Shown here one piece after another: positions 1 to 64,000 of a DNA stretch of 64,000 nucleotides. A program made the position numbers and the translations under genes. The stretch comes from an uncultured virus (IMG/VR IMGVR_UViG_3300048502_000073) (taxonomy: Duplodnaviria > Heunggongvirae > Uroviricota > Caudoviricetes), in the IMG/VR virus record IMGVR_UViG_3300048502_000073, one strand, 5' to 3'. Under the pieces are notes generated by a model. That model did not search any database. It had not been told where the DNA came from and worked only from the letters and a program-made list of their open reading frames with translations. How positions within the stretch are numbered: position 1 is the stretch's first letter; each line of letters starts with the position of its first letter.

Positions 1-1
1 G

Positions 2-304
2 TCACCGGAGCTTCCCGGGACGGCGAGGCCACATCATGAATGCCGCGACGGCATAGACGACGCACGCCAGCGCGCCGTATATGACAAGCAGGTCGACGAT
101 CGAAAGGCCAAGATGGCCGATCGTCGCGGCCACGTCGAGCGTGCCGGGCGGCGCGGCTACGGTGCCTGGCGTGAGCGTAATGGTCAAGCATCCAGTCGTC
201 GGATCGGTGGCAACCACGCCGGGCGGCAAAGCTATGGTGCCGCCGCCGGCCGTTTTCATCGCAGAGATGGCAGCGTCGATGCACATGACGGTGTTCATCG
301 TCAT
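2..304 (-). CDS. Hypothetical membrane protein
   Basis: C-terminal hydrophobic helix followed by a basic tail; AAAGGGA upstream. Confidence 0.55.
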   Translation of the reverse strand: MTMNTVMCIDAAISAMKTAGGGTIALPPGVVATDPTTGCLTITLTPGTVAAPPGTLDVAATIGHLGLSIVDLLVIYGALACVVYAVAAFMMWPRRPGKLR

Positions 305-344
305 CCCTTTATCTTAAACGCTCCGCGATCAGTCGTCAGCGGCT

Positions 345-863
345 TTACAGCCCCGCCACCTGCAACAGATCCTGCTCCGCCCCGAACAGTCGAGCGGCGT
401 GCGCCCGAACATCCGGCCGCTTCACCAGAACCTTTACCGCGTCCTTGTCCAGACGGGACGCATGCTGGATCATCGCTGGGAGCAACACATCGGGCTTCTC
501 GCCGCTCTTGGCCGCGCTGTGATGCGCAAGAGCGTGGGCGATGGCGAGCCGATCGTTCGATAGACCCGGCGTTGCGACAGCAACCCGGCTATTCACCAGG
601 TCATCGAACGCCGCTGCGTGATCGTCAGAGTCCCGGAGATGTGCCACAAACCCCTTCATGGTCAGGGCAGCGCGGATATCCGCACTTTCGACATTCCCGA
701 GATCGTATGTCGCGATGTGAGCCCCGCTCGGGTCATGGATGGCCACAGTCTTCTGGGCGTGGTCCACAACCAGCTTCCGCTTCTTCCGCGTGCTCTCTGC
801 CGGCGTGGCGGATACCGGGGCGGTTTCCACATCTGCTTGCTCAACCACTAGTCCGTCGTTCAT
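345..863 (-). CDS. Hypothetical protein
   Basis: ORF co-oriented with the recombination genes; likely start MNDGLVVEQ. Confidence 0.6.
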   Translation of the reverse strand: MNDGLVVEQADVETAPVSATPAESTRKKRKLVVDHAQKTVAIHDPSGAHIATYDLGNVESADIRAALTMKGFVAHLRDSDDHAAAFDDLVNSRVAVATPGLSNDRLAIAHALAHHSAAKSGEKPDVLLPAMIQHASRLDKDAVKVLVKRPDVRAHAARLFGAEQDLLQVAGL

Positions 864-904
864 ATCTCGTCCGATCGTTGAATGGAGGCGACTGTCTAAC
901 GATA

Positions 905-1597
905 TCACTCTGGCTCTGCAAGTCTATCTGCATATTCCGTCTCGTGCGGCGACAATATTTCTACCATGGCCTGCCATGGACCCGCCGCCCTCGCACGCAG
1001 TGTCCACTCTTCCAGCTCATCGCTGAACTGCTCCAGGCAATCCGACAGCTTCTTGATGAACACCTCATCCCGCCCGCTCTCGACCATGTAGTCAGGGCAC
1101 CGAGGCTCATACGAGAAGAATATCGCCTTATCCGCCTCGCACACGAGCAACTGCCCCTGGCGCTGGCAAATGTAGGCGTCGTTGTCACCGAAGATGATCC
1201 GCTCCATCTGGACGGGTATCGTCGGACTCTTCACCTCGCAAACGATGTCCCAGCCAGCGCTGATCCGATCAGGTGACGCGCCGAACCGCCCGTCAGTGGT
1301 CTTGACGATGCCAACGGGGATAGTGTCGATATCATATACGAATTCCATCTTGCGAACCGCAATCGGTTCGTTGGCCTTGCCGTTCTGTATGTTCTCCAAA
1401 TTGTCCAGGGACGTTGACTGCCAGTTCAGCAATCGCTCTGCAATCAGCCGGCAGGCGTATTTCTTCCGGCTCTCGCTCATCCGGTGGGTCTTGGGCGTCA
1501 TGACCTCGTGGAACATGCTCGCTGTTGGGACGCCGGCCCGCGCCTTATACCAGCCCGGTGTTCCCTGTAGGTTCTGGAAATCAAAGATTGGCATCAT
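905..1597 (-). CDS. YqaJ/lambda-exonuclease family recombination nuclease
   Basis: QGTPGWYKARAGVPTAS, GKANEP, GASPD, CEVKSP and YxxQxQGQL motifs. Confidence 0.92.
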   Translation of the reverse strand: MMPIFDFQNLQGTPGWYKARAGVPTASMFHEVMTPKTHRMSESRKKYACRLIAERLLNWQSTSLDNLENIQNGKANEPIAVRKMEFVYDIDTIPVGIVKTTDGRFGASPDRISAGWDIVCEVKSPTIPVQMERIIFGDNDAYICQRQGQLLVCEADKAIFFSYEPRCPDYMVESGRDEVFIKKLSDCLEQFSDELEEWTLRARAAGPWQAMVEILSPHETEYADRLAEPE

Positions 1598-1718
1598 CGT
1601 CTCCCGGATCAGGATTGTTTACGCTCAGCCATGCCCAGATATAGGCCCCTATGATGGAGTAAGCGCAGACGTAGAAGACGATGACGCCGCCGATCGCCCA
1701 GCCGAGTATCCTCATCAT
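1581..1718 (-). CDS. Small single-pass membrane peptide (45 aa; not in ORF track)
   Basis: MMRILGWAIGGVIVFYVCAYSIIGAYIWAWLSVNNPDPGDDDANL; start overlaps the ERF stop and it fills the ERF-YqaJ gap. Confidence 0.55.
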   Translation of the reverse strand: MMRILGWAIGGVIVFYVCAYSIIGAYIWAWLSVNNPDPGDDDANL

Positions 1719-2497
1719 GGTGCTGCTGCCTTCTTTCGGTTTTGGGCAATCTTCGCCTCCAGCGCAGACTTGATCTGGAGGAACGGCTGGCCCTGCTGAA
1801 CGTCCTCAAACGAGTCCGCGTCGAGGAACAGCCGCGCCAGCACTGTCGTCTCCTCCTGCCCTGCCTCGTGGCACAGAGCCCGCAGCACCTCGACCTGATC
1901 CGGGCCGATCGGCACCATCCCGCCGCGCACGCCGTCGTCGTCCTGGTTCTTGAAGACGACGTTGAAGATGCCGCATGCGAGGTAGCGCTTCAGAAACGTC
2001 TCGGTTGACCCGCCGCCATGCAGCGCGGTCTTGGTCGGCGTCCCCTTTGGCCCCAGCGTGTCAGCCGGCGCCTCGCGGTAGAACCGTTCCGAGTGCCCGC
2101 CGACGTGGGCGCACCGGCACTCGATGCGGACATGGCCGGGCGTCAGCGGCGCCACGGTGTTGTAGGAGAGCGAGAAGCCGTGCCGCAGGTAGATCGGCCG
2201 GATAGCCCGATCGACCTCCTCCAGCTTGGCGTAAAAGCTGTTGGTTTGCTTGTTCTCAGTGGTTCGCGCGACCGGTTGGATTTCCAACTGCGCGACGTTC
2301 ATGGCCGCGTTGAACGCGGTCTCAGCCTGCCGCGCCTGCTCCCGCTCCTGCCAAGCCACGAGGCGGTCGAACATCTCCGGGTTGGTGCCTGGGTTGGACG
2401 CCAGCTCGACCACCTTGGCGAAGATCGGACTGGCATCGGCGGGGGTAGCCAGGCCTGACGGCGGAATCACCGCCAGGCCCTTGGTATCGTCGGTCAC
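1715..2497 (-). CDS. ERF-family single-strand annealing protein
   Basis: FNAAM...NSFYAKLEEVDRAIRPIYLRHGFSLS...HVGGHSE...GSTETFLKRY...DDDG; adjacent to YqaJ; GTG start. Confidence 0.88.
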   Translation of the reverse strand: MTDDTKGLAVIPPSGLATPADASPIFAKVVELASNPGTNPEMFDRLVAWQEREQARQAETAFNAAMNVAQLEIQPVARTTENKQTNSFYAKLEEVDRAIRPIYLRHGFSLSYNTVAPLTPGHVRIECRCAHVGGHSERFYREAPADTLGPKGTPTKTALHGGGSTETFLKRYLACGIFNVVFKNQDDDGVRGGMVPIGPDQVEVLRALCHEAGQEETTVLARLFLDADSFEDVQQGQPFLQIKSALEAKIAQNRKKAAAP

Positions 2498-3156
2498 TCT
2501 TTCACGCCGTCGGTCATCATCCCCGACGGGGCAGGCGGGCAGTAGGCCTTCGGGTGCTTGATTTTCTTCACCACTGGCTCTGGAGAATGGCAGGCGCCGC
2601 TTGCGTCCCGCCATTTCGGCATCGTGCAATCCGTGACAGGCACGGGCTGGATGACCGGCATGACGACGGGAACAGGGACGGCCTGCACCGCGGCGAACGC
2701 CTCTTTCACGCCGTCTATGTTCTGCTCGGCGTAGGCGATGGCAGCGGCCTGATTACCGAGCCGAAATAGCAGTTCAGTGACCTTCCGTTTGTTACAGTCA
2801 GAACTGATCCAAGAGGGGCCGAACCCGCCTCCCCCACCAAGGCCGCTGCCGCCGGCACCGAACCCGACCGTGGGACAATCGTTACCGCCTCCGCCGATCG
2901 ATGGTAGTGCGATGTCGGGAGCCATGCGAAAGTTGCCGCCGGAATTGCCGCCGCCAGCACCAGAAATGGAAATAGTGTTGGTTGCATTGGCTTTCCCCAC
3001 CGCATTCGACGTTGACAGTTGCGTCTGCCACTGCTGTTGGTCGGCTTGGCTGGTGGCGTGGTTGTTGTTGACGTTCGCCGTGTTGTTCGTAGTGTCCCAC
3101 GCAAATGCCGGTGTTGCGAATAAACCGACAGCCGCGATTGCAAGTAGCGCTTTCAT
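2494..3156 (-). CDS. Secreted hypothetical protein
   Basis: Signal peptide MKALLAIAAVGLFATPAFA; Gly/Asn-rich with Cys pairs; AAGGGA RBS. Confidence 0.7.
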   Translation of the reverse strand: MKALLAIAAVGLFATPAFAWDTTNNTANVNNNHATSQADQQQWQTQLSTSNAVGKANATNTISISGAGGGNSGGNFRMAPDIALPSIGGGGNDCPTVGFGAGGSGLGGGGGFGPSWISSDCNKRKVTELLFRLGNQAAAIAYAEQNIDGVKEAFAAVQAVPVPVVMPVIQPVPVTDCTMPKWRDASGACHSPEPVVKKIKHPKAYCPPAPSGMMTDGVKE

Positions 3157-3172
3157 TTCCCTTTTGTCCCTT

Positions 3173-3222
3173 TTGACATTGCCGTCAAAGAGACGTATAT
3201 GAGACGGCGCATTTACGGTCAA
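3173..3222. promoter_or_regulatory. Overlapping divergent sigma70-type promoters
   Basis: + strand TTGACA(3173)-17-TATATG(3196); - strand TTGACC(3222)-17-TATACG(3199). Confidence 0.7.
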
Positions 3223-3235
3223 GGAGATTTTTTGA

Positions 3236-3403
3236 ATGATGGAAGAATGGAGCGATTTCGATAAAGCGAAGCACGACCTGAATAATGCCCGACAGCATCT
3301 CAGTCTCGCGTTGGAGCTAAATCTAGAGGACGAAAAGATATCCGAAGCGCTGGAACGCGTTGACCTCGCCCAGCGCTTATTCGACAAAATCAGTCGGCGT
3401 TGA
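3236..3403 (+). CDS. Small helical protein (55 aa; not in ORF track)
   Basis: AAGGAG RBS at 3221, promoter upstream; MMEEWSDFDKAKHDLNNARQHL... Confidence 0.6.
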   Translation: MMEEWSDFDKAKHDLNNARQHLSLALELNLEDEKISEALERVDLAQRLFDKISRR

Positions 3404-3766
3404 CCGATTGCCATGCCTGATAGGCTGCTTCCAGGTCTTCGCAGTCATACCATGCTTCTTCACTTTCCCCGACGAACCATGTCCATATATCTGGACTATA
3501 CCGAGTATACGACTCGCCGTCGGAAAACGTGACGATTTCGCCGTATCTTGGCCTCACTTGTTGAACGCTCAGCTCGCTCGTCATTTCGAGTCCTCCCCGT
3601 TCGGGATATTCCTGACCGATCCGTCTTTCTTGCCCGTCCACGGCTTCATGGGGGTCACGCTCTGCTTGGATGTCTCATTCAGCAGACCGCCCCAGCCGTA
3701 TCCGCCCTTGCCATGGTCGTGGTCGCGGTTCCAATCCGGTTCGCCCGGCTCGCCCTTGGGGTTCAT
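3390..3766 (-). CDS. Two small hypothetical proteins (about 3390-3587 and 3581-3766)
   Basis: Overlapping short ORFs continuing the minus-strand operon. Confidence 0.4.
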
Positions 3767-4047
3767 GGTGTCGGGACCTTCGCATTGAGCATGTTGGTTT
3801 TCTTGTCACTGCCGGCCGACGAACCGAGCCAGTAGTTCACCACCGCTCCGCCCATCGTCACAGCCGCGCCCTGCATCAGCTCCAGGCCGGTCTTGGTCAG
3901 GTAGGCGATCACGAAGGCCGCGGCAAAAATCAGGAGGGCCATCGCGCTGATGACCGTCTTTGCCCATGATGGTTCGTCATGAGTCGCGGCCACCGGCACA
4001 ACGGGCGTCGGGAGCGGGAAGGCTGACGGCGGCGGCTGGTCGCTCAT
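3763..4047 (-). CDS. Holin-like two-TM membrane protein
   Basis: Two hydrophobic helices, then VVNYWLGSSAGSDKK, a C-terminus typical of small phage membrane/holin proteins. Confidence 0.6.
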   Translation of the reverse strand: MSDQPPPSAFPLPTPVVPVAATHDEPSWAKTVISAMALLIFAAAFVIAYLTKTGLELMQGAAVTMGGAVVNYWLGSSAGSDKKTNMLNAKVPTP

Positions 4048-4355
4048 TAATGAAATACCCTGGTGTACCAAGCGATGACGATACCCGTGATAGCAACTCC
4101 CGACGAGAAAATCCAGGTTACCGCTCTGACCAAACCCGTTCGCTGTGCTTCTAGCTCCAGAAGACGATCCAGCTTCTCGTCCTGCCCGTCGATTTTTTTT
4201 GAAAGCTCGGCAAGCGCTGACCTCATTTCGACCTCAGCGCGCCTGGACCATTCTTCCAGCTTGCTGACACGGCCTTCTAGTCTCGCGAGGTCTACTTCCA
4301 GATTGGAGGGCAACTGCAATCGTCCCGATTGGTTCCGCGCTCTGCACTCTATCAA
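4047..4355 (-). CDS. Coiled-coil protein with C-terminal TM helix (possible lysis-cassette protein)
   Basis: LARLEGRVSKLEE heptads plus C-terminal hydrophobic segment; start uncertain. Confidence 0.55.
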   Translation of the reverse strand: MIECRARNQSGRLQLPSNLEVDLARLEGRVSKLEEWSRRAEVEMRSALAELSKKIDGQDEKLDRLLELEAQRTGLVRAVTWIFSSGVAITGIVIAWYTRVFH

Positions 4356-4392
4356 CTCCTGCCAGTAAACAGAACCTGAACGGTTGGAAGCG

Positions 4393-4421
4393 TTGACATA
4401 GCGTCAAAGACACGTTAATTC
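4393..4421 (+). promoter_or_regulatory. Promoter/operator of a leaderless RHH gene
   Basis: TTGACA-17-TAATTC ending 7 nt before ATG 4429; palindromes TTGAC-N5-GTCAA and ACGTT-N5-AACGT. Confidence 0.6.
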
Positions 4422-4428
4422 AACGTCT

Positions 4429-4602
4429 ATGAAGGAACATCGGATCGAATTTAGAGTGACCGACGAGGAAAAACGCGTGCTTGAGCGGGCAGCCGCCTTG
4501 TCTCACGCATCTTTGCTCCGGACGTGGATCAAGATGAAGATATTCGAGGTCGCGCACAAGGCGATAGATGCCTCGACCAAACGCCAACAAGGGGACAACT
4601 AA
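4429..4602 (+). CDS. Ribbon-helix-helix regulator (DUF1778/MobC-like, 57 aa; not in ORF track)
   Basis: MKEHRIEFRVTDEEKRVLERAAALSHASLLRTWIK: beta-strand followed by two helices. Confidence 0.75.
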   Translation: MKEHRIEFRVTDEEKRVLERAAALSHASLLRTWIKMKIFEVAHKAIDASTKRQQGDN

Positions 4603-4603
4603 T

Positions 4604-4900
4604 ATGCGTGGTATTTTGGCCATCGTCATTCTTCCAGCCTTATATGTGCCGGTCGCTTTCGCGGGTGACCCCCAGCACGGGATGCCGATGCAGCCACCTC
4701 CGGTCAAGGCGAGCCCCGGCGAACTTGCCGCCCAGGCGCTGCTTGCGCGCGAACAACAGAGCCTGAAGGAGCAGGTTGCCGATTGGTTCCGTCAAAAGGA
4801 AGAGATCGACCGACTCACCAAGGTCAACGCGGACCTTCAGATGAAGAACAACGAGCTGATGTCTGCCGCGGAGAAGCCGGCGGCGGAGCCGCCGAAGTAA
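4604..4900 (+). CDS. Secreted coiled-coil protein
   Basis: Signal peptide MRGILAIVILPALYVPVAFA; GGGG RBS. Confidence 0.65.
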   Translation: MRGILAIVILPALYVPVAFAGDPQHGMPMQPPPVKASPGELAAQALLAREQQSLKEQVADWFRQKEEIDRLTKVNADLQMKNNELMSAAEKPAAEPPK

Positions 4901-4904
4901 GGGC

Positions 4905-6728
4905 TTAGGTCACAGGCGTGAAGCTGATGAAGTGGCTGCCGTTGAAAATAAACCAATAATCAGCGGCGGCCGTCGTGTTCGTCGCCAACGTGTCGCCCGC
5001 ATCATCCTGGATCGTGAGCGTCCCTGACGCCGAACCCGCCTGCCGGCGCACGTGGACCGTCGACCCCACTGCGACCGGCTGATTGCCGGTGACCGCCTGG
5101 ACAGCCTGCAGCGTGAGCGTGAAACTGGTGACAGAGACAGGCACCTCCAGCGTCGCGCCCGTCAATTCACCATAATAGGTGTATGTGGCCGACACCGGGA
5201 TCACGGCCTTGTCCAGATTGGACCCCATGGCGCCCCAGGTGTAGAGTCCCGTCCGTTCCGGCGTCAGGAAGTTTGCCGATGGCATGTGGCTATCGATGAC
5301 CACGTTGCCGGCAAAGCCCGTGCCGGTCGTGTCCTGGAACCGCATCTGGCGGATCGAATAGGTGCCGTTGTCATCGGCCGGCGCGTCGGGGCTGTTCACC
5401 ACGAACGAGGTGGTCACGTTCCCCGATACGGTCTGCAGGAAGTTCAGGGACTGCACCTGGACGTTCGATGGCGTGGCCGACGCGTCTCGGAACGCCTTGG
5501 CGGTGCCGGTGAAGTTGGCGCTCTGCACCACCCAGTTCTTCACGTTCACCGCGCCAAGGCGCACGTCGCTGGCCACGGTCTGCACCAAAATCGGCGAGGC
5601 GCCCGTGCTCTTGATGCCTTCGAGGTGGACGTTCTCCAGGACCGCGCCGACCGCGTCCTCCAGGTCGAGGATCACGTTGCCGCTGATCCAGGAGCACGTC
5701 AGGCCGGTGAACTTCGGCTCGGTCGATATGGTGGTGCCCAGCGTCAGGCAGTAGCCGGACAGCGTCCCGTAGGTCCCCGACACGCCATTGGACAGATACG
5801 TGTTGCTGAAGGTGTTGCTCGGCCCCAGAGCATTGGAAGCGTTCAGCAATGTGCGCTGCGCACCGTTGACGGTGATGTCGCCGAACGAGGACGCGATGAT
5901 GTTGGCATTGCTGCCGTTGTTCAGCAGCAAGCCGTCGTAGCCTGGATACGGGTTGCTCGGCGCCCCCACCGTCAGACCGCTGACCTTGCTGTTTGTCATG
6001 GCGCCGATCTGCACGGTCTCGCTCGAGGTGAGGCCGGACTGCGACACGCCATACTTGAACACGCCGCCGTCGAAATCGACCGCGTTGAATACGTTGGTGC
6101 CCGTCACATCGCCGATCGTCAGGATAGGCCCGCCTGGCGAGGTGCTGTAATACTGGACGAACACGCTGCCAGAGCGGTTGCCGCGCCACGAGAAGCCGCC
6201 GGCGACGTAGGGGATCGAGATGCCGCCCGCGCACGAAATCTCATACACGCCGATCGGCGCGAGAACTTGCAGGCCGTTCGTCTCGGCGTAGCTGATCGCC
6301 GCGTTGATGTTGGTGCAGTTGGTCTGCCTAACGCCGGTCGTCTGGCCGGCGCCGACAGTCACGCCGGGGTAAGTCGCGAGGTTCAGCGTCCCTGCCGACG
6401 GGCTGGAGATGGTATTGCACCCAAAGCCGGTGCCGCTGGTCCAGATCAGGGCGCTGACCGAGGTCGAGCACGAAGGAAGCGCCAGGCCGCTCGGCGTGGT
6501 CGCGGTCAGCGCGCCCAGGACGGTGTTGGCTGACAGTGACGGCAGGTTCGCCAGTCCGATCGTGCCGCACACCGGGGGAACGCCAGAGCCGTTGCCGAAC
6601 AGGAGCTGCGTGGAGGTGCAGGGGGTGTTCTGCAGCGTCGTGGGCACGGTCGTGGTCGTCGGGGTTGCCGCGTGCGCGCCGGTCGCCAGCAGCGTCAGCA
6701 ACCCGAGGATGAGGAAAAGTCTCTGCAT
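4905..6728 (-). CDS. Signal-peptide-bearing tailspike-like beta-helix protein
   Basis: MQRLFLILGLLTLLATGAHA signal; Cys-pair repeat; INAAISYA...PIGVY entry into a pectin-lyase-like body. Confidence 0.7.
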   Translation of the reverse strand: MQRLFLILGLLTLLATGAHAATPTTTTVPTTLQNTPCTSTQLLFGNGSGVPPVCGTIGLANLPSLSANTVLGALTATTPSGLALPSCSTSVSALIWTSGTGFGCNTISSPSAGTLNLATYPGVTVGAGQTTGVRQTNCTNINAAISYAETNGLQVLAPIGVYEISCAGGISIPYVAGGFSWRGNRSGSVFVQYYSTSPGGPILTIGDVTGTNVFNAVDFDGGVFKYGVSQSGLTSSETVQIGAMTNSKVSGLTVGAPSNPYPGYDGLLLNNGSNANIIASSFGDITVNGAQRTLLNASNALGPSNTFSNTYLSNGVSGTYGTLSGYCLTLGTTISTEPKFTGLTCSWISGNVILDLEDAVGAVLENVHLEGIKSTGASPILVQTVASDVRLGAVNVKNWVVQSANFTGTAKAFRDASATPSNVQVQSLNFLQTVSGNVTTSFVVNSPDAPADDNGTYSIRQMRFQDTTGTGFAGNVVIDSHMPSANFLTPERTGLYTWGAMGSNLDKAVIPVSATYTYYGELTGATLEVPVSVTSFTLTLQAVQAVTGNQPVAVGSTVHVRRQAGSASGTLTIQDDAGDTLATNTTAAADYWFIFNGSHFISFTPVT

Positions 6729-6742
6729 GACGGCCTTATACC

Positions 6743-9700
6743 TCATTTCGAGTGCAGCCCAGACGGTCTATTGATCGGCCCAACCTTGGTCGGCCCCAGC
6801 CAAGTGGCGGCGGCATTGGCCTTGTAATACCAGTTCCCGGACGTGTTCAGTTGCCAGATCAGGGCGTTTGCCCAGACAAGTTGCACCACGTTTGCGGTCG
6901 TGGTGTCGGTTGCCCCGTTGACCGATATCTGGCCGCCCGACGTGATCGAGAATTGCTCGCCGAGGGCATCGGTGATCGGCACCCCGACGCTCCGCGTGAT
7001 CGTGAAGTTCGGGCTCGCGGCCGAGCCCGTGACCATGACCGAGGTGTTCGCGGAACCGGTGTTGTTGTGCTGGTCCGTGACCGAGAAGGACACCGTGACG
7101 CTGACCGCGGCGCCGATCGGGTTTGGCCCCGCTGTCCAGGATGCCGGGTTCCCGCCCGACGCAGCGGTGAAGTAGTAGAACTGGCTGGATGTGTTCTCCA
7201 GCCAGACCATGGTCCCGACCAGATAGAGGAATTGCACATTGGCGCTGAACGCCGGCGACGATCCGTTCTCATAGGCAACGCCGCTGACGATCGTCCAGGT
7301 GTTGCCGGACGTGTCCATGAAGGAGCCTGGACTGCCGTTTTCGATCGTGGCAGCAGCCGGTGAACCGATCGGGTTCGTGCCGGCGACCCACGCGCTGCCG
7401 GACCACATATACCACATCTGGGTTGCGTTCACGGACCACACCACGCCGCTGACCAGCGCCATCTCGGTCACGTTGGCGGTGAACTGCCCGTTCGGGAGCA
7501 CGCCGTTGCGCAGCGACTGGCCGCCGGACCCCGTGCCGATCGACCAGATGTAACCGCTGCCGTCCACGAACGTCTCGCCCGTGTTTGCGTAGATGATGGT
7601 CGGACCCGGCACCACGATCGCCATAGTGCTCAGCAGGGAATTCAGCCCCGACAGCAGGCCGGTGAACATGAGGGTGCTTGTGCCCTGGCCGGACGGCTGC
7701 CCGCCGGCATACAGCTTAGCGCCGCTCGAAGCGGTCGCGGTCAGCGTCATCTGATCGTTCGGGTTCCCCGGGTCCGCGGCGGCCACGCCTGAGATCGGTG
7801 TCGTGGTGTTGTAAATCGCGGTTATCGAGCTTGGCGCCGTGACGGTTACCCCCGTGCCGCAGCTTGTCGTGGGGTTGGTCGAGGTCGGCGAGGACCAGGA
7901 ATTGGCGGGGATGCTCTTGTATTCCCATGTGCCGTTGGTCAGCCCTGCCCAGACCAAGCTGCTCACATAGGCCAACTCGTTCACGTTCGAAATCGTGCCG
8001 TCGACGGAGCCGTTGACCACGACTTGGTTGGAGCCATTCAGCGCCCAGGTAGCGGAGGGCGGCCCGGCGGAGGTGATCGCAGGTCCCACAGTGCGCACGA
8101 TGGTGCAGTTGGGCGAAATCGCGCCCGTGACGGTTACAGCGGTGGTGGCCGATCCCGTGGCCGAATGCGCATCCTCCACGGTGAAGGTGAGCGTCGGGTC
8201 TTCGACAACCGCGTCCATAAAGGTCATCGTGCCCAGGAGCGTGTTCAGCGCCGTGAGTGAGCCGGTGAAACTGATCGATCCAGTGCCGTTGCCCGTCGCG
8301 CCCGTCGCTGTGAGTGTCCCGCTTCCGGTGGACGTGCCGGTGAAGCTCATCGTGTCGTTGGGGTATGTCGAGTCTGTGGCGGACACGGAACTCACTGCGG
8401 TGACGGCCCCGGTGACCGCCGACAGGCTCGCGGGCGCGGTCACCACCGGATGTCCGGCGGGAGCAGCAACCGTCACGGGTGTCGAGGAATGCGCCGTCAG
8501 TGAGTGCTGGTCGGACACGGTAAAGGCCAGCGTCGAGGTCTCGACAGCCGAGTCGGTGAACGAGAGCGTCCCGAGCAGCGTGTTAAGTGCGTTCAATGTG
8601 CCCGTGAACGAGATCGAGGCTGTTCCGGACCCCGCCGCGCCGGTCGCCGTCATCTTCCCGCTTCCGGTCGCCGTCGCGCTGAACGTCATCGTATCAGCCG
8701 GATTGGCGGTATCTGACGCCGAGACGGGCGAGATCGCCGTCGCTGTGTTGGTCACCGCGCTCACGGCGGATGGCGACGTGATGGTGAGCGATCCAACGGT
8801 GCAGCTCGCCGTCGGGCTTGTGGTCGTCGGCGCCGACCATGCCTGCGATGGTATTGTCTTTGAATACCAGTTGCCGGCGGTGTTCAATTGCCACACCACG
8901 CCGCTCACGTAGGCCAGTTCGGTCACGTTGGCGGTGGTCGAATCGACTGTCCCGTCCACCACGACCTGGCCGGGCACGCCGGTCAGCGACCACGTGGCCG
9001 ATGGCGGGCCGACAGAGATGATCTGCGGGCCGACTGTCGTGATGATCGTGCAGTTCGAGCTTACCGGCGGTGTGACCGTGACGGCGGTCGTGTCGGTTCC
9101 GCTCAAGGAATGGGCGTCCTCGACGGTAAACGTCAGTGTGGGGTTTTCCGACACGGCATCGATGAACGACACGGTGTTCAGTAGCGTGTTGAGTGCATTC
9201 AGCGAGCCAGTGAATGTGATGGTGCTGGTGCCGTTGCCCGTGGCACCCGTGGCCGTCAGCTTACCGCTGCCGGTGGACGTGCCGGTGAAGGTCTGTGTGT
9301 CGTTCGGATAGGCAGTGTCCGTGGCCGTGATCGGGTTGACGGCGACCGACGCGTTTACCGCAGTCGCCACGCTGATCGGCGAGCTTATGGACGGCTTCGG
9401 CACAAGCGGCCCCTGCCCGGCTGCGATGTAGGCAGCGGTCGTGGTGCCGTAGGGCGAGGTCAGCGCGTTGGTGTCGTTCGTCAGGTTGTTGCAGCAGTCC
9501 CCCGAATCCCAGTTCCACGCAGAAGTCGAGAAACTGGTTTCCTGGACGGCGATGTAGTTGTTCTGGCCACTGGCGTCCTGCGACGTGCCGGTTGTGGACG
9601 GCCCATATTCGAAGATGCCCACCGGCGGCGTGTTGCTGTCGCCGGTCGGGATCGTCTGGTCGGCAGCCACTTCGGACAGGATGTAGTTATAGATCGTGGA

Positions 9701-11851
9701 CACCGGCACGACCGAGGACTGGCCGCCGACGACCCACGAATACTGGTGCTGCACCCAGACGACGTTGGTCATCGTGGCATAGGCCGAGATCGGCGTGAGG
9801 CAGAACCCGGACGTGCAGTTTTTCCCGATCGACCCTGGTGTCCCGCCGGCAATCGTGCTCAGCAGGATGATATTGTTGTTAGGAACGCCGCGTATCCCGT
9901 TGTAAATAGCGACTTCTTCGGCTGTAACCGGCGCCTGGGAGACACCGGTTCCGCCCGCTGCCACAGGTTCGTTCGGCGTTGCGAACCACACGAGGGCGGG
10001 GTTTGTCGCCGAACTGTTTACCCACGTCGCCCAGGAGGTATACCACCCCACCTCGGACGTGAGGTTGCTGCCGGTCTGGACGCTGCATGTCTGCGGGAAT
10101 GCGTAATTCTCGATGACCGTCACGATGCCCAGCGCCGTGAGCCTGTTCACGACCGTCCCCAGCGTCGCGGGCAAGTCGAGTGACCAGTCATACGGGTTGC
10201 TGCAAGACGCGCCGTTCAGGCCCGATGCGAGGATTACGAAATTGACCCCTGGGAAGAGGGTCGTCAGCGGCTGACCAAGCGAATTCAGGACGGCGCTGGC
10301 AACGGCATCATTCGAGTCGATGGTCACGCCGCGCGCCTGGAAGGCCAGGCCGTTCGGGGACAAGATTTGGCCGGCGCTCGTGATGCTGAAGTTCCCGAGT
10401 GTCAGCGGCGCGATGTCGATGATGGCCGGCTCATCGGCCACCGGGACCGTGATACTCCTGCCGCTTGCGATCGTCTGCGTCGGCGATGTGCCGGTGACTG
10501 TGTCGTATGCGGTCAGTCCGTAGGCCGGCCCGAAGCTGACCGTGACGCTGGTCGGCCCCACGGTGATCGGCTGGCTGGTCGTGAAGTTCCAGTTCGAAGC
10601 GTCGTCCCAGATGACAAGCTCGAAATGGCCGTTCGATTTCTGGAAGAGCTGGGTTTGCGCCGTCGAGGGCATGCCCGACAGCGTGTAGGACAGTGACCCG
10701 ACTGTGAACGTCCTTGCGTTCGGTCCTGTGTCCTTCAGGATCGTGGTGAAGTTGTGGAGGTAAGTCCCTGAAAGAAGAGGAGTCCCAGGCGATGACATCA
10801 GGCCGAAGCCGTCACCTGACGTGTCCAGCAGCGCATAAATGCTCAGGACAGTCTCGCCATACTGCCAGGCGACGAGGGTGCCGTTGACGATGCAGCGGCC
10901 CTTCTTATCCTCGTTTATGTTGGTCGTGCCGCCATTCGACGTGTGATAGCCGAACTCGGTCGCGACCCTGGGGAAAGCCTGCGCTGCGGCAAGACTGGAG
11001 TATCCGCTGTAATTCCCATTGTAGGTCGTGACGTTGTCCCAGGTCTGTTCGATCGCAAAAGCGTTGCCGGCATTGCTGTCATTCGGCTGACAGGCCGGCA
11101 GGATGCCCGGGGAGTGAAGGAACTGCTGGTCCTGTGGATAGATGTGGTTGTTCAGATACTGTCCGAAGTTGGTCCCCGCCGGCATGATGACGCCGGACGG
11201 GGTTGGCGTCGGGATCGTCAGGAATTGCATCCCGACGTTGTCACTCTCCTGCCCCGGTTTGGATGGCGCGAATATGGGCAGATTTTTCAGCGCGCTATCT
11301 GCAAGGATGGCCGGCACCCAGTCGCGGGTATACTGCGCCACCGGAAGCCACGTGCAGCCACCACCGCCGTATCCGCCAGACCCTGTGCATGCGGAGCTGC
11401 TGGCGTAGCCGGAACTTCCATAGTCGGCTGTGGGATAGAACAACCCCGGTTCGTTGATGCCCTCCAGCGCAAAGATGGCGTTTGCATTCACGGCCTGGAA
11501 CGCATGCGCCTGGGACACGAATGTCGCTGGCGTCTGCGTGCCAGAGCTTGGATACGGCACCTCCGCGTCAAACGTCACGCCGCCGTTCACCAGAGATGAA
11601 AACTCAATGTAGGGATTGGTGCCGGGCGTGAGATTGATGTTCAGGCCGTCGCGTGCGTGGGTGATCCCGAGGTAGTTGAAGTCGGCGAGTAGCTGCGCTC
11701 CGTTCGAACCGTAGGGGCTTCCGCCGCCGCTGATGCCCGCCTGGGTTGACAGCAGGTTGAGGAAGTCCGCGGCGCGCTGCGCCGTGACCTGCGCGCGGGC
11801 GACGCTCGCGCACAGGATGAACAGCAGGAGCCATGTGCCGAGCCGGCGCAC
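6743..11851 (-). CDS. Large secreted multidomain glycoside hydrolase (two clan GH-A-like domains, Ig/cadherin-like repeats, Trp-rich repeats)
   Basis: Signal MRRLGTWLLLFILCASVARA; EGINEP...ATEFGY and TPNEP...HQY...IFEYG catalytic pairs; repeated TFTGSLNALNTLL and WQLNTxGNWY units. Confidence 0.75.
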   Translation of the reverse strand: MRRLGTWLLLFILCASVARAQVTAQRAADFLNLLSTQAGISGGGSPYGSNGAQLLADFNYLGITHARDGLNINLTPGTNPYIEFSSLVNGGVTFDAEVPYPSSGTQTPATFVSQAHAFQAVNANAIFALEGINEPGLFYPTADYGSSGYASSSACTGSGGYGGGGCTWLPVAQYTRDWVPAILADSALKNLPIFAPSKPGQESDNVGMQFLTIPTPTPSGVIMPAGTNFGQYLNNHIYPQDQQFLHSPGILPACQPNDSNAGNAFAIEQTWDNVTTYNGNYSGYSSLAAAQAFPRVATEFGYHTSNGGTTNINEDKKGRCIVNGTLVAWQYGETVLSIYALLDTSGDGFGLMSSPGTPLLSGTYLHNFTTILKDTGPNARTFTVGSLSYTLSGMPSTAQTQLFQKSNGHFELVIWDDASNWNFTTSQPITVGPTSVTVSFGPAYGLTAYDTVTGTSPTQTIASGRSITVPVADEPAIIDIAPLTLGNFSITSAGQILSPNGLAFQARGVTIDSNDAVASAVLNSLGQPLTTLFPGVNFVILASGLNGASCSNPYDWSLDLPATLGTVVNRLTALGIVTVIENYAFPQTCSVQTGSNLTSEVGWYTSWATWVNSSATNPALVWFATPNEPVAAGGTGVSQAPVTAEEVAIYNGIRGVPNNNIILLSTIAGGTPGSIGKNCTSGFCLTPISAYATMTNVVWVQHQYSWVVGGQSSVVPVSTIYNYILSEVAADQTIPTGDSNTPPVGIFEYGPSTTGTSQDASGQNNYIAVQETSFSTSAWNWDSGDCCNNLTNDTNALTSPYGTTTAAYIAAGQGPLVPKPSISSPISVATAVNASVAVNPITATDTAYPNDTQTFTGTSTGSGKLTATGATGNGTSTITFTGSLNALNTLLNTVSFIDAVSENPTLTFTVEDAHSLSGTDTTAVTVTPPVSSNCTIITTVGPQIISVGPPSATWSLTGVPGQVVVDGTVDSTTANVTELAYVSGVVWQLNTAGNWYSKTIPSQAWSAPTTTSPTASCTVGSLTITSPSAVSAVTNTATAISPVSASDTANPADTMTFSATATGSGKMTATGAAGSGTASISFTGTLNALNTLLGTLSFTDSAVETSTLAFTVSDQHSLTAHSSTPVTVAAPAGHPVVTAPASLSAVTGAVTAVSSVSATDSTYPNDTMSFTGTSTGSGTLTATGATGNGTGSISFTGSLTALNTLLGTMTFMDAVVEDPTLTFTVEDAHSATGSATTAVTVTGAISPNCTIVRTVGPAITSAGPPSATWALNGSNQVVVNGSVDGTISNVNELAYVSSLVWAGLTNGTWEYKSIPANSWSSPTSTNPTTSCGTGVTVTAPSSITAIYNTTTPISGVAAADPGNPNDQMTLTATASSGAKLYAGGQPSGQGTSTLMFTGLLSGLNSLLSTMAIVVPGPTIIYANTGETFVDGSGYIWSIGTGSGGQSLRNGVLPNGQFTANVTEMALVSGVVWSVNATQMWYMWSGSAWVAGTNPIGSPAAATIENGSPGSFMDTSGNTWTIVSGVAYENGSSPAFSANVQFLYLVGTMVWLENTSSQFYYFTAASGGNPASWTAGPNPIGAAVSVTVSFSVTDQHNNTGSANTSVMVTGSAASPNFTITRSVGVPITDALGEQFSITSGGQISVNGATDTTTANVVQLVWANALIWQLNTSGNWYYKANAAATWLGPTKVGPINRPSGLHSK

Positions 11852-14425
11852 TTAGTAATTCGTCCTCGTTCCGGCCCAGAAGACCCCCGCACTTTGCGGC
11901 GTGCCGCTGGCCGCGGTGATGACCGCCGTGAGGGTCTGTCCGCGGGTGATCGTGTTCGCCGCGCTGCCGCACGTCGTGGTCACGGGCGTGCTGGATGTGA
12001 CCACGATCCCGGTGCAGCTCGTCACGGCCACGCCGTTGATGTAGAGGCCGACCGTGAAGCTGGGCGTCGTGCCGCTCGTGAAGGTCGTCACCGTGCCGAT
12101 CGTGCCGGATGTGTATTCCCACGGCTCGATCTGCTCTGTGGTGTTGTAGATGGTCTGGCCGGAATCCCAATACCAACCGCCGCCTGTCGGTTGCGTCAGC
12201 AGGCCGATCCCCGTCGAGGCGAGAAAGTTGGAGAAGCCGCCGCCGCTCACCGATGTCGCCGCCAGGGCGGTGAAGCTGCCCGCCGCCGCCGCTGTCCCGC
12301 CGATCGGTGGCGGAGATGTCAGGATCGAGGCGAGCGTTTCGTTCCCGAGCACGCCGCCGTTGTTGTAGAGCAACTGCCCGTTGACGCCGTTGGCGATCGT
12401 CGACGTGCCGACCGTCAGCGTCCCGCCGCCTGTGATGGTGTTGCAGCCGAATCCAGTGCCGCTGGCCCACGTGAGCGCGTTCGAGGCATTGCTGCACGAG
12501 GGCATGGTGAGCGGCCCCGGGTTGGTCGCAGTCACCGCGCCGAGCACCGTATTGGCCGACACGGGCGCGAGCGCAATGGTCCCGGAGGTGGTGATCGTGC
12601 CGCCCGACAAGCCTGCGCCTGCAGTGATGCTCGTGACCCCGCCGCCACCGCCGCCGCTGCTGGCGACCCACTGCGCTTCAACAACCTGCGTGTTCAGCGG
12701 GATGACGGCCGAGAACGTGATGACCGATCCCGATAGAGTCCAGGTGTTGGCGCTCTGATGCACGCCATCGAAGGTGATGGAGATCGCCGCGGGGGAGCTA
12801 GGCGTGGTCGAAAGCGTTAGTTGCGTGGTCGTGCCGGGCGTATAGTTTGTGCCGGCAATGAAGTCCTGGACCACAGCCGTGCCGCCGCCACCACCGCCGC
12901 CCGTGATGGTGTTGCACCCGAAGCCGGCACCCGTCGCCCATGTGAGCGCTGAATTCGAGGTCGAGCACGAGGGCATGTTCAGCGGCCCGGGCGTCGTGGC
13001 CGTGACGGCGCCGAGGATTTGGTTCGCCGCGATCGACGCAAGGCTGATCGTGCCGGAACTCGTGATGGTGCCGCCTGAGAGCCCTGGGCCGGCGGTGATC
13101 GCCGTCACTGACCCGCCGCCGCCCGAACCCGAACTTTGCACCCACTGGATTTCGACCACTTGGGTATTGAGCGGGATGGCCGATGCGAAGGTCAGCGTTG
13201 TGCCGAACAGCGACCACGTGTTCGCCGACTGGTGGACACCGTCGAATGACACGCTGATCGCCGCGGTGTTGCTGGGCGTGGACGACAATGACAGCGATGT
13301 CGTCGTTCCTGGCGTGAAGTTAGTCCCGGCCAGGAAGTCTTGGACCACCGCGGTGCCGACGCTCGCCGACGCGTTGCACCCGAAGCCGGCACCCGTGGTC
13401 CACGTCAGCGCACTCGTGGCCGTGGAGCATGATGGCATACTCAAAGGACTCGGCGTCGTCGCTGTCACTGCGCCCATAACCGTGTTCGCAGTGACAGCCG
13501 CCAGCGCGATCGTGCCCGTCGTGGTGATAGTCCCGCCGGACAGCCCGACGCCCGCGGTGATCGAGATGACGGAGCCCGATCCGCCGCCGCCGGTGATGAT
13601 GTTGCACCCGAAGCCGCCGCCGGATGTCCAGGTCAGCGCGCTCTGCGTGGTGGAGCACGACGGCATGTTCAGCGCGCTGGGCGTGGTCGCGGTCAGCGCC
13701 CCGAGCACTTGGTTCGCGGACAGCGCTGTCAGGTTGGTGTAGGGCAGGAAGCCCGTTACACCGGTCGTCAGCGGGAGCCCGGTGGCGTTCGTGAGCGTGA
13801 CCGATACCGGCGTGCCGAGGATGGGCGCCACGAGCGTCGGCCCGGACGATAGGACCGGGCTGCCGGTGCCGGTCGGGCTAACCCCTTGGATGGTGCTGGA
13901 GTTGGTCCAGACGGCGACCTGCCCAGCCGTTGGCACGCCAGAACTGGAGACATTACCGCCCATGGTCCCAACGGCTACGCCGTTGATGAAGATTTCCGGC
14001 GCGTTGATCGTCCCGTAGCCCATGTTCCCGCCGGTCGGGTTGCCGACGACGAGTGAGGTCGGACTGAACGTCGTGATCGGCAGCGAAAAAATCGTGCCGT
14101 TCACGTTGAAGTTTAGCGTGTTGCCCGCGCCAGGCCCGAACAAGCTGATGGTCGGCACGCCGCCGACATAGCCCATGCACAGTGTCTGATAGGTCTGGTA
14201 TGTGGGCGCCGACTGGTCGCAGATACCAAGGCCCGAGTTGATGACGCCGACGCCGGTTAACGCCCCCGTGGCCGGCGTGGCGGGTCCGGCATCCCCGGCG
14301 ACTCCATTGGTGACGACTGCTAAGCCGTGGCCGGGGGTGACACGGCCTGACTGAAGGATGCCCTGGGCCGACGCGGCGGTGGTCAGCAGAAGCAGCGCCA
14401 CCAGGAAACGAGCGATCAAACCCAA
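11852..14425 (-). CDS. Signal-peptide-bearing tail-fibre-like repeat protein
   Basis: Signal MGLIARFLVALLLLTTAASA; four MPSCS...ALTW..G.GFGCN repeats and two VVQDF.AGTN...FDGVHQSANTW domains; GAGGAGG RBS, TTG start. Confidence 0.75.
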   Translation of the reverse strand: MGLIARFLVALLLLTTAASAQGILQSGRVTPGHGLAVVTNGVAGDAGPATPATGALTGVGVINSGLGICDQSAPTYQTYQTLCMGYVGGVPTISLFGPGAGNTLNFNVNGTIFSLPITTFSPTSLVVGNPTGGNMGYGTINAPEIFINGVAVGTMGGNVSSSGVPTAGQVAVWTNSSTIQGVSPTGTGSPVLSSGPTLVAPILGTPVSVTLTNATGLPLTTGVTGFLPYTNLTALSANQVLGALTATTPSALNMPSCSTTQSALTWTSGGGFGCNIITGGGGSGSVISITAGVGLSGGTITTTGTIALAAVTANTVMGAVTATTPSPLSMPSCSTATSALTWTTGAGFGCNASASVGTAVVQDFLAGTNFTPGTTTSLSLSSTPSNTAAISVSFDGVHQSANTWSLFGTTLTFASAIPLNTQVVEIQWVQSSGSGGGGSVTAITAGPGLSGGTITSSGTISLASIAANQILGAVTATTPGPLNMPSCSTSNSALTWATGAGFGCNTITGGGGGGGTAVVQDFIAGTNYTPGTTTQLTLSTTPSSPAAISITFDGVHQSANTWTLSGSVITFSAVIPLNTQVVEAQWVASSGGGGGGVTSITAGAGLSGGTITTSGTIALAPVSANTVLGAVTATNPGPLTMPSCSNASNALTWASGTGFGCNTITGGGTLTVGTSTIANGVNGQLLYNNGGVLGNETLASILTSPPPIGGTAAAAGSFTALAATSVSGGGFSNFLASTGIGLLTQPTGGGWYWDSGQTIYNTTEQIEPWEYTSGTIGTVTTFTSGTTPSFTVGLYINGVAVTSCTGIVVTSSTPVTTTCGSAANTITRGQTLTAVITAASGTPQSAGVFWAGTRTNY

Positions 14426-14470
14426 GTCACCGCGCCTCCTCGCGCGCCTGTCAATCTCCTTATAGGCGCG

Positions 14471-14845
14471 TTACCACTGTGCTTGCACGGTCGCTGTTGT
14501 CGGCGATATCAACGTCATGCTGGTGGATGGCTGATAGAAGCCGTAATATTGCCCCGCCGGAACGGCCAGACCGTTCGAACTGGTGCAACTGCCGCCGAGC
14601 GGGCAGATGTAGATGGTGGTGGTCCCATTGTTGAGCACGTAGAGCATGCCGGGGACCGGTGACGGCCAAGCGCCGGACGAGGGGCCGGTTGTCAGCGTCG
14701 AGAGCAGGGTGCTGGAATTGCCTGCCGAGAGCGTCCCGAAGCCCTTGACTGCGGTTGGGCCGATCGCGACCACATAGGCCGGGCTGGACTGGGCCAAGGC
14801 CGCATGGCCAAATACCAGGCCAAGAAACAGAACGAGATACTTCAT
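14471..14845 (-). CDS. Small secreted beta-sandwich protein (paralogue of 16672-17151)
   Basis: Signal MKYLVLFLGLVFGHAALA; shared KGxGTLSA...IYxCPLGGxCxSSxG...ATVxAQW. Confidence 0.75.
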   Translation of the reverse strand: MKYLVLFLGLVFGHAALAQSSPAYVVAIGPTAVKGFGTLSAGNSSTLLSTLTTGPSSGAWPSPVPGMLYVLNNGTTTIYICPLGGSCTSSNGLAVPAGQYYGFYQPSTSMTLISPTTATVQAQW

Positions 14846-14872
14846 CTTAGGAAAATGCCTCCACGAGCGCCT

Positions 14873-16678
14873 TCAATATGCCTGACAAGAAAAATGAACC
14901 ACGTCACCGCTCACTGTCGTTCCCGCTATTGTGGCCGTTGTAGTGGAATTCGCCGTTTGCGCTTGTGCGTCCGCGGGGGTTGTCCAATCCGCCGCAGTGC
15001 AGTTCCACCCATTAGGAGCGGTCATACCCGTGGCGCCGTTCATAGTGATGACAGCCGTGCAGGTTCCTGTTGTTCCAGATGTGTACGTCCCAGATGTGCC
15101 GCTTCCCACCGTTGCGCTTATACTACACCCGGAGGTTGTAAACTTCGTAGCGCCGACAACAACCGGGCCGTTCGTTAACAAACCATTAGCCGGCGAAGCG
15201 CCGTTACTCCCGACTGTCAATCCATGCGTGAGAAAACTAGCTGCCGCAGCGTTTAGTTCCACACCTTGCGTGCCGCCCGATGACAGGTAGAGCTGTCCGT
15301 TATCATTGCTAGATGCAACACCCTGGATGGCGGCAACGACGGAACCACCCCCCGCCGTTTTCAACGTAAACCCAGTGAACTGCGTCCCGCTATTTAGCGT
15401 CACCGGCACGTTGAAGTTCTGTATGCCCCCTTGTGGGTTAGTTGACCCCGATATGTATGCGGCGTTTCCGAACGCCGCCGTTACATACGCTTGGTTTCCC
15501 CCTGATGTTGCATACATAAGGTTGTCAACAGGAATATATGTGGAATTGTCGTTGTCGATAAGGTATTTAACATTGTTACCTGTGCCTTGATAATAGAACC
15601 ACACATTGCTCAACGACATGTTTGCCAAGTTTCTAATATAAATATGTGAATTAGTGTTGTTATTGGCTAAAGAATTATCTGTGAGGTGGACATTCGATAA
15701 GCCAACAACACCTCCCGATGTCAGGGTTCCTGGGTCAATGTGGATACCGTCACCTTCGTTTGCCCCAATAGTTGAGCCTGTAATCCAAAGATATGATCCG
15801 AAGCCGGATGATACTACGACGCCATGTGTCCCGTTATTGTAAATAGCGTCGTTACCAAGAGTTATTGCTGACGCGAAATACAGAACGATACCACTACCAA
15901 CACACGCGCCTAGACTTGAGTTACTCACAGACCAGTCGCTGACCCCGGAAAAGTATAAGCAGTCACTTTGAGCATAATTAACAATAACTTTATCTATAGT
16001 TCCAAGGTTTCTGTTCGTCCCTACATATACTCCTTTTGTTAGAGCATCCTGAATGTTGACATTCTCAATGTTGGCACCGACCCCATATTGGGTCCCAACA
16101 CTATAAGGTGCATTAGTAAGCTCTATGCCGTTACTTGTGCCGGTCTGATTGCTGCTGTTACCATTTATTGAAAACCCAAAAAACTGACTAGGCGTGGTGG
16201 TCCATGTTGATAGGTTCCCCAAAGGGTTGGCGGCTGATTTAATAACAGATCCATTCGAGCCAGCCTTCAGTGTAATCGTAACAGCCGAAGGTCCGTCCCC
16301 GTATAACCGAATCGGTTGTGAGATATTTATTCCTGATGTAATGTAGTTACCAGGAGGTAAATAGACACCGGGGATGCCTACCTGACTATAATAATTCGAA
16401 GTCACAAGCTGATTCTGGGCGGCTGTTACCGCTGCGTTTATAGCTGCGGTATCATCGGTTGATCCATCACCCTTCGCACCATAATCTTTAACATTTACGA
16501 CAAAAGCATAGCGGTTGGCTTCCGAAATTGCCGTCGTCCCGCCCGTCGCCGTCACAATCGCGCCCGACGCGTTCTGGCCCGCCAAAGGGAACGGACCATT
16601 GTTCGGTTGCGCCCAGGCTGGAAGCGTGAGCAGGACTAAGCAGAAGGCCAACAGCAATTTATGGAAAAAATTCACCAT
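14873..16678 (-). CDS. Signal-peptide-bearing tailspike/depolymerase-like beta-helix protein
   Basis: Signal MVNFFHKLLLAFCLVLLTLPAWA; VNVKDYGAKGDGSTDDTAAINAA...VYLPPGNY (pectate_lyase_3-type start); low-GC body. Confidence 0.8.
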   Translation of the reverse strand: MVNFFHKLLLAFCLVLLTLPAWAQPNNGPFPLAGQNASGAIVTATGGTTAISEANRYAFVVNVKDYGAKGDGSTDDTAAINAAVTAAQNQLVTSNYYSQVGIPGVYLPPGNYITSGINISQPIRLYGDGPSAVTITLKAGSNGSVIKSAANPLGNLSTWTTTPSQFFGFSINGNSSNQTGTSNGIELTNAPYSVGTQYGVGANIENVNIQDALTKGVYVGTNRNLGTIDKVIVNYAQSDCLYFSGVSDWSVSNSSLGACVGSGIVLYFASAITLGNDAIYNNGTHGVVVSSGFGSYLWITGSTIGANEGDGIHIDPGTLTSGGVVGLSNVHLTDNSLANNNTNSHIYIRNLANMSLSNVWFYYQGTGNNVKYLIDNDNSTYIPVDNLMYATSGGNQAYVTAAFGNAAYISGSTNPQGGIQNFNVPVTLNSGTQFTGFTLKTAGGGSVVAAIQGVASSNDNGQLYLSSGGTQGVELNAAAASFLTHGLTVGSNGASPANGLLTNGPVVVGATKFTTSGCSISATVGSGTSGTYTSGTTGTCTAVITMNGATGMTAPNGWNCTAADWTTPADAQAQTANSTTTATIAGTTVSGDVVHFSCQAY

Positions 16679-17151
16679 TGCGCCACTACCGTAGCCGTAG
16701 TGGCTGCAATAACTGTCATTGAAGTAGAAGCATTGAAGAAACCATAATAACCGCCAACAGCAATCGGTATCCCCACAGATGATGAGCAGGTTCCCCCCAA
16801 AGGACAGACATAGATCGTCCCCGCGCTTGCCGCTGCGTTTACAACATATATCTGTCCGGGCGAAGTTGGCCACACAGCGCTGTTCGGCCCGGTCGTCAAT
16901 GTGGAGAGCAGCGCAGAAGCGTTCGTGGCAGAAAGCGTTCCATAGCCCTTGATCGCTGGAGGCGAAGACGATGCCGTTACCGATCCCGATATAGTGGCGG
17001 TCGTAGGACACGGGTTTGAACTAGATGATGGCTGGAATATAGGCGCACCAGTGCTACTGGTCCCGGTTTGGCAGTATAGATCCGACTCCGCCGCTCTAGC
17101 CGACGCGCCCGCCAGCAAGAGCGCGAGGAAGACGAGGAGCCGAAGGATCAT
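16672..17151 (-). CDS. Small secreted beta-sandwich protein (paralogue of 14471-14845)
   Basis: Signal MILRLLVFLALLLAGASARA; ends ATVVAQW. Confidence 0.75.
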   Translation of the reverse strand: MILRLLVFLALLLAGASARAAESDLYCQTGTSSTGAPIFQPSSSSNPCPTTATISGSVTASSSPPAIKGYGTLSATNASALLSTLTTGPNSAVWPTSPGQIYVVNAAASAGTIYVCPLGGTCSSSVGIPIAVGGYYGFFNASTSMTVIAATTATVVAQW

Positions 17152-17435
17152 TTCTTTCTCCGCACGATGTCGATCAGCAGGCAGAACGTGGCATATCCCG
17201 CGAGGGCAATGAGCTGCTTGTTCGTCGGCTCGCCGCCGTTCCACAGCACTTGCGACAGCAAAGCCCAGACCGACCCGACCAGGATCAGGGTAAAGGCGTT
17301 GGTAATCGCGGTGAGCGTGCGTGCCGCGAGGGAGCGAAGCGCCAGGGCGAGCAGAGCCGCTGACTTGTTCGGCTCAGCAGCCGGGGGCGCCACTTCCTCA
17401 TCGTTGATGAGTTTGAAACCCTTCGCACCGCTCAT
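17148..17435 (-). CDS. Two-TM membrane protein
   Basis: Two hydrophobic helices, basic C-terminus. Confidence 0.6.
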   Translation of the reverse strand: MSGAKGFKLINDEEVAPPAAEPNKSAALLALALRSLAARTLTAITNAFTLILVGSVWALLSQVLWNGGEPTNKQLIALAGYATFCLLIDIVRRKK

Positions 17436-17665
17436 GACTTCTCCATCGTCTGCACGCCGTTCACTTTTTGCCGTATAGCACCAAATGTGGCCCTAGTCTC
17501 ATCCTCAGACGGCTGACCCTTCGCTACCTTTGCGGTGGCGATATGGAACGCCGACACAGCCTTGAAGATGTCCACCCTGTCGTGGAGCGATTCCGCGGCT
17601 TCGGCCCGGGCGAGAAGGTCCAGGGCGAGCTTGTCCAGGCCGGACTTCACGGTTTTGGCGCTCAT
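17432..17665 (-). CDS. Hypothetical protein
   Basis: Translationally coupled within the late operon. Confidence 0.6.
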   Translation of the reverse strand: MSAKTVKSGLDKLALDLLARAEAAESLHDRVDIFKAVSAFHIATAKVAKGQPSEDETRATFGAIRQKVNGVQTMEKS

Positions 17666-19257
17666 TGGCTATCTCCAAGAACTTGCGCCACCCCCGGCGC
17701 CGCTGCCGGACCAATCCCCGCGCCAATCGCGCGCCGCACTTGGCCAGGGTTAACGTAGCTGCGGAGGGCGGTCATCCCAGGGCCGGTATAGGGCAATGTG
17801 CCGGCGCCGACGCCCAGCGCGCCGGGGAGACTGAATGCGCCACCGCCCCCGAGGGCGGCCATCCAAGCGAGCCGCTCCGGTGTCCCGCTGTCCCGCACCG
17901 TCTGCGGAAGCACACTTTCCCCGGCCGCAGCTTTATCCTGCATCAGCGCCTCGCCCTTTGCATAGGCCCGCTTGTCCTTTGACTTGTCCCGCGCCTTGAT
18001 CGAACCCGCCAGTTGCGATGGTGTGAATACGCCATCCTTTGCGCCGAGATAACCAGCCGCGCGCTCGATCGTCTTGTAGTGGGCGTTCGCCTCATCAATG
18101 GCCCTCTTGAGCGGCGCGAGCGTGGGGTTAGTCCGATCCAGCATGCTATCCACGGACGCGTCGATACGCTTGATCAGTCGCCCCATGCGGTTCACGTCCG
18201 GGCTTTGATCAGCGAGCATCTTGTCCGCCATATTTTGCAGATCGGTCCCGATGTTCTGCGCCCTCTCGCCAGAGATCGTGCCGTTCTTCTCGAAACGATC
18301 CCCGATGTCATGGTTGATCACGCCCAGAAGCTCTTTCTGCAGGTCGGGCCGATGCGAAAGCGTCCGCTGCGCGTCCTGGACTACGCCCATCATTTCCTTG
18401 CTGAAATCGGGATCATACTGCCCCCTCATGCGCGGGACGATTTGCTCGTAAGCATCGCTGATGGCCTTTGACATGAACTGAATAGCAGGTCTGCCAGCCT
18501 CAATGTCGTCGGGCATCCTGACGCCGATCGACTTCAGCCCATCGTTTATCAGTCCCTTGTCAAAGTCCTTGATGCTTGTGCCTTGCGCGCCCCTCACGAA
18601 TGACCCCAGGACGGGAATGTTGGACAGCACATCCTCGCCTTTCTTCCAGAAGCCCCCAGCCATCTGGCCCGGCGTCATCCTGACACCCATGTCTGACAGC
18701 GTTTTGGCGGCGCCTGAAAGTTGCGGCGCAATCGCTTTGCCGGCAACGTCCATGACCTTCCCGCCGGCCGCGCCGCCCGCCACCTGCCCGGCCTTCTCCT
18801 GCCAGAAGTTGTTCCCTGTCACCGGTTCTGTCAGCGCGCTGATCGCCCCCGCGGCAGGCGCCACAACTTTCGGCGCAAGGCCGAGCGCCTTTACCGCCGG
18901 GCCGCCCGCGTAGTTGATTGGATTGACGACATCCAGTGCCATCTGCTCCCAGTTGGTGCCCTTGTCGAAACCACGGGCCGCCTGGATTTTCTGGTCGTTC
19001 TCCCGCTGCATGGCGTCGTCGGCTTGCGCGCGTGGTATCCATCCTTTCTCGGGGGCGTAGGCCGGAATTGGCAGGACGCGGCCCGCCAACTGCTCTGCCC
19101 CAATGAACGGCTTGGCGAACTCCCGGCCGAGGCGTTCCAGGCGCGATGGTGCTTGCTGCGGAGCGTCGTTGCCCCAATCGGCGGCACCCGGCGCCGCGGC
19201 TGGTGCCGGCGGTGCGCCCTGCTGGATCGGGTCATTCCCCCAGTCGTCAGCCATCAC
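17662..19257 (-). CDS. Internal virion/DNA-ejection protein
   Basis: Helical, Ala/Gly-rich; TPGQ and DSGTPER motifs seen in podophage ejection proteins; position after nozzle. Confidence 0.65.
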   Translation of the reverse strand: MMADDWGNDPIQQGAPPAPAAAPGAADWGNDAPQQAPSRLERLGREFAKPFIGAEQLAGRVLPIPAYAPEKGWIPRAQADDAMQRENDQKIQAARGFDKGTNWEQMALDVVNPINYAGGPAVKALGLAPKVVAPAAGAISALTEPVTGNNFWQEKAGQVAGGAAGGKVMDVAGKAIAPQLSGAAKTLSDMGVRMTPGQMAGGFWKKGEDVLSNIPVLGSFVRGAQGTSIKDFDKGLINDGLKSIGVRMPDDIEAGRPAIQFMSKAISDAYEQIVPRMRGQYDPDFSKEMMGVVQDAQRTLSHRPDLQKELLGVINHDIGDRFEKNGTISGERAQNIGTDLQNMADKMLADQSPDVNRMGRLIKRIDASVDSMLDRTNPTLAPLKRAIDEANAHYKTIERAAGYLGAKDGVFTPSQLAGSIKARDKSKDKRAYAKGEALMQDKAAAGESVLPQTVRDSGTPERLAWMAALGGGGAFSLPGALGVGAGTLPYTGPGMTALRSYVNPGQVRRAIGAGIGPAAAPGVAQVLGDSQ

Positions 19258-21329
19258 TGCTTGGTCCGGTAACTGCCCGGCGGATCGCCCGGCTTGCGGT
19301 AGTGCGTCCCGGCCGGCAAAGCGTCATAGGCAGCCTTGTCGCTGATAACCTGGACGCCGCCGCTCGTTGATGCGGCGGCGGGCGACGCCGGCGCGGGGGC
19401 TGCTGCCGGTGGCGCCCCAGAGACTTGGCCTTGTCCCGTAAGCGCCTGGCCCTTGAGCGCCGTGCGGAAGGTATCAATGCGGTTGTTGCCTTCCTCGGTC
19501 ATGGCGTGAGCGACGGCATCGAACGAGGCAGGGGTCATATTGAGGCTTGCCCACTTCTGCGCTTCTTCCATCGCCCCTTGATGGAGTTGCGCCACGGACG
19601 CCTGGCCGCCCGCGAGAATGCGCGCCGACTCCAGTGCCGTGGCGTGCATGTAGTAGAACGCTGACGAATACGCGGGATCGCCGGTCCACTTTTCCTCGCC
19701 GCGGGCGATGGCGTTCAGGATCGGTGACAGGTCGGATGATGGCAGTTTCGCCAGCTCTTCCTTGGTCTTCTTGATGTTGAAGTCCAACTGCTGGACGGCC
19801 TGCTCAGTCGCCCCGAGCATGGTCGTGAGCTGGCCCGAGCTGCGCTTGCCGGACTGGAACTCGATAGACCTGTTCGCCAGCTCAATCCCGGCTTGCTCGT
19901 CATCTTTGCCGGTCGTGGTCTTGATGTAGTCGATCGCAGATTGCCGCGCCTTCTGTCGATCGGACGCGGCGGCGGCACCATAACCCGGCACGAGTTGGGT
20001 CAACGGCTGGCCGGTCGCGGCCTGCGCGCCGAGCGATTTAAGCTGCTCAGGCGTGACGGCCGACCCGCCCCCTTTGCCCGCGGCGCCCACCTCGTTCATC
20101 TTTTGCTGCGCGGCAGCCGCTGCCTCGGCGCCAGGCGCCTTTCCGTGCGCGACAGCCTCATCGTAGAACTGTTTGAACTTCCACTCGGGGGAACCCATCA
20201 TCCCGGCCTTGCCGGTCGGGCTTTTCGCCTCCGCCACAGCTTGCTGCGCCGCGGCGATCTTCGCTGGGTCTTTCGACGCCTGCGCCATCGCCAATTCCAG
20301 CGTTGCGCGGGTCAGCGGGTAGCTCTCCACCATCTTGGTAACGGCGGCGTTGCGGCTGTCCTGGAGCTTGGCCAGGTCCTCGTATTGGCCTTTCGCCAGC
20401 ATGTCCGTGGCGATCTGGTCGTCTGAGCGAGCGGCCACGGCTTTCGCCATGGCGGTGCCAACCGTGATGTCCGTCTTCATCTTCTCGAGCGCTTGCGCCA
20501 TATCCTCGGACTGCAAGCGGTGGTTCTGGATGGCAATGGTCGTCTGGTCTTTCCACAGCTTCAATGACCGGTCAAATTTCGCCTGATCCGCCTCGCGCGT
20601 CCCGTTGATCGCGCCCGTGAGGCCGACCATGGCGTTCAGACCCGGGCGCTTCGAGAACGCCGCGGCAATCACGGCGAAGATCGATGCGGCTGACCCAAAG
20701 CTCTTGAGCGGGTCCGTCTCAGGCGGCGTCGGCGGCGGGATCGCCTCGACCGGCTTATAGTCCTTCGCCGCCTTGTTGAACTGCGCTTTGTCGGCCGCCA
20801 CGTCGGCCATCATCTGATCGTAGATCGGCCCCTGCGCCTTGGCCTTCTCAGCACCCGCCGCGCGGATGTCGTTCACCGTCTGGGCGGTCATGGTCTGGTA
20901 TGTGCCGAACGCCGACGAGGCGGTGAGCGGGTCAAGGCCGAGCGCCTTCATGGCATAGGTGACGCCGTCGATGCCGTTCGCGTCTTTCTGCGGCCCATGA
21001 TAGGCGATCAGCGCCGCCGCTGCCTTGGTCGGGTCTTGCCAATCCTCTGGCTTCAGGCCGAGGTCTTTTCCGCGCGCCGACAGGTAGTCGGCCGCAAATT
21101 TCAGTTGCTGGTCGTTGTTGGCACCGGCCGGCAACGGCTGCATCCCGAAGCCTGGCTGCGAAGCGGTCGATGGCAGGAAACCACCGAGGCCGAATGCGCC
21201 GCTTTGGTCGTTACGCGCGTTCGGATTACCGCCCGATTCGGTCCTCACCAGGCCGGCCAGTATCCATGGCGGGACCGGTGTCCCGGATACCGCCTGCGCA
21301 AACGGATCGGGGGTCGTGCTGCCTGACAT
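19254..21329 (-). CDS. Ejection protein with N-terminal lytic transglycosylase-like domain
   Basis: LVRTESGGNPNA...GAFGLGGFLPSTA...AALIAYHG resembles SLT motifs I-III; long helical remainder. Confidence 0.75.
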   Translation of the reverse strand: MSGSTTPDPFAQAVSGTPVPPWILAGLVRTESGGNPNARNDQSGAFGLGGFLPSTASQPGFGMQPLPAGANNDQQLKFAADYLSARGKDLGLKPEDWQDPTKAAAALIAYHGPQKDANGIDGVTYAMKALGLDPLTASSAFGTYQTMTAQTVNDIRAAGAEKAKAQGPIYDQMMADVAADKAQFNKAAKDYKPVEAIPPPTPPETDPLKSFGSAASIFAVIAAAFSKRPGLNAMVGLTGAINGTREADQAKFDRSLKLWKDQTTIAIQNHRLQSEDMAQALEKMKTDITVGTAMAKAVAARSDDQIATDMLAKGQYEDLAKLQDSRNAAVTKMVESYPLTRATLELAMAQASKDPAKIAAAQQAVAEAKSPTGKAGMMGSPEWKFKQFYDEAVAHGKAPGAEAAAAAQQKMNEVGAAGKGGGSAVTPEQLKSLGAQAATGQPLTQLVPGYGAAAASDRQKARQSAIDYIKTTTGKDDEQAGIELANRSIEFQSGKRSSGQLTTMLGATEQAVQQLDFNIKKTKEELAKLPSSDLSPILNAIARGEEKWTGDPAYSSAFYYMHATALESARILAGGQASVAQLHQGAMEEAQKWASLNMTPASFDAVAHAMTEEGNNRIDTFRTALKGQALTGQGQVSGAPPAAAPAPASPAAASTSGGVQVISDKAAYDALPAGTHYRKPGDPPGSYRTKQ

Positions 21330-22498
21330 TACTGCTGAACCGTCACGCCGCTATTACCCAGCCTGATCCCACCGGCGAGCGCCGACGACAAGCCACCGAT
21401 CGCCTGCGTCGTCTGGCCGTCCATCGCCGTCTGGTTCTGGATAAGGCTCTGATAAATCGAGGAGCTAAGCTGCGTTTCGCTAAGGCCCTGCTGGAGAAGC
21501 TGATCCGCGAGCGTCGCGCCCTGATAGACGGCCTGCTGCTGGAGGGAGGCGATGTCCTGCACCTCGCCGGAAGACCCCGCTGCCACGCCCATACCGGCGT
21601 ATTTCGATTTGATCGCGGAGATGCCAGCCTGCGTCGCGGCATTGACCGACGCCTGGATCGCGGGCGGCAGGGTGCCCGTCTCCAGGTAGGATTGCAGAAT
21701 TTGGCCCTGCGAGGCGGAATTGGCCGCCAGGCTGTTCAGCGCGTTCGTGCCCTTGGGCGCCTGATCGGCGAACAGGTCTTTCGCCAGGCCGAGGCCCGCC
21801 ACGCCGACCCCAAGCGATTGTAGCGGGTGCGCTTGCAGCGCGCTGCCGGCCGAACCGAGAAAGCTCCCGATCCCTCCGCCCCCGCTGTTGCCCGCGGCCC
21901 CCGCCGCTGCCGGCGTTTCCCAGGCCGAGTTGCCGATGGTGCCGGCGCCCGTTACCGGGGCGCCAATCCCGTTCGCTGCTGCGGCAGCAGGCGAAGCCCC
22001 CGCAGCGGCCCCGGCATCCGGGACCGTGGAACTCGCCAGCGTCAACGCGTCTGTCGGCGCAGCACCAGCGCCACCGGCGCCGACGCCCGCGGCCGCGGAT
22101 GTCAGATCAACAGGAGCCGCGCCGACCGGAGCCGCGATTGATGCCGCGGCCGGACCGGCGGCGGCGAGCGGGGTCGTGCCAATCGGCGCCGCCAATGCCC
22201 CGGCACCAGCGCCTACGTCCGCCGCCCCGGCGGCTGCCGTGGTGCCTGCGCCGACACCAAGTGCGTCGGCTGCACCAGCCGCGCCTGCGCCGACCGCTCC
22301 GAGTGCGTCCCCTGCGCCAGCCAGTCCAGCCGCGCCGGCTGCCACATCGCCAATCCCGTTTGCTGCAAGCGCCGCTTCTGTCGGGGCAGCCCAGAGAGCT
22401 GACAAGCCACCCAAGTCGGCGGCACCCTCAGCAGCACCGGCCGCAAGACCAGCGTCTGCTACTCCAAAAAGCGACGCGCCCGCTGCTGCCAAGCCCAT
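21329..22498 (-). CDS. Ala/Gly-rich DNA-ejection (pilot) protein
   Basis: Low-complexity Ala/Gly N-terminus and Gln-rich helical C-terminus; P22 gp7-like position. Confidence 0.6.
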   Translation of the reverse strand: MGLAAAGASLFGVADAGLAAGAAEGAADLGGLSALWAAPTEAALAANGIGDVAAGAAGLAGAGDALGAVGAGAAGAADALGVGAGTTAAAGAADVGAGAGALAAPIGTTPLAAAGPAAASIAAPVGAAPVDLTSAAAGVGAGGAGAAPTDALTLASSTVPDAGAAAGASPAAAAANGIGAPVTGAGTIGNSAWETPAAAGAAGNSGGGGIGSFLGSAGSALQAHPLQSLGVGVAGLGLAKDLFADQAPKGTNALNSLAANSASQGQILQSYLETGTLPPAIQASVNAATQAGISAIKSKYAGMGVAAGSSGEVQDIASLQQQAVYQGATLADQLLQQGLSETQLSSSIYQSLIQNQTAMDGQTTQAIGGLSSALAGGIRLGNSGVTVQQ

Positions 22499-22499
22499 G

Positions 22500-23582
22500 T
22501 CATTCCGCCTCCAACTCCAGCTTATACATGATGCCGATCTCCTCCGCACCCATCCGACGATCGAGAACGCCCATGCGCGGCCCGGCGCGGCCCGTGCGGG
22601 AGAAAACCCGGTTCACACCCTTTTCCCGTAGCGCGGCCGCGCACGCCTGTTTCAGTTTCAGGCCGAGAAGCGGGATGTCCGGCGACGCGAAGAACGCGAG
22701 GTTCAGCGCCTCGGTCTCGGTCTCGCTCTCCATCGAAGGTCCATAGAGCGTCATCAGGTAGCCGAACATCCGGCCGTTGCAGCGGGCCGTTGTGATCTGC
22801 ATCACACCTTTCTCGTAAAGCCGCCGCGCCAAGGGAACGTTCTTCGAACGGAAGCTGTCCGGGCGTTCCCCGATCTGCGCGCAATGTTCCCGCATCAGAG
22901 ATTCAGAATCCCGGAAAAAGGTATCGAAATCCTCTTGCTGGAAGGTCACGCCGTCTTTCTCGACCGGGGCGTGGCGCGCCATGTCGCGCAACATTTTATG
23001 CTTTGCTATACTTGCTGCTTTGTCCATCTGAGGTTTGAACGCCTGGAAGTATCTCAGGCATTGCAGCATATCTATCTGGAGATTTTCTTTATCCTTTTCT
23101 ATCCAATATCTTGTGTTCATCCTCTGACCGAGGCAGTGCTGGAACACGCGCCCACAAGCAAGACCGGACTGTGAATAGTCGCCTAGTTCGGAGAACCTGA
23201 CGGAAATGACGTTCCGCGCCCGCGCCTCGATCTGGTCAAGTTTGTGGTCCAGAAGGGTCATGCCCTTCGTGAGCTTCGCGCGGTCGATCCCAACGCCAAG
23301 GCGGATGGCGCTCTCCACCACATCTGCAACAGGCCGGCGAACGACGACAGTGCGGATGTCGGGACAATAGGTTTCGACCAGCCGCCAGAACGGCGCGGCG
23401 GCGGTCTCGACGGTGCCGGTGAACGGCTGTGCGAGCCAGGACTTCACATCCTCCAGGCTCCGCACGTGCCGAATCTCATCGTGCCCGCAGTGCCACCCTT
23501 CGGTGGAGAGGAAGCGGGATAGCCAATAAGTCCGAGAGCGGGGCAGCGCGTAGACGATAAACGGCGGCCCCGCCTCGGTCAC
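22500..23582 (-). CDS. Sulfotransferase-like P-loop domain fused to a GNAT-like domain
   Basis: YALPRSRTYWL...CGHDE...VVRRPVADVVES N-terminal domain; C-terminal ARCNGRMFGY...LDRRMGAEEI. Confidence 0.6.
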   Translation of the reverse strand: MTEAGPPFIVYALPRSRTYWLSRFLSTEGWHCGHDEIRHVRSLEDVKSWLAQPFTGTVETAAAPFWRLVETYCPDIRTVVVRRPVADVVESAIRLGVGIDRAKLTKGMTLLDHKLDQIEARARNVISVRFSELGDYSQSGLACGRVFQHCLGQRMNTRYWIEKDKENLQIDMLQCLRYFQAFKPQMDKAASIAKHKMLRDMARHAPVEKDGVTFQQEDFDTFFRDSESLMREHCAQIGERPDSFRSKNVPLARRLYEKGVMQITTARCNGRMFGYLMTLYGPSMESETETEALNLAFFASPDIPLLGLKLKQACAAALREKGVNRVFSRTGRAGPRMGVLDRRMGAEEIGIMYKLELEAE

Positions 23583-23588
23583 TTGGCG

Positions 23589-23966
23589 TTAGCCAGCCTG
23601 AACGGTGCTCGGCGCAGGAGTAGGCTCGGGGGTCGGCTCTGGCGTGGTGGTCGCCGGCGCGGTCAGATCGGCCGCCGGGATCGCTGACAGGGCAGCGGCG
23701 AGGTTCGTGTTGGCGGTGTTGACCTGCGCGTCCAGAGCGGAAATCTGTTCGGCGGTTGCACCGGAACCAGACGCATCCAGCGATGCGATCGTGGCCTTCA
23801 GCGCCATGATATCGGTCACAGCGGTTTGGACGGTCGCGGTCAGCGTTGCGATATCTGCGGTCAGCGTGGTGATCGTAGTGCTCATCTTGGTATATTCCTG
23901 TTCAAGAGCGGTTACGCGGGCAGCCAAGGCGTGGACTTCGGACTCGGTGGCAAACGGCAGTCTCAT
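23589..23966 (-). CDS. Coiled-coil hypothetical protein with Pro/Thr/Glu tail
   Basis: Heptad pattern and TPEPTPEPTP tail. Confidence 0.55.
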   Translation of the reverse strand: MRLPFATESEVHALAARVTALEQEYTKMSTTITTLTADIATLTATVQTAVTDIMALKATIASLDASGSGATAEQISALDAQVNTANTNLAAALSAIPAADLTAPATTTPEPTPEPTPAPSTVQAG

Positions 23967-24430
23967 ACCACTCGGCCCAGCAGGACATAGTGTTCCGGTG
24001 TCTTCAATTGCGTGTTCCGGCCGATCCTCGCGCCGGCCCGCTTAAAGGTGATGTCGCTCCAGCCCGCAAGGAAGATTTTGGACGCATTCAGATTGGCTGC
24101 CCATGACGCCATGCGCGGGTATAAATCGGCCGCCTCGTGCTCATCTTCCTCCGCCATGCAGAAGCAGAACCGCACATGCACCTCGGGCTGCACCTCCAGC
24201 GGAAGGCGGACCACTTGTGCGAGGGCGACCGCCCGCGCAGTGCGGACGAAGAAATACTCGTTGCTTGCCAACAAGCCGCCAAGCCATCCCATGATCACGC
24301 CATAGCCCGCCTCGGTGTGGCGTTCCTGCAGGCGCTTCACCAGCCACGCCGCCATCATTTCCAGGTCCACCCGCTCGACACGGCGAATGTCTTCCGGGGG
24401 TGTCGCACTCATCGGCATTAGAATCGGCAT
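23963..24430 (-). CDS. Hypothetical, possibly GNAT-fold virion assembly protein
   Basis: Size and position between nozzle and ejection genes match podophage acetyltransferase-like genes. Confidence 0.45.
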   Translation of the reverse strand: MPILMPMSATPPEDIRRVERVDLEMMAAWLVKRLQERHTEAGYGVIMGWLGGLLASNEYFFVRTARAVALAQVVRLPLEVQPEVHVRFCFCMAEEDEHEAADLYPRMASWAANLNASKIFLAGWSDITFKRAGARIGRNTQLKTPEHYVLLGRVV

Positions 24431-24768
24431 CAGAACACCTCGGTTGCGTCAGCTTCGGCCAGATGCAATTGCGCGTTCAGCCATATCCACCCGGAAAACT
24501 GCTCTTTATCCGTGAAATCCACCGATGTCAGGTCGTATCCGGAGACACCTAATACCTGATCGATATCGTTGTGCCAAGTTGTGTGTCGATATAAGAAGGA
24601 GACCGGGTCCGCGAGATTTACCGGATCAAGAATATACTCCGGGATGGATATGCCGTGTTTCTGAAATATCTCATCATTCAATTCGCGATGGTGCGCTTGG
24701 TGCGCAAAGCTCCACTTTGCCATCTCTTCCGGGCTTGATGGGACATTGAACAGGTCCGCGAGAGCCAT
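24430..24768 (-). CDS. Hypothetical virion-associated protein
   Basis: Coupled to the nozzle gene; repeated W..H motifs. Confidence 0.55.
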   Translation of the reverse strand: MALADLFNVPSSPEEMAKWSFAHQAHHRELNDEIFQKHGISIPEYILDPVNLADPVSFLYRHTTWHNDIDQVLGVSGYDLTSVDFTDKEQFSGWIWLNAQLHLAEADATEVF

Positions 24769-26768
24769 TAGCCGCGATACCCGACCGGCACGGAATCGAT
24801 AGACGCCGAGATCAGCGTCACGTCCGCGGCGTTCGTTGTGATCGTCATCCCGAGCATGACCCCGACCTGTCCCGTTGCGGTCGGCGGCGTAACATAAAAC
24901 CCCTCCATTGTCGCGGGTCCTGCGAACGTGATGCTCTGCGAGAACAGCGGCCCCGCGTCCGTATCCACGAGGAACGTCAGCGCCGGCGACGTGAGGCTGT
25001 CATACTGCGCCAGGAGCCACGCCCGACCCGATGACTTTGCCGTCAGATATCCGCCCGGCGCGGTCCACATCTTGGACTGAACCACCTTCGTGAAGCCATC
25101 CCCCGGCACCGCGAACAGCGGATAGAGGGACGTGCCGTCTGTCCCATATGCCGACAGAACCGAGTTGAACTCCTGCCCCGCAATGAACGTCAGGCTGACG
25201 CTCTGCTGGCTTGTCCACCATGCCTTTTTCTCGCGATCCCACATCAGAAGCTTGTTCACCGGCGCGAACGTGTATTGATCTATCACGGGGTAGAGCAGAA
25301 CCCAGACGGCCTTGCCGTAGAGAATGTGCTTGGCGGCCGATGGCGTAAAAGCCGGATTGATCGGCACGGTGTTGTAGAAGCCGTCCAATTGCGAGCTGAT
25401 CTTCGTGACCTGCCCGCCGTAGCTGACATGCGCGCCCCACGCGTTGGCGAACACGAGGTTCGATCCGATGGTGCTGATCGTGGTCGCCCACGGCGTGCCC
25501 ACTTCCGGGTCGGCGTTCTGGTTGCTGAACGAGGTTGTGGGCGGCTCGCCGGACGTGGTCACGCCGCCTATGTAGTTAATGGACGAATCCGACACGAGAT
25601 ACAGAAAGCCGTTCGTTTGTCTCGGCTGTATGTAGCTAACCTTCTGGAAGCTGTCGGCGGAGCTGAACGAGCCACCTCCGTCCGCCGCGCTGAAGTCCGT
25701 GTAGCTCTCCGGCGCGCTGAACGTGATCAGTGATTCCGTCACCGGCACATCGCTCACCGAGGACACCCAGACCCGGTTCTGATAGGTCTCCACCGCCGAT
25801 CCGTTCAGGCCGAACGGCATGAGCGCGAGCGTGGCGGACGCGGCGTTGTTGAACCCTGGCGGGATGATGACAGCAGCTTGGTTGTTGTAGAAGGCCCCGC
25901 CGGTCGTGACGGAGGTCCCCGTGATGACCCCTGCCGTCACGGTGGCCGTCGCCGCCGCGCCGCCGCCCTCACCGCCGGCAAACGACAGCGTCAGCGGCGA
26001 TATCTTGTAGCCGGTCCCGCCGTTCACGATGTTGATCGACGCAATCGAGCCGTTCACGACGTTCGGCGTCAGGATGCCGCCCGTGTCGGTCCCGCCGCCG
26101 CTGAACTGCAACTGGACGAAGTCGCCGGCTTTGTAGCCGGTCCCCGGATTGCCAACGACCAGCTCATAGACGTTGTCGCCCGGGGTGAAGAGCGGCGTCA
26201 AGGTGATGCCGGACCCGGAGCCGCCGAAGGCCGCGAGCCCCGGCGCGCTGGTGTAACCCGTGCCGCCCGAGGTCAGATCGTTGGCTGTCGGCCCGATCCC
26301 CCCGGCCGAGTAAAGGATCAGACCGTCCGTTATCCAATAGCCGTTGACCAGTTCCGTCACGATGATGATGAACTGGTTGCCCCACTGCGCGATCCCGGTA
26401 TTCGTGGGCAGCGGGTTAATCAGCGTGCCCGGGATCATGATCTGTTTTGCAACATTGGTCTGTGTATTGACCAACTCCACGCTGCCATCCGAGATAAACA
26501 CAACGGCGTAAGGGTCCGACCCTATGTTCGCAAAGGCGAAGAACACGATCGTTTTCGGCGAGGCGACTGCAAAGATTGGCGCCCCCACGTCGGGAATTGT
26601 CCGAAGCTGCGAGGCGCCGACCGGCATAAAGCCGTCGCACCAATACATCTCCTGATCCTTGATCCCCGGCCGAGAGCCGTCAGTGTTCAGGGTAGTGAAG
26701 CCCTCGAACGCTAATGGCTGGAACGGAGGCCCGCCTTGCCCGCCGCCCCCTGACTGGCTATCGGACAC
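24768..26768 (-). CDS. Tail nozzle / DNA-stabilisation protein (P22 gp10-like) with GGxGY-repeat insertion
   Basis: Beta-rich; YQNRVWVS...ITFSAPESYTDF...GGGSF; position and size. Confidence 0.7.
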   Translation of the reverse strand: MSDSQSGGGGQGGPPFQPLAFEGFTTLNTDGSRPGIKDQEMYWCDGFMPVGASQLRTIPDVGAPIFAVASPKTIVFFAFANIGSDPYAVVFISDGSVELVNTQTNVAKQIMIPGTLINPLPTNTGIAQWGNQFIIIVTELVNGYWITDGLILYSAGGIGPTANDLTSGGTGYTSAPGLAAFGGSGSGITLTPLFTPGDNVYELVVGNPGTGYKAGDFVQLQFSGGGTDTGGILTPNVVNGSIASINIVNGGTGYKISPLTLSFAGGEGGGAAATATVTAGVITGTSVTTGGAFYNNQAAVIIPPGFNNAASATLALMPFGLNGSAVETYQNRVWVSSVSDVPVTESLITFSAPESYTDFSAADGGGSFSSADSFQKVSYIQPRQTNGFLYLVSDSSINYIGGVTTSGEPPTTSFSNQNADPEVGTPWATTISTIGSNLVFANAWGAHVSYGGQVTKISSQLDGFYNTVPINPAFTPSAAKHILYGKAVWVLLYPVIDQYTFAPVNKLLMWDREKKAWWTSQQSVSLTFIAGQEFNSVLSAYGTDGTSLYPLFAVPGDGFTKVVQSKMWTAPGGYLTAKSSGRAWLLAQYDSLTSPALTFLVDTDAGPLFSQSITFAGPATMEGFYVTPPTATGQVGVMLGMTITTNAADVTLISASIDSVPVGYRG

Positions 26769-29381
26769 TTATCCGATGACCCATGTGGTGCCGGTGAAAA
26801 ACACCGGCACGAAGTTGGAGCCGCCACCACTCACGTTTGAGCCGAATGTGGTCGCGGTGGCGTCACTGACGAAGGCCCGCGCCCCTGCCACGGCAAACGA
26901 CGCGGACGGCAGAAACGCCACGGTATAGACGTTCGGGATGGCCTGGATGAAGGATTGCGGGAATGTCCCGATCATGTTGATCTGGATGTCCGATTGCGCC
27001 GCCCCGGTTGCCAGCGTGCCGGTGATCGAGCGACCCCGATAGACCTTGTTCCCGCCATTGGCCGCTCCGCTCAGAGCCGGCGAGATCGTGGCGACACCCG
27101 TGGTCTGATTGTAGGCGGTCAGATTGACCTGCTGGTAGGAAGGCCCGTTGAGTTGGATAACGACGTTGTTTCCGGCCCCGAACGCGGCGATGTCCCCGTT
27201 GAGCGTGATACTGGTGGCGCCACTCAGCGCATTGCTGGCCACCGTCGACTGCTGATCATACCCCGTGAGCCGGACGCGCCCATAACCTCCGTCGCTGACG
27301 AAGTCGATCGCGCCGGCCGAACAGTTTTTTGCCCGGGTCACGATGTCGTATGCTTCGATCCCGGTAAACCCGTTGGTCGTGTCGCCGATCTGGAACCCGG
27401 CCGACTCGGTGGTGTCGTTCGGTTTTGCCCCGGTGTAAAAGACGTTCCCGCCGTTGAACTGGAAATTGTTCGCGCGGACAAGCACTTGGGCGAGGACCGA
27501 TTCCTCGATATTCACATCCGTGCAGTTGACGGTGTCGCCATCGACCACCATGCCCCAGGCTGGCTGCACCGCGACCGTGCCGGTGTAGGCGCCGGATACA
27601 TGCGCCTGGTCGAGCATCGATCCTGACGACTCCCGGTCCCACCAGATGCCGAGCGGGTTCAGAAAGTTGCCGATCAACCGGCTGAACCGGCAATCGTTTG
27701 CATTGATCCAGGCCAAGCCCCACGCGGAATTCACCGCGACATTCGTCATGTAGGGGATGATGTCATTAAACCCGGTCGTGAAGCCCATTCGCACGCCCCA
27801 ACCCCGGGCGTTCTGTATATACACATCTTCAATGATGGGGTTGGCCATGATGACGGTAATCCCGTTGCAGGACGCCGTTCCGTCCGCCGCGCCAACGCTG
27901 ATCTGCCCGGTGATCGCAGCATTCGCGACGACCGAGGTCACGGTGACATACTGGTTATTCGTGGTGATCGCGCCAGCCGCGCCGAGAGTAACGGTCTCCG
28001 ACAGGCCGCTTGACGTGTAGTTTCCTTGGATTCGCGTCCCGGTGATCGTCACCGTGGCGGTGTTGGCCGCCGTCGTGGTGATGATGAGATACTGATTGCT
28101 CGCATAGGAGAGGTAAGCAGTCCCGCCGATCGCGAGTCCGCCATTGATTGAGAGCGAGCCGGGCGCCGCGGTCTGGGACAGGCAGATGTTGGATGGCCCC
28201 GCCGGCTGATTTGACACATTTCCATCGATGGTGAGGTCACGGATCGTCATCGTGGCCGTATAGATCGTCGTGGCGTCCAGTGCCGGGGCGCCGACCGCGA
28301 GCGTCGCGCCACCCGGCAAGGTCAAAGACCCCGCGATTCCGATCGTTGCACCACTGATCGAGCCGACCGAATAGTTATACCAAATGCCGTTATTGGCTTG
28401 CGAAATCATGGTGTCACCGACCGAAATGCCGGTGACGTTGCTCACGGTGACCGATGTCGCGCCACTGGATACCGTCGCAGTGATGCGGCGATTCAGTTGC
28501 GCCCACGCCCCTTGCGACACGATCACGTCGGTTTCCGCGCCTGGTGCCAGCTTCAGCGTCGTCGCTGCCCGCGCGCCCTGGATGGTGATGCCATTGGGCA
28601 CGGAGATCGCTGAGACGATATAGGTCCCCGGCGGGCAGAACAGCACCCCGGCGCCAGCAGTCAAAAGCGCGCCGATGGCGTTGGTGAACGCCGCCGTGTC
28701 GACGGTGCTCCCGTCGCCCTTGGCGCCGAACCATTTGACAGACCACGACCCGCCGCCCGTCTGGCGATACCAGCGGCGCCCGGACACGTCCACGATGATT
28801 GTCCCGCCGTTGTCGGCCGAAACCACATCGCTTGCATCGACGTAGAAAGCGCCTTGCCCGCCATCCAGGAACGCGGCGTATCCCAGAACAAAGACCTGAT
28901 GTTGCGGCAAGCTGCTTGTCATGGCGGCCCGCAATGCCGCGATCGTCGCCACCGAAATGGTGATACCGGTCACATTGATCCCGGCATCGGCGATCAGAAC
29001 GCCCGTGGTCCCGGAGAACGATACGAGATCGCCATTGACCGAAGACGACGGGCCGGTGACGTTGCCCGATAGCGCAAATGGATAGACCAAGCCATTGATG
29101 TTGAAGTTGAGCACCGCAGGCGGGGCGCCGTTGTAGCTCTCCGCATACAGCGTGATGGTGCCCGTCTGGGCGACCGATATGCCGAACTGCGTGTAGCCGT
29201 TGGGGTTGTTCGGGGCGACGTTGTTGATCCCGAATGCGATCCCGCCGTTGTTCTGAAGACCCAGTTCGCCGAGAATGCCCGATGTCGCTGGCCCGGCGTC
29301 CTGGCAGACGCCATCCTGCACCCAGACCGCCGGATGGCCGGGGGTGACGCTGCCGCTCTGCTGGATGCTGCTGCCGCTCAT
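26769..29381 (-). CDS. Tailspike (no signal peptide)
   Basis: DGGQGAF...DNGGTIIV..GRRWYR...SVKWFGAKGDGSTVDTAAF...PPGTY tailspike/beta-helix motifs. Confidence 0.85.
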   Translation of the reverse strand: MSGSSIQQSGSVTPGHPAVWVQDGVCQDAGPATSGILGELGLQNNGGIAFGINNVAPNNPNGYTQFGISVAQTGTITLYAESYNGAPPAVLNFNINGLVYPFALSGNVTGPSSSVNGDLVSFSGTTGVLIADAGINVTGITISVATIAALRAAMTSSLPQHQVFVLGYAAFLDGGQGAFYVDASDVVSADNGGTIIVDVSGRRWYRQTGGGSWSVKWFGAKGDGSTVDTAAFTNAIGALLTAGAGVLFCPPGTYIVSAISVPNGITIQGARAATTLKLAPGAETDVIVSQGAWAQLNRRITATVSSGATSVTVSNVTGISVGDTMISQANNGIWYNYSVGSISGATIGIAGSLTLPGGATLAVGAPALDATTIYTATMTIRDLTIDGNVSNQPAGPSNICLSQTAAPGSLSINGGLAIGGTAYLSYASNQYLIITTTAANTATVTITGTRIQGNYTSSGLSETVTLGAAGAITTNNQYVTVTSVVANAAITGQISVGAADGTASCNGITVIMANPIIEDVYIQNARGWGVRMGFTTGFNDIIPYMTNVAVNSAWGLAWINANDCRFSRLIGNFLNPLGIWWDRESSGSMLDQAHVSGAYTGTVAVQPAWGMVVDGDTVNCTDVNIEESVLAQVLVRANNFQFNGGNVFYTGAKPNDTTESAGFQIGDTTNGFTGIEAYDIVTRAKNCSAGAIDFVSDGGYGRVRLTGYDQQSTVASNALSGATSITLNGDIAAFGAGNNVVIQLNGPSYQQVNLTAYNQTTGVATISPALSGAANGGNKVYRGRSITGTLATGAAQSDIQINMIGTFPQSFIQAIPNVYTVAFLPSASFAVAGARAFVSDATATTFGSNVSGGGSNFVPVFFTGTTWVIG

Positions 29382-29444
29382 CAGTTGACCGCCGTTACCG
29401 TGGCCCACGCAGAGCCGGTGAATTGATCAGAAGTAAGCGCATAA

Positions 29445-30377
29445 TCACCAGCGCCCGTAGGGGTTTGAGATTCTTCCGGGGCGGACATGAGCAGAAATCG
29501 CGGATACCCTTTTGTCAAACAAGTCGAAATACATGCGCGCAGCGTTGCCGTTCTGTAGTTCCAGATAGGCCAGAGCCGCCGCCCAATATCCAACGCAATC
29601 AGTCCACGGGTCCGGCAGCGCCTCGACGCTCTGATTATCAATCAGGTCTTGGGGCAAGCACTGGCAGTCGAACTCCAACTGATAACTCTGCGACGGCACC
29701 GGATACATGAACAGCGTGCCATTCACACCCTGGCCAAACTGCGAACAAAACGTAGGGACATACTGATATTGCGATGCAACATACTGCCGTATCAACGACT
29801 GGTAAGTCGAGAAGGCATACATCGGTAGCGAATATCTGTAATTGCTGTATATGATCGACGCACTACGGACAAAATAGACCGACGCCACGCCAGGGAAATA
29901 CGATAGATCAATCCCGGAAAATGGGTAAGCTTCCTGGCCTTCGTTCAGCGTGTTGTTCAGAGACGTGTTGACGGTCGCAGTAAATCCCGCGCCCGTTGGG
30001 TCGTTGATCGTGACTTGCGGCGCGAAATAACCGCTGCCGCCATAGTTCACCGCCACGTTGACGATGACGCCGCCGATCGCCGTGGCCGTGCCAATGGCCT
30101 GCTTGCCGTTCGGGAACGGCAGGAAGCCGGTCGGGCTGTCGGGAGGGGTGATGACCACCTGGGGGTTGGTGTATTGCGAGCCACCGTTCGTCACCTGGAT
30201 CGTGGTGATCGCGCCGCTGATCGGAGGGAGCACCCGGATGCACTGCGCGCGCATCGCGACCTCGCGCCGGCCCTGGTTGATGTAGTCAATCAGGTCGGCC
30301 GGGTCCAACAGCTCCTGCCGGCTGTCACGGCAGAAGCGCTGGACGCTTTTGAGGTAAGTGTTGAGCGTGGCGGGCAT
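29445..30377 (-). CDS. Head-tail adaptor paralogue 2 (with GGSGY insertion)
   Basis: LIDYINQGRREVA...LFMYPVP...LPDPWTDCVGYWAAALAY. Confidence 0.75.
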   Translation of the reverse strand: MPATLNTYLKSVQRFCRDSRQELLDPADLIDYINQGRREVAMRAQCIRVLPPISGAITTIQVTNGGSQYTNPQVVITPPDSPTGFLPFPNGKQAIGTATAIGGVIVNVAVNYGGSGYFAPQVTINDPTGAGFTATVNTSLNNTLNEGQEAYPFSGIDLSYFPGVASVYFVRSASIIYSNYRYSLPMYAFSTYQSLIRQYVASQYQYVPTFCSQFGQGVNGTLFMYPVPSQSYQLEFDCQCLPQDLIDNQSVEALPDPWTDCVGYWAAALAYLELQNGNAARMYFDLFDKRVSAISAHVRPGRISNPYGRW

Positions 30378-31123
30378 TATCCGCCGCCGACGCCAAGTTG
30401 GTTCTGCCGGGTCGGGTTCGGGACTTGCGGGTTGATCGACGGTAGCACCATCGGCGTGGAAGCCTTGCGCGCCCGGTCCACGAACTCGCTATAGAGCTTA
30501 TACATTCCAAGCGCTTCCTGCGTCCGAATGCCGGTCTGTGCGCTCAGCAGAGCCAGATACGCCGCGAAGTAGGGTATTGCGTCCGTCCACAGGAACGGCA
30601 GCGCTTCCGCCGTCGTGTCGTTCACCAGCGCGATCGGGTAGCACACGCAATCCACGTTCACCGCATAGGCGAAATCAGGCGGCGGAGAAACATACAGCGA
30701 GCCACCGCCGACCGGCAGGGGGGATGCCTGCGCGCTCGCGCCCTGCCCATATTGCGCCCAGACCTTCGGCGGGCCGCCGACAGGGACCGGGTTGTTCAGC
30801 TCAAAAAGAGAGAACCACGGCCAGGGGCGAGGACGTATCCATTTCTGCCCCACGCCGACTTGATACCAAAGCGTCTCGACATCCAGCACACCAGCTATAC
30901 CGGCCGCAGTCCCCCCGGCTAAAGCGATTGCGCTGTAAGGGTAGACCTGGGTTCCGGCGGTCAGCGCCAGCGTTCCCATATAGCGGATGCACTTCGCTTC
31001 GCCCGCAAGCTGATTGCGGGCGCTGTTGATATACGTGGTAAGCGCGGTGGTCGCGTAAAGCGGGATGGGGGCCGCCGGGTTTTGGAGCAGACTCTGCGTG
31101 GCCGTGAGGTAGGTTGTCAGCAT
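30377..31123 (-). CDS. Head-tail adaptor paralogue 1
   Basis: LTTYINSARNQLA...LYVSPPPD...LPFLWTDAIPYFAAYLAL. Confidence 0.75.
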   Translation of the reverse strand: MLTTYLTATQSLLQNPAAPIPLYATTALTTYINSARNQLAGEAKCIRYMGTLALTAGTQVYPYSAIALAGGTAAGIAGVLDVETLWYQVGVGQKWIRPRPWPWFSLFELNNPVPVGGPPKVWAQYGQGASAQASPLPVGGGSLYVSPPPDFAYAVNVDCVCYPIALVNDTTAEALPFLWTDAIPYFAAYLALLSAQTGIRTQEALGMYKLYSEFVDRARKASTPMVLPSINPQVPNPTRQNQLGVGGG

Positions 31124-31149
31124 GCGTCACCACCTCCCGGCCCCGCAAC

Positions 31150-32289
31150 TCAGAGAGGCTGAAGCAGTATGGTATCCTGGAATCCGCCCAGTGTAAGCGT
31201 GACCGACGCCAGCGTGGTCGGCAGCGCACCGCCAGGGATAATCACAGCGCTCGGCGTGGACACAAACAGACCCGGGTCCTGCACGACGGGAGCCGAGATC
31301 AGACCGGCACTCGATGCGGTGACGGTGATAACGCCCGGCCTGGCGCGGAACTTGGTCAGTTCCACCATCGGGTTCGGGTTCACCGAGGCCGCGCCGTTGT
31401 AGTATCCGCCGGCCGTGGTCACGGTGGGGGGTTCCGCCGCGTTGCCCCAGCCGCCGCCGCCTGCCGTAACCGTCGCCGCGGTGATGCACTGCATGACGAG
31501 AGCCGCCAGCGTGGCACCGGACCCTGCGCCACCGGTCGCCGTCAGTGTCAGGCCGGTGAGGCTCGACGTGATCGGGGCGCCGTTGTTCGTGAGCAGCGCG
31601 CCCGTGATCGCCGTGGACTGCGCCGCGTTCAGCACGAGCGTGATCGACGCCGTGGTGATCGTGCCGTAGTTCGGATCGGCCGGGTTAGGGATGATCAGCG
31701 CGGTAGGCGCGGAGATGTAGCCGGCACCGAAGTCCTGCAGCGATACCGACGACACCGTGCCCGAGGTGATGACCGCGTAAGCCGTCGCCTGGATGCCGGG
31801 GTTCGGCGGAACCGGGATATGGACCAGAGGCGCCATCGTGTAATTCGCACCGGTCGCCGCGATCGTGGAAATCGACAGCGCCCCGCCGACGATGGCCTGC
31901 CAGGTGGAGCCGCCGATGTTCGGGGTGATCGTCGCCGTCGCCTGCGCGTAGCCGGAACCGCCGCCGGTCACCGCCGCACCAACCGGGCACCCTGTCAGGT
32001 TCGCGATCCGCCGCGTGAAACCGTCGCTTGTAACAATCTGCGCGCCGCTGCCAGGGCGCTGGTCCGTGCGCCAAATGCCGGTGATCGGGTCGAGCCACTG
32101 CAGGACGCACACCGCACCGGTATCGACGATCCAGCCGTTCGTGCCCGTGCTCGGGATAACGATCTCATCGCCCGGCGAGATGCCGACGAAGTTGGCCGGG
32201 GTGTTCTGCGGCGCGTTGTTCAGATTCCCCGGATACAGGGACATCGGATACGGAAGGCCAACGCCCGGACCCGAAATAATGATACTCAT
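31150..32289 (-). CDS. Virion structural protein (decoration/fibre) with GGxGY repeats
   Basis: Immediately after capsid; VTGGGSGY, TGANY and FGAGY repeats. Confidence 0.6.
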   Translation of the reverse strand: MSIIISGPGVGLPYPMSLYPGNLNNAPQNTPANFVGISPGDEIVIPSTGTNGWIVDTGAVCVLQWLDPITGIWRTDQRPGSGAQIVTSDGFTRRIANLTGCPVGAAVTGGGSGYAQATATITPNIGGSTWQAIVGGALSISTIAATGANYTMAPLVHIPVPPNPGIQATAYAVITSGTVSSVSLQDFGAGYISAPTALIIPNPADPNYGTITTASITLVLNAAQSTAITGALLTNNGAPITSSLTGLTLTATGGAGSGATLAALVMQCITAATVTAGGGGWGNAAEPPTVTTAGGYYNGAASVNPNPMVELTKFRARPGVITVTASSAGLISAPVVQDPGLFVSTPSAVIIPGGALPTTLASVTLTLGGFQDTILLQPL

Positions 32290-32301
32290 CGTTCCGACTC
32301 C

Positions 32302-33357
32302 TTAATAGGCATTCCCACCAAATCCGTAACACCAGAACCCGGACACTGATTTCGCCGACACGAAGTCATACCCTAGCACGACAATCCCCTGCTGGCCGAT
32401 CTGACCAAGAGGAACCAGCGAATAGAAGCCGCTGAAGTCCATTGCCGCGTCTTCGCTGATGTAGATATTGCTGTATTTTACGTTCACGCCCCACATGTTG
32501 CCGACCGGCACGAAATGGTCGGCGAAGATCGGCACGCCCGAAATGTTCATATTCGGGAATGACGACCTGATCGGCGTATCGATCGAGAACCGGTTGCCGG
32601 GCTCGACGTAGCCCTGCTCCACCCCGATGAAGTCGTTGTTCGTGGTCGCGAAGTCAGCCGGGTTCATGACGATGTAGGTTGGCGCCTCGCCGCCCGCGGC
32701 GTCCGTCACCTTCTGGATCAGCGTCGCCATCGCCTTGCGGTTGAAGCCCGTAGTATTGGTGGTGAAGTTCGTTGCCCATGTCGTGCCGGCGCCAGCGTTG
32801 ATATACTGCCCCTGGAAGGCCGAGTTGCCCGCCGCGTTGCGGTTGATGCCGCCATAGGTCGGCGCGTTGGTGCCGTTGTCGAAAGCATCGACCATGCTGT
32901 TCGGATACAGCGGGTTCGCCGTGTTGTTCGTATAGAGCAGCCGGGCGATGTTCTGCCGGGTCACCGCATAGGCGTCATTCATACGCGCCTTGAGCAGCGA
33001 GATTTCCCGATCGGTCGCCTGGATGATCGTTTCACCGAACGGCAGGGGGATCGGAACAACCCAGTAGGCGAGGTTCCACTGGCCGTTCTGGATGCCGGGG
33101 GTAATAACTGGCGAGTTAAATCCACCGCCGTATCCGGTGAACTGGCCCTGAACCATGCTCTGACCCTGCATGGGGATCGTGATCTGGTTCAGGCCGCCCG
33201 CTGCTTTCTGGGCATTTCCCCAGAGATAGAACAGAGACGGAGAGGCGAAATAAATCTGGACGAACAACTTCCGGACAAACGCGCGTCTGGTAGTGGCCGT
33301 CAGTTCGTTATAAATATTGCCCGCTGCGGGGGCGACGCCTAAACCGGGGATCGGCAC
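32302..33357 (-). CDS. Major capsid protein
   Basis: 351 aa after scaffold; TYGGINR, PTYIVMNP and ISGVPIFADHFVP motifs; GTG start. Confidence 0.85.
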   Translation of the reverse strand: MPIPGLGVAPAAGNIYNELTATTRRAFVRKLFVQIYFASPSLFYLWGNAQKAAGGLNQITIPMQGQSMVQGQFTGYGGGFNSPVITPGIQNGQWNLAYWVVPIPLPFGETIIQATDREISLLKARMNDAYAVTRQNIARLLYTNNTANPLYPNSMVDAFDNGTNAPTYGGINRNAAGNSAFQGQYINAGAGTTWATNFTTNTTGFNRKAMATLIQKVTDAAGGEAPTYIVMNPADFATTNNDFIGVEQGYVEPGNRFSIDTPIRSSFPNMNISGVPIFADHFVPVGNMWGVNVKYSNIYISEDAAMDFSGFYSLVPLGQIGQQGIVVLGYDFVSAKSVSGFWCYGFGGNAY

Positions 33358-33373
33358 GTCTCTACACTCCTAC

Positions 33374-33967
33374 TCAGCGCCTGGCGCCCGTTTGGCTCCG
33401 AAAATCCTTCAGTGTCGCCTTGATCTCCCGATCGAGCGCGCCTTCGTCATCGCCCTTCGAAGCGATCATTGACTTGATGAACGTGTCGTCTTCCGCGTTG
33501 CCATCGAAGAAGCCCCACGAGCCATGACCGTTCGGCTGGACCGGCTCGGCCGGCGGGTGCAGCTTTTCAAACAGCGCGGCAGCGGCTTCGAGGTCGGGGA
33601 TACCGCGGTCCTGCGCCATCTTCTCGATTGCGTCGATCCCGTCATCCCGCCATCCCGCCTGGCGCAGCGTGTTCTTTTGCCGCTCCCATGAGCGGGTGAA
33701 CTCGGCAACCTGGGCGGCCTGGGCGCGCTCGGCTTTCTCAGCCTCGCGTGCTGCCTTTTCCTCGGCGAGCATCGCGCGGATTTCGTTGACCTGCGCATTG
33801 ACGGGCTCGGCCGCGTCAAGCTCCGGGATAACCGCGCTCGGGTCGGATTTCTTCCGCGCCTGGAGCAGAAGCTTGCGCGCGTCCTTGTCGCCCATCATCT
33901 TGTTGACGGCGGCGACAACGGCCTGCGCGTTCAGGAATTCGGACTCGTCTACCTCGCGAACCGCCAT
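33374..33967 (-). CDS. Scaffolding protein (probable)
   Basis: Charged helical protein directly upstream of capsid. Confidence 0.6.
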   Translation of the reverse strand: MAVREVDESEFLNAQAVVAAVNKMMGDKDARKLLLQARKKSDPSAVIPELDAAEPVNAQVNEIRAMLAEEKAAREAEKAERAQAAQVAEFTRSWERQKNTLRQAGWRDDGIDAIEKMAQDRGIPDLEAAAALFEKLHPPAEPVQPNGHGSWGFFDGNAEDDTFIKSMIASKGDDEGALDREIKATLKDFRSQTGARR

Positions 33968-33970
33968 GGA

Positions 33971-34144
33971 TTAGGTCTTCGATCCGGCGTTCGGGACGTG
34001 GCTGATGCTCATGTCGGTCGCCTTCGAGCCGCCCGGCAGGTGCGACTTCCGGCCGCCGATCTCCAGCTCTTCCATGTTCACGCGGACGATCTGCGCGTCA
34101 GACTTGGGGATAGACTTTGTGTTGTCCTGGAAAATATTCGGCAT
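33971..34144 (-). CDS. Small hypothetical protein (57 aa; not in ORF track)
   Basis: MPNIFQDNTKSIPKSDAQIVRVNMEEL...; exactly fills the gap; AAGG upstream. Confidence 0.6.
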   Translation of the reverse strand: MPNIFQDNTKSIPKSDAQIVRVNMEELEIGGRKSHLPGGSKATDMSISHVPNAGSKT

Positions 34145-34153
34145 TTGAATACC

Positions 34154-34591
34154 TTACCCTGCCATCGGTGGAGGTGCGCCAGCGCCCGGCGGGGCTCCCG
34201 GCATCGGGGGGCGCGGACCTTGCGCACCCATGGCGGCCATCTGCGGCGCCATTTGCATTTTCTTTTGCATCATCGCCTGCATGGCGTTCTGCTCGCCTTG
34301 CGGCGTGCTGCTGCCAGGCGGCACGTGCTTGCCGATATCGACCAAGGCTTTCGACAGCGCTTGGCCGACCGGCGTAGACGCGCCGACTTTGGCAATAGCC
34401 ATTGCCATGCCGTTCAGGAGCATCCCGACGATCTGAATACCCTGCGCCGCGTGGCCGAGGTTCTGGGTCGGCGCCGTTGCAGGGGAGGAGCCGATAGGCG
34501 GCTGACCCGGCGTTGGCGCTCCTCCAGGCGGTGCGGCGGCACCGGGAGCTTCAGGCGGTGGTGTCGGCGGGGCTTCGCCCGGAATCGGCAT
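34154..34591 (-). CDS. Pro/Gln/Met-rich head-module protein
   Basis: Low-complexity ends with a helical core. Confidence 0.6.
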   Translation of the reverse strand: MPIPGEAPPTPPPEAPGAAAPPGGAPTPGQPPIGSSPATAPTQNLGHAAQGIQIVGMLLNGMAMAIAKVGASTPVGQALSKALVDIGKHVPPGSSTPQGEQNAMQAMMQKKMQMAPQMAAMGAQGPRPPMPGAPPGAGAPPPMAG

Positions 34592-34600
34592 GGCTCTGGA

Positions 34601-34703
34601 CTACATCCGACGACCGCGCTTCATATTCCTGAAGCGGATCATATTAGTGCTTCCGGCCGCGGCCCTTGGGACGACGACCGCGAACGCCAATTTCCTTAAT
34701 CAT
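34601..34703 (-). CDS. Two tandem Arg-rich micro-ORFs (34644-34703, 19 aa; 34601-34642, 13 aa)
   Basis: AGGAG RBS then MIKEIGVRGRRPKGRGRKH*, one nt, then MIRFRNMKRGRRM*. Confidence 0.5.
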
Positions 34704-34886
34704 AGCGATCTCCTGAATAGTGACACGATGCCCGAACGCTCCTCGTTATCGCCGCCACTCGGGTCATTTCTGACTCGGGAGACAGTTAAGTCCGGGCGCC
34801 GCAGTCAGCGCTTACACGCGCGCGCGGCGCAATGGCGGCGTTCGCTTATTTCGCTAGGCGCGCTTTGATCGCGTTGGTAAAAGCGT

Positions 34887-35087
34887 GTGATGGCCGAACC
34901 GCTGGATATCGACATCCCGAAATATCTCAGCCCGAAGCAGGGCGCGGCCATGGTCGGGGTGTCGTTGACGACGCTTTATACCCGCCTGCGCGGCCCCAAC
35001 CCGCCGCCGCATCGACGGATCGGCCGCAAATGGCTCCTGCCGATCGAGGCATTCACCGAATGGGCATCACAGGACGTGATAGAATGA
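34887..35087 (+). CDS. Excisionase/AlpA-like HTH protein
   Basis: YLSPKQGAAMVGVSLTTLY...RRIGRKWLLPIEAFTEW. Confidence 0.85.
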   Translation: MMAEPLDIDIPKYLSPKQGAAMVGVSLTTLYTRLRGPNPPPHRRIGRKWLLPIEAFTEWASQDVIE

Positions 35088-35788
35088 TGGAAGACCTGCG
35101 CGTTCTCAGCCTGGAACGGACCCCCCATCGCCTGGAGCTATTCCATTCCCGCAACCCGCATGTCCCATGCGTCGTGCAGACCGCGGTCGACGGTCAAACA
35201 GTGGACCGCTTACGTTACCCGTCGCTGAAGCATTCAGACGGCGCGCTCGGGTGTCTCCTGTCGCACATGGCGTTCTGGGATGAGGTGATCGAGGCAGGCC
35301 GGCCGATGACAATCTTTGAGGACGACGCGATCGTGCATCTGTCGTTCATGGGCGCGCACCGGAAGGTCTTGGAATCGCTCCCCAAGGACTGGGACATCAT
35401 CCTGTGGGGATGGAATTTCAACGCGCTCCTGATGTTTGATATGGTCCCTGGCGCCTGGGGCGGCATGCAGTGCGAGCTTGGCGAGCTGCGCCGGCACATC
35501 GATCGCTACCAGAACTGCCGGCTCGCGGCGAATGCCTCGAAGCTATATCGGGCATGGGGGACGGTCGGGTATGCGATTTCGCCGTCAGGGGCGAAGTTCT
35601 TGCGCCGGCAAGACGCCATCACGCAGGATGTGGTGATCCAGTTTCCCGACATGGGGGAAACGCAGGTGCTGAACGTCGGCGTGGACGTGATGATGAACGC
35701 TTTCTACCCGATGATGAACGCGTTTGTTTGCATTCCACCGCTCGTGGTGACCACTATGGATGACTCGACCATTGGTCCGACCGCCTAG
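35084..35788 (+). CDS. Glycosyltransferase family 25
   Basis: LSLERTPHR...AVDG...GALGCLLSHMAFW...IFEDDA...GTVGYAISPSGA...VD. Confidence 0.9.
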   Translation: MMEDLRVLSLERTPHRLELFHSRNPHVPCVVQTAVDGQTVDRLRYPSLKHSDGALGCLLSHMAFWDEVIEAGRPMTIFEDDAIVHLSFMGAHRKVLESLPKDWDIILWGWNFNALLMFDMVPGAWGGMQCELGELRRHIDRYQNCRLAANASKLYRAWGTVGYAISPSGAKFLRRQDAITQDVVIQFPDMGETQVLNVGVDVMMNAFYPMMNAFVCIPPLVVTTMDDSTIGPTA

Positions 35789-36032
35789 ATTCCTAAGTGA
35801 AACTGGACAGGCTTCGGCATTCGCATACGATGTGGTGATCGGCTTCGGCTGGTATGGGCATCGTTTTGGTTTCCCTCTTCCATAGCGATCGGCGGCCATC
35901 CTTTCCGCAATGGTTTTACGGAGCCCGGTTTGCGCACCGCAACGGCCGTGTACGTTCGGAGCCGTTCGCTTAGCGAGGATGGCCATGTAGCGGCGTCCGA
36001 TCGGCGCCGGTCAAATCGGCTCCAACCAACTG

Positions 36033-36218
36033 TTATTTCCTGAGCGGCCAGCAGTCGAGGCACCAAACCTGCATGGGAACTTCGGGTGCCGGCTTTAACT
36101 TGAACAAATTACCATGCTCTTGATCCTCAGCGACCGTGCCGGGCGAGCATGCAAACCACCCGCCTCCGCAGACTTGGCACGCCAGAGTGGCGATATCGAG
36201 GGTTGCGGTATCAGTCAA
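36033..36218 (-). CDS. Small Cys-rich (Zn-binding) protein
   Basis: CQVC...CLDC. Confidence 0.5.
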   Translation of the reverse strand: MTDTATLDIATLACQVCGGGWFACSPGTVAEDQEHGNLFKLKPAPEVPMQVWCLDCWPLRK

Positions 36219-36370
36219 AACGCTATCGCCAGCGCACGGAGCCCGGACAGACGCTTGTTACTCTGGCGGCGAATTGCCTTGGGGCTGTTCAGCCTGCTGT
36301 CCAAACCACCCTTTGGGCGGCCCATGGGCTTGCTGCTGCTTTTGCTCGCCTTTTTCTTCGTGACCGACAT
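36215..36370 (-). CDS. Small basic protein (51 aa; not in ORF track)
   Basis: MSVTKKKASKSSSKPMGRPKGG...; GGGGG upstream; stop overlaps next start. Confidence 0.45.
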   Translation of the reverse strand: MSVTKKKASKSSSKPMGRPKGGLDSRLNSPKAIRRQSNKRLSGLRALAIAF

Positions 36371-36389
36371 TTCTAACCCCCCTGAATGC

Positions 36390-36500
36390 GCCGGGCGGAC
36401 GCTGTGTGAAGCGGAGAGAGGGGAGGTCTCTTATCCCCACACAGCGCTCCGTATCCCGCCCGGCTTGAATACGTCTAACAGACGTATCTTTGACGGTCAA
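36390..36500 (-). promoter_or_regulatory. Putative promoter with a long structured leader
   Basis: TTGACC at 36500-36495, 17 nt, TAGACG; nested stems GCCGGGCGG/CCGCCCGGC and CGCTGTGTG/CACACAGCG. Confidence 0.45.
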
Positions 36501-38282
36501 CTACCGTCTCTTAGACGACGCCTGTTTTTCGATGATTTTCGCGTATTCCTCCGGGTTCTGCTTCTGGAGCTGCTGCATCAGCGCCGCTTGCTTCTCTTCC
36601 TTGGCGCGCAGACGCGTCAGGATGATGTCCCTATTCTGGAATGGCAGCATCTCGATGGCAGATTCGGGGTCGATGATGCCCAGCTTCAGGCCGCCCACGA
36701 TGAGCGACTGATGATCGTCGGCGAAGATCGGCGACGTGGTGTGGCCGTCCACCGTCACACGCCGATCTTCCGGCAGGTCGGCCAGAAGGAATTGCGTCTC
36801 GTTCGGGTGCTTCGGATCGGTCCAGTAGGCTCGGCCGTCCTTCGCCTCCATGATGCTCAAACGCAGATCACCCGCCGCGGCGCACTGCCGCTCGATCAGC
36901 AAGGACCGGTCCTTCAGACGCGCACCCGCCGCCTTCATCATTGGGTTGCTCTGCACGCCGCTGCGCACGCCTGGCTCGCCCTTTCCCGACAGCATGTTGT
37001 CAAAACCGCTAATCATTTCAATGATCTGGATCAGCTTCTCCAGAAGCGGTAACGCCTCGGCCGGGAACTTTGGCGTCAGGTCCACGGCGCTTCCGCTCGG
37101 GCCGAGGTTGGCATACCCGGCCTGGCGCATCTGGTCGTAAAGCTCATCCGTCAGCCCGTCGCCTGAGAACGCCAGGAGCTTGTCGACCTGCAGACCGAAC
37201 AGCCGGCGAATGTCCGACGCGGTTTCGGCAAGGAAGTCTTGCGGGTTGATCAGGTCGGCGATCTCGCTGCGCCCCCACAGGTTGCCCGACGTGGGGTTGG
37301 CCTGGATCAACGTGAACGGGTGCAAACCGCACTGGTGACCCGATATCAGCAGGTTGGACCGCTTCCACCGCGGCGCGATCAGGATGTCAGGCTCGATGAT
37401 CTGGATCGTGGTGTAATCGTCGCCGTCCCACATCCACGTCTCGTGCATCACCGCTATCGGCGCCGCGCCGGACGGGCCGACGCCGCCATAGTTCGGGTCC
37501 GTGGACAGTTGCACGATGCCGCCGGGGACCGGCCGCGACGCCGCACCGGCCCCGGTGTTGATCTGCGAGGTGTTCAGCACCTGGTGGAAAAAGCTGTTCG
37601 CAACGTCCGTCGCGCCGGGCGCGGCATGCTGCTTGATCCGGTCAAACAACTGCCGCGCGTCCGGCATGTGGTAGATTCGTCGCCACACTTCCGGCATCGT
37701 CAGCGTGACGCTCTGGGTCATCGCCGGCTGGTCGTCCAGGGAGTTGGTGTCCGGCCTGTAGACCCCCATTTGCCATGGCATCACGAGGCTGGAATGGTAG
37801 GTCGGAAGCTTCTCTGATCCGTCCTGCGTGACCCACTGTTTCAGGAAGCATGAACCGTATTTCAGCGCCTCGAACACCCCCTGGGCGAACAGGATGTCGG
37901 TGTTCGTCCGCTCGAATGAGCGCGCCAGGAGCCGGGTCGCGACGTTGCCGCGCTTGAGGATTTCTTCCGGGTATTCGTTCTCGAAATCCATGGAGAAACG
38001 GATTTCAGTCGGCGAGAACAGGTGCGACGCGAGCCGGTCGATCAGGCTATAAAGCAGGTTGATCAGCGATCGGGACCCATCGGACTTGCCGCTTTCCACG
38101 ATCATGTTGAGCTGGCGATAATAGGCAGCGCGCTGGCCGACATCCGACCGGCAGATTTCGTTGATCTCCATGACCTGCCGGACGAGTAGCTTGTTGTCTT
38201 GCGGCAGTTCCATGAAGGCGTCGGGACGCGACGCCATGGACTTTTTCGACGGGAAGTCTAGGACTTTCGCTTTATCGCTCAT
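36501..38282 (-). CDS. Portal protein
   Basis: 593 aa downstream of TerL; EALKYGSCFLK, LWGRSEIADLINPQ and ISGFDNMLSG motifs of podophage portals. Confidence 0.85.
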   Translation of the reverse strand: MSDKAKVLDFPSKKSMASRPDAFMELPQDNKLLVRQVMEINEICRSDVGQRAAYYRQLNMIVESGKSDGSRSLINLLYSLIDRLASHLFSPTEIRFSMDFENEYPEEILKRGNVATRLLARSFERTNTDILFAQGVFEALKYGSCFLKQWVTQDGSEKLPTYHSSLVMPWQMGVYRPDTNSLDDQPAMTQSVTLTMPEVWRRIYHMPDARQLFDRIKQHAAPGATDVANSFFHQVLNTSQINTGAGAASRPVPGGIVQLSTDPNYGGVGPSGAAPIAVMHETWMWDGDDYTTIQIIEPDILIAPRWKRSNLLISGHQCGLHPFTLIQANPTSGNLWGRSEIADLINPQDFLAETASDIRRLFGLQVDKLLAFSGDGLTDELYDQMRQAGYANLGPSGSAVDLTPKFPAEALPLLEKLIQIIEMISGFDNMLSGKGEPGVRSGVQSNPMMKAAGARLKDRSLLIERQCAAAGDLRLSIMEAKDGRAYWTDPKHPNETQFLLADLPEDRRVTVDGHTTSPIFADDHQSLIVGGLKLGIIDPESAIEMLPFQNRDIILTRLRAKEEKQAALMQQLQKQNPEEYAKIIEKQASSKRR

Positions 38283-38289
38283 CCATCAA

Positions 38290-38892
38290 TCATACACGAC
38301 GCCGATAGTTAGGCGATGTGGTTTCGAGCGCCGGCATTGAGGATGTCGTCGCCCCCACCTGGCCGGAAGTCGCGGTGAAATTTGCGTGGTGCTGCCGGAC
38401 CATCGCCTGCGTCCTAGCGCCGGCGTTCGGGAACGGACCCTCCGCCACCGCGCCGCTGTATCCCAGCCCGGCCGATCCCTGAAAACCGAACATACCCACC
38501 GGCGCCGCGTCCATGACCTGGGTCACCGGGCTTGGAGCGAGCTTCGCATCCGACGTGTCGCCCATGCGCAGGCCGTCCCGCATGTCCGTCATCTTCATGA
38601 TCGACGCGTCCTGGCTGTCGAGCCCGAACTTCTCCTGCGCGATGTCAGCCCGGAACTGCGCGCCGTCCTCCATCTGACGGTGCATCTGGTCCACGGTCAT
38701 CTTGATGGACTTCCCGATGTGCGGCGAGGTCAGAGCCTCGTCGTAGCCATCTTCCTCGTGGCTATCATAGCCGCACACACCGCAATAGCGCGGCAGGGGG
38801 TCGGCCGCCACCGATGGATGGTGGAGAAAGGTGAACTGGTGCGGCGGGTGCGCCGCCGTGCCCGGGCATTCGTAAGTGCGTGCTCTGGGCAT
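38290..38892 (-). CDS. Hypothetical protein with N-terminal zinc ribbon (FmdB-like)
   Basis: TYECP...H...YCGVCG between TerL and portal. Confidence 0.6.
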   Translation of the reverse strand: MPRARTYECPGTAAHPPHQFTFLHHPSVAADPLPRYCGVCGYDSHEEDGYDEALTSPHIGKSIKMTVDQMHRQMEDGAQFRADIAQEKFGLDSQDASIMKMTDMRDGLRMGDTSDAKLAPSPVTQVMDAAPVGMFGFQGSAGLGYSGAVAEGPFPNAGARTQAMVRQHHANFTATSGQVGATTSSMPALETTSPNYRRRV

Positions 38893-40796
38893 CAACCCCT
38901 CCAACTCTGCCGCCGCGCCGCCGCCATCATACGCCGCCGGGACGCAACCTGCCCGCTGATGAAGCTATCAAGCTGGTTCTGATTATACAACGTCACCTGA
39001 TCCTTGATCGTCATGCGCCGCGCCGCCTCTTCAAACGCCCGAGTCCGCTTGGCCTGGATCAGCGCACGGCGCGCGTTCTCTTCCCAGTGACGCACCGCCA
39101 TCGCAAGCGAATACACCCGATCGTCCTGCTTGGTCCCCTGCGCCTCGATCTTGTCGCCCTCGCGGGTGATCCACCGCATCTCATCCAAGGACTCCTGCGA
39201 TCGGATGTGGAGCATGCCGTTCTGCACGAAGTCGCGCAGGCGCTCCATGATCGCCACCTTGAGCTGCGACTGCGCCTTGAACTGCCACGCGTGGCCGCGT
39301 CCCATGCTGTCCGTGCGGGTGTAGATGTAATTCCGCACGTTGCGCTGGATGTCCTGCAGGCCGCGCTCTGTCAGCGTCGAGCCGAAGTAGCCGTGCCGCA
39401 GTTGAAGCTTCAAGTCCTGCAACTCCCGGAACGTGGCCTCGCCGGGGCCGTTGATGTCGACAATCCGGTAGACAGTCGACCGCTCGCCGGCATACCACGC
39501 TTCCAGGCTGGCGATGACCCACGCCAATTGCTTGGTGTTGATCAGCGGCCAGCAGTATTCGGCCACCTGATCGAGCCCGTCCGCGTAGGCGCGCATCACC
39601 TCGATCGAGGACCGGTTGTTGAACTCGGCGCGGCCGAAGGCAACATCGGTGGCGATAATGTAGACAGAATCCTCGACCGGCTCCTCCCACACCTTGAGCT
39701 GCACGGACTTGGCGTTGGGCGCAGGATAGACACGCAGGTCGCTGAACTCGATGCCGGCGGTATAGTGGTAGGTCTTGTATTTGCGGCTGACGTGAAGCTT
39801 CATCTGCTTCGTCAGTTCTTCGGGATCGAAGAACACCGCGCCCGTCATCTGGAACGCGTCTTCCTCAGTCCAAGGCTGCTGTTCAAGCCGCGAATTGTCG
39901 CCCGAGAAGTCAGGATCAGCGTCACCGTCCGCATCAGCGGTCGGATTCATCTCCTTCCTGATCCATGCAAGCTGTTCGGCCGTTATTTCGTGGCCGTATT
40001 GCTCGTAAACCTGCCGTATCTTCTGCTTTTCGAGCGGCGAAAGCGGTTGAATGCCGTATTTCTGGAAATCGGGGTCGTCTTGCTCTATTTTCTGGTCCGG
40101 ATGCGACCACCAACCGCAGAAAATGCACTTTGCGTGGTGATCATCCTTCGCCTCATACCAGATTTCTTGCCAAATATTCGGCCCCTTGGCCGTGCTCTCA
40201 TCGACAAACAAACGGTTTGGATTTTTCCTCGCCAAAGAATGGCGAAATGTCTCCATGCCGACGATATTGCCGTAGTTGCACAACTCGGAACGGTGCGAAA
40301 CTGATATAGCGGAGCCGGTTCCGAGCGTCTGAGACGATTTGGTTTCCTTGACGCCGGCCGCTATCAGGTTTATGCGTGATTTGTTCTCCAGGATCAGGAA
40401 GTTCCGGTTATTTCCAATCAGTTTCGGGAAATTGTAGCTTGCCGGGAACCTCTGTATCATATCCACTAGCTCTTGACGGGCTTCCATCAAATGAGCCGAT
40501 GTGTCAAACATCAGAGAGGCTGTAACGTCGAATATCCCAGTCCAAAATGCCATCAGCGCGCGGATAATGGTTGAAACGCCAAGCTGCCGGCTTTTCAGGA
40601 CCTTAAAGTCGTGGATATCGTTACCCAGACCGTCGAATATCCCTTCTATGACGGTGGTCTGGGCGCCATATAGATTTTCACCAAGGATGATCCAGCCCTT
40701 TTCTTTGGACTTGACCCACGTGTGGTTTAGGAATTCGTAGAACGCCGCCTTGACAGAAGCGGCATGTTCCGGCGTCCAAGCCCCATCAAACGGCAC
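38892..40796 (-). CDS. terL: Terminase large subunit
   Basis: VLKSRQLGVST Walker A, ESTAKG coupling motif, IIATDVA and QDDRV nuclease residues. Confidence 0.92.
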   Translation of the reverse strand: MPFDGAWTPEHAASVKAAFYEFLNHTWVKSKEKGWIILGENLYGAQTTVIEGIFDGLGNDIHDFKVLKSRQLGVSTIIRALMAFWTGIFDVTASLMFDTSAHLMEARQELVDMIQRFPASYNFPKLIGNNRNFLILENKSRINLIAAGVKETKSSQTLGTGSAISVSHRSELCNYGNIVGMETFRHSLARKNPNRLFVDESTAKGPNIWQEIWYEAKDDHHAKCIFCGWWSHPDQKIEQDDPDFQKYGIQPLSPLEKQKIRQVYEQYGHEITAEQLAWIRKEMNPTADADGDADPDFSGDNSRLEQQPWTEEDAFQMTGAVFFDPEELTKQMKLHVSRKYKTYHYTAGIEFSDLRVYPAPNAKSVQLKVWEEPVEDSVYIIATDVAFGRAEFNNRSSIEVMRAYADGLDQVAEYCWPLINTKQLAWVIASLEAWYAGERSTVYRIVDINGPGEATFRELQDLKLQLRHGYFGSTLTERGLQDIQRNVRNYIYTRTDSMGRGHAWQFKAQSQLKVAIMERLRDFVQNGMLHIRSQESLDEMRWITREGDKIEAQGTKQDDRVYSLAMAVRHWEENARRALIQAKRTRAFEEAARRMTIKDQVTLYNQNQLDSFISGQVASRRRMMAAARRQSWRG

Positions 40797-40799
40797 GGG

Positions 40800-41057
40800 T
40801 CACCGCCTAACCCCCTGCAACATGCCACCGCTCCGCTCCGCGTCGGCGATTTCGGCGAGCACGATCTGCACGCGCGTCTGCACGGTCGACCAGAACACCG
40901 CCGGGTTGGCTTTGCCGTCCAGCATCAGAAGGTCGATCGACGTGCCCTCGGGGCCGACGATCACGTAGGCACCGCCGAAGTCCGCGCTGCCGTTCAGGTC
41001 GATCTTGTCGGCAATCGCGCGGAACCTCGCCGCATGGTCATGCGTATCGGTGTTCAT
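40800..41057 (-). CDS. Hypothetical protein
   Basis: Coupled ORF upstream of TerL. Confidence 0.6.
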   Translation of the reverse strand: MNTDTHDHAARFRAIADKIDLNGSADFGGAYVIVGPEGTSIDLLMLDGKANPAVFWSTVQTRVQIVLAEIADAERSGGMLQGVRR

Positions 41058-41256
41058 ACTGCCCACCCTTCACCTTGGTCGTCAGCGCCTTGCCTACAGA
41101 CCATGAGCGCATGACCGTCTGCGCCACGTCCGCCGGCACGCCACTGTAGATCGAGCGCTTGCCGCTGTCCCAGGCGACGTGCAACTCCCCCGTGTCTGGG
41201 TCGTGTCCGATCTGGTTGATGTGGGACGAGAACACGTCCTGCATCGCCAGCGCCAT
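41038..41256 (-). CDS. KTSC-domain protein
   Basis: SSHINQIGHDPDTGELHVAWDSGKRSIYSGVP...SVGK. Confidence 0.85.
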   Translation of the reverse strand: MALAMQDVFSSHINQIGHDPDTGELHVAWDSGKRSIYSGVPADVAQTVMRSWSVGKALTTKVKGGQYEHRYA

Positions 41257-41471
41257 CACAACTCCCCCTCGATCACAGGCGCGTATTGCGCCCGCTCGTG
41301 CGCCTCGAATGCGACGATCCCAGCCGGCGTGATCCGGTGCCACTGGTCCATAACGCGCACACACAAGCGTCTGCTGGCCAGTCCCTTGATGACATCTTCC
41401 CAGCGCCCGATGGCCAGCATGTCCTCGTGCGACAGTATCTCCATCGCCACAGCTTCGTTGTCAGTCAGCAT
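41256..41471 (-). CDS. Small hypothetical protein (winged-helix-like)
   Basis: IKGLASRRL...HRITPAG. Confidence 0.45.
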   Translation of the reverse strand: MLTDNEAVAMEILSHEDMLAIGRWEDVIKGLASRRLCVRVMDQWHRITPAGIVAFEAHERAQYAPVIEGEL

Positions 41472-42096
41472 AGACCACCTTCCTGCGGATATAGGCTTTG
41501 TCGGCGTGCGCGCCACAATACGGCCGCCCGTGGCGCTCGACAGGACACCCGCACAACGTGAAGCGCCGGGTGCCCGGGATGTCGCTCGGCCACTGACATA
41601 CCGCCGTGCTCACGTTCACCGGCTTTGGCTTGGGCGCAGACCAGACATACCCGAGAGTAGGTTTTTCGTCCGATGACGGTTCGGTATGGTTCCTGACAGT
41701 AGCAACCGATACCGCCGCCTCGACAGGCTCCGTGAGAGAAACCAGCGGCGGCAGCGTCACGGCCGGGGCGACCTCGACGGGTGCCGGCTGCGCTTCCTTC
41801 TGCGCCAACCGCTGCGCCCGTCTCTCGGCCCCGCCTGGCTTCTTGCGGTGTGATGGCTTTATTCCCTTCTGCGCCATGTCCCACCGATACAGCTTCCCGA
41901 CGACCGCGTTGTAGCTGACGCCGATCTCCTGGGCTATCTCAGCCCGGTTACTCCCGGCGCTCTTCATCTCCAAAGCCCGCTGCATCATCCATGGCGTCCA
42001 CGCTTCGCCGCGCCAGTTCGGCCTCGATTTCAGACTTCCGGCAGACCAAGCCTCGCCCGTAGCGCCTGCGCTATCCTCTTGAACACTGGGTTCCAT
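41461..42096 (-). CDS. gcrA: GcrA-family cell-cycle regulator homologue (start uncertain)
   Basis: WT...AGSNRAEIAQEIGVSYNAVVGKLYR N-terminus; CQWP...CG...RPYCGAHADKAY C-terminus. Confidence 0.88.
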   Translation of the reverse strand: MEPSVQEDSAGATGEAWSAGSLKSRPNWRGEAWTPWMMQRALEMKSAGSNRAEIAQEIGVSYNAVVGKLYRWDMAQKGIKPSHRKKPGGAERRAQRLAQKEAQPAPVEVAPAVTLPPLVSLTEPVEAAVSVATVRNHTEPSSDEKPTLGYVWSAPKPKPVNVSTAVCQWPSDIPGTRRFTLCGCPVERHGRPYCGAHADKAYIRRKVVYAD

Positions 42097-43475
42097 TCGA
42101 AGTCCGCCTCCTGCCTGAAGATACGATGATTCGGATACCAGAGCGCCGGCCCCTCTTTGCGACCGATCCGCCAGTCGCCACCGCGGCGCGAGTAGGCGAC
42201 CCACGTTTCCTTTCCCATCGCACCGCACAGGTGCCCAAGGAACGACTCGATCGTGATGACGAGGTCCAGTTCCTTGATGATGTTCACCGTATCCGTCGCA
42301 TCCTTGATGTATGGCGACAGGTCCCGGATCAGCGCTGCACAGCCCGACAGGTGCAAGTCCTGCGCCCTGGGGCCGATCTGGAGGGAGTAAAGCTGCACGC
42401 CGGGCACATCGTAGAGGTCGAGGAACTGCGTGACAGGGATCGAGCGCCACCGGTCGATCCCGTTCCCAGGCGACCCGCCAAACGCGATCCCGATGTGGAT
42501 TTTGGCATCCGTCGCCTTCCATCCGGTCGGCATGGTGGTCGGGAAATCCGGCATCCGCCACGCTTGGTGATGACTGGCGATTTGCTCCGTCGTCAGGCCA
42601 AGCACCGTCGGCAGGCCCATCACCGGGCACCAAGCGTCGGACAGCGGCAGCATCGTCGTGGCAGGTATCACGCTCACGCTCGGCCAGTCCCGAAACGCCG
42701 TGGTCAGCATCCGGTGCAGCTCCGCATGCACCTGGAACAGCACCCGCTTGGCGAACTGCGTGGTGCGCGGCACGAACCGCGCCATCGACAGCGTGTCGCC
42801 TATGCCGTGCTCGCTGGCAATGAACAGGGTGTCCAGATGCCCGCCGGTCCACCGCGGATAAGGGTAATTCTGGAAGCTTTTCAGCCCCTTCTCCATCGCA
42901 AACCGCGCCTCGAAGTGCCGCAGTCCGGTCGCATAGTTTCCGTCCCACAGGTAGCACAACGCGAGCGCCAGCTCCGCCTCCGGGGACGTTGGGTTCAGGC
43001 TCCAGCCGCGCAGCGCGTAATCGATAGACATCGAGGTCTGGTCGATGATGGACAGAACCTGGCTCTGGTTGGTGTAGAGAAACCATTCCTGGTCCTCGCC
43101 GATTGCCTCGGCGTTCTCGTCAAAGAAGTCCCTGGCCTGATAGCCAGCGTCGACCGCCTCATAGATCGCGCCGTCGTTCTTCAGTTGGTGCGCGATGTTC
43201 ACCATCGCGGTGTATTGCAGCTTGGGCGAGTTGTCCCCGTGCTGATGGTTCGGCCCGTAGGGAATCGACAATACCCGGCGGAACGCCGCGATCGACGCTG
43301 GCAGCTTCCCCAGCTTGGACAGGCAGATGCCCATGGCAGCCCATGCCACGGCGTTGGTCGGGTCGATCGTCACCGATGAGCACAGCAGCCGATAGGCCAA
43401 CTCCGGGTCCTGCTCGGACACCTTCACCGCGTCGTTGTGGAACTGGACGCTCGATCCCCTCGCCTGGACGTTCAT
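42030..43475 (-). CDS. TPR-repeat protein with C-terminal GT9 (heptosyltransferase)-like domain
   Basis: TPR helices then EHGIGDTLSMARF, IGIAFGGSP, LDLVITIESFLGHLCGAMGK, DWR, WYP..RIFRQ. Confidence 0.85.
   Translation of the reverse strand: MNVQARGSSVQFHNDAVKVSEQDPELAYRLLCSSVTIDPTNAVAWAAMGICLSKLGKLPASIAAFRRVLSIPYGPNHQHGDNSPKLQYTAMVNIAHQLKNDGAIYEAVDAGYQARDFFDENAEAIGEDQEWFLYTNQSQVLSIIDQTSMSIDYALRGWSLNPTSPEAELALALCYLWDGNYATGLRHFEARFAMEKGLKSFQNYPYPRWTGGHLDTLFIASEHGIGDTLSMARFVPRTTQFAKRVLFQVHAELHRMLTTAFRDWPSVSVIPATTMLPLSDAWCPVMGLPTVLGLTTEQIASHHQAWRMPDFPTTMPTGWKATDAKIHIGIAFGGSPGNGIDRWRSIPVTQFLDLYDVPGVQLYSLQIGPRAQDLHLSGCAALIRDLSPYIKDATDTVNIIKELDLVITIESFLGHLCGAMGKETWVAYSRRGGDWRIGRKEGPALWYPNHRIFRQEADFEWNPVFKRIAQALRARLGLPEV
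42483..42530 (+). repeat. 48-bp exact direct repeat, copy 1
   Basis: cgcgatcccgatgtggattttggcatccgtcgccttccatccggtcgg, identical to 57385-57432. Confidence 0.95.
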
Positions 43476-43829
43476 TACTTCACAAGCCCCTTTCTGATCT
43501 TGTCCGCTCGGCAGATGGTGATCGACCAACGCGACCCCGTTCCGGCTTGCGCCGACATGCGGTGAACATATTCGGGGGTCCCGTTCCCGTTGTGCAGGGA
43601 TACCGGGTGACCCGCGGCGCAGTGCGGACACGCGTCAGCAATCGTGGCCGGCGGGACGCCGTCGTCGGCCATGTTATGCGGCCGGCTTAGGCGGCGATGG
43701 CGCTGGCGTCGGCGCTGGCGCCGGGTTGATCTGCGCTTTCAGCGCCTCGATCTGCGCCGTGAAGTGCTGATACATCGCCTCAAGAGGATTTTCCCGGCCA
43801 TGCCACGGACGCCATGATTCGTCAGCCAT
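43475..43829 (-). CDS. Two small hypothetical proteins (43475-43672; 43674-43829)
   Basis: Tightly packed ORFs; AAGGA RBS before 43829; CPHC motif in the first. Confidence 0.55.
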
Positions 43830-43854
43830 CGTGTGTTCCTTTTTCTGGGGTTTT

Positions 43855-44739
43855 TTAAGCGGCGTCGAACAGATCCACGGCGCCGGATTCCGCGTTTGCC
43901 AAGTTCTTTCGCGCAATGGCAAAATAGCCGCCCTTTAGTTCCACGCCGATGAACTTGCGACGCAGCTTGACCGCGCCAAAACCTTCGCTTCCGATCCCGG
44001 TGAACGGGGAAAGCACTGTATCGCCCCGGTTGCTCCAAAGCAGGATGGCACGCTCGATCAAACCAAGCTGGAGCGGGCAGACGTGCCGTTCATCCGAATG
44101 CTCACGTGCCTGCTGGACGTTGAGCGTATCGGTCTGGCGGATATCCATCCAGACAGGCGATGCCCATTGCTGCCATTGCTCGACAGGGAACGTGTCGCGA
44201 TCCTGCCCAACAGGCTCCACGTTCTCGCCTGGCGCACGGAACACAAGGACGTAGTCGGCCATGCCTTGGCGCGAGCGGGTGCTGTCCTTCTGTAATTGCT
44301 TATAGAGCAATCCCAACGCCTTTGTCCGCGTCATCTCGACCACTGGGTCTTTCCACACGGTAACACGGCTGTGGAGTATCCATCCTGCCGCCTCGTGAGC
44401 GCGGATCAGATCGCCGCTGAAATCCTTGATACCGATTACGCCATCCTTCCATTTAGTCAACGGGAGGTCGGAACAATGGACGGCGGCGAGGCGCCCGGGC
44501 TTCATGACACGCGTAAGCTGTTCGAGCATGAAGCCGTAATGCCGGAAAAATTCGGCATCGTTGGCGCTGTTGCCCATGTCGCTCTCGCTGTCCGAGTAGA
44601 CGAACAGATTTGAGAATGGAGGGGAGTAGACGCTGAATCCGGCCGATCGATCCGGCAACTGGCGCAAAACGTCCACGCAGTCGCCGTTATACAAGCTCCA
44701 GTCCTGACCGTGCGCATCATTCAAGCAGCGGATAACCAT
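43855..44739 (-). CDS. N4/N6 DNA methyltransferase (beta class)
   Basis: GDC...SVYSPPF (motif IV) and VLSPFTGIGSEG...FIGVELK (motif I). Confidence 0.92.
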   Translation of the reverse strand: MVIRCLNDAHGQDWSLYNGDCVDVLRQLPDRSAGFSVYSPPFSNLFVYSDSESDMGNSANDAEFFRHYGFMLEQLTRVMKPGRLAAVHCSDLPLTKWKDGVIGIKDFSGDLIRAHEAAGWILHSRVTVWKDPVVEMTRTKALGLLYKQLQKDSTRSRQGMADYVLVFRAPGENVEPVGQDRDTFPVEQWQQWASPVWMDIRQTDTLNVQQAREHSDERHVCPLQLGLIERAILLWSNRGDTVLSPFTGIGSEGFGAVKLRRKFIGVELKGGYFAIARKNLANAESGAVDLFDAA

Positions 44740-46088
44740 GCCGGCAATCTCCCATCGTGCTGCGGATCATAGGCAACCTTGATATTCGATGACTGGCCCA
44801 TCGCCCGACGTGCGGCAGAACGCATCGAGCGCTTCATATGCTCGTGGCCATCGGCCTTGCGATCGATCGCGCGGCCGATCTGATCCTCGCCCTCGGCAAC
44901 GATGATGTGGACGTGGACAGGGCGTGTTTGCCCGAACCGCCAGCATCGGCGAACGCATTGATACCACATCTCGTAAGAGAACGATCGGCCGACGAATACC
45001 TGTCGCGCACAGTGCTGATAGTTTAGTCCTTGGCCGGCAATCTTGCCTTTGGTCACAAGAGGGCGCCCCGATGTGAGAAACGCCAAAAGCCCTTCCTCCT
45101 TGCGCTCAGGTGTCATCGATCCACGAACATCGATGGCATCCGGCAACCGGCTCAGGACGGCGTCAGCCTCATGGTCGGTATCTACCCAGATCAACCACGG
45201 TTCATTTTGTTCGGTCCCGATAAGCCGCGCAACTTCGTCGGCGCGCACATCAGATGTCTGCCGCTTGAGCTTAAACATCTCAGTCGCAGAGACGTTGAAA
45301 CCAAACAAACCGTCGTCGGGTGTGATCTCAGCCGTTACCTTGTGCTTATGGATGGACATCGGCGGCAGGACGAACCTCGATCCGTCAAACCCAAGATCGT
45401 CCGGCGATGATGCCATGACGGCCCACGATGCGACCCAATCCCAAAAATGGTTTTGAGCGTGACCCTTGAGCCGCCAGGTGCCGGTATCACTCGTGTCGTT
45501 GATAAACCACCTCATAAGCATATCGGCCTGTGGCATGATCCCGAGAAACTCGGAGTGCGTGCCAAGTTCCATGTGGTCATTAGGCGCGGGGGTGGCGGTG
45601 GCGCACAGACGGAACGGTGTGTCGGCAAACATGGAAGTCAGAGCGCGCGTTGTCGATCCCGCGAAGTTTTTCAAGATCGAGCTTTCATCCAGCACGACAC
45701 ATCCAAACGCGGACGGATCAAGCTTATCAATCCGGTCATAATTACAGATATTGATGCACATACGCACATCAGACATCTCGCGGATGACGTGGCAATCGTA
45801 ACCGAAACGATGACCCTCTGCTTCGATCTGACGTGCGACCGCAAGAGGTGTCAGTATCAGCGATGGTGATCCGGTGAATGCCCTAGCTTGATCGGCAAAC
45901 TCAAGCTCGCAGATGGTCTTGCCCAGACCTGTATCAAGAAACAGCGCCGATCGCCCCTGCCGCAGGCAAAACTCTGTCGCCGCGGACTGATAATCGAACA
46001 TGTGGCCAGGCATAGGGCGGGGATCGATGCCAACAGGATCGGCCCGAGGCGCTTTCGCTGACAGAAAGGCCAGATATTCCGGGGTCAC
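44721..46088 (-). CDS. SF2/SNF2-type helicase
   Basis: FDYQ, DTGLGKT, LDESS, TATPAPND, GLNYQ and QCVRRCWRFGQ motifs. Confidence 0.92.
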   Translation of the reverse strand: MTPEYLAFLSAKAPRADPVGIDPRPMPGHMFDYQSAATEFCLRQGRSALFLDTGLGKTICELEFADQARAFTGSPSLILTPLAVARQIEAEGHRFGYDCHVIREMSDVRMCINICNYDRIDKLDPSAFGCVVLDESSILKNFAGSTTRALTSMFADTPFRLCATATPAPNDHMELGTHSEFLGIMPQADMLMRWFINDTSDTGTWRLKGHAQNHFWDWVASWAVMASSPDDLGFDGSRFVLPPMSIHKHKVTAEITPDDGLFGFNVSATEMFKLKRQTSDVRADEVARLIGTEQNEPWLIWVDTDHEADAVLSRLPDAIDVRGSMTPERKEEGLLAFLTSGRPLVTKGKIAGQGLNYQHCARQVFVGRSFSYEMWYQCVRRCWRFGQTRPVHVHIIVAEGEDQIGRAIDRKADGHEHMKRSMRSAARRAMGQSSNIKVAYDPQHDGRLPAWLSAA

Positions 46089-46660
46089 GTCAAACCTCCC
46101 AAAACGATGTTCTCGAACTCCCGCTCGGCCATAAGCGCCTCTTTCTGCCGCTGCGCTCCGCGTTTCTGCTCCCGCCAACCCACATCCTTGGGCGCGACAG
46201 GCGAAACCTTCCCCTCCGCCTCCAGATCGGCCGCCAAATGGCGCTGGTGAAGCTCCCGGACGATGTTTTTGGCGTTCCCGTGCAGCTTAAACCCCGAGTC
46301 AACCGCCCAATCATGCACTTGCGGGATCGTCCAGGCACATCCGGCCGGTATTTTCCGCTCTTCCAGCAGCCGAATCGTCACTTCCTGGCCCGCAGACGGC
46401 TTGTTGTTCCCTACTTTTAGCTCCAATTGCCCAAAAATGCCCGTTTCACGCTGGTAAACATACCAATCCAGATGCGCCGGCTTGATCCCGCGCGCCTTGC
46501 GCAGCGTTTCGGCTCGCATCCTGGCCTCGTCGGTGGCGCCTTTCATGTAAACGCCGGTCTCCACCGCCGTAAACCAGCAATCGCCCACCAAAACGCGCTC
46601 GAAATAGGCGTTCACGTAGTGCGAAAAGCGGTGCTCACGGTGGTTCACTCGTATCTCCAA
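46085..46660 (-). CDS. VRR-NUC/PD-(D/E)xK-like nuclease
   Basis: GIKPAHLDW...QLELKVGNNKPSAGQ. Confidence 0.7.
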   Translation of the reverse strand: MEIRVNHREHRFSHYVNAYFERVLVGDCWFTAVETGVYMKGATDEARMRAETLRKARGIKPAHLDWYVYQRETGIFGQLELKVGNNKPSAGQEVTIRLLEERKIPAGCAWTIPQVHDWAVDSGFKLHGNAKNIVRELHQRHLAADLEAEGKVSPVAPKDVGWREQKRGAQRQKEALMAEREFENIVLGGLT

Positions 46661-46929
46661 TTGCTACCAATGCAGACTTGCTTCCGCTCGGCCGCCCGGG
46701 CGACGTGTATCTCATGCATCTCGAGCCGCGTCGCCTTCCCGTAGTGGGCGATGTCGAGCTGGTCGATGTAGGTCTCCCATTTCTCGTCCCCGTATGGCCT
46801 GATATCAGACCAGAACCGGCCACACGGGGTATTGTCAGTCTTTGGCCGCACACACCGGCCCAGGACGAAGTCATGACCGGCTATCCTGACAGGCGGGATA
46901 TCCTTCGCGGTTGGACCCCGAGCCGGCAC
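46645..46929 (-). CDS. Hypothetical protein
   Basis: Coupled ORF with His/Cys motif. Confidence 0.5.
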   Translation of the reverse strand: MPARGPTAKDIPPVRIAGHDFVLGRCVRPKTDNTPCGRFWSDIRPYGDEKWETYIDQLDIAHYGKATRLEMHEIHVARAAERKQVCIGSNWRYE

Positions 46930-46935
46930 AGCGCG

Positions 46936-47616
46936 TCAGTGAACGGCGGGCAGCGTCGTTACGGGCGCCACAACCACGGGCACCGCAGCCGCATTCGCCG
47001 GCGGCGTGGTCGGGATCGCCTGGAACAGAGCACACGCGGCAGCAACCGCGGTCGACGCAGCACCCGTCACCGCGACCGGCGCGCCCGCCAGGTTGGCCAG
47101 CACAAACACAGCCGGCAGCGCCGACCCGGCCGGCGACTGGCAGAACAGCGCACCTTGCGCGACGAACTTGTCCGCGGTCGTGTTGGTCTGCGCCGCCAAC
47201 GCGCCCAACGTCAGCACCGCCTGCGCACCAGCCGTCACCTGCGCCGGGGTCGGCGTCGAGCTGCACCCCGATAGCGTCCCGCCGACCGCAGCGGCAAGAA
47301 GGACAGCCAGCGTCGTGAACTTGTGCGGGAAGCCACCCGACAGCGGCCCGCCCCGGTCCTTCGGCTGGAGGCTCCGCGGATAAGCTAGGACCGGCTCATC
47401 CAGGCTCGGATGGTGCTCCGTCACCTTGACCTTGATGCGGAACTCAGCCGGCAAGGCCGCGCCATCCGGCAGGTCCTCGTGGTCGAGATTCACCAGGAAG
47501 TCGGCCCTCGATTGCCGATCCCGCAGCATACGCGAAACCACGTCCATCGCGCCCTCCGGCGTCCGGCGTCCGCCACGCGTCAAGCCCATCAGCCAACTGA
47601 CAATGCCCATTTTCAA
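46936..47616 (-). CDS. Putative lipoprotein (internal lipobox)
   Basis: KFTTLAVLLAAAVGGTLSG-C lipobox about 100 aa into the ORF; GGAGG RBS upstream of the start. Confidence 0.55.
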   Translation of the reverse strand: MKMGIVSWLMGLTRGGRRTPEGAMDVVSRMLRDRQSRADFLVNLDHEDLPDGAALPAEFRIKVKVTEHHPSLDEPVLAYPRSLQPKDRGGPLSGGFPHKFTTLAVLLAAAVGGTLSGCSSTPTPAQVTAGAQAVLTLGALAAQTNTTADKFVAQGALFCQSPAGSALPAVFVLANLAGAPVAVTGAASTAVAAACALFQAIPTTPPANAAAVPVVVAPVTTLPAVH

Positions 47617-47645
47617 GCCTCCAAAAGAACGCCCACCACATCGGT

Positions 47646-47921
<276 letters not shown>

Positions 47922-47935
<14 letters not shown>

Positions 47936-48209
47936 ATGCGGCAAATGTCGCCTCCGCTTTCTCACTCAGAAGCAAATACTCAATCGCATTCGTCAAAACG
48001 ACCTCAGTCGTTCGATTGAGCCTGCTCCCCTTGCCAACACCATTATCCGCGACAGACGAAAGAGACAGAGCCCCACCATCCCACTTCCACAAACGATAAC
48101 CGTCTACCAAATGAGCATCCATACCGTCCGCCGATACCAACGTCCCGATATGAACGCCAGCCGAATACGTCCGAACGATCACTCGCTTACCAATCAGTGG
48201 ATTATTCAT
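47922..48209 (-). CDS. DUF6948-like phage protein
   Basis: IGKRVIVRTYSAGVHIGTL...RLWKW...LSLSSVADNG...AIE; typically precedes GDGYG-repeat genes. Confidence 0.75.
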
Positions 48210-48376
48210 TTTCAAACCTCCGACCAAATGCACAAAAGCACGACGCAGAAAAGAAACAGCCAGCCCATCAAAACAGACCAACTAACGAAGCGATCAGTGC
48301 CATTAGTATGACCGCCCCACTAGCAATCAGTATCGAGGCAACGATGATTACAAACACGCCTCGATCGACGTTGGCC

Positions 48377-48712
48377 TTACAGACATATTTTCCGCTCCGA
48401 CATCGCGATTGCATCATCCCACGCTGCCATGAGGTCGCCATGCGTCGTCTCGTCCGCATCGTTCATGTGGATGATCCCGTGAAACCCCCGCATCCGCGCC
48501 GCCGCGTCGAGGTGGTGCCGCGCCATCGCCATGTCGGCTTTATACAGATCAGCCTCGACGAGCGCCGTCACCAAAGCCCCCATCGAGCAATGGCGCACCG
48601 ACGAAGCCCCGGCATGCATCGATCCCTTGACCCACAGGGGAGCCGGTATCAACGACCTGGCGTGCCGCAGCAACGCCGTCACCTCGGTCGAAACCCAGCC
48701 GTCTAACGGCAT
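48377..48712 (-). CDS. Phage hypothetical protein (DUF6197-like)
   Basis: ARSLI...WVKG...HCSMGAL...MND...TTHGDLMAAWDDAI. Confidence 0.55.
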   Translation of the reverse strand: MPLDGWVSTEVTALLRHARSLIPAPLWVKGSMHAGASSVRHCSMGALVTALVEADLYKADMAMARHHLDAAARMRGFHGIIHMNDADETTHGDLMAAWDDAIAMSERKICL

Positions 48713-49455
48713 GACTGCTTCTCCCGATCCCGCCTCACCTCGCGCAGCGGCCAAGCCTCCGTCACCGTGTGCCGGCCGTCCAGAGCGTAATTGATCTCCG
48801 TCTCCCGGTCGTTCAGCACAGGACGATCCACCCCGCCCGACACCAGATAACCCTTCCGCAAGCCCTTCAGTTCGTCGCTCATTCTACCCTCCCACCTTCG
48901 CCTCGCGCGCCATCGCGCGGAGCTCATCAAATATCTCGACGTGCATATCAATCGACTCGCAGCGGCCAACCACGTGCCACCGCTCAACCCGGCACACAGG
49001 GCACACCCAACGCTTCGGCGTCTTGTCCGGGCCGGTGACCTCCATCAGACAGATGCCCCGCCATCGTCCCGGGCAAAATACGGCGTGTTCTCTTCCAGCG
49101 CCCGCTTCTGCCATGCCTCCAGGCGCCATATCTCCCGGATCGCCTCGTGCACCAGCGGGTGCAACTGCGGGTCACAATACCGCTCCCGCAGCGCACGAAC
49201 CAACTCAGACACCATCGCTATTTCCGTCACGGCACAATCCTCCCGAACTTCCCGCCCGGCAGGCGATATACCATCCCACCATCCCACACCGCAGCCTCTA
49301 CCAAATTCGTGGCAATCACCTCTATCTTCGGAATGCCATAACCCTTCGGCTGCCCATACAAACAACCGTCCGGCTGCTCCCAAGCCTCCAAACGACCATT
49401 CGGGACATCCAAATGCGGCACACGCAGCCAACCAAAACGCCACGCATACGACCAA
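48703..49455 (-). CDS. Cluster of short hypothetical early genes
   Basis: Overlapping small ORFs (48703-, 48884-, 49045-); exact starts unresolved. Confidence 0.35.
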
Positions 49456-49775
49456 CTATTACCACTCTTCAGACGCTCGCCGTCGTCTATCAACTGTTGC
49501 GTGCTAGAGCGTTGGTCCAGCGCGGTCCCATCGCCTCGCAGATTCACCCATGGCCTGGCGCCCCGCTGCCGGCCCCCGCCCCGAACGGCTCGACCCGAAA
49601 AACTCGGCCTCCAAGGCCGTTTGCGCCATTGGATTTCAATGGCGCATTTCAATGGCGCACTGCCGCATTCGAGCTCGGGAGGACCCGGCAAAATGGGAAC
49701 AGAGCGTTAGTGGCACTCACAAGATTTGTTCGTAACGATATGCCGTTGATATCACTGATAGAATCGTCAGGAGGT

Positions 49776-49803
49776 CGACCGTATAATGGCTATTATGTTA
49801 AGT
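49776..49803 (+). other. dif-like XerC/XerD recombination site
   Basis: CGACCGTATAA-TGGCTA-TTATGTTAAGT versus E. coli dif GGTGCGCATAA-TGTATA-TTATGTTAAAT; XerD arm 10/11; lies between the likely real genes. Confidence 0.72.
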
Positions 49804-49954
49804 CGAGCGCTAGTGCCTTATTTGGTTCGCGTGGCGTTCTGGCTCCTGGCGCCAAGCGCTGCCGCCGAACATGCGTCGACCGGGCGCCGAGTGCGGGGTA
49901 GATCGGGGTAGATGGACGGCGATGCCGCCTGCCAGCCCTAAGGACGGATATACA

Positions 49955-50344
49955 ATGGATGTACGAGAACGTGGCGCAATCCGCGTAGGCACTGCTCTGT
50001 ATGGTCGGGGGGTGGCGTTAAACTGTAGTGGCCACTACACAATCGCGTCACGTGCGTTCCACTGGCTATGTCCTTGGACGGGCAGGACATTTCCAGGTTT
50101 CCAGCGCCACATACTGTCACTTCTCCCTCGACCGTATAAATGGAGCGCGGTGCAGCATTGGCGTCGGGATCGTCGCCGTATGCCTTCCTCGTCGGCTCGC
50201 GCGTTAGCTGCTGCGATTGAGGTTCGGGTTATTGAGGGTCAGGCGTTGATTCTGGAGCTGCGTGAGTATGCGGCCGCCGAGGATGCGCGCGTGAAGCCGT
50301 TGCAGGGTTTCTTCAGGGTTGAGAAAGAGCCCTTTCGCCGGTGA
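49955..50344 (+). CDS. Hypothetical protein (possible HTH)
   Basis: AVQHWRRDRRRMP...ALAAAI pattern; lone + strand ORF beside the dif-like site. Confidence 0.4.
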   Translation: MDVRERGAIRVGTALYGRGVALNCSGHYTIASRAFHWLCPWTGRTFPGFQRHILSLLPRPYKWSAVQHWRRDRRRMPSSSARALAAAIEVRVIEGQALILELREYAAAEDARVKPLQGFFRVEKEPFRR

Positions 50345-50382
50345 TGACGGATGCCATTTGGGGCGTCCCTGGGTGGCATCGG

Positions 50383-50583
50383 ATGACGACCTCTATGACG
50401 ACCATGACGACTATGACGACCTTTTCCGTACTTAGCTATTGTAACTAGGATTCGTGTTCATGTGTCTTTTTGAAAAAGGTTGTCATAGGTCGTCATAGGG
50501 GCAAAAAGTCGGCCTGTATGGCCGATCACAGGCATGACGACGGGTCGTCATAAGGTCGTCATTTTTTGGCAAAAGGTCGTCAT
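50383..50583. repeat. Iteron cluster / probable replication origin
   Basis: ATGACGAC at 50383, 50395, 50404, 50413, 50534; inverted GTCGTCAT at 50489, 50544, 50555, 50576; AT-rich spacer 50421-50478; directly downstream of the VirE gene. Confidence 0.75.
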
Positions 50584-50594
50584 TGGGAGGGGTT

Positions 50595-51968
50595 TTAGGT
50601 TGGTTTTGCATACCATCTGCGCTGTGTGTTGCGCATAAGTTTCCAGCCTAAGTGTTTGAGAATGTTAGAAACACGCATCTGCAACGATCGTGTTTGTTGT
50701 GGTATGGGGATACTCAAATGGTCAAAAATGTCGCCGACGGTGACGACCTGCAGGGCATTTTGGGCTAAAAACATGACGACCTTTGGTTGCCAGGCGTCTT
50801 GATCGAAGCGTGCTGCCTGTTCGGGTGCGATGATGGTTCGTTCGAGCTCGGGATGGGGCCACCACGGCTCATCGCGCATGAAGAGGTGCATGGCTTCGGC
50901 GAAGAGTTGATCGCGGTCGGCGGTTAGTGCGGGGAGGTCGATGGTGCCGCATTTGACGGGCCAGAAGCGTCTCGCGCCTGTTGCGTCGCGGAGGTAGTGT
51001 TCATCGTTGGTGCTGCCGATGAATAGGCACTGGCGTGGTTCGTGGACCTCGTATCGTCCGTATTTCGGGGTGTAGATTTCCTCGCATTGGCTGATGAATT
51101 TCTTGATATCCTCGACTTCCGCGGCGCCGAATGACGACATTTCGCCGATTTCGACGAGCCATTTCCCGCGGAGGTGCATTGACACGCGGACTGGGTCGCC
51201 GCGCTTGATGTCGGGCAGATTGTCGCTGAACCACAGTCCGCCCGCGAGCGCGCGGCATGCGCTCGACTTTCTGGCGCCTTGCGGTCCCTCGAGCACGATC
51301 ATATGGTCGGCTTTGCAGCCTGGCCGCATGATGCGGGCGACCATGGCGATGAGGAAGCGCTTGCCGATCTCGGCATAGTAGAGGACCTTCTTGGCGAGGT
51401 CGTCATTGTCTGGCACATCGGCGCCGAGGTAGTTCACCAGCCATGTGTCGATCCGGTCGTTATGGTCCCACCTCAATTTCTCGAGGTAGTCACGCACCGG
51501 ATGAAATTTATGCTCCACGGCTTGCATCATCATGGCGTCTGCAACAGTGCCACTGACGACTCGCCGGAAGCCAATATCCTGGAGGATATGCTGCACGACC
51601 GTTACGTCATTGTCGGCGAGCGGCCTCGGCAGGTCGCCGCGCGATCCGTCTGGTTCCCTGACGAGAAATGGAAGGCGCATCATCTCGTCATATTTGACGA
51701 TCGGGAACATCCAGTGATTATCGAGCGCGAGTTTGGCATTGTAGAGATTGGGGATCGGGGTCGCGCTATTTGAAAGCTGTATCTTCTTGCGCCATTCTGC
51801 CCGCGCGTTGCCGGTGTCGCCGGGAAACGGTGAAGGTGATGCCTTAGCCGGGCGTCGCGGCTTCGGTGCCGGTTTCGGCGGCGGATTGGGCGATGATGCC
51901 GCGCGCGGCGGCGGCGCTACATACGGTTCGTTGTCGTCATCGTCGTCCAGCGGGTTGAGTGGGGTCAT
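50595..51968 (-). CDS. VirE/VapE-family replicative helicase (no primase domain recognised)
   Basis: FHPVRDYL, PGCKAD, LEGPQGARKSS, EIGEM, PRQCLFIGSTN and DATGARRFWPV motifs. Confidence 0.92.
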   Translation of the reverse strand: MTPLNPLDDDDDNEPYVAPPPRAASSPNPPPKPAPKPRRPAKASPSPFPGDTGNARAEWRKKIQLSNSATPIPNLYNAKLALDNHWMFPIVKYDEMMRLPFLVREPDGSRGDLPRPLADNDVTVVQHILQDIGFRRVVSGTVADAMMMQAVEHKFHPVRDYLEKLRWDHNDRIDTWLVNYLGADVPDNDDLAKKVLYYAEIGKRFLIAMVARIMRPGCKADHMIVLEGPQGARKSSACRALAGGLWFSDNLPDIKRGDPVRVSMHLRGKWLVEIGEMSSFGAAEVEDIKKFISQCEEIYTPKYGRYEVHEPRQCLFIGSTNDEHYLRDATGARRFWPVKCGTIDLPALTADRDQLFAEAMHLFMRDEPWWPHPELERTIIAPEQAARFDQDAWQPKVVMFLAQNALQVVTVGDIFDHLSIPIPQQTRSLQMRVSNILKHLGWKLMRNTQRRWYAKPT

Positions 51969-52261
51969 TCATACCCCAGCAGCCAATGCAACGCTTCGTC
52001 GACAATCTCTGCGGCGGCCTCGGGCCGCGTATCAATGTCGTCGATTACATCGAGAAACCGTGTCGCGATCCAGTCGTCGATTTCGGCCAAGCCATTGTCG
52101 CCAAGCCTGTTGGCGCCCAAGGCGCGGGCTCGACACGCCACGAAGTCAACCGCCTCGTCAAAGGTGCAACGATTGCGCGCCACACTTAGAGCCTGAAGTC
52201 GCACTTCTCGCAAAAGTTTCGGCATCGATATCCGTCGAAAAGTGCGCGCGAAATCAGACAT
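51965..52261 (-). CDS. Small helical replication-module protein
   Basis: Coupled to the VirE gene. Confidence 0.55.
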   Translation of the reverse strand: MSDFARTFRRISMPKLLREVRLQALSVARNRCTFDEAVDFVACRARALGANRLGDNGLAEIDDWIATRFLDVIDDIDTRPEAAAEIVDEALHWLLGYE

Positions 52262-52547
52262 GGCCAGCGGCCTGCAAAGCCTTGATCACGGCCACAGACC
52301 ACGTGTCCGAACGCTCCCTGTCGATAAACGAGACGATGCGATCGTATTGCACCTTGCCGGCAGCGTCCTTGACGACAGTGCCGCCTGCGGCGATCCGGGC
52401 GCGCGACGGTGGCGCACACCATGGCGCGCCGTCCCGCTCGAACACAGGGCACTCGTGCAGCGTCATCCCGGATGGCATCTCGACGGTGACGAAGCCGACC
52501 AGAGCGCCGCTACGTCGGGCTAACGCTGCCCATTTCAAGATTCGCAC
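52254..52547 (-). CDS. SpoVG-like nucleic-acid-binding protein
   Basis: GALVGFVTVE...TLHEC...WCAPPSR...GKVQYDRIVSF. Confidence 0.6.
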   Translation of the reverse strand: MRILKWAALARRSGALVGFVTVEMPSGMTLHECPVFERDGAPWCAPPSRARIAAGGTVVKDAAGKVQYDRIVSFIDRERSDTWSVAVIKALQAAGHV

Positions 52548-52738
52548 TGGCCGGTCTTTTGAGCTGCGGCGGGGGGATCGGCCTCGTATCCCTTCAATCC
52601 CGCCTCCAACAGCAGGATCAAGGCGTCGTTTTCGTATTTCAGGCGTCGGTTGAAACGGAAGTCGTCAATCCGCCGCAATAGGTCTACGGTCTTGAAGTTG
52701 ATGGTGCGGTTCAGGCGCGTTGTTCGGTGTTCTGGCAT
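52535..52738 (-). CDS. RHH/Arc-like regulator, probably leaderless
   Basis: INFKTVDLLRRIDDFRF...DALILLLEAGL; TTGCAA-16-TAACAT ends 6 nt before the ATG. Confidence 0.75.
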   Translation of the reverse strand: MPEHRTTRLNRTINFKTVDLLRRIDDFRFNRRLKYENDALILLLEAGLKGYEADPPAAAQKTGQCES

Positions 52739-53027
52739 ACGGGAATGTTATCACCGTCAGTGGCCGTTGCAACATGTTTTCGGTTTCAGGGTCGTTTGGT
52801 TCCGATCGTCGCTCATTTCGCATACTCCGGGACGAGGGATAGCGCGACGCGCTTGCCAGCGTCGGTGAGCACATCGACGATCCGGATGTCTAGCGTGTCG
52901 GAGAGGGTGCGCCACGCTAGCGATCTCGCTTTGCCCGCCGTAGCCGCATAGAAGACATCCGGGCCGTCGTAGCTCCTGACCCATACGCGCCAGGCTTTTG
53001 CGCAGCCGGGTTGCCGGCGTCGTCGTA

Positions 53028-53246
53028 TCAGGCTTGGGCACTGTTGTTTTCCTTTCGTGCTGGAGGCGGGTTGCGCTCGCGAAATCGGGCCAGTCTTTCA
53101 ATCCAAGCGGCGTCGGCATCCGGGATTTTCACCTTGCCAGCGAGGTATTGCCTGATCGCGGCTTCCTGCCTGGATAACTGCCGTCCCGCCTCGCGCTGGG
53201 TCCATCCCAGGATAGCGATGCACTCAGCGATCCGAGCCGGCGTCAC
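53028..53246 (-). CDS. XRE-type HTH regulator (paralogue B)
   Basis: TPARIAECIAILGWTQREAGRQL...IRQYLAGKVKIP. Confidence 0.8.
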   Translation of the reverse strand: MTPARIAECIAILGWTQREAGRQLSRQEAAIRQYLAGKVKIPDADAAWIERLARFRERNPPPARKENNSAQA

Positions 53247-53646
53247 GAAGAACATCCTTTCTCGCTCTTTGCAGCGGCTCTTTCTCATTTTCGTAGCAAA
53301 GCACCGTGCGGCCATCCCTTTCAGCGTATGCCTTAGCCTTCGCTAGATCGGCCTCGGTGCCCTTGTTGAGCCACATGCAGGCCATCGGCTTCGGCACTGC
53401 TTTGAACTTGTGGGGACGCCCTATGTCGGGCTGCCCCTCTTGAACCATCACGCAATCCTCATCCAACCAAGCGAGAACGATTTGCATTTCTTAGCCCTCC
53501 TGCGCCCACTGGTCTGCCTTCATCGAATACCATTCGTTAGCTTCCAGGTCGGTCATGTCGCCGCTCTCAACCATGTTGCAGAGGTCTGACATCAGTTCGC
53601 GAAGCATTTGTTCGCGGCGGGCTTCGAAGCGGGATGGATGGATCAT
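53224..53646 (-). CDS. Two small cargo genes (53224-53487; 53491-53646)
   Basis: GGAG/GGAGG RBSs; between promoter and HTH B. Confidence 0.55.
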
Positions 53647-53684
53647 CTGAAGTCTCCGTGGTGTGTCTGTTTCCGATAACCAGG

Positions 53685-53725
53685 ACAATACGCATATTGC
53701 GTATCTTCGTCCACCGCAAAATGCG
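53685..53725 (-). promoter_or_regulatory. Promoter with two CGCA-N3-TGCG operators (cassette B)
   Basis: TGGACG-17-TATTGT; operators at 53691-53701 and 53715-53725. Confidence 0.7.
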
Positions 53726-53751
53726 TATCAGCGCAAATTATTTTGGTGATT

Positions 53752-53943
53752 TCACTCATCGATCGGCATTCCTTCATATGGCGGCAGCGGGTTGTAGTAA
53801 GGAAACTCGCCGGCGTTGGAATCGTAGCCACATGACCGGCAGAACTCGCGGATAGCGAGGTTCATCGTCTTGCAGTGTAGACAGTCCCAGTTTGGTGTCG
53901 ATGTCCATAGGGCTTCTTTGGTCGTCTTAATTTCATCATTCAC
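53752..53943 (-). CDS. RanBP2-type zinc-finger protein
   Basis: WDCLHCKTMNLAIREFCRSC matches W-x-C-x2-C-x3-N-x6-C-x2-C. Confidence 0.65.
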   Translation of the reverse strand: MNDEIKTTKEALWTSTPNWDCLHCKTMNLAIREFCRSCGYDSNAGEFPYYNPLPPYEGMPIDE

Positions 53944-54145
53944 TTTCTGCACTCCGCTTTGGTAGTGGGTTGCGTTCATGGTATCGAGCCAGCTTGTCGA
54001 GCGCTGCTGCAATCTCATCAGGTATCTGAACTACACCTCTCGCCCATTGCCGCACGGTGCCTTCCTGGCGCCCAAGCATCCTGGCTAGACCCCGTTGGGT
54101 CCAGCCGATTGCCTCCAAGCATTCCCGCAAGCGGGTGGGGGTCAT
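53936..54145 (-). CDS. XRE-type HTH regulator (paralogue A)
   Basis: MTPTRLRECLEAIGWTQRGLARML...VRQWARGVVQIP. Confidence 0.85.
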   Translation of the reverse strand: MTPTRLRECLEAIGWTQRGLARMLGRQEGTVRQWARGVVQIPDEIAAALDKLARYHERNPLPKRSAESE

Positions 54146-54480
54146 GCCCCCATTCCCCTCGCGTAATCAATAGCCTTGCTCATGATCTGGCGCGTAACAT
54201 AAACCTGGGCCGCCGGGGCTGTGTGGCCAACCGCTTTTAGCGCTGCACGGAACTTGCGGTCGTCGTCGCCGCAAAGCCGAACCAAAAATTCCCACTGCTT
54301 TATTGTTGCCTGCATGGCCTCGGGGATGACCGGCGCAACCGGCTCAAAGCGAACACCAGCCGCCTTGCTCGTCAGTTTGCCCGAACCACTGCACTGGAAG
54401 CACACGCCGTTCGCGATGCCGGAAAAAGCTGCGATCTTGCCGGAGCCGGAGCATTTGAAGCATTCGAAGGTTGCGGTCAT
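54142..54480 (-). CDS. Protein with DnaJ-type CxxCxGxG zinc motif
   Basis: CFKCSGSG...CFQCSGSG; GAGG RBS. Confidence 0.75.
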   Translation of the reverse strand: MTATFECFKCSGSGKIAAFSGIANGVCFQCSGSGKLTSKAAGVRFEPVAPVIPEAMQATIKQWEFLVRLCGDDDRKFRAALKAVGHTAPAAQVYVTRQIMSKAIDYARGMGA

Positions 54481-54524
54481 CGGGATAATCCTCGTTTCCG
54501 GGCATCATCGCCTCGGTGAAGATA

Positions 54525-54575
54525 GATATACGCATATTGCGGATAACGGTCAACAGGAAATATGCGCAATCTGCG
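54525..54575 (-). promoter_or_regulatory. Promoter with two CGCA-N3-TGCG operators (cassette A)
   Basis: TTGACC-17-TATATC; operators at 54531-54541 and 54565-54575. Confidence 0.75.
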
Positions 54576-54577
54576 GA

Positions 54578-54986
54578 TTATTTTTGATCGAGGGCTGGAG
54601 GGGCAGAGCAACGATCGCAATCCTCAAAATACCATCCGTGATATTGCCGATCGCCATACGTGCGCCATTGCTCCGCTGCGCCGACGCCATGACAGATCGA
54701 GCAGCCGGGATCAGGGTGCCAATCGAATTTGAGCCAGCCGTTTGGCGTCCATACTGTGCGCGTGCGCGCGGTCGTATTAGACATCGGGGATAATCCTTTC
54801 ATGCCGCCACGTTGCCCACGCTGCTTTGCGCGGAGATAGATCGCTCATCCCCTTGGTCTGCCACAGACCGCCGGTCCACAGAGCTTCGAATTCCTCTCGG
54901 GTAGAGCCATCCCCGACCTCGGCAGACAGCCAGTGCATCGTAAAGTCGTCAGTTCCGGTTGGTGGAAGGCACAGTTCGTCACTCAT
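54578..54986 (-). CDS. Two small hypothetical proteins (54578-54802; 54777-54986)
   Basis: Coupled ORFs; CxxC pairs in the first. Confidence 0.5.
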
Positions 54987-55662
54987 TGGGTTTCTCCTTC
55001 TTCGCGACGCGCCGCTTCCGGCGCTTGGGTTGCTTTCTGACCACTGGCGTCTTCGCTTTTCGAAGTTCCTTGGCTGCTTTCTCGACAGCATCGGTCTTGT
55101 GGCCCAGGTCAAGAAATAGGGTTCTGATGCCGACTTTTACGCCCGTCTGTGCCTGAATTTCAGCAGCAATCTGACGCGCGCTCAGGTCTTGGCGGCCCCA
55201 CAACTCCCGTGCCAGCCTCATCACATCGCCGGAAAGCAGCTTCGGCCGCCCTAAGATTGGCCCACTGTTGTTCCGGACCCGCGCATTCTCACGTGTCAGT
55301 ATCTTGGCGCCATTGGCGATCAGACCGGCGATCTCGGCAGTCTGCGGCGTGAAGTCAAATATCCGCCCATCAGCCATCATCAGCGACGCCGCGCGTTCTC
55401 CTATCGCCGCGTGCGCTTCCCACAGGCCGCCCTCCGTCAGCCCCAACGAGGCTTCATCGAACACCACCAGGGTATCGCCAGAGCGAAGCGACTGGACCGC
55501 CGCTATAAGCTGAGGTTGCGGCGGCTGGCCGCGCCTCGGCACCATGTCCACATAGATCGGCGGATGAGTTCCATCGACCCGAACGCCGGCTTTAATCAGC
55601 GCCGCCCGTTGCTCATCTACCGATGGCCCCTTCTTCCGCTCTCTGATGTAGCCTCTTAGCAT
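54979..55662 (-). CDS. Resolvase-family protein lacking the catalytic serine
   Basis: GYIRER in place of GYxRVS; QRAAL, LRSGDTLVV, LGRP and C-terminal HTH retained. Confidence 0.75.
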   Translation of the reverse strand: MLRGYIRERKKGPSVDEQRAALIKAGVRVDGTHPPIYVDMVPRRGQPPQPQLIAAVQSLRSGDTLVVFDEASLGLTEGGLWEAHAAIGERAASLMMADGRIFDFTPQTAEIAGLIANGAKILTRENARVRNNSGPILGRPKLLSGDVMRLARELWGRQDLSARQIAAEIQAQTGVKVGIRTLFLDLGHKTDAVEKAAKELRKAKTPVVRKQPKRRKRRVAKKEKPNE

Positions 55663-55672
55663 TCGGCGCCCA

Positions 55673-55736
55673 TGCATAAATTATTTATGCACTTTATACA
55701 TATCCACTTGCACGGAGTCAAGGGTCATGTCATAAG
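55673..55736. promoter_or_regulatory. Divergent overlapping promoters and a perfect palindrome
   Basis: - strand TTGACT(55721)-17-TATAAA(55698); + strand TTGCAC(55708)-17-CATAAG(55731); TGCATAAAT-T-ATTTATGCA at 55673-55691. Confidence 0.75.
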
Positions 55737-55781
55737 GGGTGCAGGAAATCGAAACACCCCAAGACGGACGGAGAAAGTGGC

Positions 55782-56354
55782 ATGGCAACCCTGACCCTGA
55801 CCACCAGCCAAGAAGAAATCATCGGATACGCCCTGCGTCTTGCGATTCGGGACCAGAAAGCCAAGCTGGATGCGCTGTTGACGATGGGATCACAAGCCAT
55901 CGGCAAGACATTCGTGGCGCAGGTTGACGGCCTTTATGCGCGAATTGCTCAGTTGGAAGACGCCTACAACGCGCTTCCGGTAGAAGCCTGATGGCAACGA
56001 CGCTGGAATACCTGCAATCAATCGTGGCAACCGCAGTCCAGGCGCAGCAGGCGCTAGAGCGCGGCGACCACGATGCGACGCTAGACCTGTCGGGCAGTAT
56101 CAGGGATGACCTGGATGCCGCCGAAAAGCAGGTAACTGAAAAACTCTAAACGGAGAAATGATGCCATGGATATCAAGAAGGGCCAGATCGTTCGTTTGAA
56201 AGGCGAATATCTTACTCCCAGCGAAAATAACGCCCTGCATGTCGCGATTGAAGATTCATTCGATGGCGTAGTCAGGGTCGAACCTGTCGAATTTGCCTAT
56301 AATTTCAAGCCGATCAACGACTGGAGCACGGCTTGGGTCGAGGTTGTGCAGTGA
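55782..56354 (+). CDS. Three small early genes (55782-55991; 55991-56149; 56166-56354)
   Basis: ACGGAG RBSs; tight packing. Confidence 0.6.
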
Positions 56355-56980
56355 TCGCTGCCCTCTATATCGAGGCCGGCGGCTGTTACTCTGGACTGCC
56401 CGGAGTTGACCCCTGGGACGCGGTGCGAGATGCCAGATTATATGCCGGCCCGCACCCGGTTGTGGCTCATCCGCCATGCCAGCGTTGGGGGCGATTCTGG
56501 CACGGAAGTCCGCGGAAACCGCACCAGTTTACGATCGGCGATGATGGCGGTTGCTTCGCCGCAGCGCTGGCCTCGGTGCGCGCCTGGGGTGGTGTGCTTG
56601 AACATCCCGCCGACAGCTTGGCATGGCGCCACCACGGTTTGACGCGGCCACCGCGCTCTGGCGGCTGGCATGTGGCTGACCTTGAGGGCGGTTGGACTTG
56701 CTACGTCGAGCAGGGTTTCTACGGCCACGCGGCACGCAAGGGCACATGGCTCTACGCCCATGGGGTCGATTTGCCATCGCTACGCTGGGGCAAGGGTGAA
56801 CAGCGCCTCGATCCCGTGATGGTCGAGCGCTACGGTTACGAATATGCCCGGCGAAAAGGTCTGGTCTCGATGGTCGGTGGCAAGCGCAAGACCGAGATCA
56901 GGAACGCCACACCGATCGAGTTTCGAGACTTGCTTTTATCAATCGCGCGGACGGCCGAAAATCGGTCGATAGCGGCATAG
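56351..56980 (+). CDS. Conserved phage protein, C5-cytosine methyltransferase-like
   Basis: VVAHPPC, VLEHP, Q..YGH.ARK.TWLY and R.ATP..F pattern. Confidence 0.55.
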   Translation: MIAALYIEAGGCYSGLPGVDPWDAVRDARLYAGPHPVVAHPPCQRWGRFWHGSPRKPHQFTIGDDGGCFAAALASVRAWGGVLEHPADSLAWRHHGLTRPPRSGGWHVADLEGGWTCYVEQGFYGHAARKGTWLYAHGVDLPSLRWGKGEQRLDPVMVERYGYEYARRKGLVSMVGGKRKTEIRNATPIEFRDLLLSIARTAENRSIAA

Positions 56981-57024
56981 CAAGAGAAATTTGCGCGCCA
57001 ATCAACATAGCTCAAACGGAGGCG

Positions 57025-57315
57025 ATGATGGACTGCCCGCCTAACATCCACACTTGCATTGACGTGTTGAGCACCGCAGTCGTTGAGCGGTCCACTGCGG
57101 TAGACATGCCGATATGCTTGGGAACGTGGATGCCTATTTCGACAGAAGGAAACAATGTGGGAGCGGGCAGCTACGGCGAAGTCTTTTTGGTCAGGGCGAC
57201 GCGTGATGGCGTCGTTGCTTCTGTCATGCTTGGCGGTCAACTGGTGGCAATTATCCGCCCGCCTGATGTGCGGGCGTGGCAGTGCGCCGCTGACCGGCCC
57301 GAAACTACATCTTAA
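57025..57315 (+). CDS. Hypothetical protein
   Basis: ACGGAGG RBS. Confidence 0.5.
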   Translation: MMDCPPNIHTCIDVLSTAVVERSTAVDMPICLGTWMPISTEGNNVGAGSYGEVFLVRATRDGVVASVMLGGQLVAIIRPPDVRAWQCAADRPETTS

Positions 57316-57325
57316 ACGGAGGTAA

Positions 57326-57442
57326 ATGATGACCTGGATCATATGGATCGCGTTCGCGATCGTTATCGGTCTCCCCGCGCTATTCGCGATCCCGATGTGG
57401 ATTTTGGCATCCGTCGCCTTCCATCCGGTCGGGAAAAAATGA
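57326..57442 (+). CDS. Small membrane peptide (38 aa; not in ORF track) containing repeat copy 2
   Basis: GGAGG RBS; MMTWIIWIAFAIVIGLPALFAIPMWILASVAFHPVGKK; ATGA overlap with the next gene. Confidence 0.65.
   Translation: MMTWIIWIAFAIVIGLPALFAIPMWILASVAFHPVGKK
57385..57432 (+). repeat. 48-bp exact direct repeat, copy 2
   Basis: Identical to 42483-42530. Confidence 0.95.
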
Positions 57443-57765
57443 CAGATAAAGAAGCTCAAGAGTGGGTTAGGCGCGACTGCGAATGGTTAGCGACCAAAGA
57501 TGGGAGCAAATACATTAGCGAACAGGTCGGCTGCCCTCGCTGCCATGGCGGAGGTGACAGGCCAGACAAGGCGTGCTGGCTCTGCGAGCCGGTCATCACC
57601 ACCCGCAAGGGCCGCAAGCGGTGGCGCGAGCGCGCATCCATCATTCTTCTTACGCCAACCGTGGCAGCGATCGTGGCCATATGGGCGGGCTATCCGGCGC
57701 TTGGCGTCGGCATGGCGTTGGGCAATCTTATAGGCACGGTCGTGCTCGAGGTGGTGCGGCCGTGA
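57439..57765 (+). CDS. Zn-finger plus membrane protein
   Basis: CPRC...CWLC followed by two hydrophobic segments. Confidence 0.55.
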   Translation: MTDKEAQEWVRRDCEWLATKDGSKYISEQVGCPRCHGGGDRPDKACWLCEPVITTRKGRKRWRERASIILLTPTVAAIVAIWAGYPALGVGMALGNLIGTVVLEVVRP

Positions 57766-58244
57766 GCAACAGCCGCTATGTGCTGGCCAAAGCGGTATGC
57801 GAGGCGGTCGGTAGGCACTTGGCCCGGAACGCTGAGCGTGAGCGATCTGCAGAGGACCGGTGGCGGCGCGTTTCACATCTGGAAATGGTCATGCGTGAGT
57901 GCTGCGATGCGATCAGAGACAATGACGACATGGGTGCGCTGCGAATGCTGGAAATCGCTTTGAAGGAACAAGCCCCGGCCCACGTCGATTCCACCTTGGG
58001 TGACGTGCGGAACGCATTCGAAGCGTGGGATGCGGACCGGAAGCCACGGATCAAGAACGGCCCCACCGCGAGGGCTGCTGCTGACCCCGCGCTCCGGGCA
58101 ATCGCGGCCGACATGAGCCTAACATCGAAGCAGGCGGCTGCGATTTGGGGATGTCACTACAACACCATCCGCGCGGTGCGTCGGGCCTTGCGGGAGAGCA
58201 AGGGGCTCCAGGCAAAAAAAAACCGGCGTGTGACCGCCGGTTAG
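57762..58244 (+). CDS. Hypothetical protein with C-terminal HTH
   Basis: TSKQAAAIWGCHYNTIRAVRR; GTG start. Confidence 0.55.
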   Translation: MSNSRYVLAKAVCEAVGRHLARNAERERSAEDRWRRVSHLEMVMRECCDAIRDNDDMGALRMLEIALKEQAPAHVDSTLGDVRNAFEAWDADRKPRIKNGPTARAAADPALRAIAADMSLTSKQAAAIWGCHYNTIRAVRRALRESKGLQAKKNRRVTAG

Positions 58245-58319
58245 TTTAAAAAGGGGGAGGAAACCAAAACACAAGTCCACTTGCGACCCCAAAATAGCTT
58301 TAATGGGACGCAAGGCGCA

Positions 58320-60095
58320 ATGAGCTTATCGCGGCGAAACGCACTTTTGGGCGCCGTCTCCGGTTTGGCGGCATCGCAGGCACTCGCCCAACCAGCGCCC
58401 CCCTACATAGCCCCAGGTTCCAACTCCTACGTCACCACGACGGGCGCCCTGACGGCGCGGACTCTGGCGAACCGGTTCGGCACACCGTTCAACATTATGG
58501 ATTTCGGAGCGCCGAACAACGGGGGCAGCAACCCCGCGTCGGGCCGCTATGCGTCGCTCGGGGCACTCCAGGCTGCAATCGCGACCGTGACAGGCGGTGG
58601 CGGCACGACGCTGCAGGGCGTGACCGTTGCCACGACCATGGAGCTGGATTGGATCGCTTACGGCTTGGCGCTCTATAAGGCATCGGTCTACGGCGGCGTG
58701 ATCTACATGCCATCGGGCGCCGGCTACCAGTTCACCAACTCGAACTCGGTCAGCGACGGCAGCGGCACGCTAACCCTCCCGGCGACCACCACCATCAGCT
58801 ACAGCGACGGCGTGTCGATCCTGGGCGACTGGCCTGGCAGCGTCCTGAACTGGCCGAATGATCTCGGAAGCGGCGTGGCCGCGATCACGTGCGGCGGGCG
58901 CGGCAGCGCGGGCGGGACGGGCGGATCGTCGGGCGGGTTCATCGTCGGCATCACGATGGTGGGTCCCGGTGTGGGCGGCACGTATGGGTCTTCATCCTCC
59001 AACATGCAGGGACTTGCGACGAATGATCGCCGTGTGCTGGAAAAGTGCAATATCAACGGGTTCAAGCAAGCCATTAACGTCGTCGGCGGCCAAACATCCT
59101 GGCGGGACCTGTTCTTGCAGGGTTACTACGGGATGTATTGGGACTATTACAACACGAGCAACTTCGGCGACATGCACATCGAGCGCGTGGTCGTGGGGAC
59201 GTGTCTGCTCGCGGCGCTGGCGGTCAACTACCAGTGGGCACTTTCGAACATCGTGTTCACGAAGTGCTTTTTGGGGACCGCGCCATTCTCCTGCTACAAA
59301 GAGACGAACGGCGGGTCCGGCGCTCACTACACATCGGTGATCTTCAGCGGCGTCGAGCAGGACGAATGCCAGTATGAGAACATCGGCCAGGGGATGATCG
59401 CCGACGACCAGGCGTCCACCACGCCGCTCGTCCAGGTCTACAACTGCATTTTCCGCCATCCCCAGTTCTCGTGGAACTCAGGCATCAAGGTTGCTGGTGC
59501 GAGCGCGTATGCCGTCATGTCCCTCGGATCGGCGAACGGCCTTCTGTTGGACGGCATCGACAACCCCGAAGGATGGTTCCCTGGGACGATCTCGATGTTC
59601 CGCATCGGCGGCAACCTGGGCTTCGATCTCCGCGGCGACGTGGGGCTCATGCTGACGAACTGCACGAATGCGGTGTCCCCCCAGGTCAACGTGTTCGCCT
59701 CCGGGGACTGGGACTATTACAGCTCCCGACTCGAGCAGTATGGGGGCGACAGCACAGGGCACTGGATTGGCAAGGTGGTCGACGCGGGGAGCCTGCCCAG
59801 CGTCGGCAACGTCATGGTCTACAGCGGCGGCCAGAACGTCGCGGTCAGCACGGGCAGCGGAACGGAGCAAGTCGCCGGCGTGGCCATGTATGTGCCGGGA
59901 AGCGGAAACTTCATCGTGATCGCTTATGAGGGACCGGTCCTGGTGACCACGACCGGCACGCCGACCGCCGACCTCGGATTCCACACCGCAGCGTCGGGGA
60001 ATGCCTCCACCGCAAACACGAGCAATTCCTACGTGGGCGTTGCCATAAGCTCTGGCTCGGGCGGCTGGAATGCTCTCCTGAGTTTGCCGCACTGA
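58320..60095 (+). CDS. Tat-signal tailspike-like beta-helix protein
   Basis: MSLSRRNALLGAVSGLAASQALA twin-arginine signal; TARTLANRFGTPFNIMDFGA neck motif; C-terminal VAGVA...GPV domain resembling capsid cement proteins. Confidence 0.72.
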   Translation: MSLSRRNALLGAVSGLAASQALAQPAPPYIAPGSNSYVTTTGALTARTLANRFGTPFNIMDFGAPNNGGSNPASGRYASLGALQAAIATVTGGGGTTLQGVTVATTMELDWIAYGLALYKASVYGGVIYMPSGAGYQFTNSNSVSDGSGTLTLPATTTISYSDGVSILGDWPGSVLNWPNDLGSGVAAITCGGRGSAGGTGGSSGGFIVGITMVGPGVGGTYGSSSSNMQGLATNDRRVLEKCNINGFKQAINVVGGQTSWRDLFLQGYYGMYWDYYNTSNFGDMHIERVVVGTCLLAALAVNYQWALSNIVFTKCFLGTAPFSCYKETNGGSGAHYTSVIFSGVEQDECQYENIGQGMIADDQASTTPLVQVYNCIFRHPQFSWNSGIKVAGASAYAVMSLGSANGLLLDGIDNPEGWFPGTISMFRIGGNLGFDLRGDVGLMLTNCTNAVSPQVNVFASGDWDYYSSRLEQYGGDSTGHWIGKVVDAGSLPSVGNVMVYSGGQNVAVSTGSGTEQVAGVAMYVPGSGNFIVIAYEGPVLVTTTGTPTADLGFHTAASGNASTANTSNSYVGVAISSGSGGWNALLSLPH

Positions 60096-60520
60096 TGCGC
60101 GCGTTCCTGACCCTTCTGCTGCTCCTGCCGTTCGCGGCGAGCGCGCAGAACTACGCCCTCGTGCCGCAATCGAGCCTCATGCTCGAGGGCAGTCACGTCT
60201 TCTGCCAGGGCACGTGCAAGCTCTACTCAGCGTCCATCACGACCGGCGGGGTGGGCGGGTTCTTCATGATCTTCGATGCCCCCTCGGACCCGCCGAACGG
60301 CGCCCTTGTGCAGCCCGTGCCCGGTGCCCGCCAGGCCGCGCCGAAATACTGCTTCCCGTTCCCGGCCAACTTCGGCCAGGGATATAGCTGGTCCGGACTC
60401 GGGGCGCCGAACAACGGGGCGCTGTTCCAAACGGGCCTTGTGCTGGTGTTCTCGGTCGGTGCGGACTGCATGCACAAGACAGAAAGCGCCACGGCAAACT
60501 TCACCGTCCAAACCCAGTGA
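60095..60520 (+). CDS. Small secreted beta-sandwich (decoration-like) protein
   Basis: Signal MRAFLTLLLLLPFAASA; FMIFDA...F.TGLVLVFS; two Cys pairs. Confidence 0.7.
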   Translation: MRAFLTLLLLLPFAASAQNYALVPQSSLMLEGSHVFCQGTCKLYSASITTGGVGGFFMIFDAPSDPPNGALVQPVPGARQAAPKYCFPFPANFGQGYSWSGLGAPNNGALFQTGLVLVFSVGADCMHKTESATANFTVQTQ

Positions 60521-63500
60521 AGAGGCTTCTCTTCGCGCTGGCGTTCCTGCTGCTGGGCGCGACCGCGCACGCGCAACTGGTCATACCGCTTACGCCAGTC
60601 GTGCCGTCGTCAGGCGGAGGCTGCTCGCATAACTGCACGTTCACGGGCATCACGACGACCGCGGGGATTGACGATACCGTCGGCATCAACACACCGTCGA
60701 TCGGCGCGCTATCGCCGGGAACCGGCGTGTTTACGACGCTCCAGTCGAACGGCGAACTGAAGCTGGGCGACGGGGCTTTCCTAAATTCGGGCACCGTGCC
60801 CGGGTTGCTCTACTTCGCAGGACTCACGGGGCCGGCGCTCACGGGCGCCCAGGCAGACGCCAATCTGATCTTCTGCACATCAGACGCTTTGACCAGCAGT
60901 GGCGGCGCGTCCTGCTTCAACATTCTGCACAACTACGGCGGCGGAACGCTGACGGGGGGCAGGAATACCTTCCAGATCAAGAGCACGCTCACCGCCCAGA
61001 GCGGCCAGACCAACGGCAACTATACCGGTCTCCAGGTCTACACGTCGGCGGACGCAAACGACAACGGCACGTCCGGGACCCCGAGCGGCGCGTTCTGGGG
61101 CGAGAACATCATCGTCAAGGGATACACGCCGGCATCGGGTAGCAGCTACTACAACGCTGTCACGGGCAACGAGTATGATATCGGGTGCCAGACAAACGTC
61201 ACGTGTCAGCAGAAGTTTGGCGTCTATGTCCTGGACACGTTCGATGACGCCAATGCCGCGACCATCGGGGCCGTCGCGTTCGATGTCGCGGCGCAGACAC
61301 CGTCCAACGCACCGGGCTGGGATTGCGCGTTCTGCCTCGGTTACTCGGCGGGGGACTGGCCGTTCCTGAGCGGAGCCGGCATCGCCTACGGCGCGTTCCA
61401 GAACAAGGCAGGCGTCAGCCCGAACGGACTCGTCCCGAACCGCGGCCTAACCACGACGTTCGACGCGACGACCATGCGGCCGACCAAGTGGCAGTTCGCT
61501 GGGTCTGGATTCGATGTCAGCCCAACCGGGACGGTCTACGTGGGAACGGGCGCCATCGCCCCGACATCCACCGGCATGTCGATCGACGTGACCACCCAGA
61601 GCCAGGTCAGCGCCGTGGCGGTCGCGACTGGCGGGGCCAACTACACGACCAGCGACTACGTCTACGGCCCCAACGGCGGCGTCTACCACGTCACCGGGCT
61701 CGGTGCCGGGAACGCGGTCACGTCCCTGTCGATCATCTCGCCGGACGTTTACCCGGTGGGATCGACGCCATCCAACCCGGTGACCCTGCGCTATGGCATG
61801 GGCAACCAGAACCTGACGGTCAACTTCACCTGGACCGCCGGGACAATACTCGCGATTGCAAACCCAACGATTACCGCCGGCACTATGACGGGAACGGATG
61901 CCTCAGCGGCGAATGTGACAGCGACAGCAAGCACCACGGCGCGGACGCTGGCGGTTCGTGCGGCCAATGTCATTAACGTCAAAGACTTTGGTGCGGTGTG
62001 CGACGGAACAACGGACGATTCTTCGCATATCGCAGCGGCACTAACACAAGTGGCCGCCGGAAACGTGACGACCGTATATTTCCCGCCATCGGCAACAGCC
62101 TGCATGTCAAGCGCGGCGCTTACGGTTCCATCAGGGACGACGCTTTGGGCTTATCCGGGAACAGCAACGCTTCAAATGGCGGCAGGGAGCACGGCTAACC
62201 CAGGATTGCTAAGTATCGCCAACGTATCAAATGTCTTGGTATATGGCTTGATCCTGGACGGAAATTTGGCCGGCGTGCCTGCGGGCAACAATGTTAACAC
62301 TGTGTTCCAATCATCGAACGTGGTGTTTGACCACGTGACGGTTCAGAATACGCGCGGGATTGGCGCAGTTTTCTCAACTCAGATCGTTAATTCCGGCATC
62401 CGTGATAGCTCGTTCACGAACGTCGGGAACTATTGGATAACGAGCGGGTCAAATGCGGATCAACAGCAGGGCGTGGTGTTCTGCTGCGGGACGCTGGCCA
62501 ATAACCACGACAATTTTGTCACGGGCTCGCAATTCACTTCTACGGGCCTTGACGCTATTTCGATCGCATCGCAGGCTAATTTCGTGGCGAGTGCCAATCG
62601 GTTTAAGAGCGTGGGTGGGCGGTATACGAACGGCGGCGCGGCGATCTACGCGGCAAACAACAGTTCCGCAGTGATCGGCCAAAACTCCGTTAACGGGGCG
62701 TATGGGAACGGAATCGACGTCATCGCGACTCCACTCGCGACTATCGTTCATAACGATGTGCAGTTCGCGGGCGGCGCTGGTATCAGCTACGCGCAAGGTT
62801 CTTGGTCGTCAATCGTCGGAAACGTGTCGTGCAACAATAACCAGGGTGCCGGGGCGAGCGCCCTTCAGGCGGGAATTTCGCTCAACGGAAACACGACGGC
62901 GGTTACAGAAACGACGGTGGCCGGCAACACAGTCTGCGATACGCAGGGGTCACCGACGCAAACGTGGGGCATACAAGAAGTCACGAGTGGAACCTATACG
63001 AACGTCTGGATCGATCAAAGCAACACTCCTGACGGGAATGTGTCCGGGCCATTCGGTCAAGCGCTTTCGGCATATACGCCGCTGAAGGTGGGAACAACGG
63101 TCGGCGGCATCGCGCAGACGGGCACTACCCCGAATCAGGGCGTTGCGCTCCTCCCTACCGGGACCGGGGCAATAATGGGTGCGGTGCCGAACGCCGCACC
63201 ATCTGGCGGCAACGCTCGCGGGTCTGGCGCGATTGATTTGCAGTTAAGCCGAACGGCGGCCACACAGGTGGCATCCGGGCTTGACGCCGTTTTGATCGGT
63301 GGGGCAAACAGCACGGGGATTGGCGCAAATTCCGTAACGCTGTGCGCGCAATGGTGCTTAAACACCGGAGCAAACGGGCTGGCGTTTGGCTCGTTCGCTA
63401 ATACTGAATTTCGCAATTCAGGATTTTCGTTCGCGTCAGGGCAGTTTGCGGGGCAGGGTGACAGTCAATTAGCGATACAACCTCTGCGGGCGACAACAAC

Positions 63501-63879
63501 GGGGACTGGCGCGGTCCAGTTGACATCGACTGGCGGCGGCGATCCGAACAACACGAATATTATGAATGTGGGCATTGCAAACATATCTATAAACCACGCG
63601 GTCGGCGGCACGTTCGTTGTTACAGCGCGCAGCGCAGCGCCAGACGTTAAAGTGTGGACATGCACTTGGGGCATAAACGGCGGCGCGACAGCGTCTACCG
63701 TTACTCTGGTGTCGGGGTCGGCGTGCACATCTTCCGTTGCCACGACGGGCGCCTCAACTTGGGCGCTGACGATCGCGGCAGACAACACGAACGGCGGCGT
63801 TAATCTGGCCGGTGCCGGGGCCGCTGCGACGACGGTTCATTGGACTGCGGTTCCCTACGCGACAGAAACGGGGAACTGA
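60517..63879 (+). CDS. Signal-peptide-bearing multidomain tailspike-like protein
   Basis: Signal MKRLLFALAFLLLGATAHA; TARTLAVRAANVINVKDFGAVCDGTTDDS...VYFPP beta-helix; GNARGSGAIDLQ C-terminal fibre domain. Confidence 0.8.
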   Translation: MKRLLFALAFLLLGATAHAQLVIPLTPVVPSSGGGCSHNCTFTGITTTAGIDDTVGINTPSIGALSPGTGVFTTLQSNGELKLGDGAFLNSGTVPGLLYFAGLTGPALTGAQADANLIFCTSDALTSSGGASCFNILHNYGGGTLTGGRNTFQIKSTLTAQSGQTNGNYTGLQVYTSADANDNGTSGTPSGAFWGENIIVKGYTPASGSSYYNAVTGNEYDIGCQTNVTCQQKFGVYVLDTFDDANAATIGAVAFDVAAQTPSNAPGWDCAFCLGYSAGDWPFLSGAGIAYGAFQNKAGVSPNGLVPNRGLTTTFDATTMRPTKWQFAGSGFDVSPTGTVYVGTGAIAPTSTGMSIDVTTQSQVSAVAVATGGANYTTSDYVYGPNGGVYHVTGLGAGNAVTSLSIISPDVYPVGSTPSNPVTLRYGMGNQNLTVNFTWTAGTILAIANPTITAGTMTGTDASAANVTATASTTARTLAVRAANVINVKDFGAVCDGTTDDSSHIAAALTQVAAGNVTTVYFPPSATACMSSAALTVPSGTTLWAYPGTATLQMAAGSTANPGLLSIANVSNVLVYGLILDGNLAGVPAGNNVNTVFQSSNVVFDHVTVQNTRGIGAVFSTQIVNSGIRDSSFTNVGNYWITSGSNADQQQGVVFCCGTLANNHDNFVTGSQFTSTGLDAISIASQANFVASANRFKSVGGRYTNGGAAIYAANNSSAVIGQNSVNGAYGNGIDVIATPLATIVHNDVQFAGGAGISYAQGSWSSIVGNVSCNNNQGAGASALQAGISLNGNTTAVTETTVAGNTVCDTQGSPTQTWGIQEVTSGTYTNVWIDQSNTPDGNVSGPFGQALSAYTPLKVGTTVGGIAQTGTTPNQGVALLPTGTGAIMGAVPNAAPSGGNARGSGAIDLQLSRTAATQVASGLDAVLIGGANSTGIGANSVTLCAQWCLNTGANGLAFGSFANTEFRNSGFSFASGQFAGQGDSQLAIQPLRATTTGTGAVQLTSTGGGDPNNTNIMNVGIANISINHAVGGTFVVTARSAAPDVKVWTCTWGINGGATASTVTLVSGSACTSSVATTGASTWALTIAADNTNGGVNLAGAGAAATTVHWTAVPYATETGN

Positions 63880-64000
63880 ACCCCGGCCGGGCGGCTGGCG
63901 GTCATTCCCGCTCGCAATCCATCAGGACGAAAACGGAATCCGCGACAACGGCCCTCCCGCGCAACAGAACCTGACGCGTTGCCCCGTCGCACGTAACGTT

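Follow-up and report, generated by a model that had tools for sequence, protein, structure and literature searches.

The morphogenesis of tailed phages is generally taught as a process confined to the cytoplasm: tailed phages are finished there, and P22 gp9, T7 gp17 and the SU10 fibres, which are all leaderless, fold there as well; in P22 and T4 the spikes or fibres are added as the last assembly step. Virion proteins with cleavable leaders, oxidised in the periplasm, are known from the filamentous phages (pIII and pVIII), but these are membrane-anchored and belong to particles extruded through the envelope, whereas the six proteins described here (s1-s6) have no anchor. The mosaic adhesive trimer (MAT) fibres of Bdellovibrio are described as trimeric and phage-like, with a signal peptide directly followed by a conserved beta-rich domain, and with variable tips and disulfides; they are cell-encoded and were shown on the cell surface, in contrast to the phage-encoded proteins considered here (PMC10769870). 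The sole structural row obtained for this comparison (Z 2.2) is to a C-terminal fragment, and the N-terminal likeness is one of description. The lambda gene lom, which encodes an exported moron product, is presented as a signal-peptide gene inside the tail-fibre region, and its product forms a barrel in the host's outer membrane (PMC12309495), whereas here the exported products are themselves fibre- and spike-like. Disulfides of virion proteins are also reported to arise without a periplasmic step (PMC13576161).

In the Cellulophaga phages phi18:3 (gp085-087) and phi10:1 (gp091-094), seven proteins recorded as structural by MS/MS in GenBank notes all pass the leader rule given below, and none of the 12 other MS/MS proteins translated from these phages does. 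They resemble s1-s6 in being encoded by successive late genes immediately ahead of those for lysis and in having Sec-type leaders, often with Gln at +1, but differ in the Bacteroidota host, in their 0-3 Cys and in being non-homologous (one 25-residue match, E 0.007). These proteins may have been co-purified, and no discussion of their leaders was found in the GenBank notes. Our search for a published description of exported tail fibres of tailed phages, which covered titles, abstract openings and few subscription papers, found none. If fibres are exported, the host Sec, Tat and Dsb systems become infectivity factors and lysis becomes an assembly step. A phage could then take up, as a host-range module, any adhesin or glycanase that its host secretes in disulfide-bonded form, and annotation pipelines in which a signal peptide marks a gene as non-structural would overlook such receptor-binding proteins. 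The present genome offers a direct test, because it holds one domain in both exported and cytoplasmic form.

Leader-bearing proteins at the end of a podophage late operon

The window, i.e. the whole stretch of 64,000 nucleotides analysed, comes from an uncultured short-tailed phage (podophage) with a genome of ~64 kb (Table 1). Its virion module fits the short-tailed Caudoviricetes, with capsid, adaptor, nozzle and ejection genes and no sheath or tape measure. The core includes a portal-sized gene, a scaffold, the major capsid protein (PHROG major head match, E 2e-10), two adaptors (SU10 adaptor Pfam match, E 9.5e-13), a nozzle-like gene and ejection-type proteins, with an SLT domain; the portal, scaffold, nozzle and ejection labels follow gene order and size, as does that of the terminase, and neither terminase nor portal gave a profile match. 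No cultured relative was found, the capsid matching only two uncultured records (32-33%), and pieces of s4, the spike, s2 and s5 gave no matches to cultured phages.

Table 1. Positions of the leader-bearing genes and of other virion and lysis genes in the window
Feature	Position	Strand	Description
s1-s6	4905-17151	minus	six closely spaced late-operon genes
s1	16672-17151	minus	159 aa; ATGA overlap with holin-like gene
s2	14873-16678	minus	601 aa
s3	14471-14845	minus	124 aa
s4	11852-14425	minus	857 aa
s5	6743-11851	minus	1702 aa
s6	4905-6746 or 4905-6728	minus	613 or 607 aa (alternative starts 6746/6728)
Core virion module	17148-38282	minus	without leaders; from gene order, size and profiles
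Two small holin-like membrane genes	3763-4355	minus	from shape and position, no profile match; close the late operon
Leaderless tailspike	26769-29381	minus	standard slot between adaptor and nozzle genes
t1	58320-60095	plus	twin-arginine-like leader (SRRxxL), tailspike-type neck, beta-rich body
t2	60095-60520	plus	leader, small 4-Cys domain
t3	60517-63879	plus	leader, 1120 aa, tailspike-type beta-helix, 18 Cys

Leaders were scored with a rule of our own, requiring a positive n-region, an uncharged hydrophobic h-region and small residues at -3/-1. Sec-type leaders are predicted by this rule for all six of s1-s6 (20, 23, 18, 20 and 20 aa for s1 to s5) and for none of the 19 upstream late genes, from the terminase to the holin-like gene at 17148, which bears out a preliminary description of six consecutive late-operon genes with Sec-type signals; the four N-termini quoted there are exact. 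As background, the rule was passed by 8 of 4404 internal windows taken from the same proteins and given an initial Met, by 2/135 head-module genes and 2/249 core genes across 20 genomes, and by 772 of 12000 sequences obtained by shuffling the six N-termini. The true starts very probably do not lie downstream of the hydrophobic segments, a possibility raised at the outset: the gaps to the preceding gene, from s1 to s6, are -4, -7, 27, 45, 0 and -4 nt, and the start codons are fixed because they are coupled to the preceding gene and its stop.

Across s1-s6 we found no lipobox, no membrane anchor in the mature parts (no stretch with a mean KD of at least 1.9 over 19 residues, the top value being 1.83) and no barrel, YadA-type or autotransporter anchor domain. 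The earlier suggestion of display on the cell surface is thus unsupported. A scan for promoter and terminator signals around s1-s6 was at chance level, and since these genes run on from the ejection and holin-like genes, either overlapping or directly adjoining them, late synthesis is expected. Three peat metatranscriptomes contained 5-7% of the words, in short scattered contigs that have no bearing on expression.

The mature parts had been described as resembling spikes, fibres, glycoside hydrolases and small domains, and the searches agree. The mature part of s1 comprises a ~35-aa two-Cys module followed by a ~95-aa jelly roll in which the loop CPxGGxC is invariant, and s3 is its paralogue (56% identical jelly rolls; model pLDDT 89). 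The top PDB matches of the s1 jelly roll are PirA and an Ena spore appendage, with Z no higher than 7.6 (rmsd 2.3-2.6, 71 aligned), and the fold, which also matches many unnamed small phage proteins, does not indicate a function. The low-GC (0.49), swappable s2 cassette encodes a pectate-lyase-like right-handed beta-helix (PF12708, E 1e-15; PHROG tail/tailspike matches) behind a tailspike-type neck, with a C-terminal 4-Cys domain. The beta-helix and neck helix of s2, t1 and t3 recall P22 gp9, T7 gp17 and the SU10 fibres. Unlike a P22-type tailspike, s2 has no head-binding domain (~100 aa), since only ~40 residues separate the cleavage site from NVKDYGA, and the neck begins ~20 residues past the predicted cleavage site; members of the s2 family have a constant C-terminus and varying N-termini.

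In s4, a ~105-aa N-terminal domain precedes a Ser/Thr/Gly-rich fibre with four C-x16-C repeats, of which s6 has one copy, followed by a long beta-rich region with no family match. The order in s5 is a clan GH-A-like domain (NEP, TEFG), a GH5 domain (NEP, EYG; PF00150, two scores, 34.4 and 37.9 bits, cut-off 23.5) and Ser/Thr-rich repeats, where we take NEP, TEFG and EYG to be the motifs of the acid/base and nucleophile Glu of the GH-A consensus. For the enzyme domains, the matches are cellular proteins from Roseomonas, Rhizobium and Granulicella plasmids; none of them is a phage record. The proteins had also been called rich in paired Cys. The pairing is consistent with counts of 4, 6, 2, 12, 14 and 8 in mature s1-s6, all even, but the richness is not, as their Cys density of 0.9-2.5% compares with 0.8% for the leaderless spike and 1.9% for an adaptor. 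It is probable that s1-s6 do not form a single uniform class.

The signals are kept in homologues. Among s1 homologues 44 of 50 pass the rule and one more passes at an internal Met, as do 62 of the 82 proteins with the s2 C-terminal domain. Two of the 50 members of the s1/s3 family are leaderless yet retain the Cys pair. Members of this family are encoded in the tail slots of both myoviruses and podoviruses, and also between the terminase and portal genes; the family therefore has no morphotype-specific docking site. A sibling genome is 99.8-99.9% identical on both flanks of a replaced 1.4 kb that supplies new s1 and s2 bodies, each of them again behind a leader (by the rule for s1, by eye for s2). 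In relatives, a leaderless ~160-aa gene lies upstream of s4; the proposal that s3 is its exported form was rejected, with an hhalign probability of 0.7%.

A domain common to s4 and a leaderless tailspike

The main new evidence is that, as judged from the alignment, the ~105-aa domain of s4 also forms the N-terminus of the phage's own leaderless tailspike, which s4 matches over residues 29-118 (33%, E 7e-6). The known spikes of short-tailed phages are leaderless and cytoplasm-folded, whereas s4 has a predicted cleavable leader and, in the shared domain, two Cys, a pair that is missing in the copy of the leaderless spike. This difference extends to the domain family (151 members, with two ambiguous and one partial row set aside): all 98 leader-bearing members have at least two Cys in the domain, compared with 1/50 leaderless members with a Cys pair, and that record begins inside a leader. 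A Fisher test on these counts ignores kinship and is not taken as a probability. The leader/Cys changes number four on a quick tree (147 rows, 99 columns); few events lie behind the link, and it may have a single origin. At the predicted cleavage sites of the family the small -3/-1 residues are retained, and Gln is found at +1 in 57 of 93.

The leaders and their conservation, the common domain, the Cys pairing and the gene order are established directly. They speak strongly for export and for disulfide folding outside the cytoplasm, as proposed in the preliminary description, through the conservation of the leaders, their link with Cys and the sibling swap. Because of their export signals, s1-s6 would fold outside the cytoplasm, apart from particle assembly, and from these sequence features we consider export with periplasmic disulfide folding very likely for all six.

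Searches for the fold of the domain gave little: the monomer model of the s4 N-terminus (pTM 0.48) has no match in the PDB or BFVD, a PDB sequence search with the domain profile returned chance transketolase matches only, and for the spike's copy there are Atlas leads, below 0.9, to Mtd_N and the N-terminal domains of T4 gp9/10. Predicting a complex between the larger adaptor and three copies of the s4 N-terminal domain gave a score of 0.00, which bears on docking neither way.

A leader-bearing s4 relative is present in 20/20 genomes (17 by a strict pattern, three by HMM or BLAST), among them all eight genomes chosen by capsid protein alone. The N-termini of these relatives match in 234 of 272 ordered pairs and the C-termini in 1 of 272; s4 therefore follows the pattern of a receptor-binding protein, with the constant N-terminus and variable C-terminus of short-tailed phage fibres, and some of its relatives likewise adjoin adaptor and nozzle genes. 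Eleven distinct full-domain genes lie directly behind adaptor or capsid-decoration genes, four with a leader and seven without, and one such locus holds both forms in tandem. In four of six complete genomes, recognised by their terminal repeats, there is no leaderless Ser/Thr/Gly-rich ORF of at least 150 aa in any frame, core genes and two short unrelated ORFs excepted. Among the fibre-like genes of the 20 genomes 34/88 scored as leaderless, 14 of these being at least 300 aa long and including some mis-sorted core genes or missed starts. We regard s4 as the putative conserved exported fibre of the clade, and probably the main tail fibre of this phage family.

A proposed assembly in two compartments and alternative fates

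Taken as a whole, the explanation that we find fairly probable is an assembly in two compartments, with the exported proteins docking at lysis. The head, the tail core and one leaderless tailspike would assemble in the cytoplasm as usual, while s1-s6 would pass through Sec, lose their leaders and fold with disulfides in the periplasm, without an anchor there. Lysis would then open the inner membrane, and finished particles would meet the folded periplasmic proteins. As a trimeric fibre, s4 would dock via the N-terminal domain that it has in common with the leaderless spike; s1, s2, s3 and s6 would likely be further appendages or branches, and s5 a glycanase, particle-bound or free. Here it is the cleavage, the disulfides, the trimer, and the time and site of docking that we infer.

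Docking onto virions, also suggested earlier, finds good support in homology and gene position in the case of s4, for which we judge it likely; for the cell-like glycoside hydrolase s5 it is slightly doubtful. Release as a soluble enzyme would concern mainly s5, and the odds that it holds for s5 alone are about even. We also lean towards a broader reading, in which a large clade of podophages (60-68 kb) has shifted its receptor-binding equipment to the secretory pathway of the host, the docking domain existing in a Cys-free cytoplasmic form and a disulfide-locked exported form. Some members of the clade would use the exported form alone, and their infectious virion would therefore be completed only at lysis, when cytoplasm and periplasm mix. 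By the same reading, and with the same moderate confidence, the present genome would combine both domain forms with spikes that were acquired from phages and from cells and are routed through Sec and Tat.

The proteins could instead be stockpiled in the periplasm and, once lysis frees them, act as depolymerases, lectins or decoys and remove capsule or biofilm for the progeny phage, without ever joining the particle. We consider this unlikely, although s5 resembles cellular glycoside hydrolases and s2 has no N-terminal anchor or head-binding domain, both of which speak against docking, and none of s1-s6 is membrane-anchored. The phage also already has a leaderless spike of its own, and the exported set is perhaps dispensable for adsorption for that reason. 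Release alone leaves unexplained why the N-terminal domain of the spike is kept on s4 in 20/20 genomes, why leader-bearing copies occupy the adaptor-nozzle slot, and how genomes without a leaderless fibre adsorb.

It is improbable that the proteins act on or from the living host, whether infected cell or lysogen, by adhering, modifying its surface or shielding it from superinfection in the manner of morons or the Bdellovibrio MAT fibres. In the MAT fibres, too, the signal peptide is described as being followed by a conserved beta-rich domain (PMC10769870), t1-t3 form a separate unit behind an HTH gene, and the genome has a weak invertase-like gene (PHROG E 6e-5); against this stand the gene overlaps of s1-s6, with the late synthesis expected from them, and the lack of any lipobox, membrane anchor or autotransporter domain. 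Moreover, the 12 capsid matches in bacterial genomes are all MAG contigs, of mixed taxa that do not indicate a host, and the five annotated ones have only phage-type genes around the capsid gene. That the N-terminal segments are membrane tethers that stay uncleaved, or relics of genes captured from secreted cell proteins, with cytoplasmic folding from downstream starts, is very improbable: cleavage is a sequence prediction and the domain family includes leaderless members, but the start codons are set by their overlap with the preceding stop, no other start is available to s4 from the h-region up to codon 84, the cleavage-site residues are conserved, and every leader-bearing member (98/98) has the Cys pair.

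The earlier reader overlooked the leaderless tailspike and the three exported proteins t1-t3. The SRRxxL of the t1 leader presumably represents the twin-arginine consensus. These three similar exported genes lie on the other strand, outside the late operon, which speaks against the two-compartment scheme, and relatives of t2 sit inside the late-operon exported cluster in two other genomes.

Leader-bearing genes at the end of the late operon

The window represents nearly the whole genome of an uncultured short-tailed phage, and a sibling contig of 63,659 bp is 99.8–99.9% identical to it over the 20 kb compared. A capsid query of IMG/VR gave 65 loci, nearly all at 69–100% identity and many on 60–68 kb contigs; the capsid matched no cultured phage. 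The host may belong to the Alphaproteobacteria or Acidobacteria, as loosely suggested by cellular matches of s5 and several MAG bins. A scan of the 60-odd window ORFs gave no endolysin, and the window may lack about 0.4 kb of the genome; in relatives, endolysin-like genes, read by eye, directly follow the exported cluster.

Features of the phage genome
Feature	Position	Strand	Remarks
Late operon		minus	terminase-/portal-sized genes, capsid, adaptors, leaderless tailspike, nozzle-like, ejection-type, two small genes, s1–s6, two holin-like genes
Terminase- and portal-sized genes		minus	labelled by gene order and size, without profile match
Major capsid		minus	PHROG, E 2e-10
Two adaptors		minus	SU10 adaptor Pfam, E 9.5e-13
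Ejection-type proteins		minus	SLT domain present
Leaderless tailspike	26769–29381	minus	
s1–s6	4905–17151	minus	fibre-, spike- and glycoside hydrolase-like
GGSGY-type beta insert	29445–32289; 24768–26768	minus	common to larger adaptor, gene after capsid gene and nozzle; same PHROG families matched
Family 25 glycosyltransferase	34832–35788	plus	opposite strand, inserted within head module
110-aa leader-bearing ORF	4568–4900	plus	antisense, between s6 and holin-like genes; identical in sibling
220-aa leader-bearing Cys-containing protein	2494–3156	minus	amid early recombination genes; no Pfam match
HTH gene	57573–58244		
t1, t2, t3	58320–63879	plus	second exported cassette, opposite strand to late operon, behind HTH gene

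The preliminary description held that six consecutive late genes, s1–s6, begin with Sec-type leaders, and this was borne out. The leaders are present and not due to chance: the rule of a positive n-region, an uncharged h-region and small residues at −3/−1 is passed by 6/6 of these genes versus 0/19 upstream late genes, with a background of 8/4404 internal windows and 2/135 head-module genes of relatives. As the genes overlap or abut (gaps of −4, −7, 27, 45, 0 and −4 nt), their starts are fixed ahead of the hydrophobic segments, and the six are tied to the late transcript. No lipobox or membrane anchor was found in any of the six. They had also been called rich in paired Cys; the pairing stands, with an even Cys count in every mature part, but the richness does not, the density being modest.

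Conservation of the leaders and the individual proteins

Homologues were found to keep their leaders, a point raised in the preliminary description. The rule is passed by 44 of 50 s1 homologues (s3 itself among them); of the other six, one passes from an internal Met, three look by eye as if they have a leader and two are truly leaderless. The C-terminal domain of s2, for which an Atlas lead below the trust line (0.89) suggests a link to the C-terminal domain of a K1 capsule-lyase tailspike, lies at the C-end in 82/82 homologues and has four Cys in 81/82, and 62/82 pass the rule. The sibling carries a 1.4-kb replacement across s1–s2: a new body follows the retained leader and first module of s1, and in s2 both leader and body are new before an unchanged C-terminal domain, so that this slot turns over fast yet keeps export.

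The small proteins s1 and s3 have a jelly-roll fold, and their family, mostly with leader-bearing neighbours, occurs in unrelated phage types and slots: myovirus fibre slots (myovirus-like L004 and L008), podovirus slots and the terminase–portal interval (L005–L007 and L011). The tailspike neck motif and beta-helix start are present in s2, t1 and t3, but an N-terminal anchor is missing from s2. Part of s5 consists of two clan GH-A-like domains with catalytic-type Glu motifs. Its first domain and a repeat region towards the C-terminus resemble cellular proteins encoded on 11 plasmids, and no part of it matches any cultured phage record; it may be a free enzyme. One C-x16-C repeat is common to s6 and s4. 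The same evidence argues for export of s1, s2, s3, s5 and s6 as for s4, their attachment being less certain.

The s4 domain across the clade

Immediately after its leader, s4 has a domain homologous to the leaderless tailspike's N-terminus; a profile of this domain matched 1136 clusters with E ≤ 0.001. Among the best 150 of these plus one (two ambiguous rows and one partial row dropped), at least two Cys were present in the domain in 98/98 leader-bearing members, and fewer than two in 49/50 leaderless ones, the exception being a record whose start falls within a leader. A quick tree built with Cys masked (147 rows, 99 columns) has 4 changes of leader state versus a shuffled mean of 41, though the branches with strong support require just one. 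The leader–Cys link in these sequences is clean, but few events underlie it.

We sampled 19 near-complete relatives, 11 via the s4 domain and eight via the capsid protein alone. A leader-bearing s4 relative occurs in 20/20 genomes, the window among them (17 by pattern, three by HMM or BLAST), and in 8/8 of those picked by capsid. Of the core virion genes, 2/249 pass the rule. Of the fibre-like genes (at least 120 aa, Ser+Thr+Gly at least 29%), 54 have a leader and 34 lack one (14 long, 20 short), some of the latter being mis-sorted core genes or missed starts. Between s4 relatives, N-termini match in 234/272 ordered pairs and C-termini in 1/272, a layout that, judged from these alignments, is that of a receptor-binding protein whose attachment end stays constant. 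Directly behind adaptor or capsid-decoration genes are 11 distinct full-domain genes, four with and seven without a leader, L015 having one of each in tandem; in the complete G002, the gene between adaptor and nozzle encodes a protein of 936 aa that has a leader and 20 Cys. It is likely that s4 is carried on the virion.

Six genomes with terminal repeats were checked in all frames for leaderless fibre-like ORFs of at least 150 aa. Besides core genes and two short unrelated ORFs, none was found in G003, G004, G009 or G018; G002 has one of 286 aa and G007 two of 163–183 aa. This result is qualified by a 139-aa leaderless gene of G009, which falls below the cut-off, by a 447-aa leaderless gene after the lysis genes of G004, and by beta-rich inserts in the nozzle and the capsid-decoration-like protein, which might themselves bind cells.

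Directly upstream of the exported fibre in L024, L025, L027, L028, L034, L035, L040, L041, L043 and others lies a leaderless gene of ~160 aa, absent from the window, whose similarity to the s4 domain is confined to the initial ~30 residues; it is a candidate cytoplasmic docking adaptor. Four consecutive adaptor paralogues, rather than two, are present in G026 and G031 (L141–L144, L161–L164).

Proposed docking at lysis, objections and precedents

From established Gram-negative biology, s1–s6 would be exported by Sec, cleaved and oxidised by Dsb, and, having no anchor, would be retained in the periplasm. They would form trimers and dock on finished particles once the two compartments are mixed by holin action and lysis. 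In P22 and T4, the tailspikes and the long fibres, respectively, are the last parts to be added to finished particles, and this also works in vitro. Export itself is very probable, and the whole course, from export through periplasmic folding to docking at lysis, is in our view fairly probable. Against docking, a leaderless spike is already encoded in this genome, and three similar exported genes, t1–t3 (t1 with a twin-arginine-like leader, t3 with a beta-helix), lie outside the late operon on the other strand, a position that fits a non-virion role as well. Disulfides alone are no proof of export, since spontaneous oxidation can also produce them in ordinary tail proteins (PMC13576161).

The literature, mainly at title and abstract level, gave no account of tailed phages whose tail fibres are exported; what appears new from these comparisons is that tailed-phage receptor-binding appendages of a known kind would be made by an undescribed route. 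Bdellovibrio MAT fibres have a similar layout but are found on cells (PMC10769870). In GenBank, gp085–087 of Cellulophaga phage phi18:3 and gp091–094 of Cellulophaga phage phi10:1 are marked as structural by MS/MS, and 7/7 of them pass the rule versus none of 12 other translated MS/MS proteins; not being homologous to s1–s6, they are a precedent for the route and not for the family.
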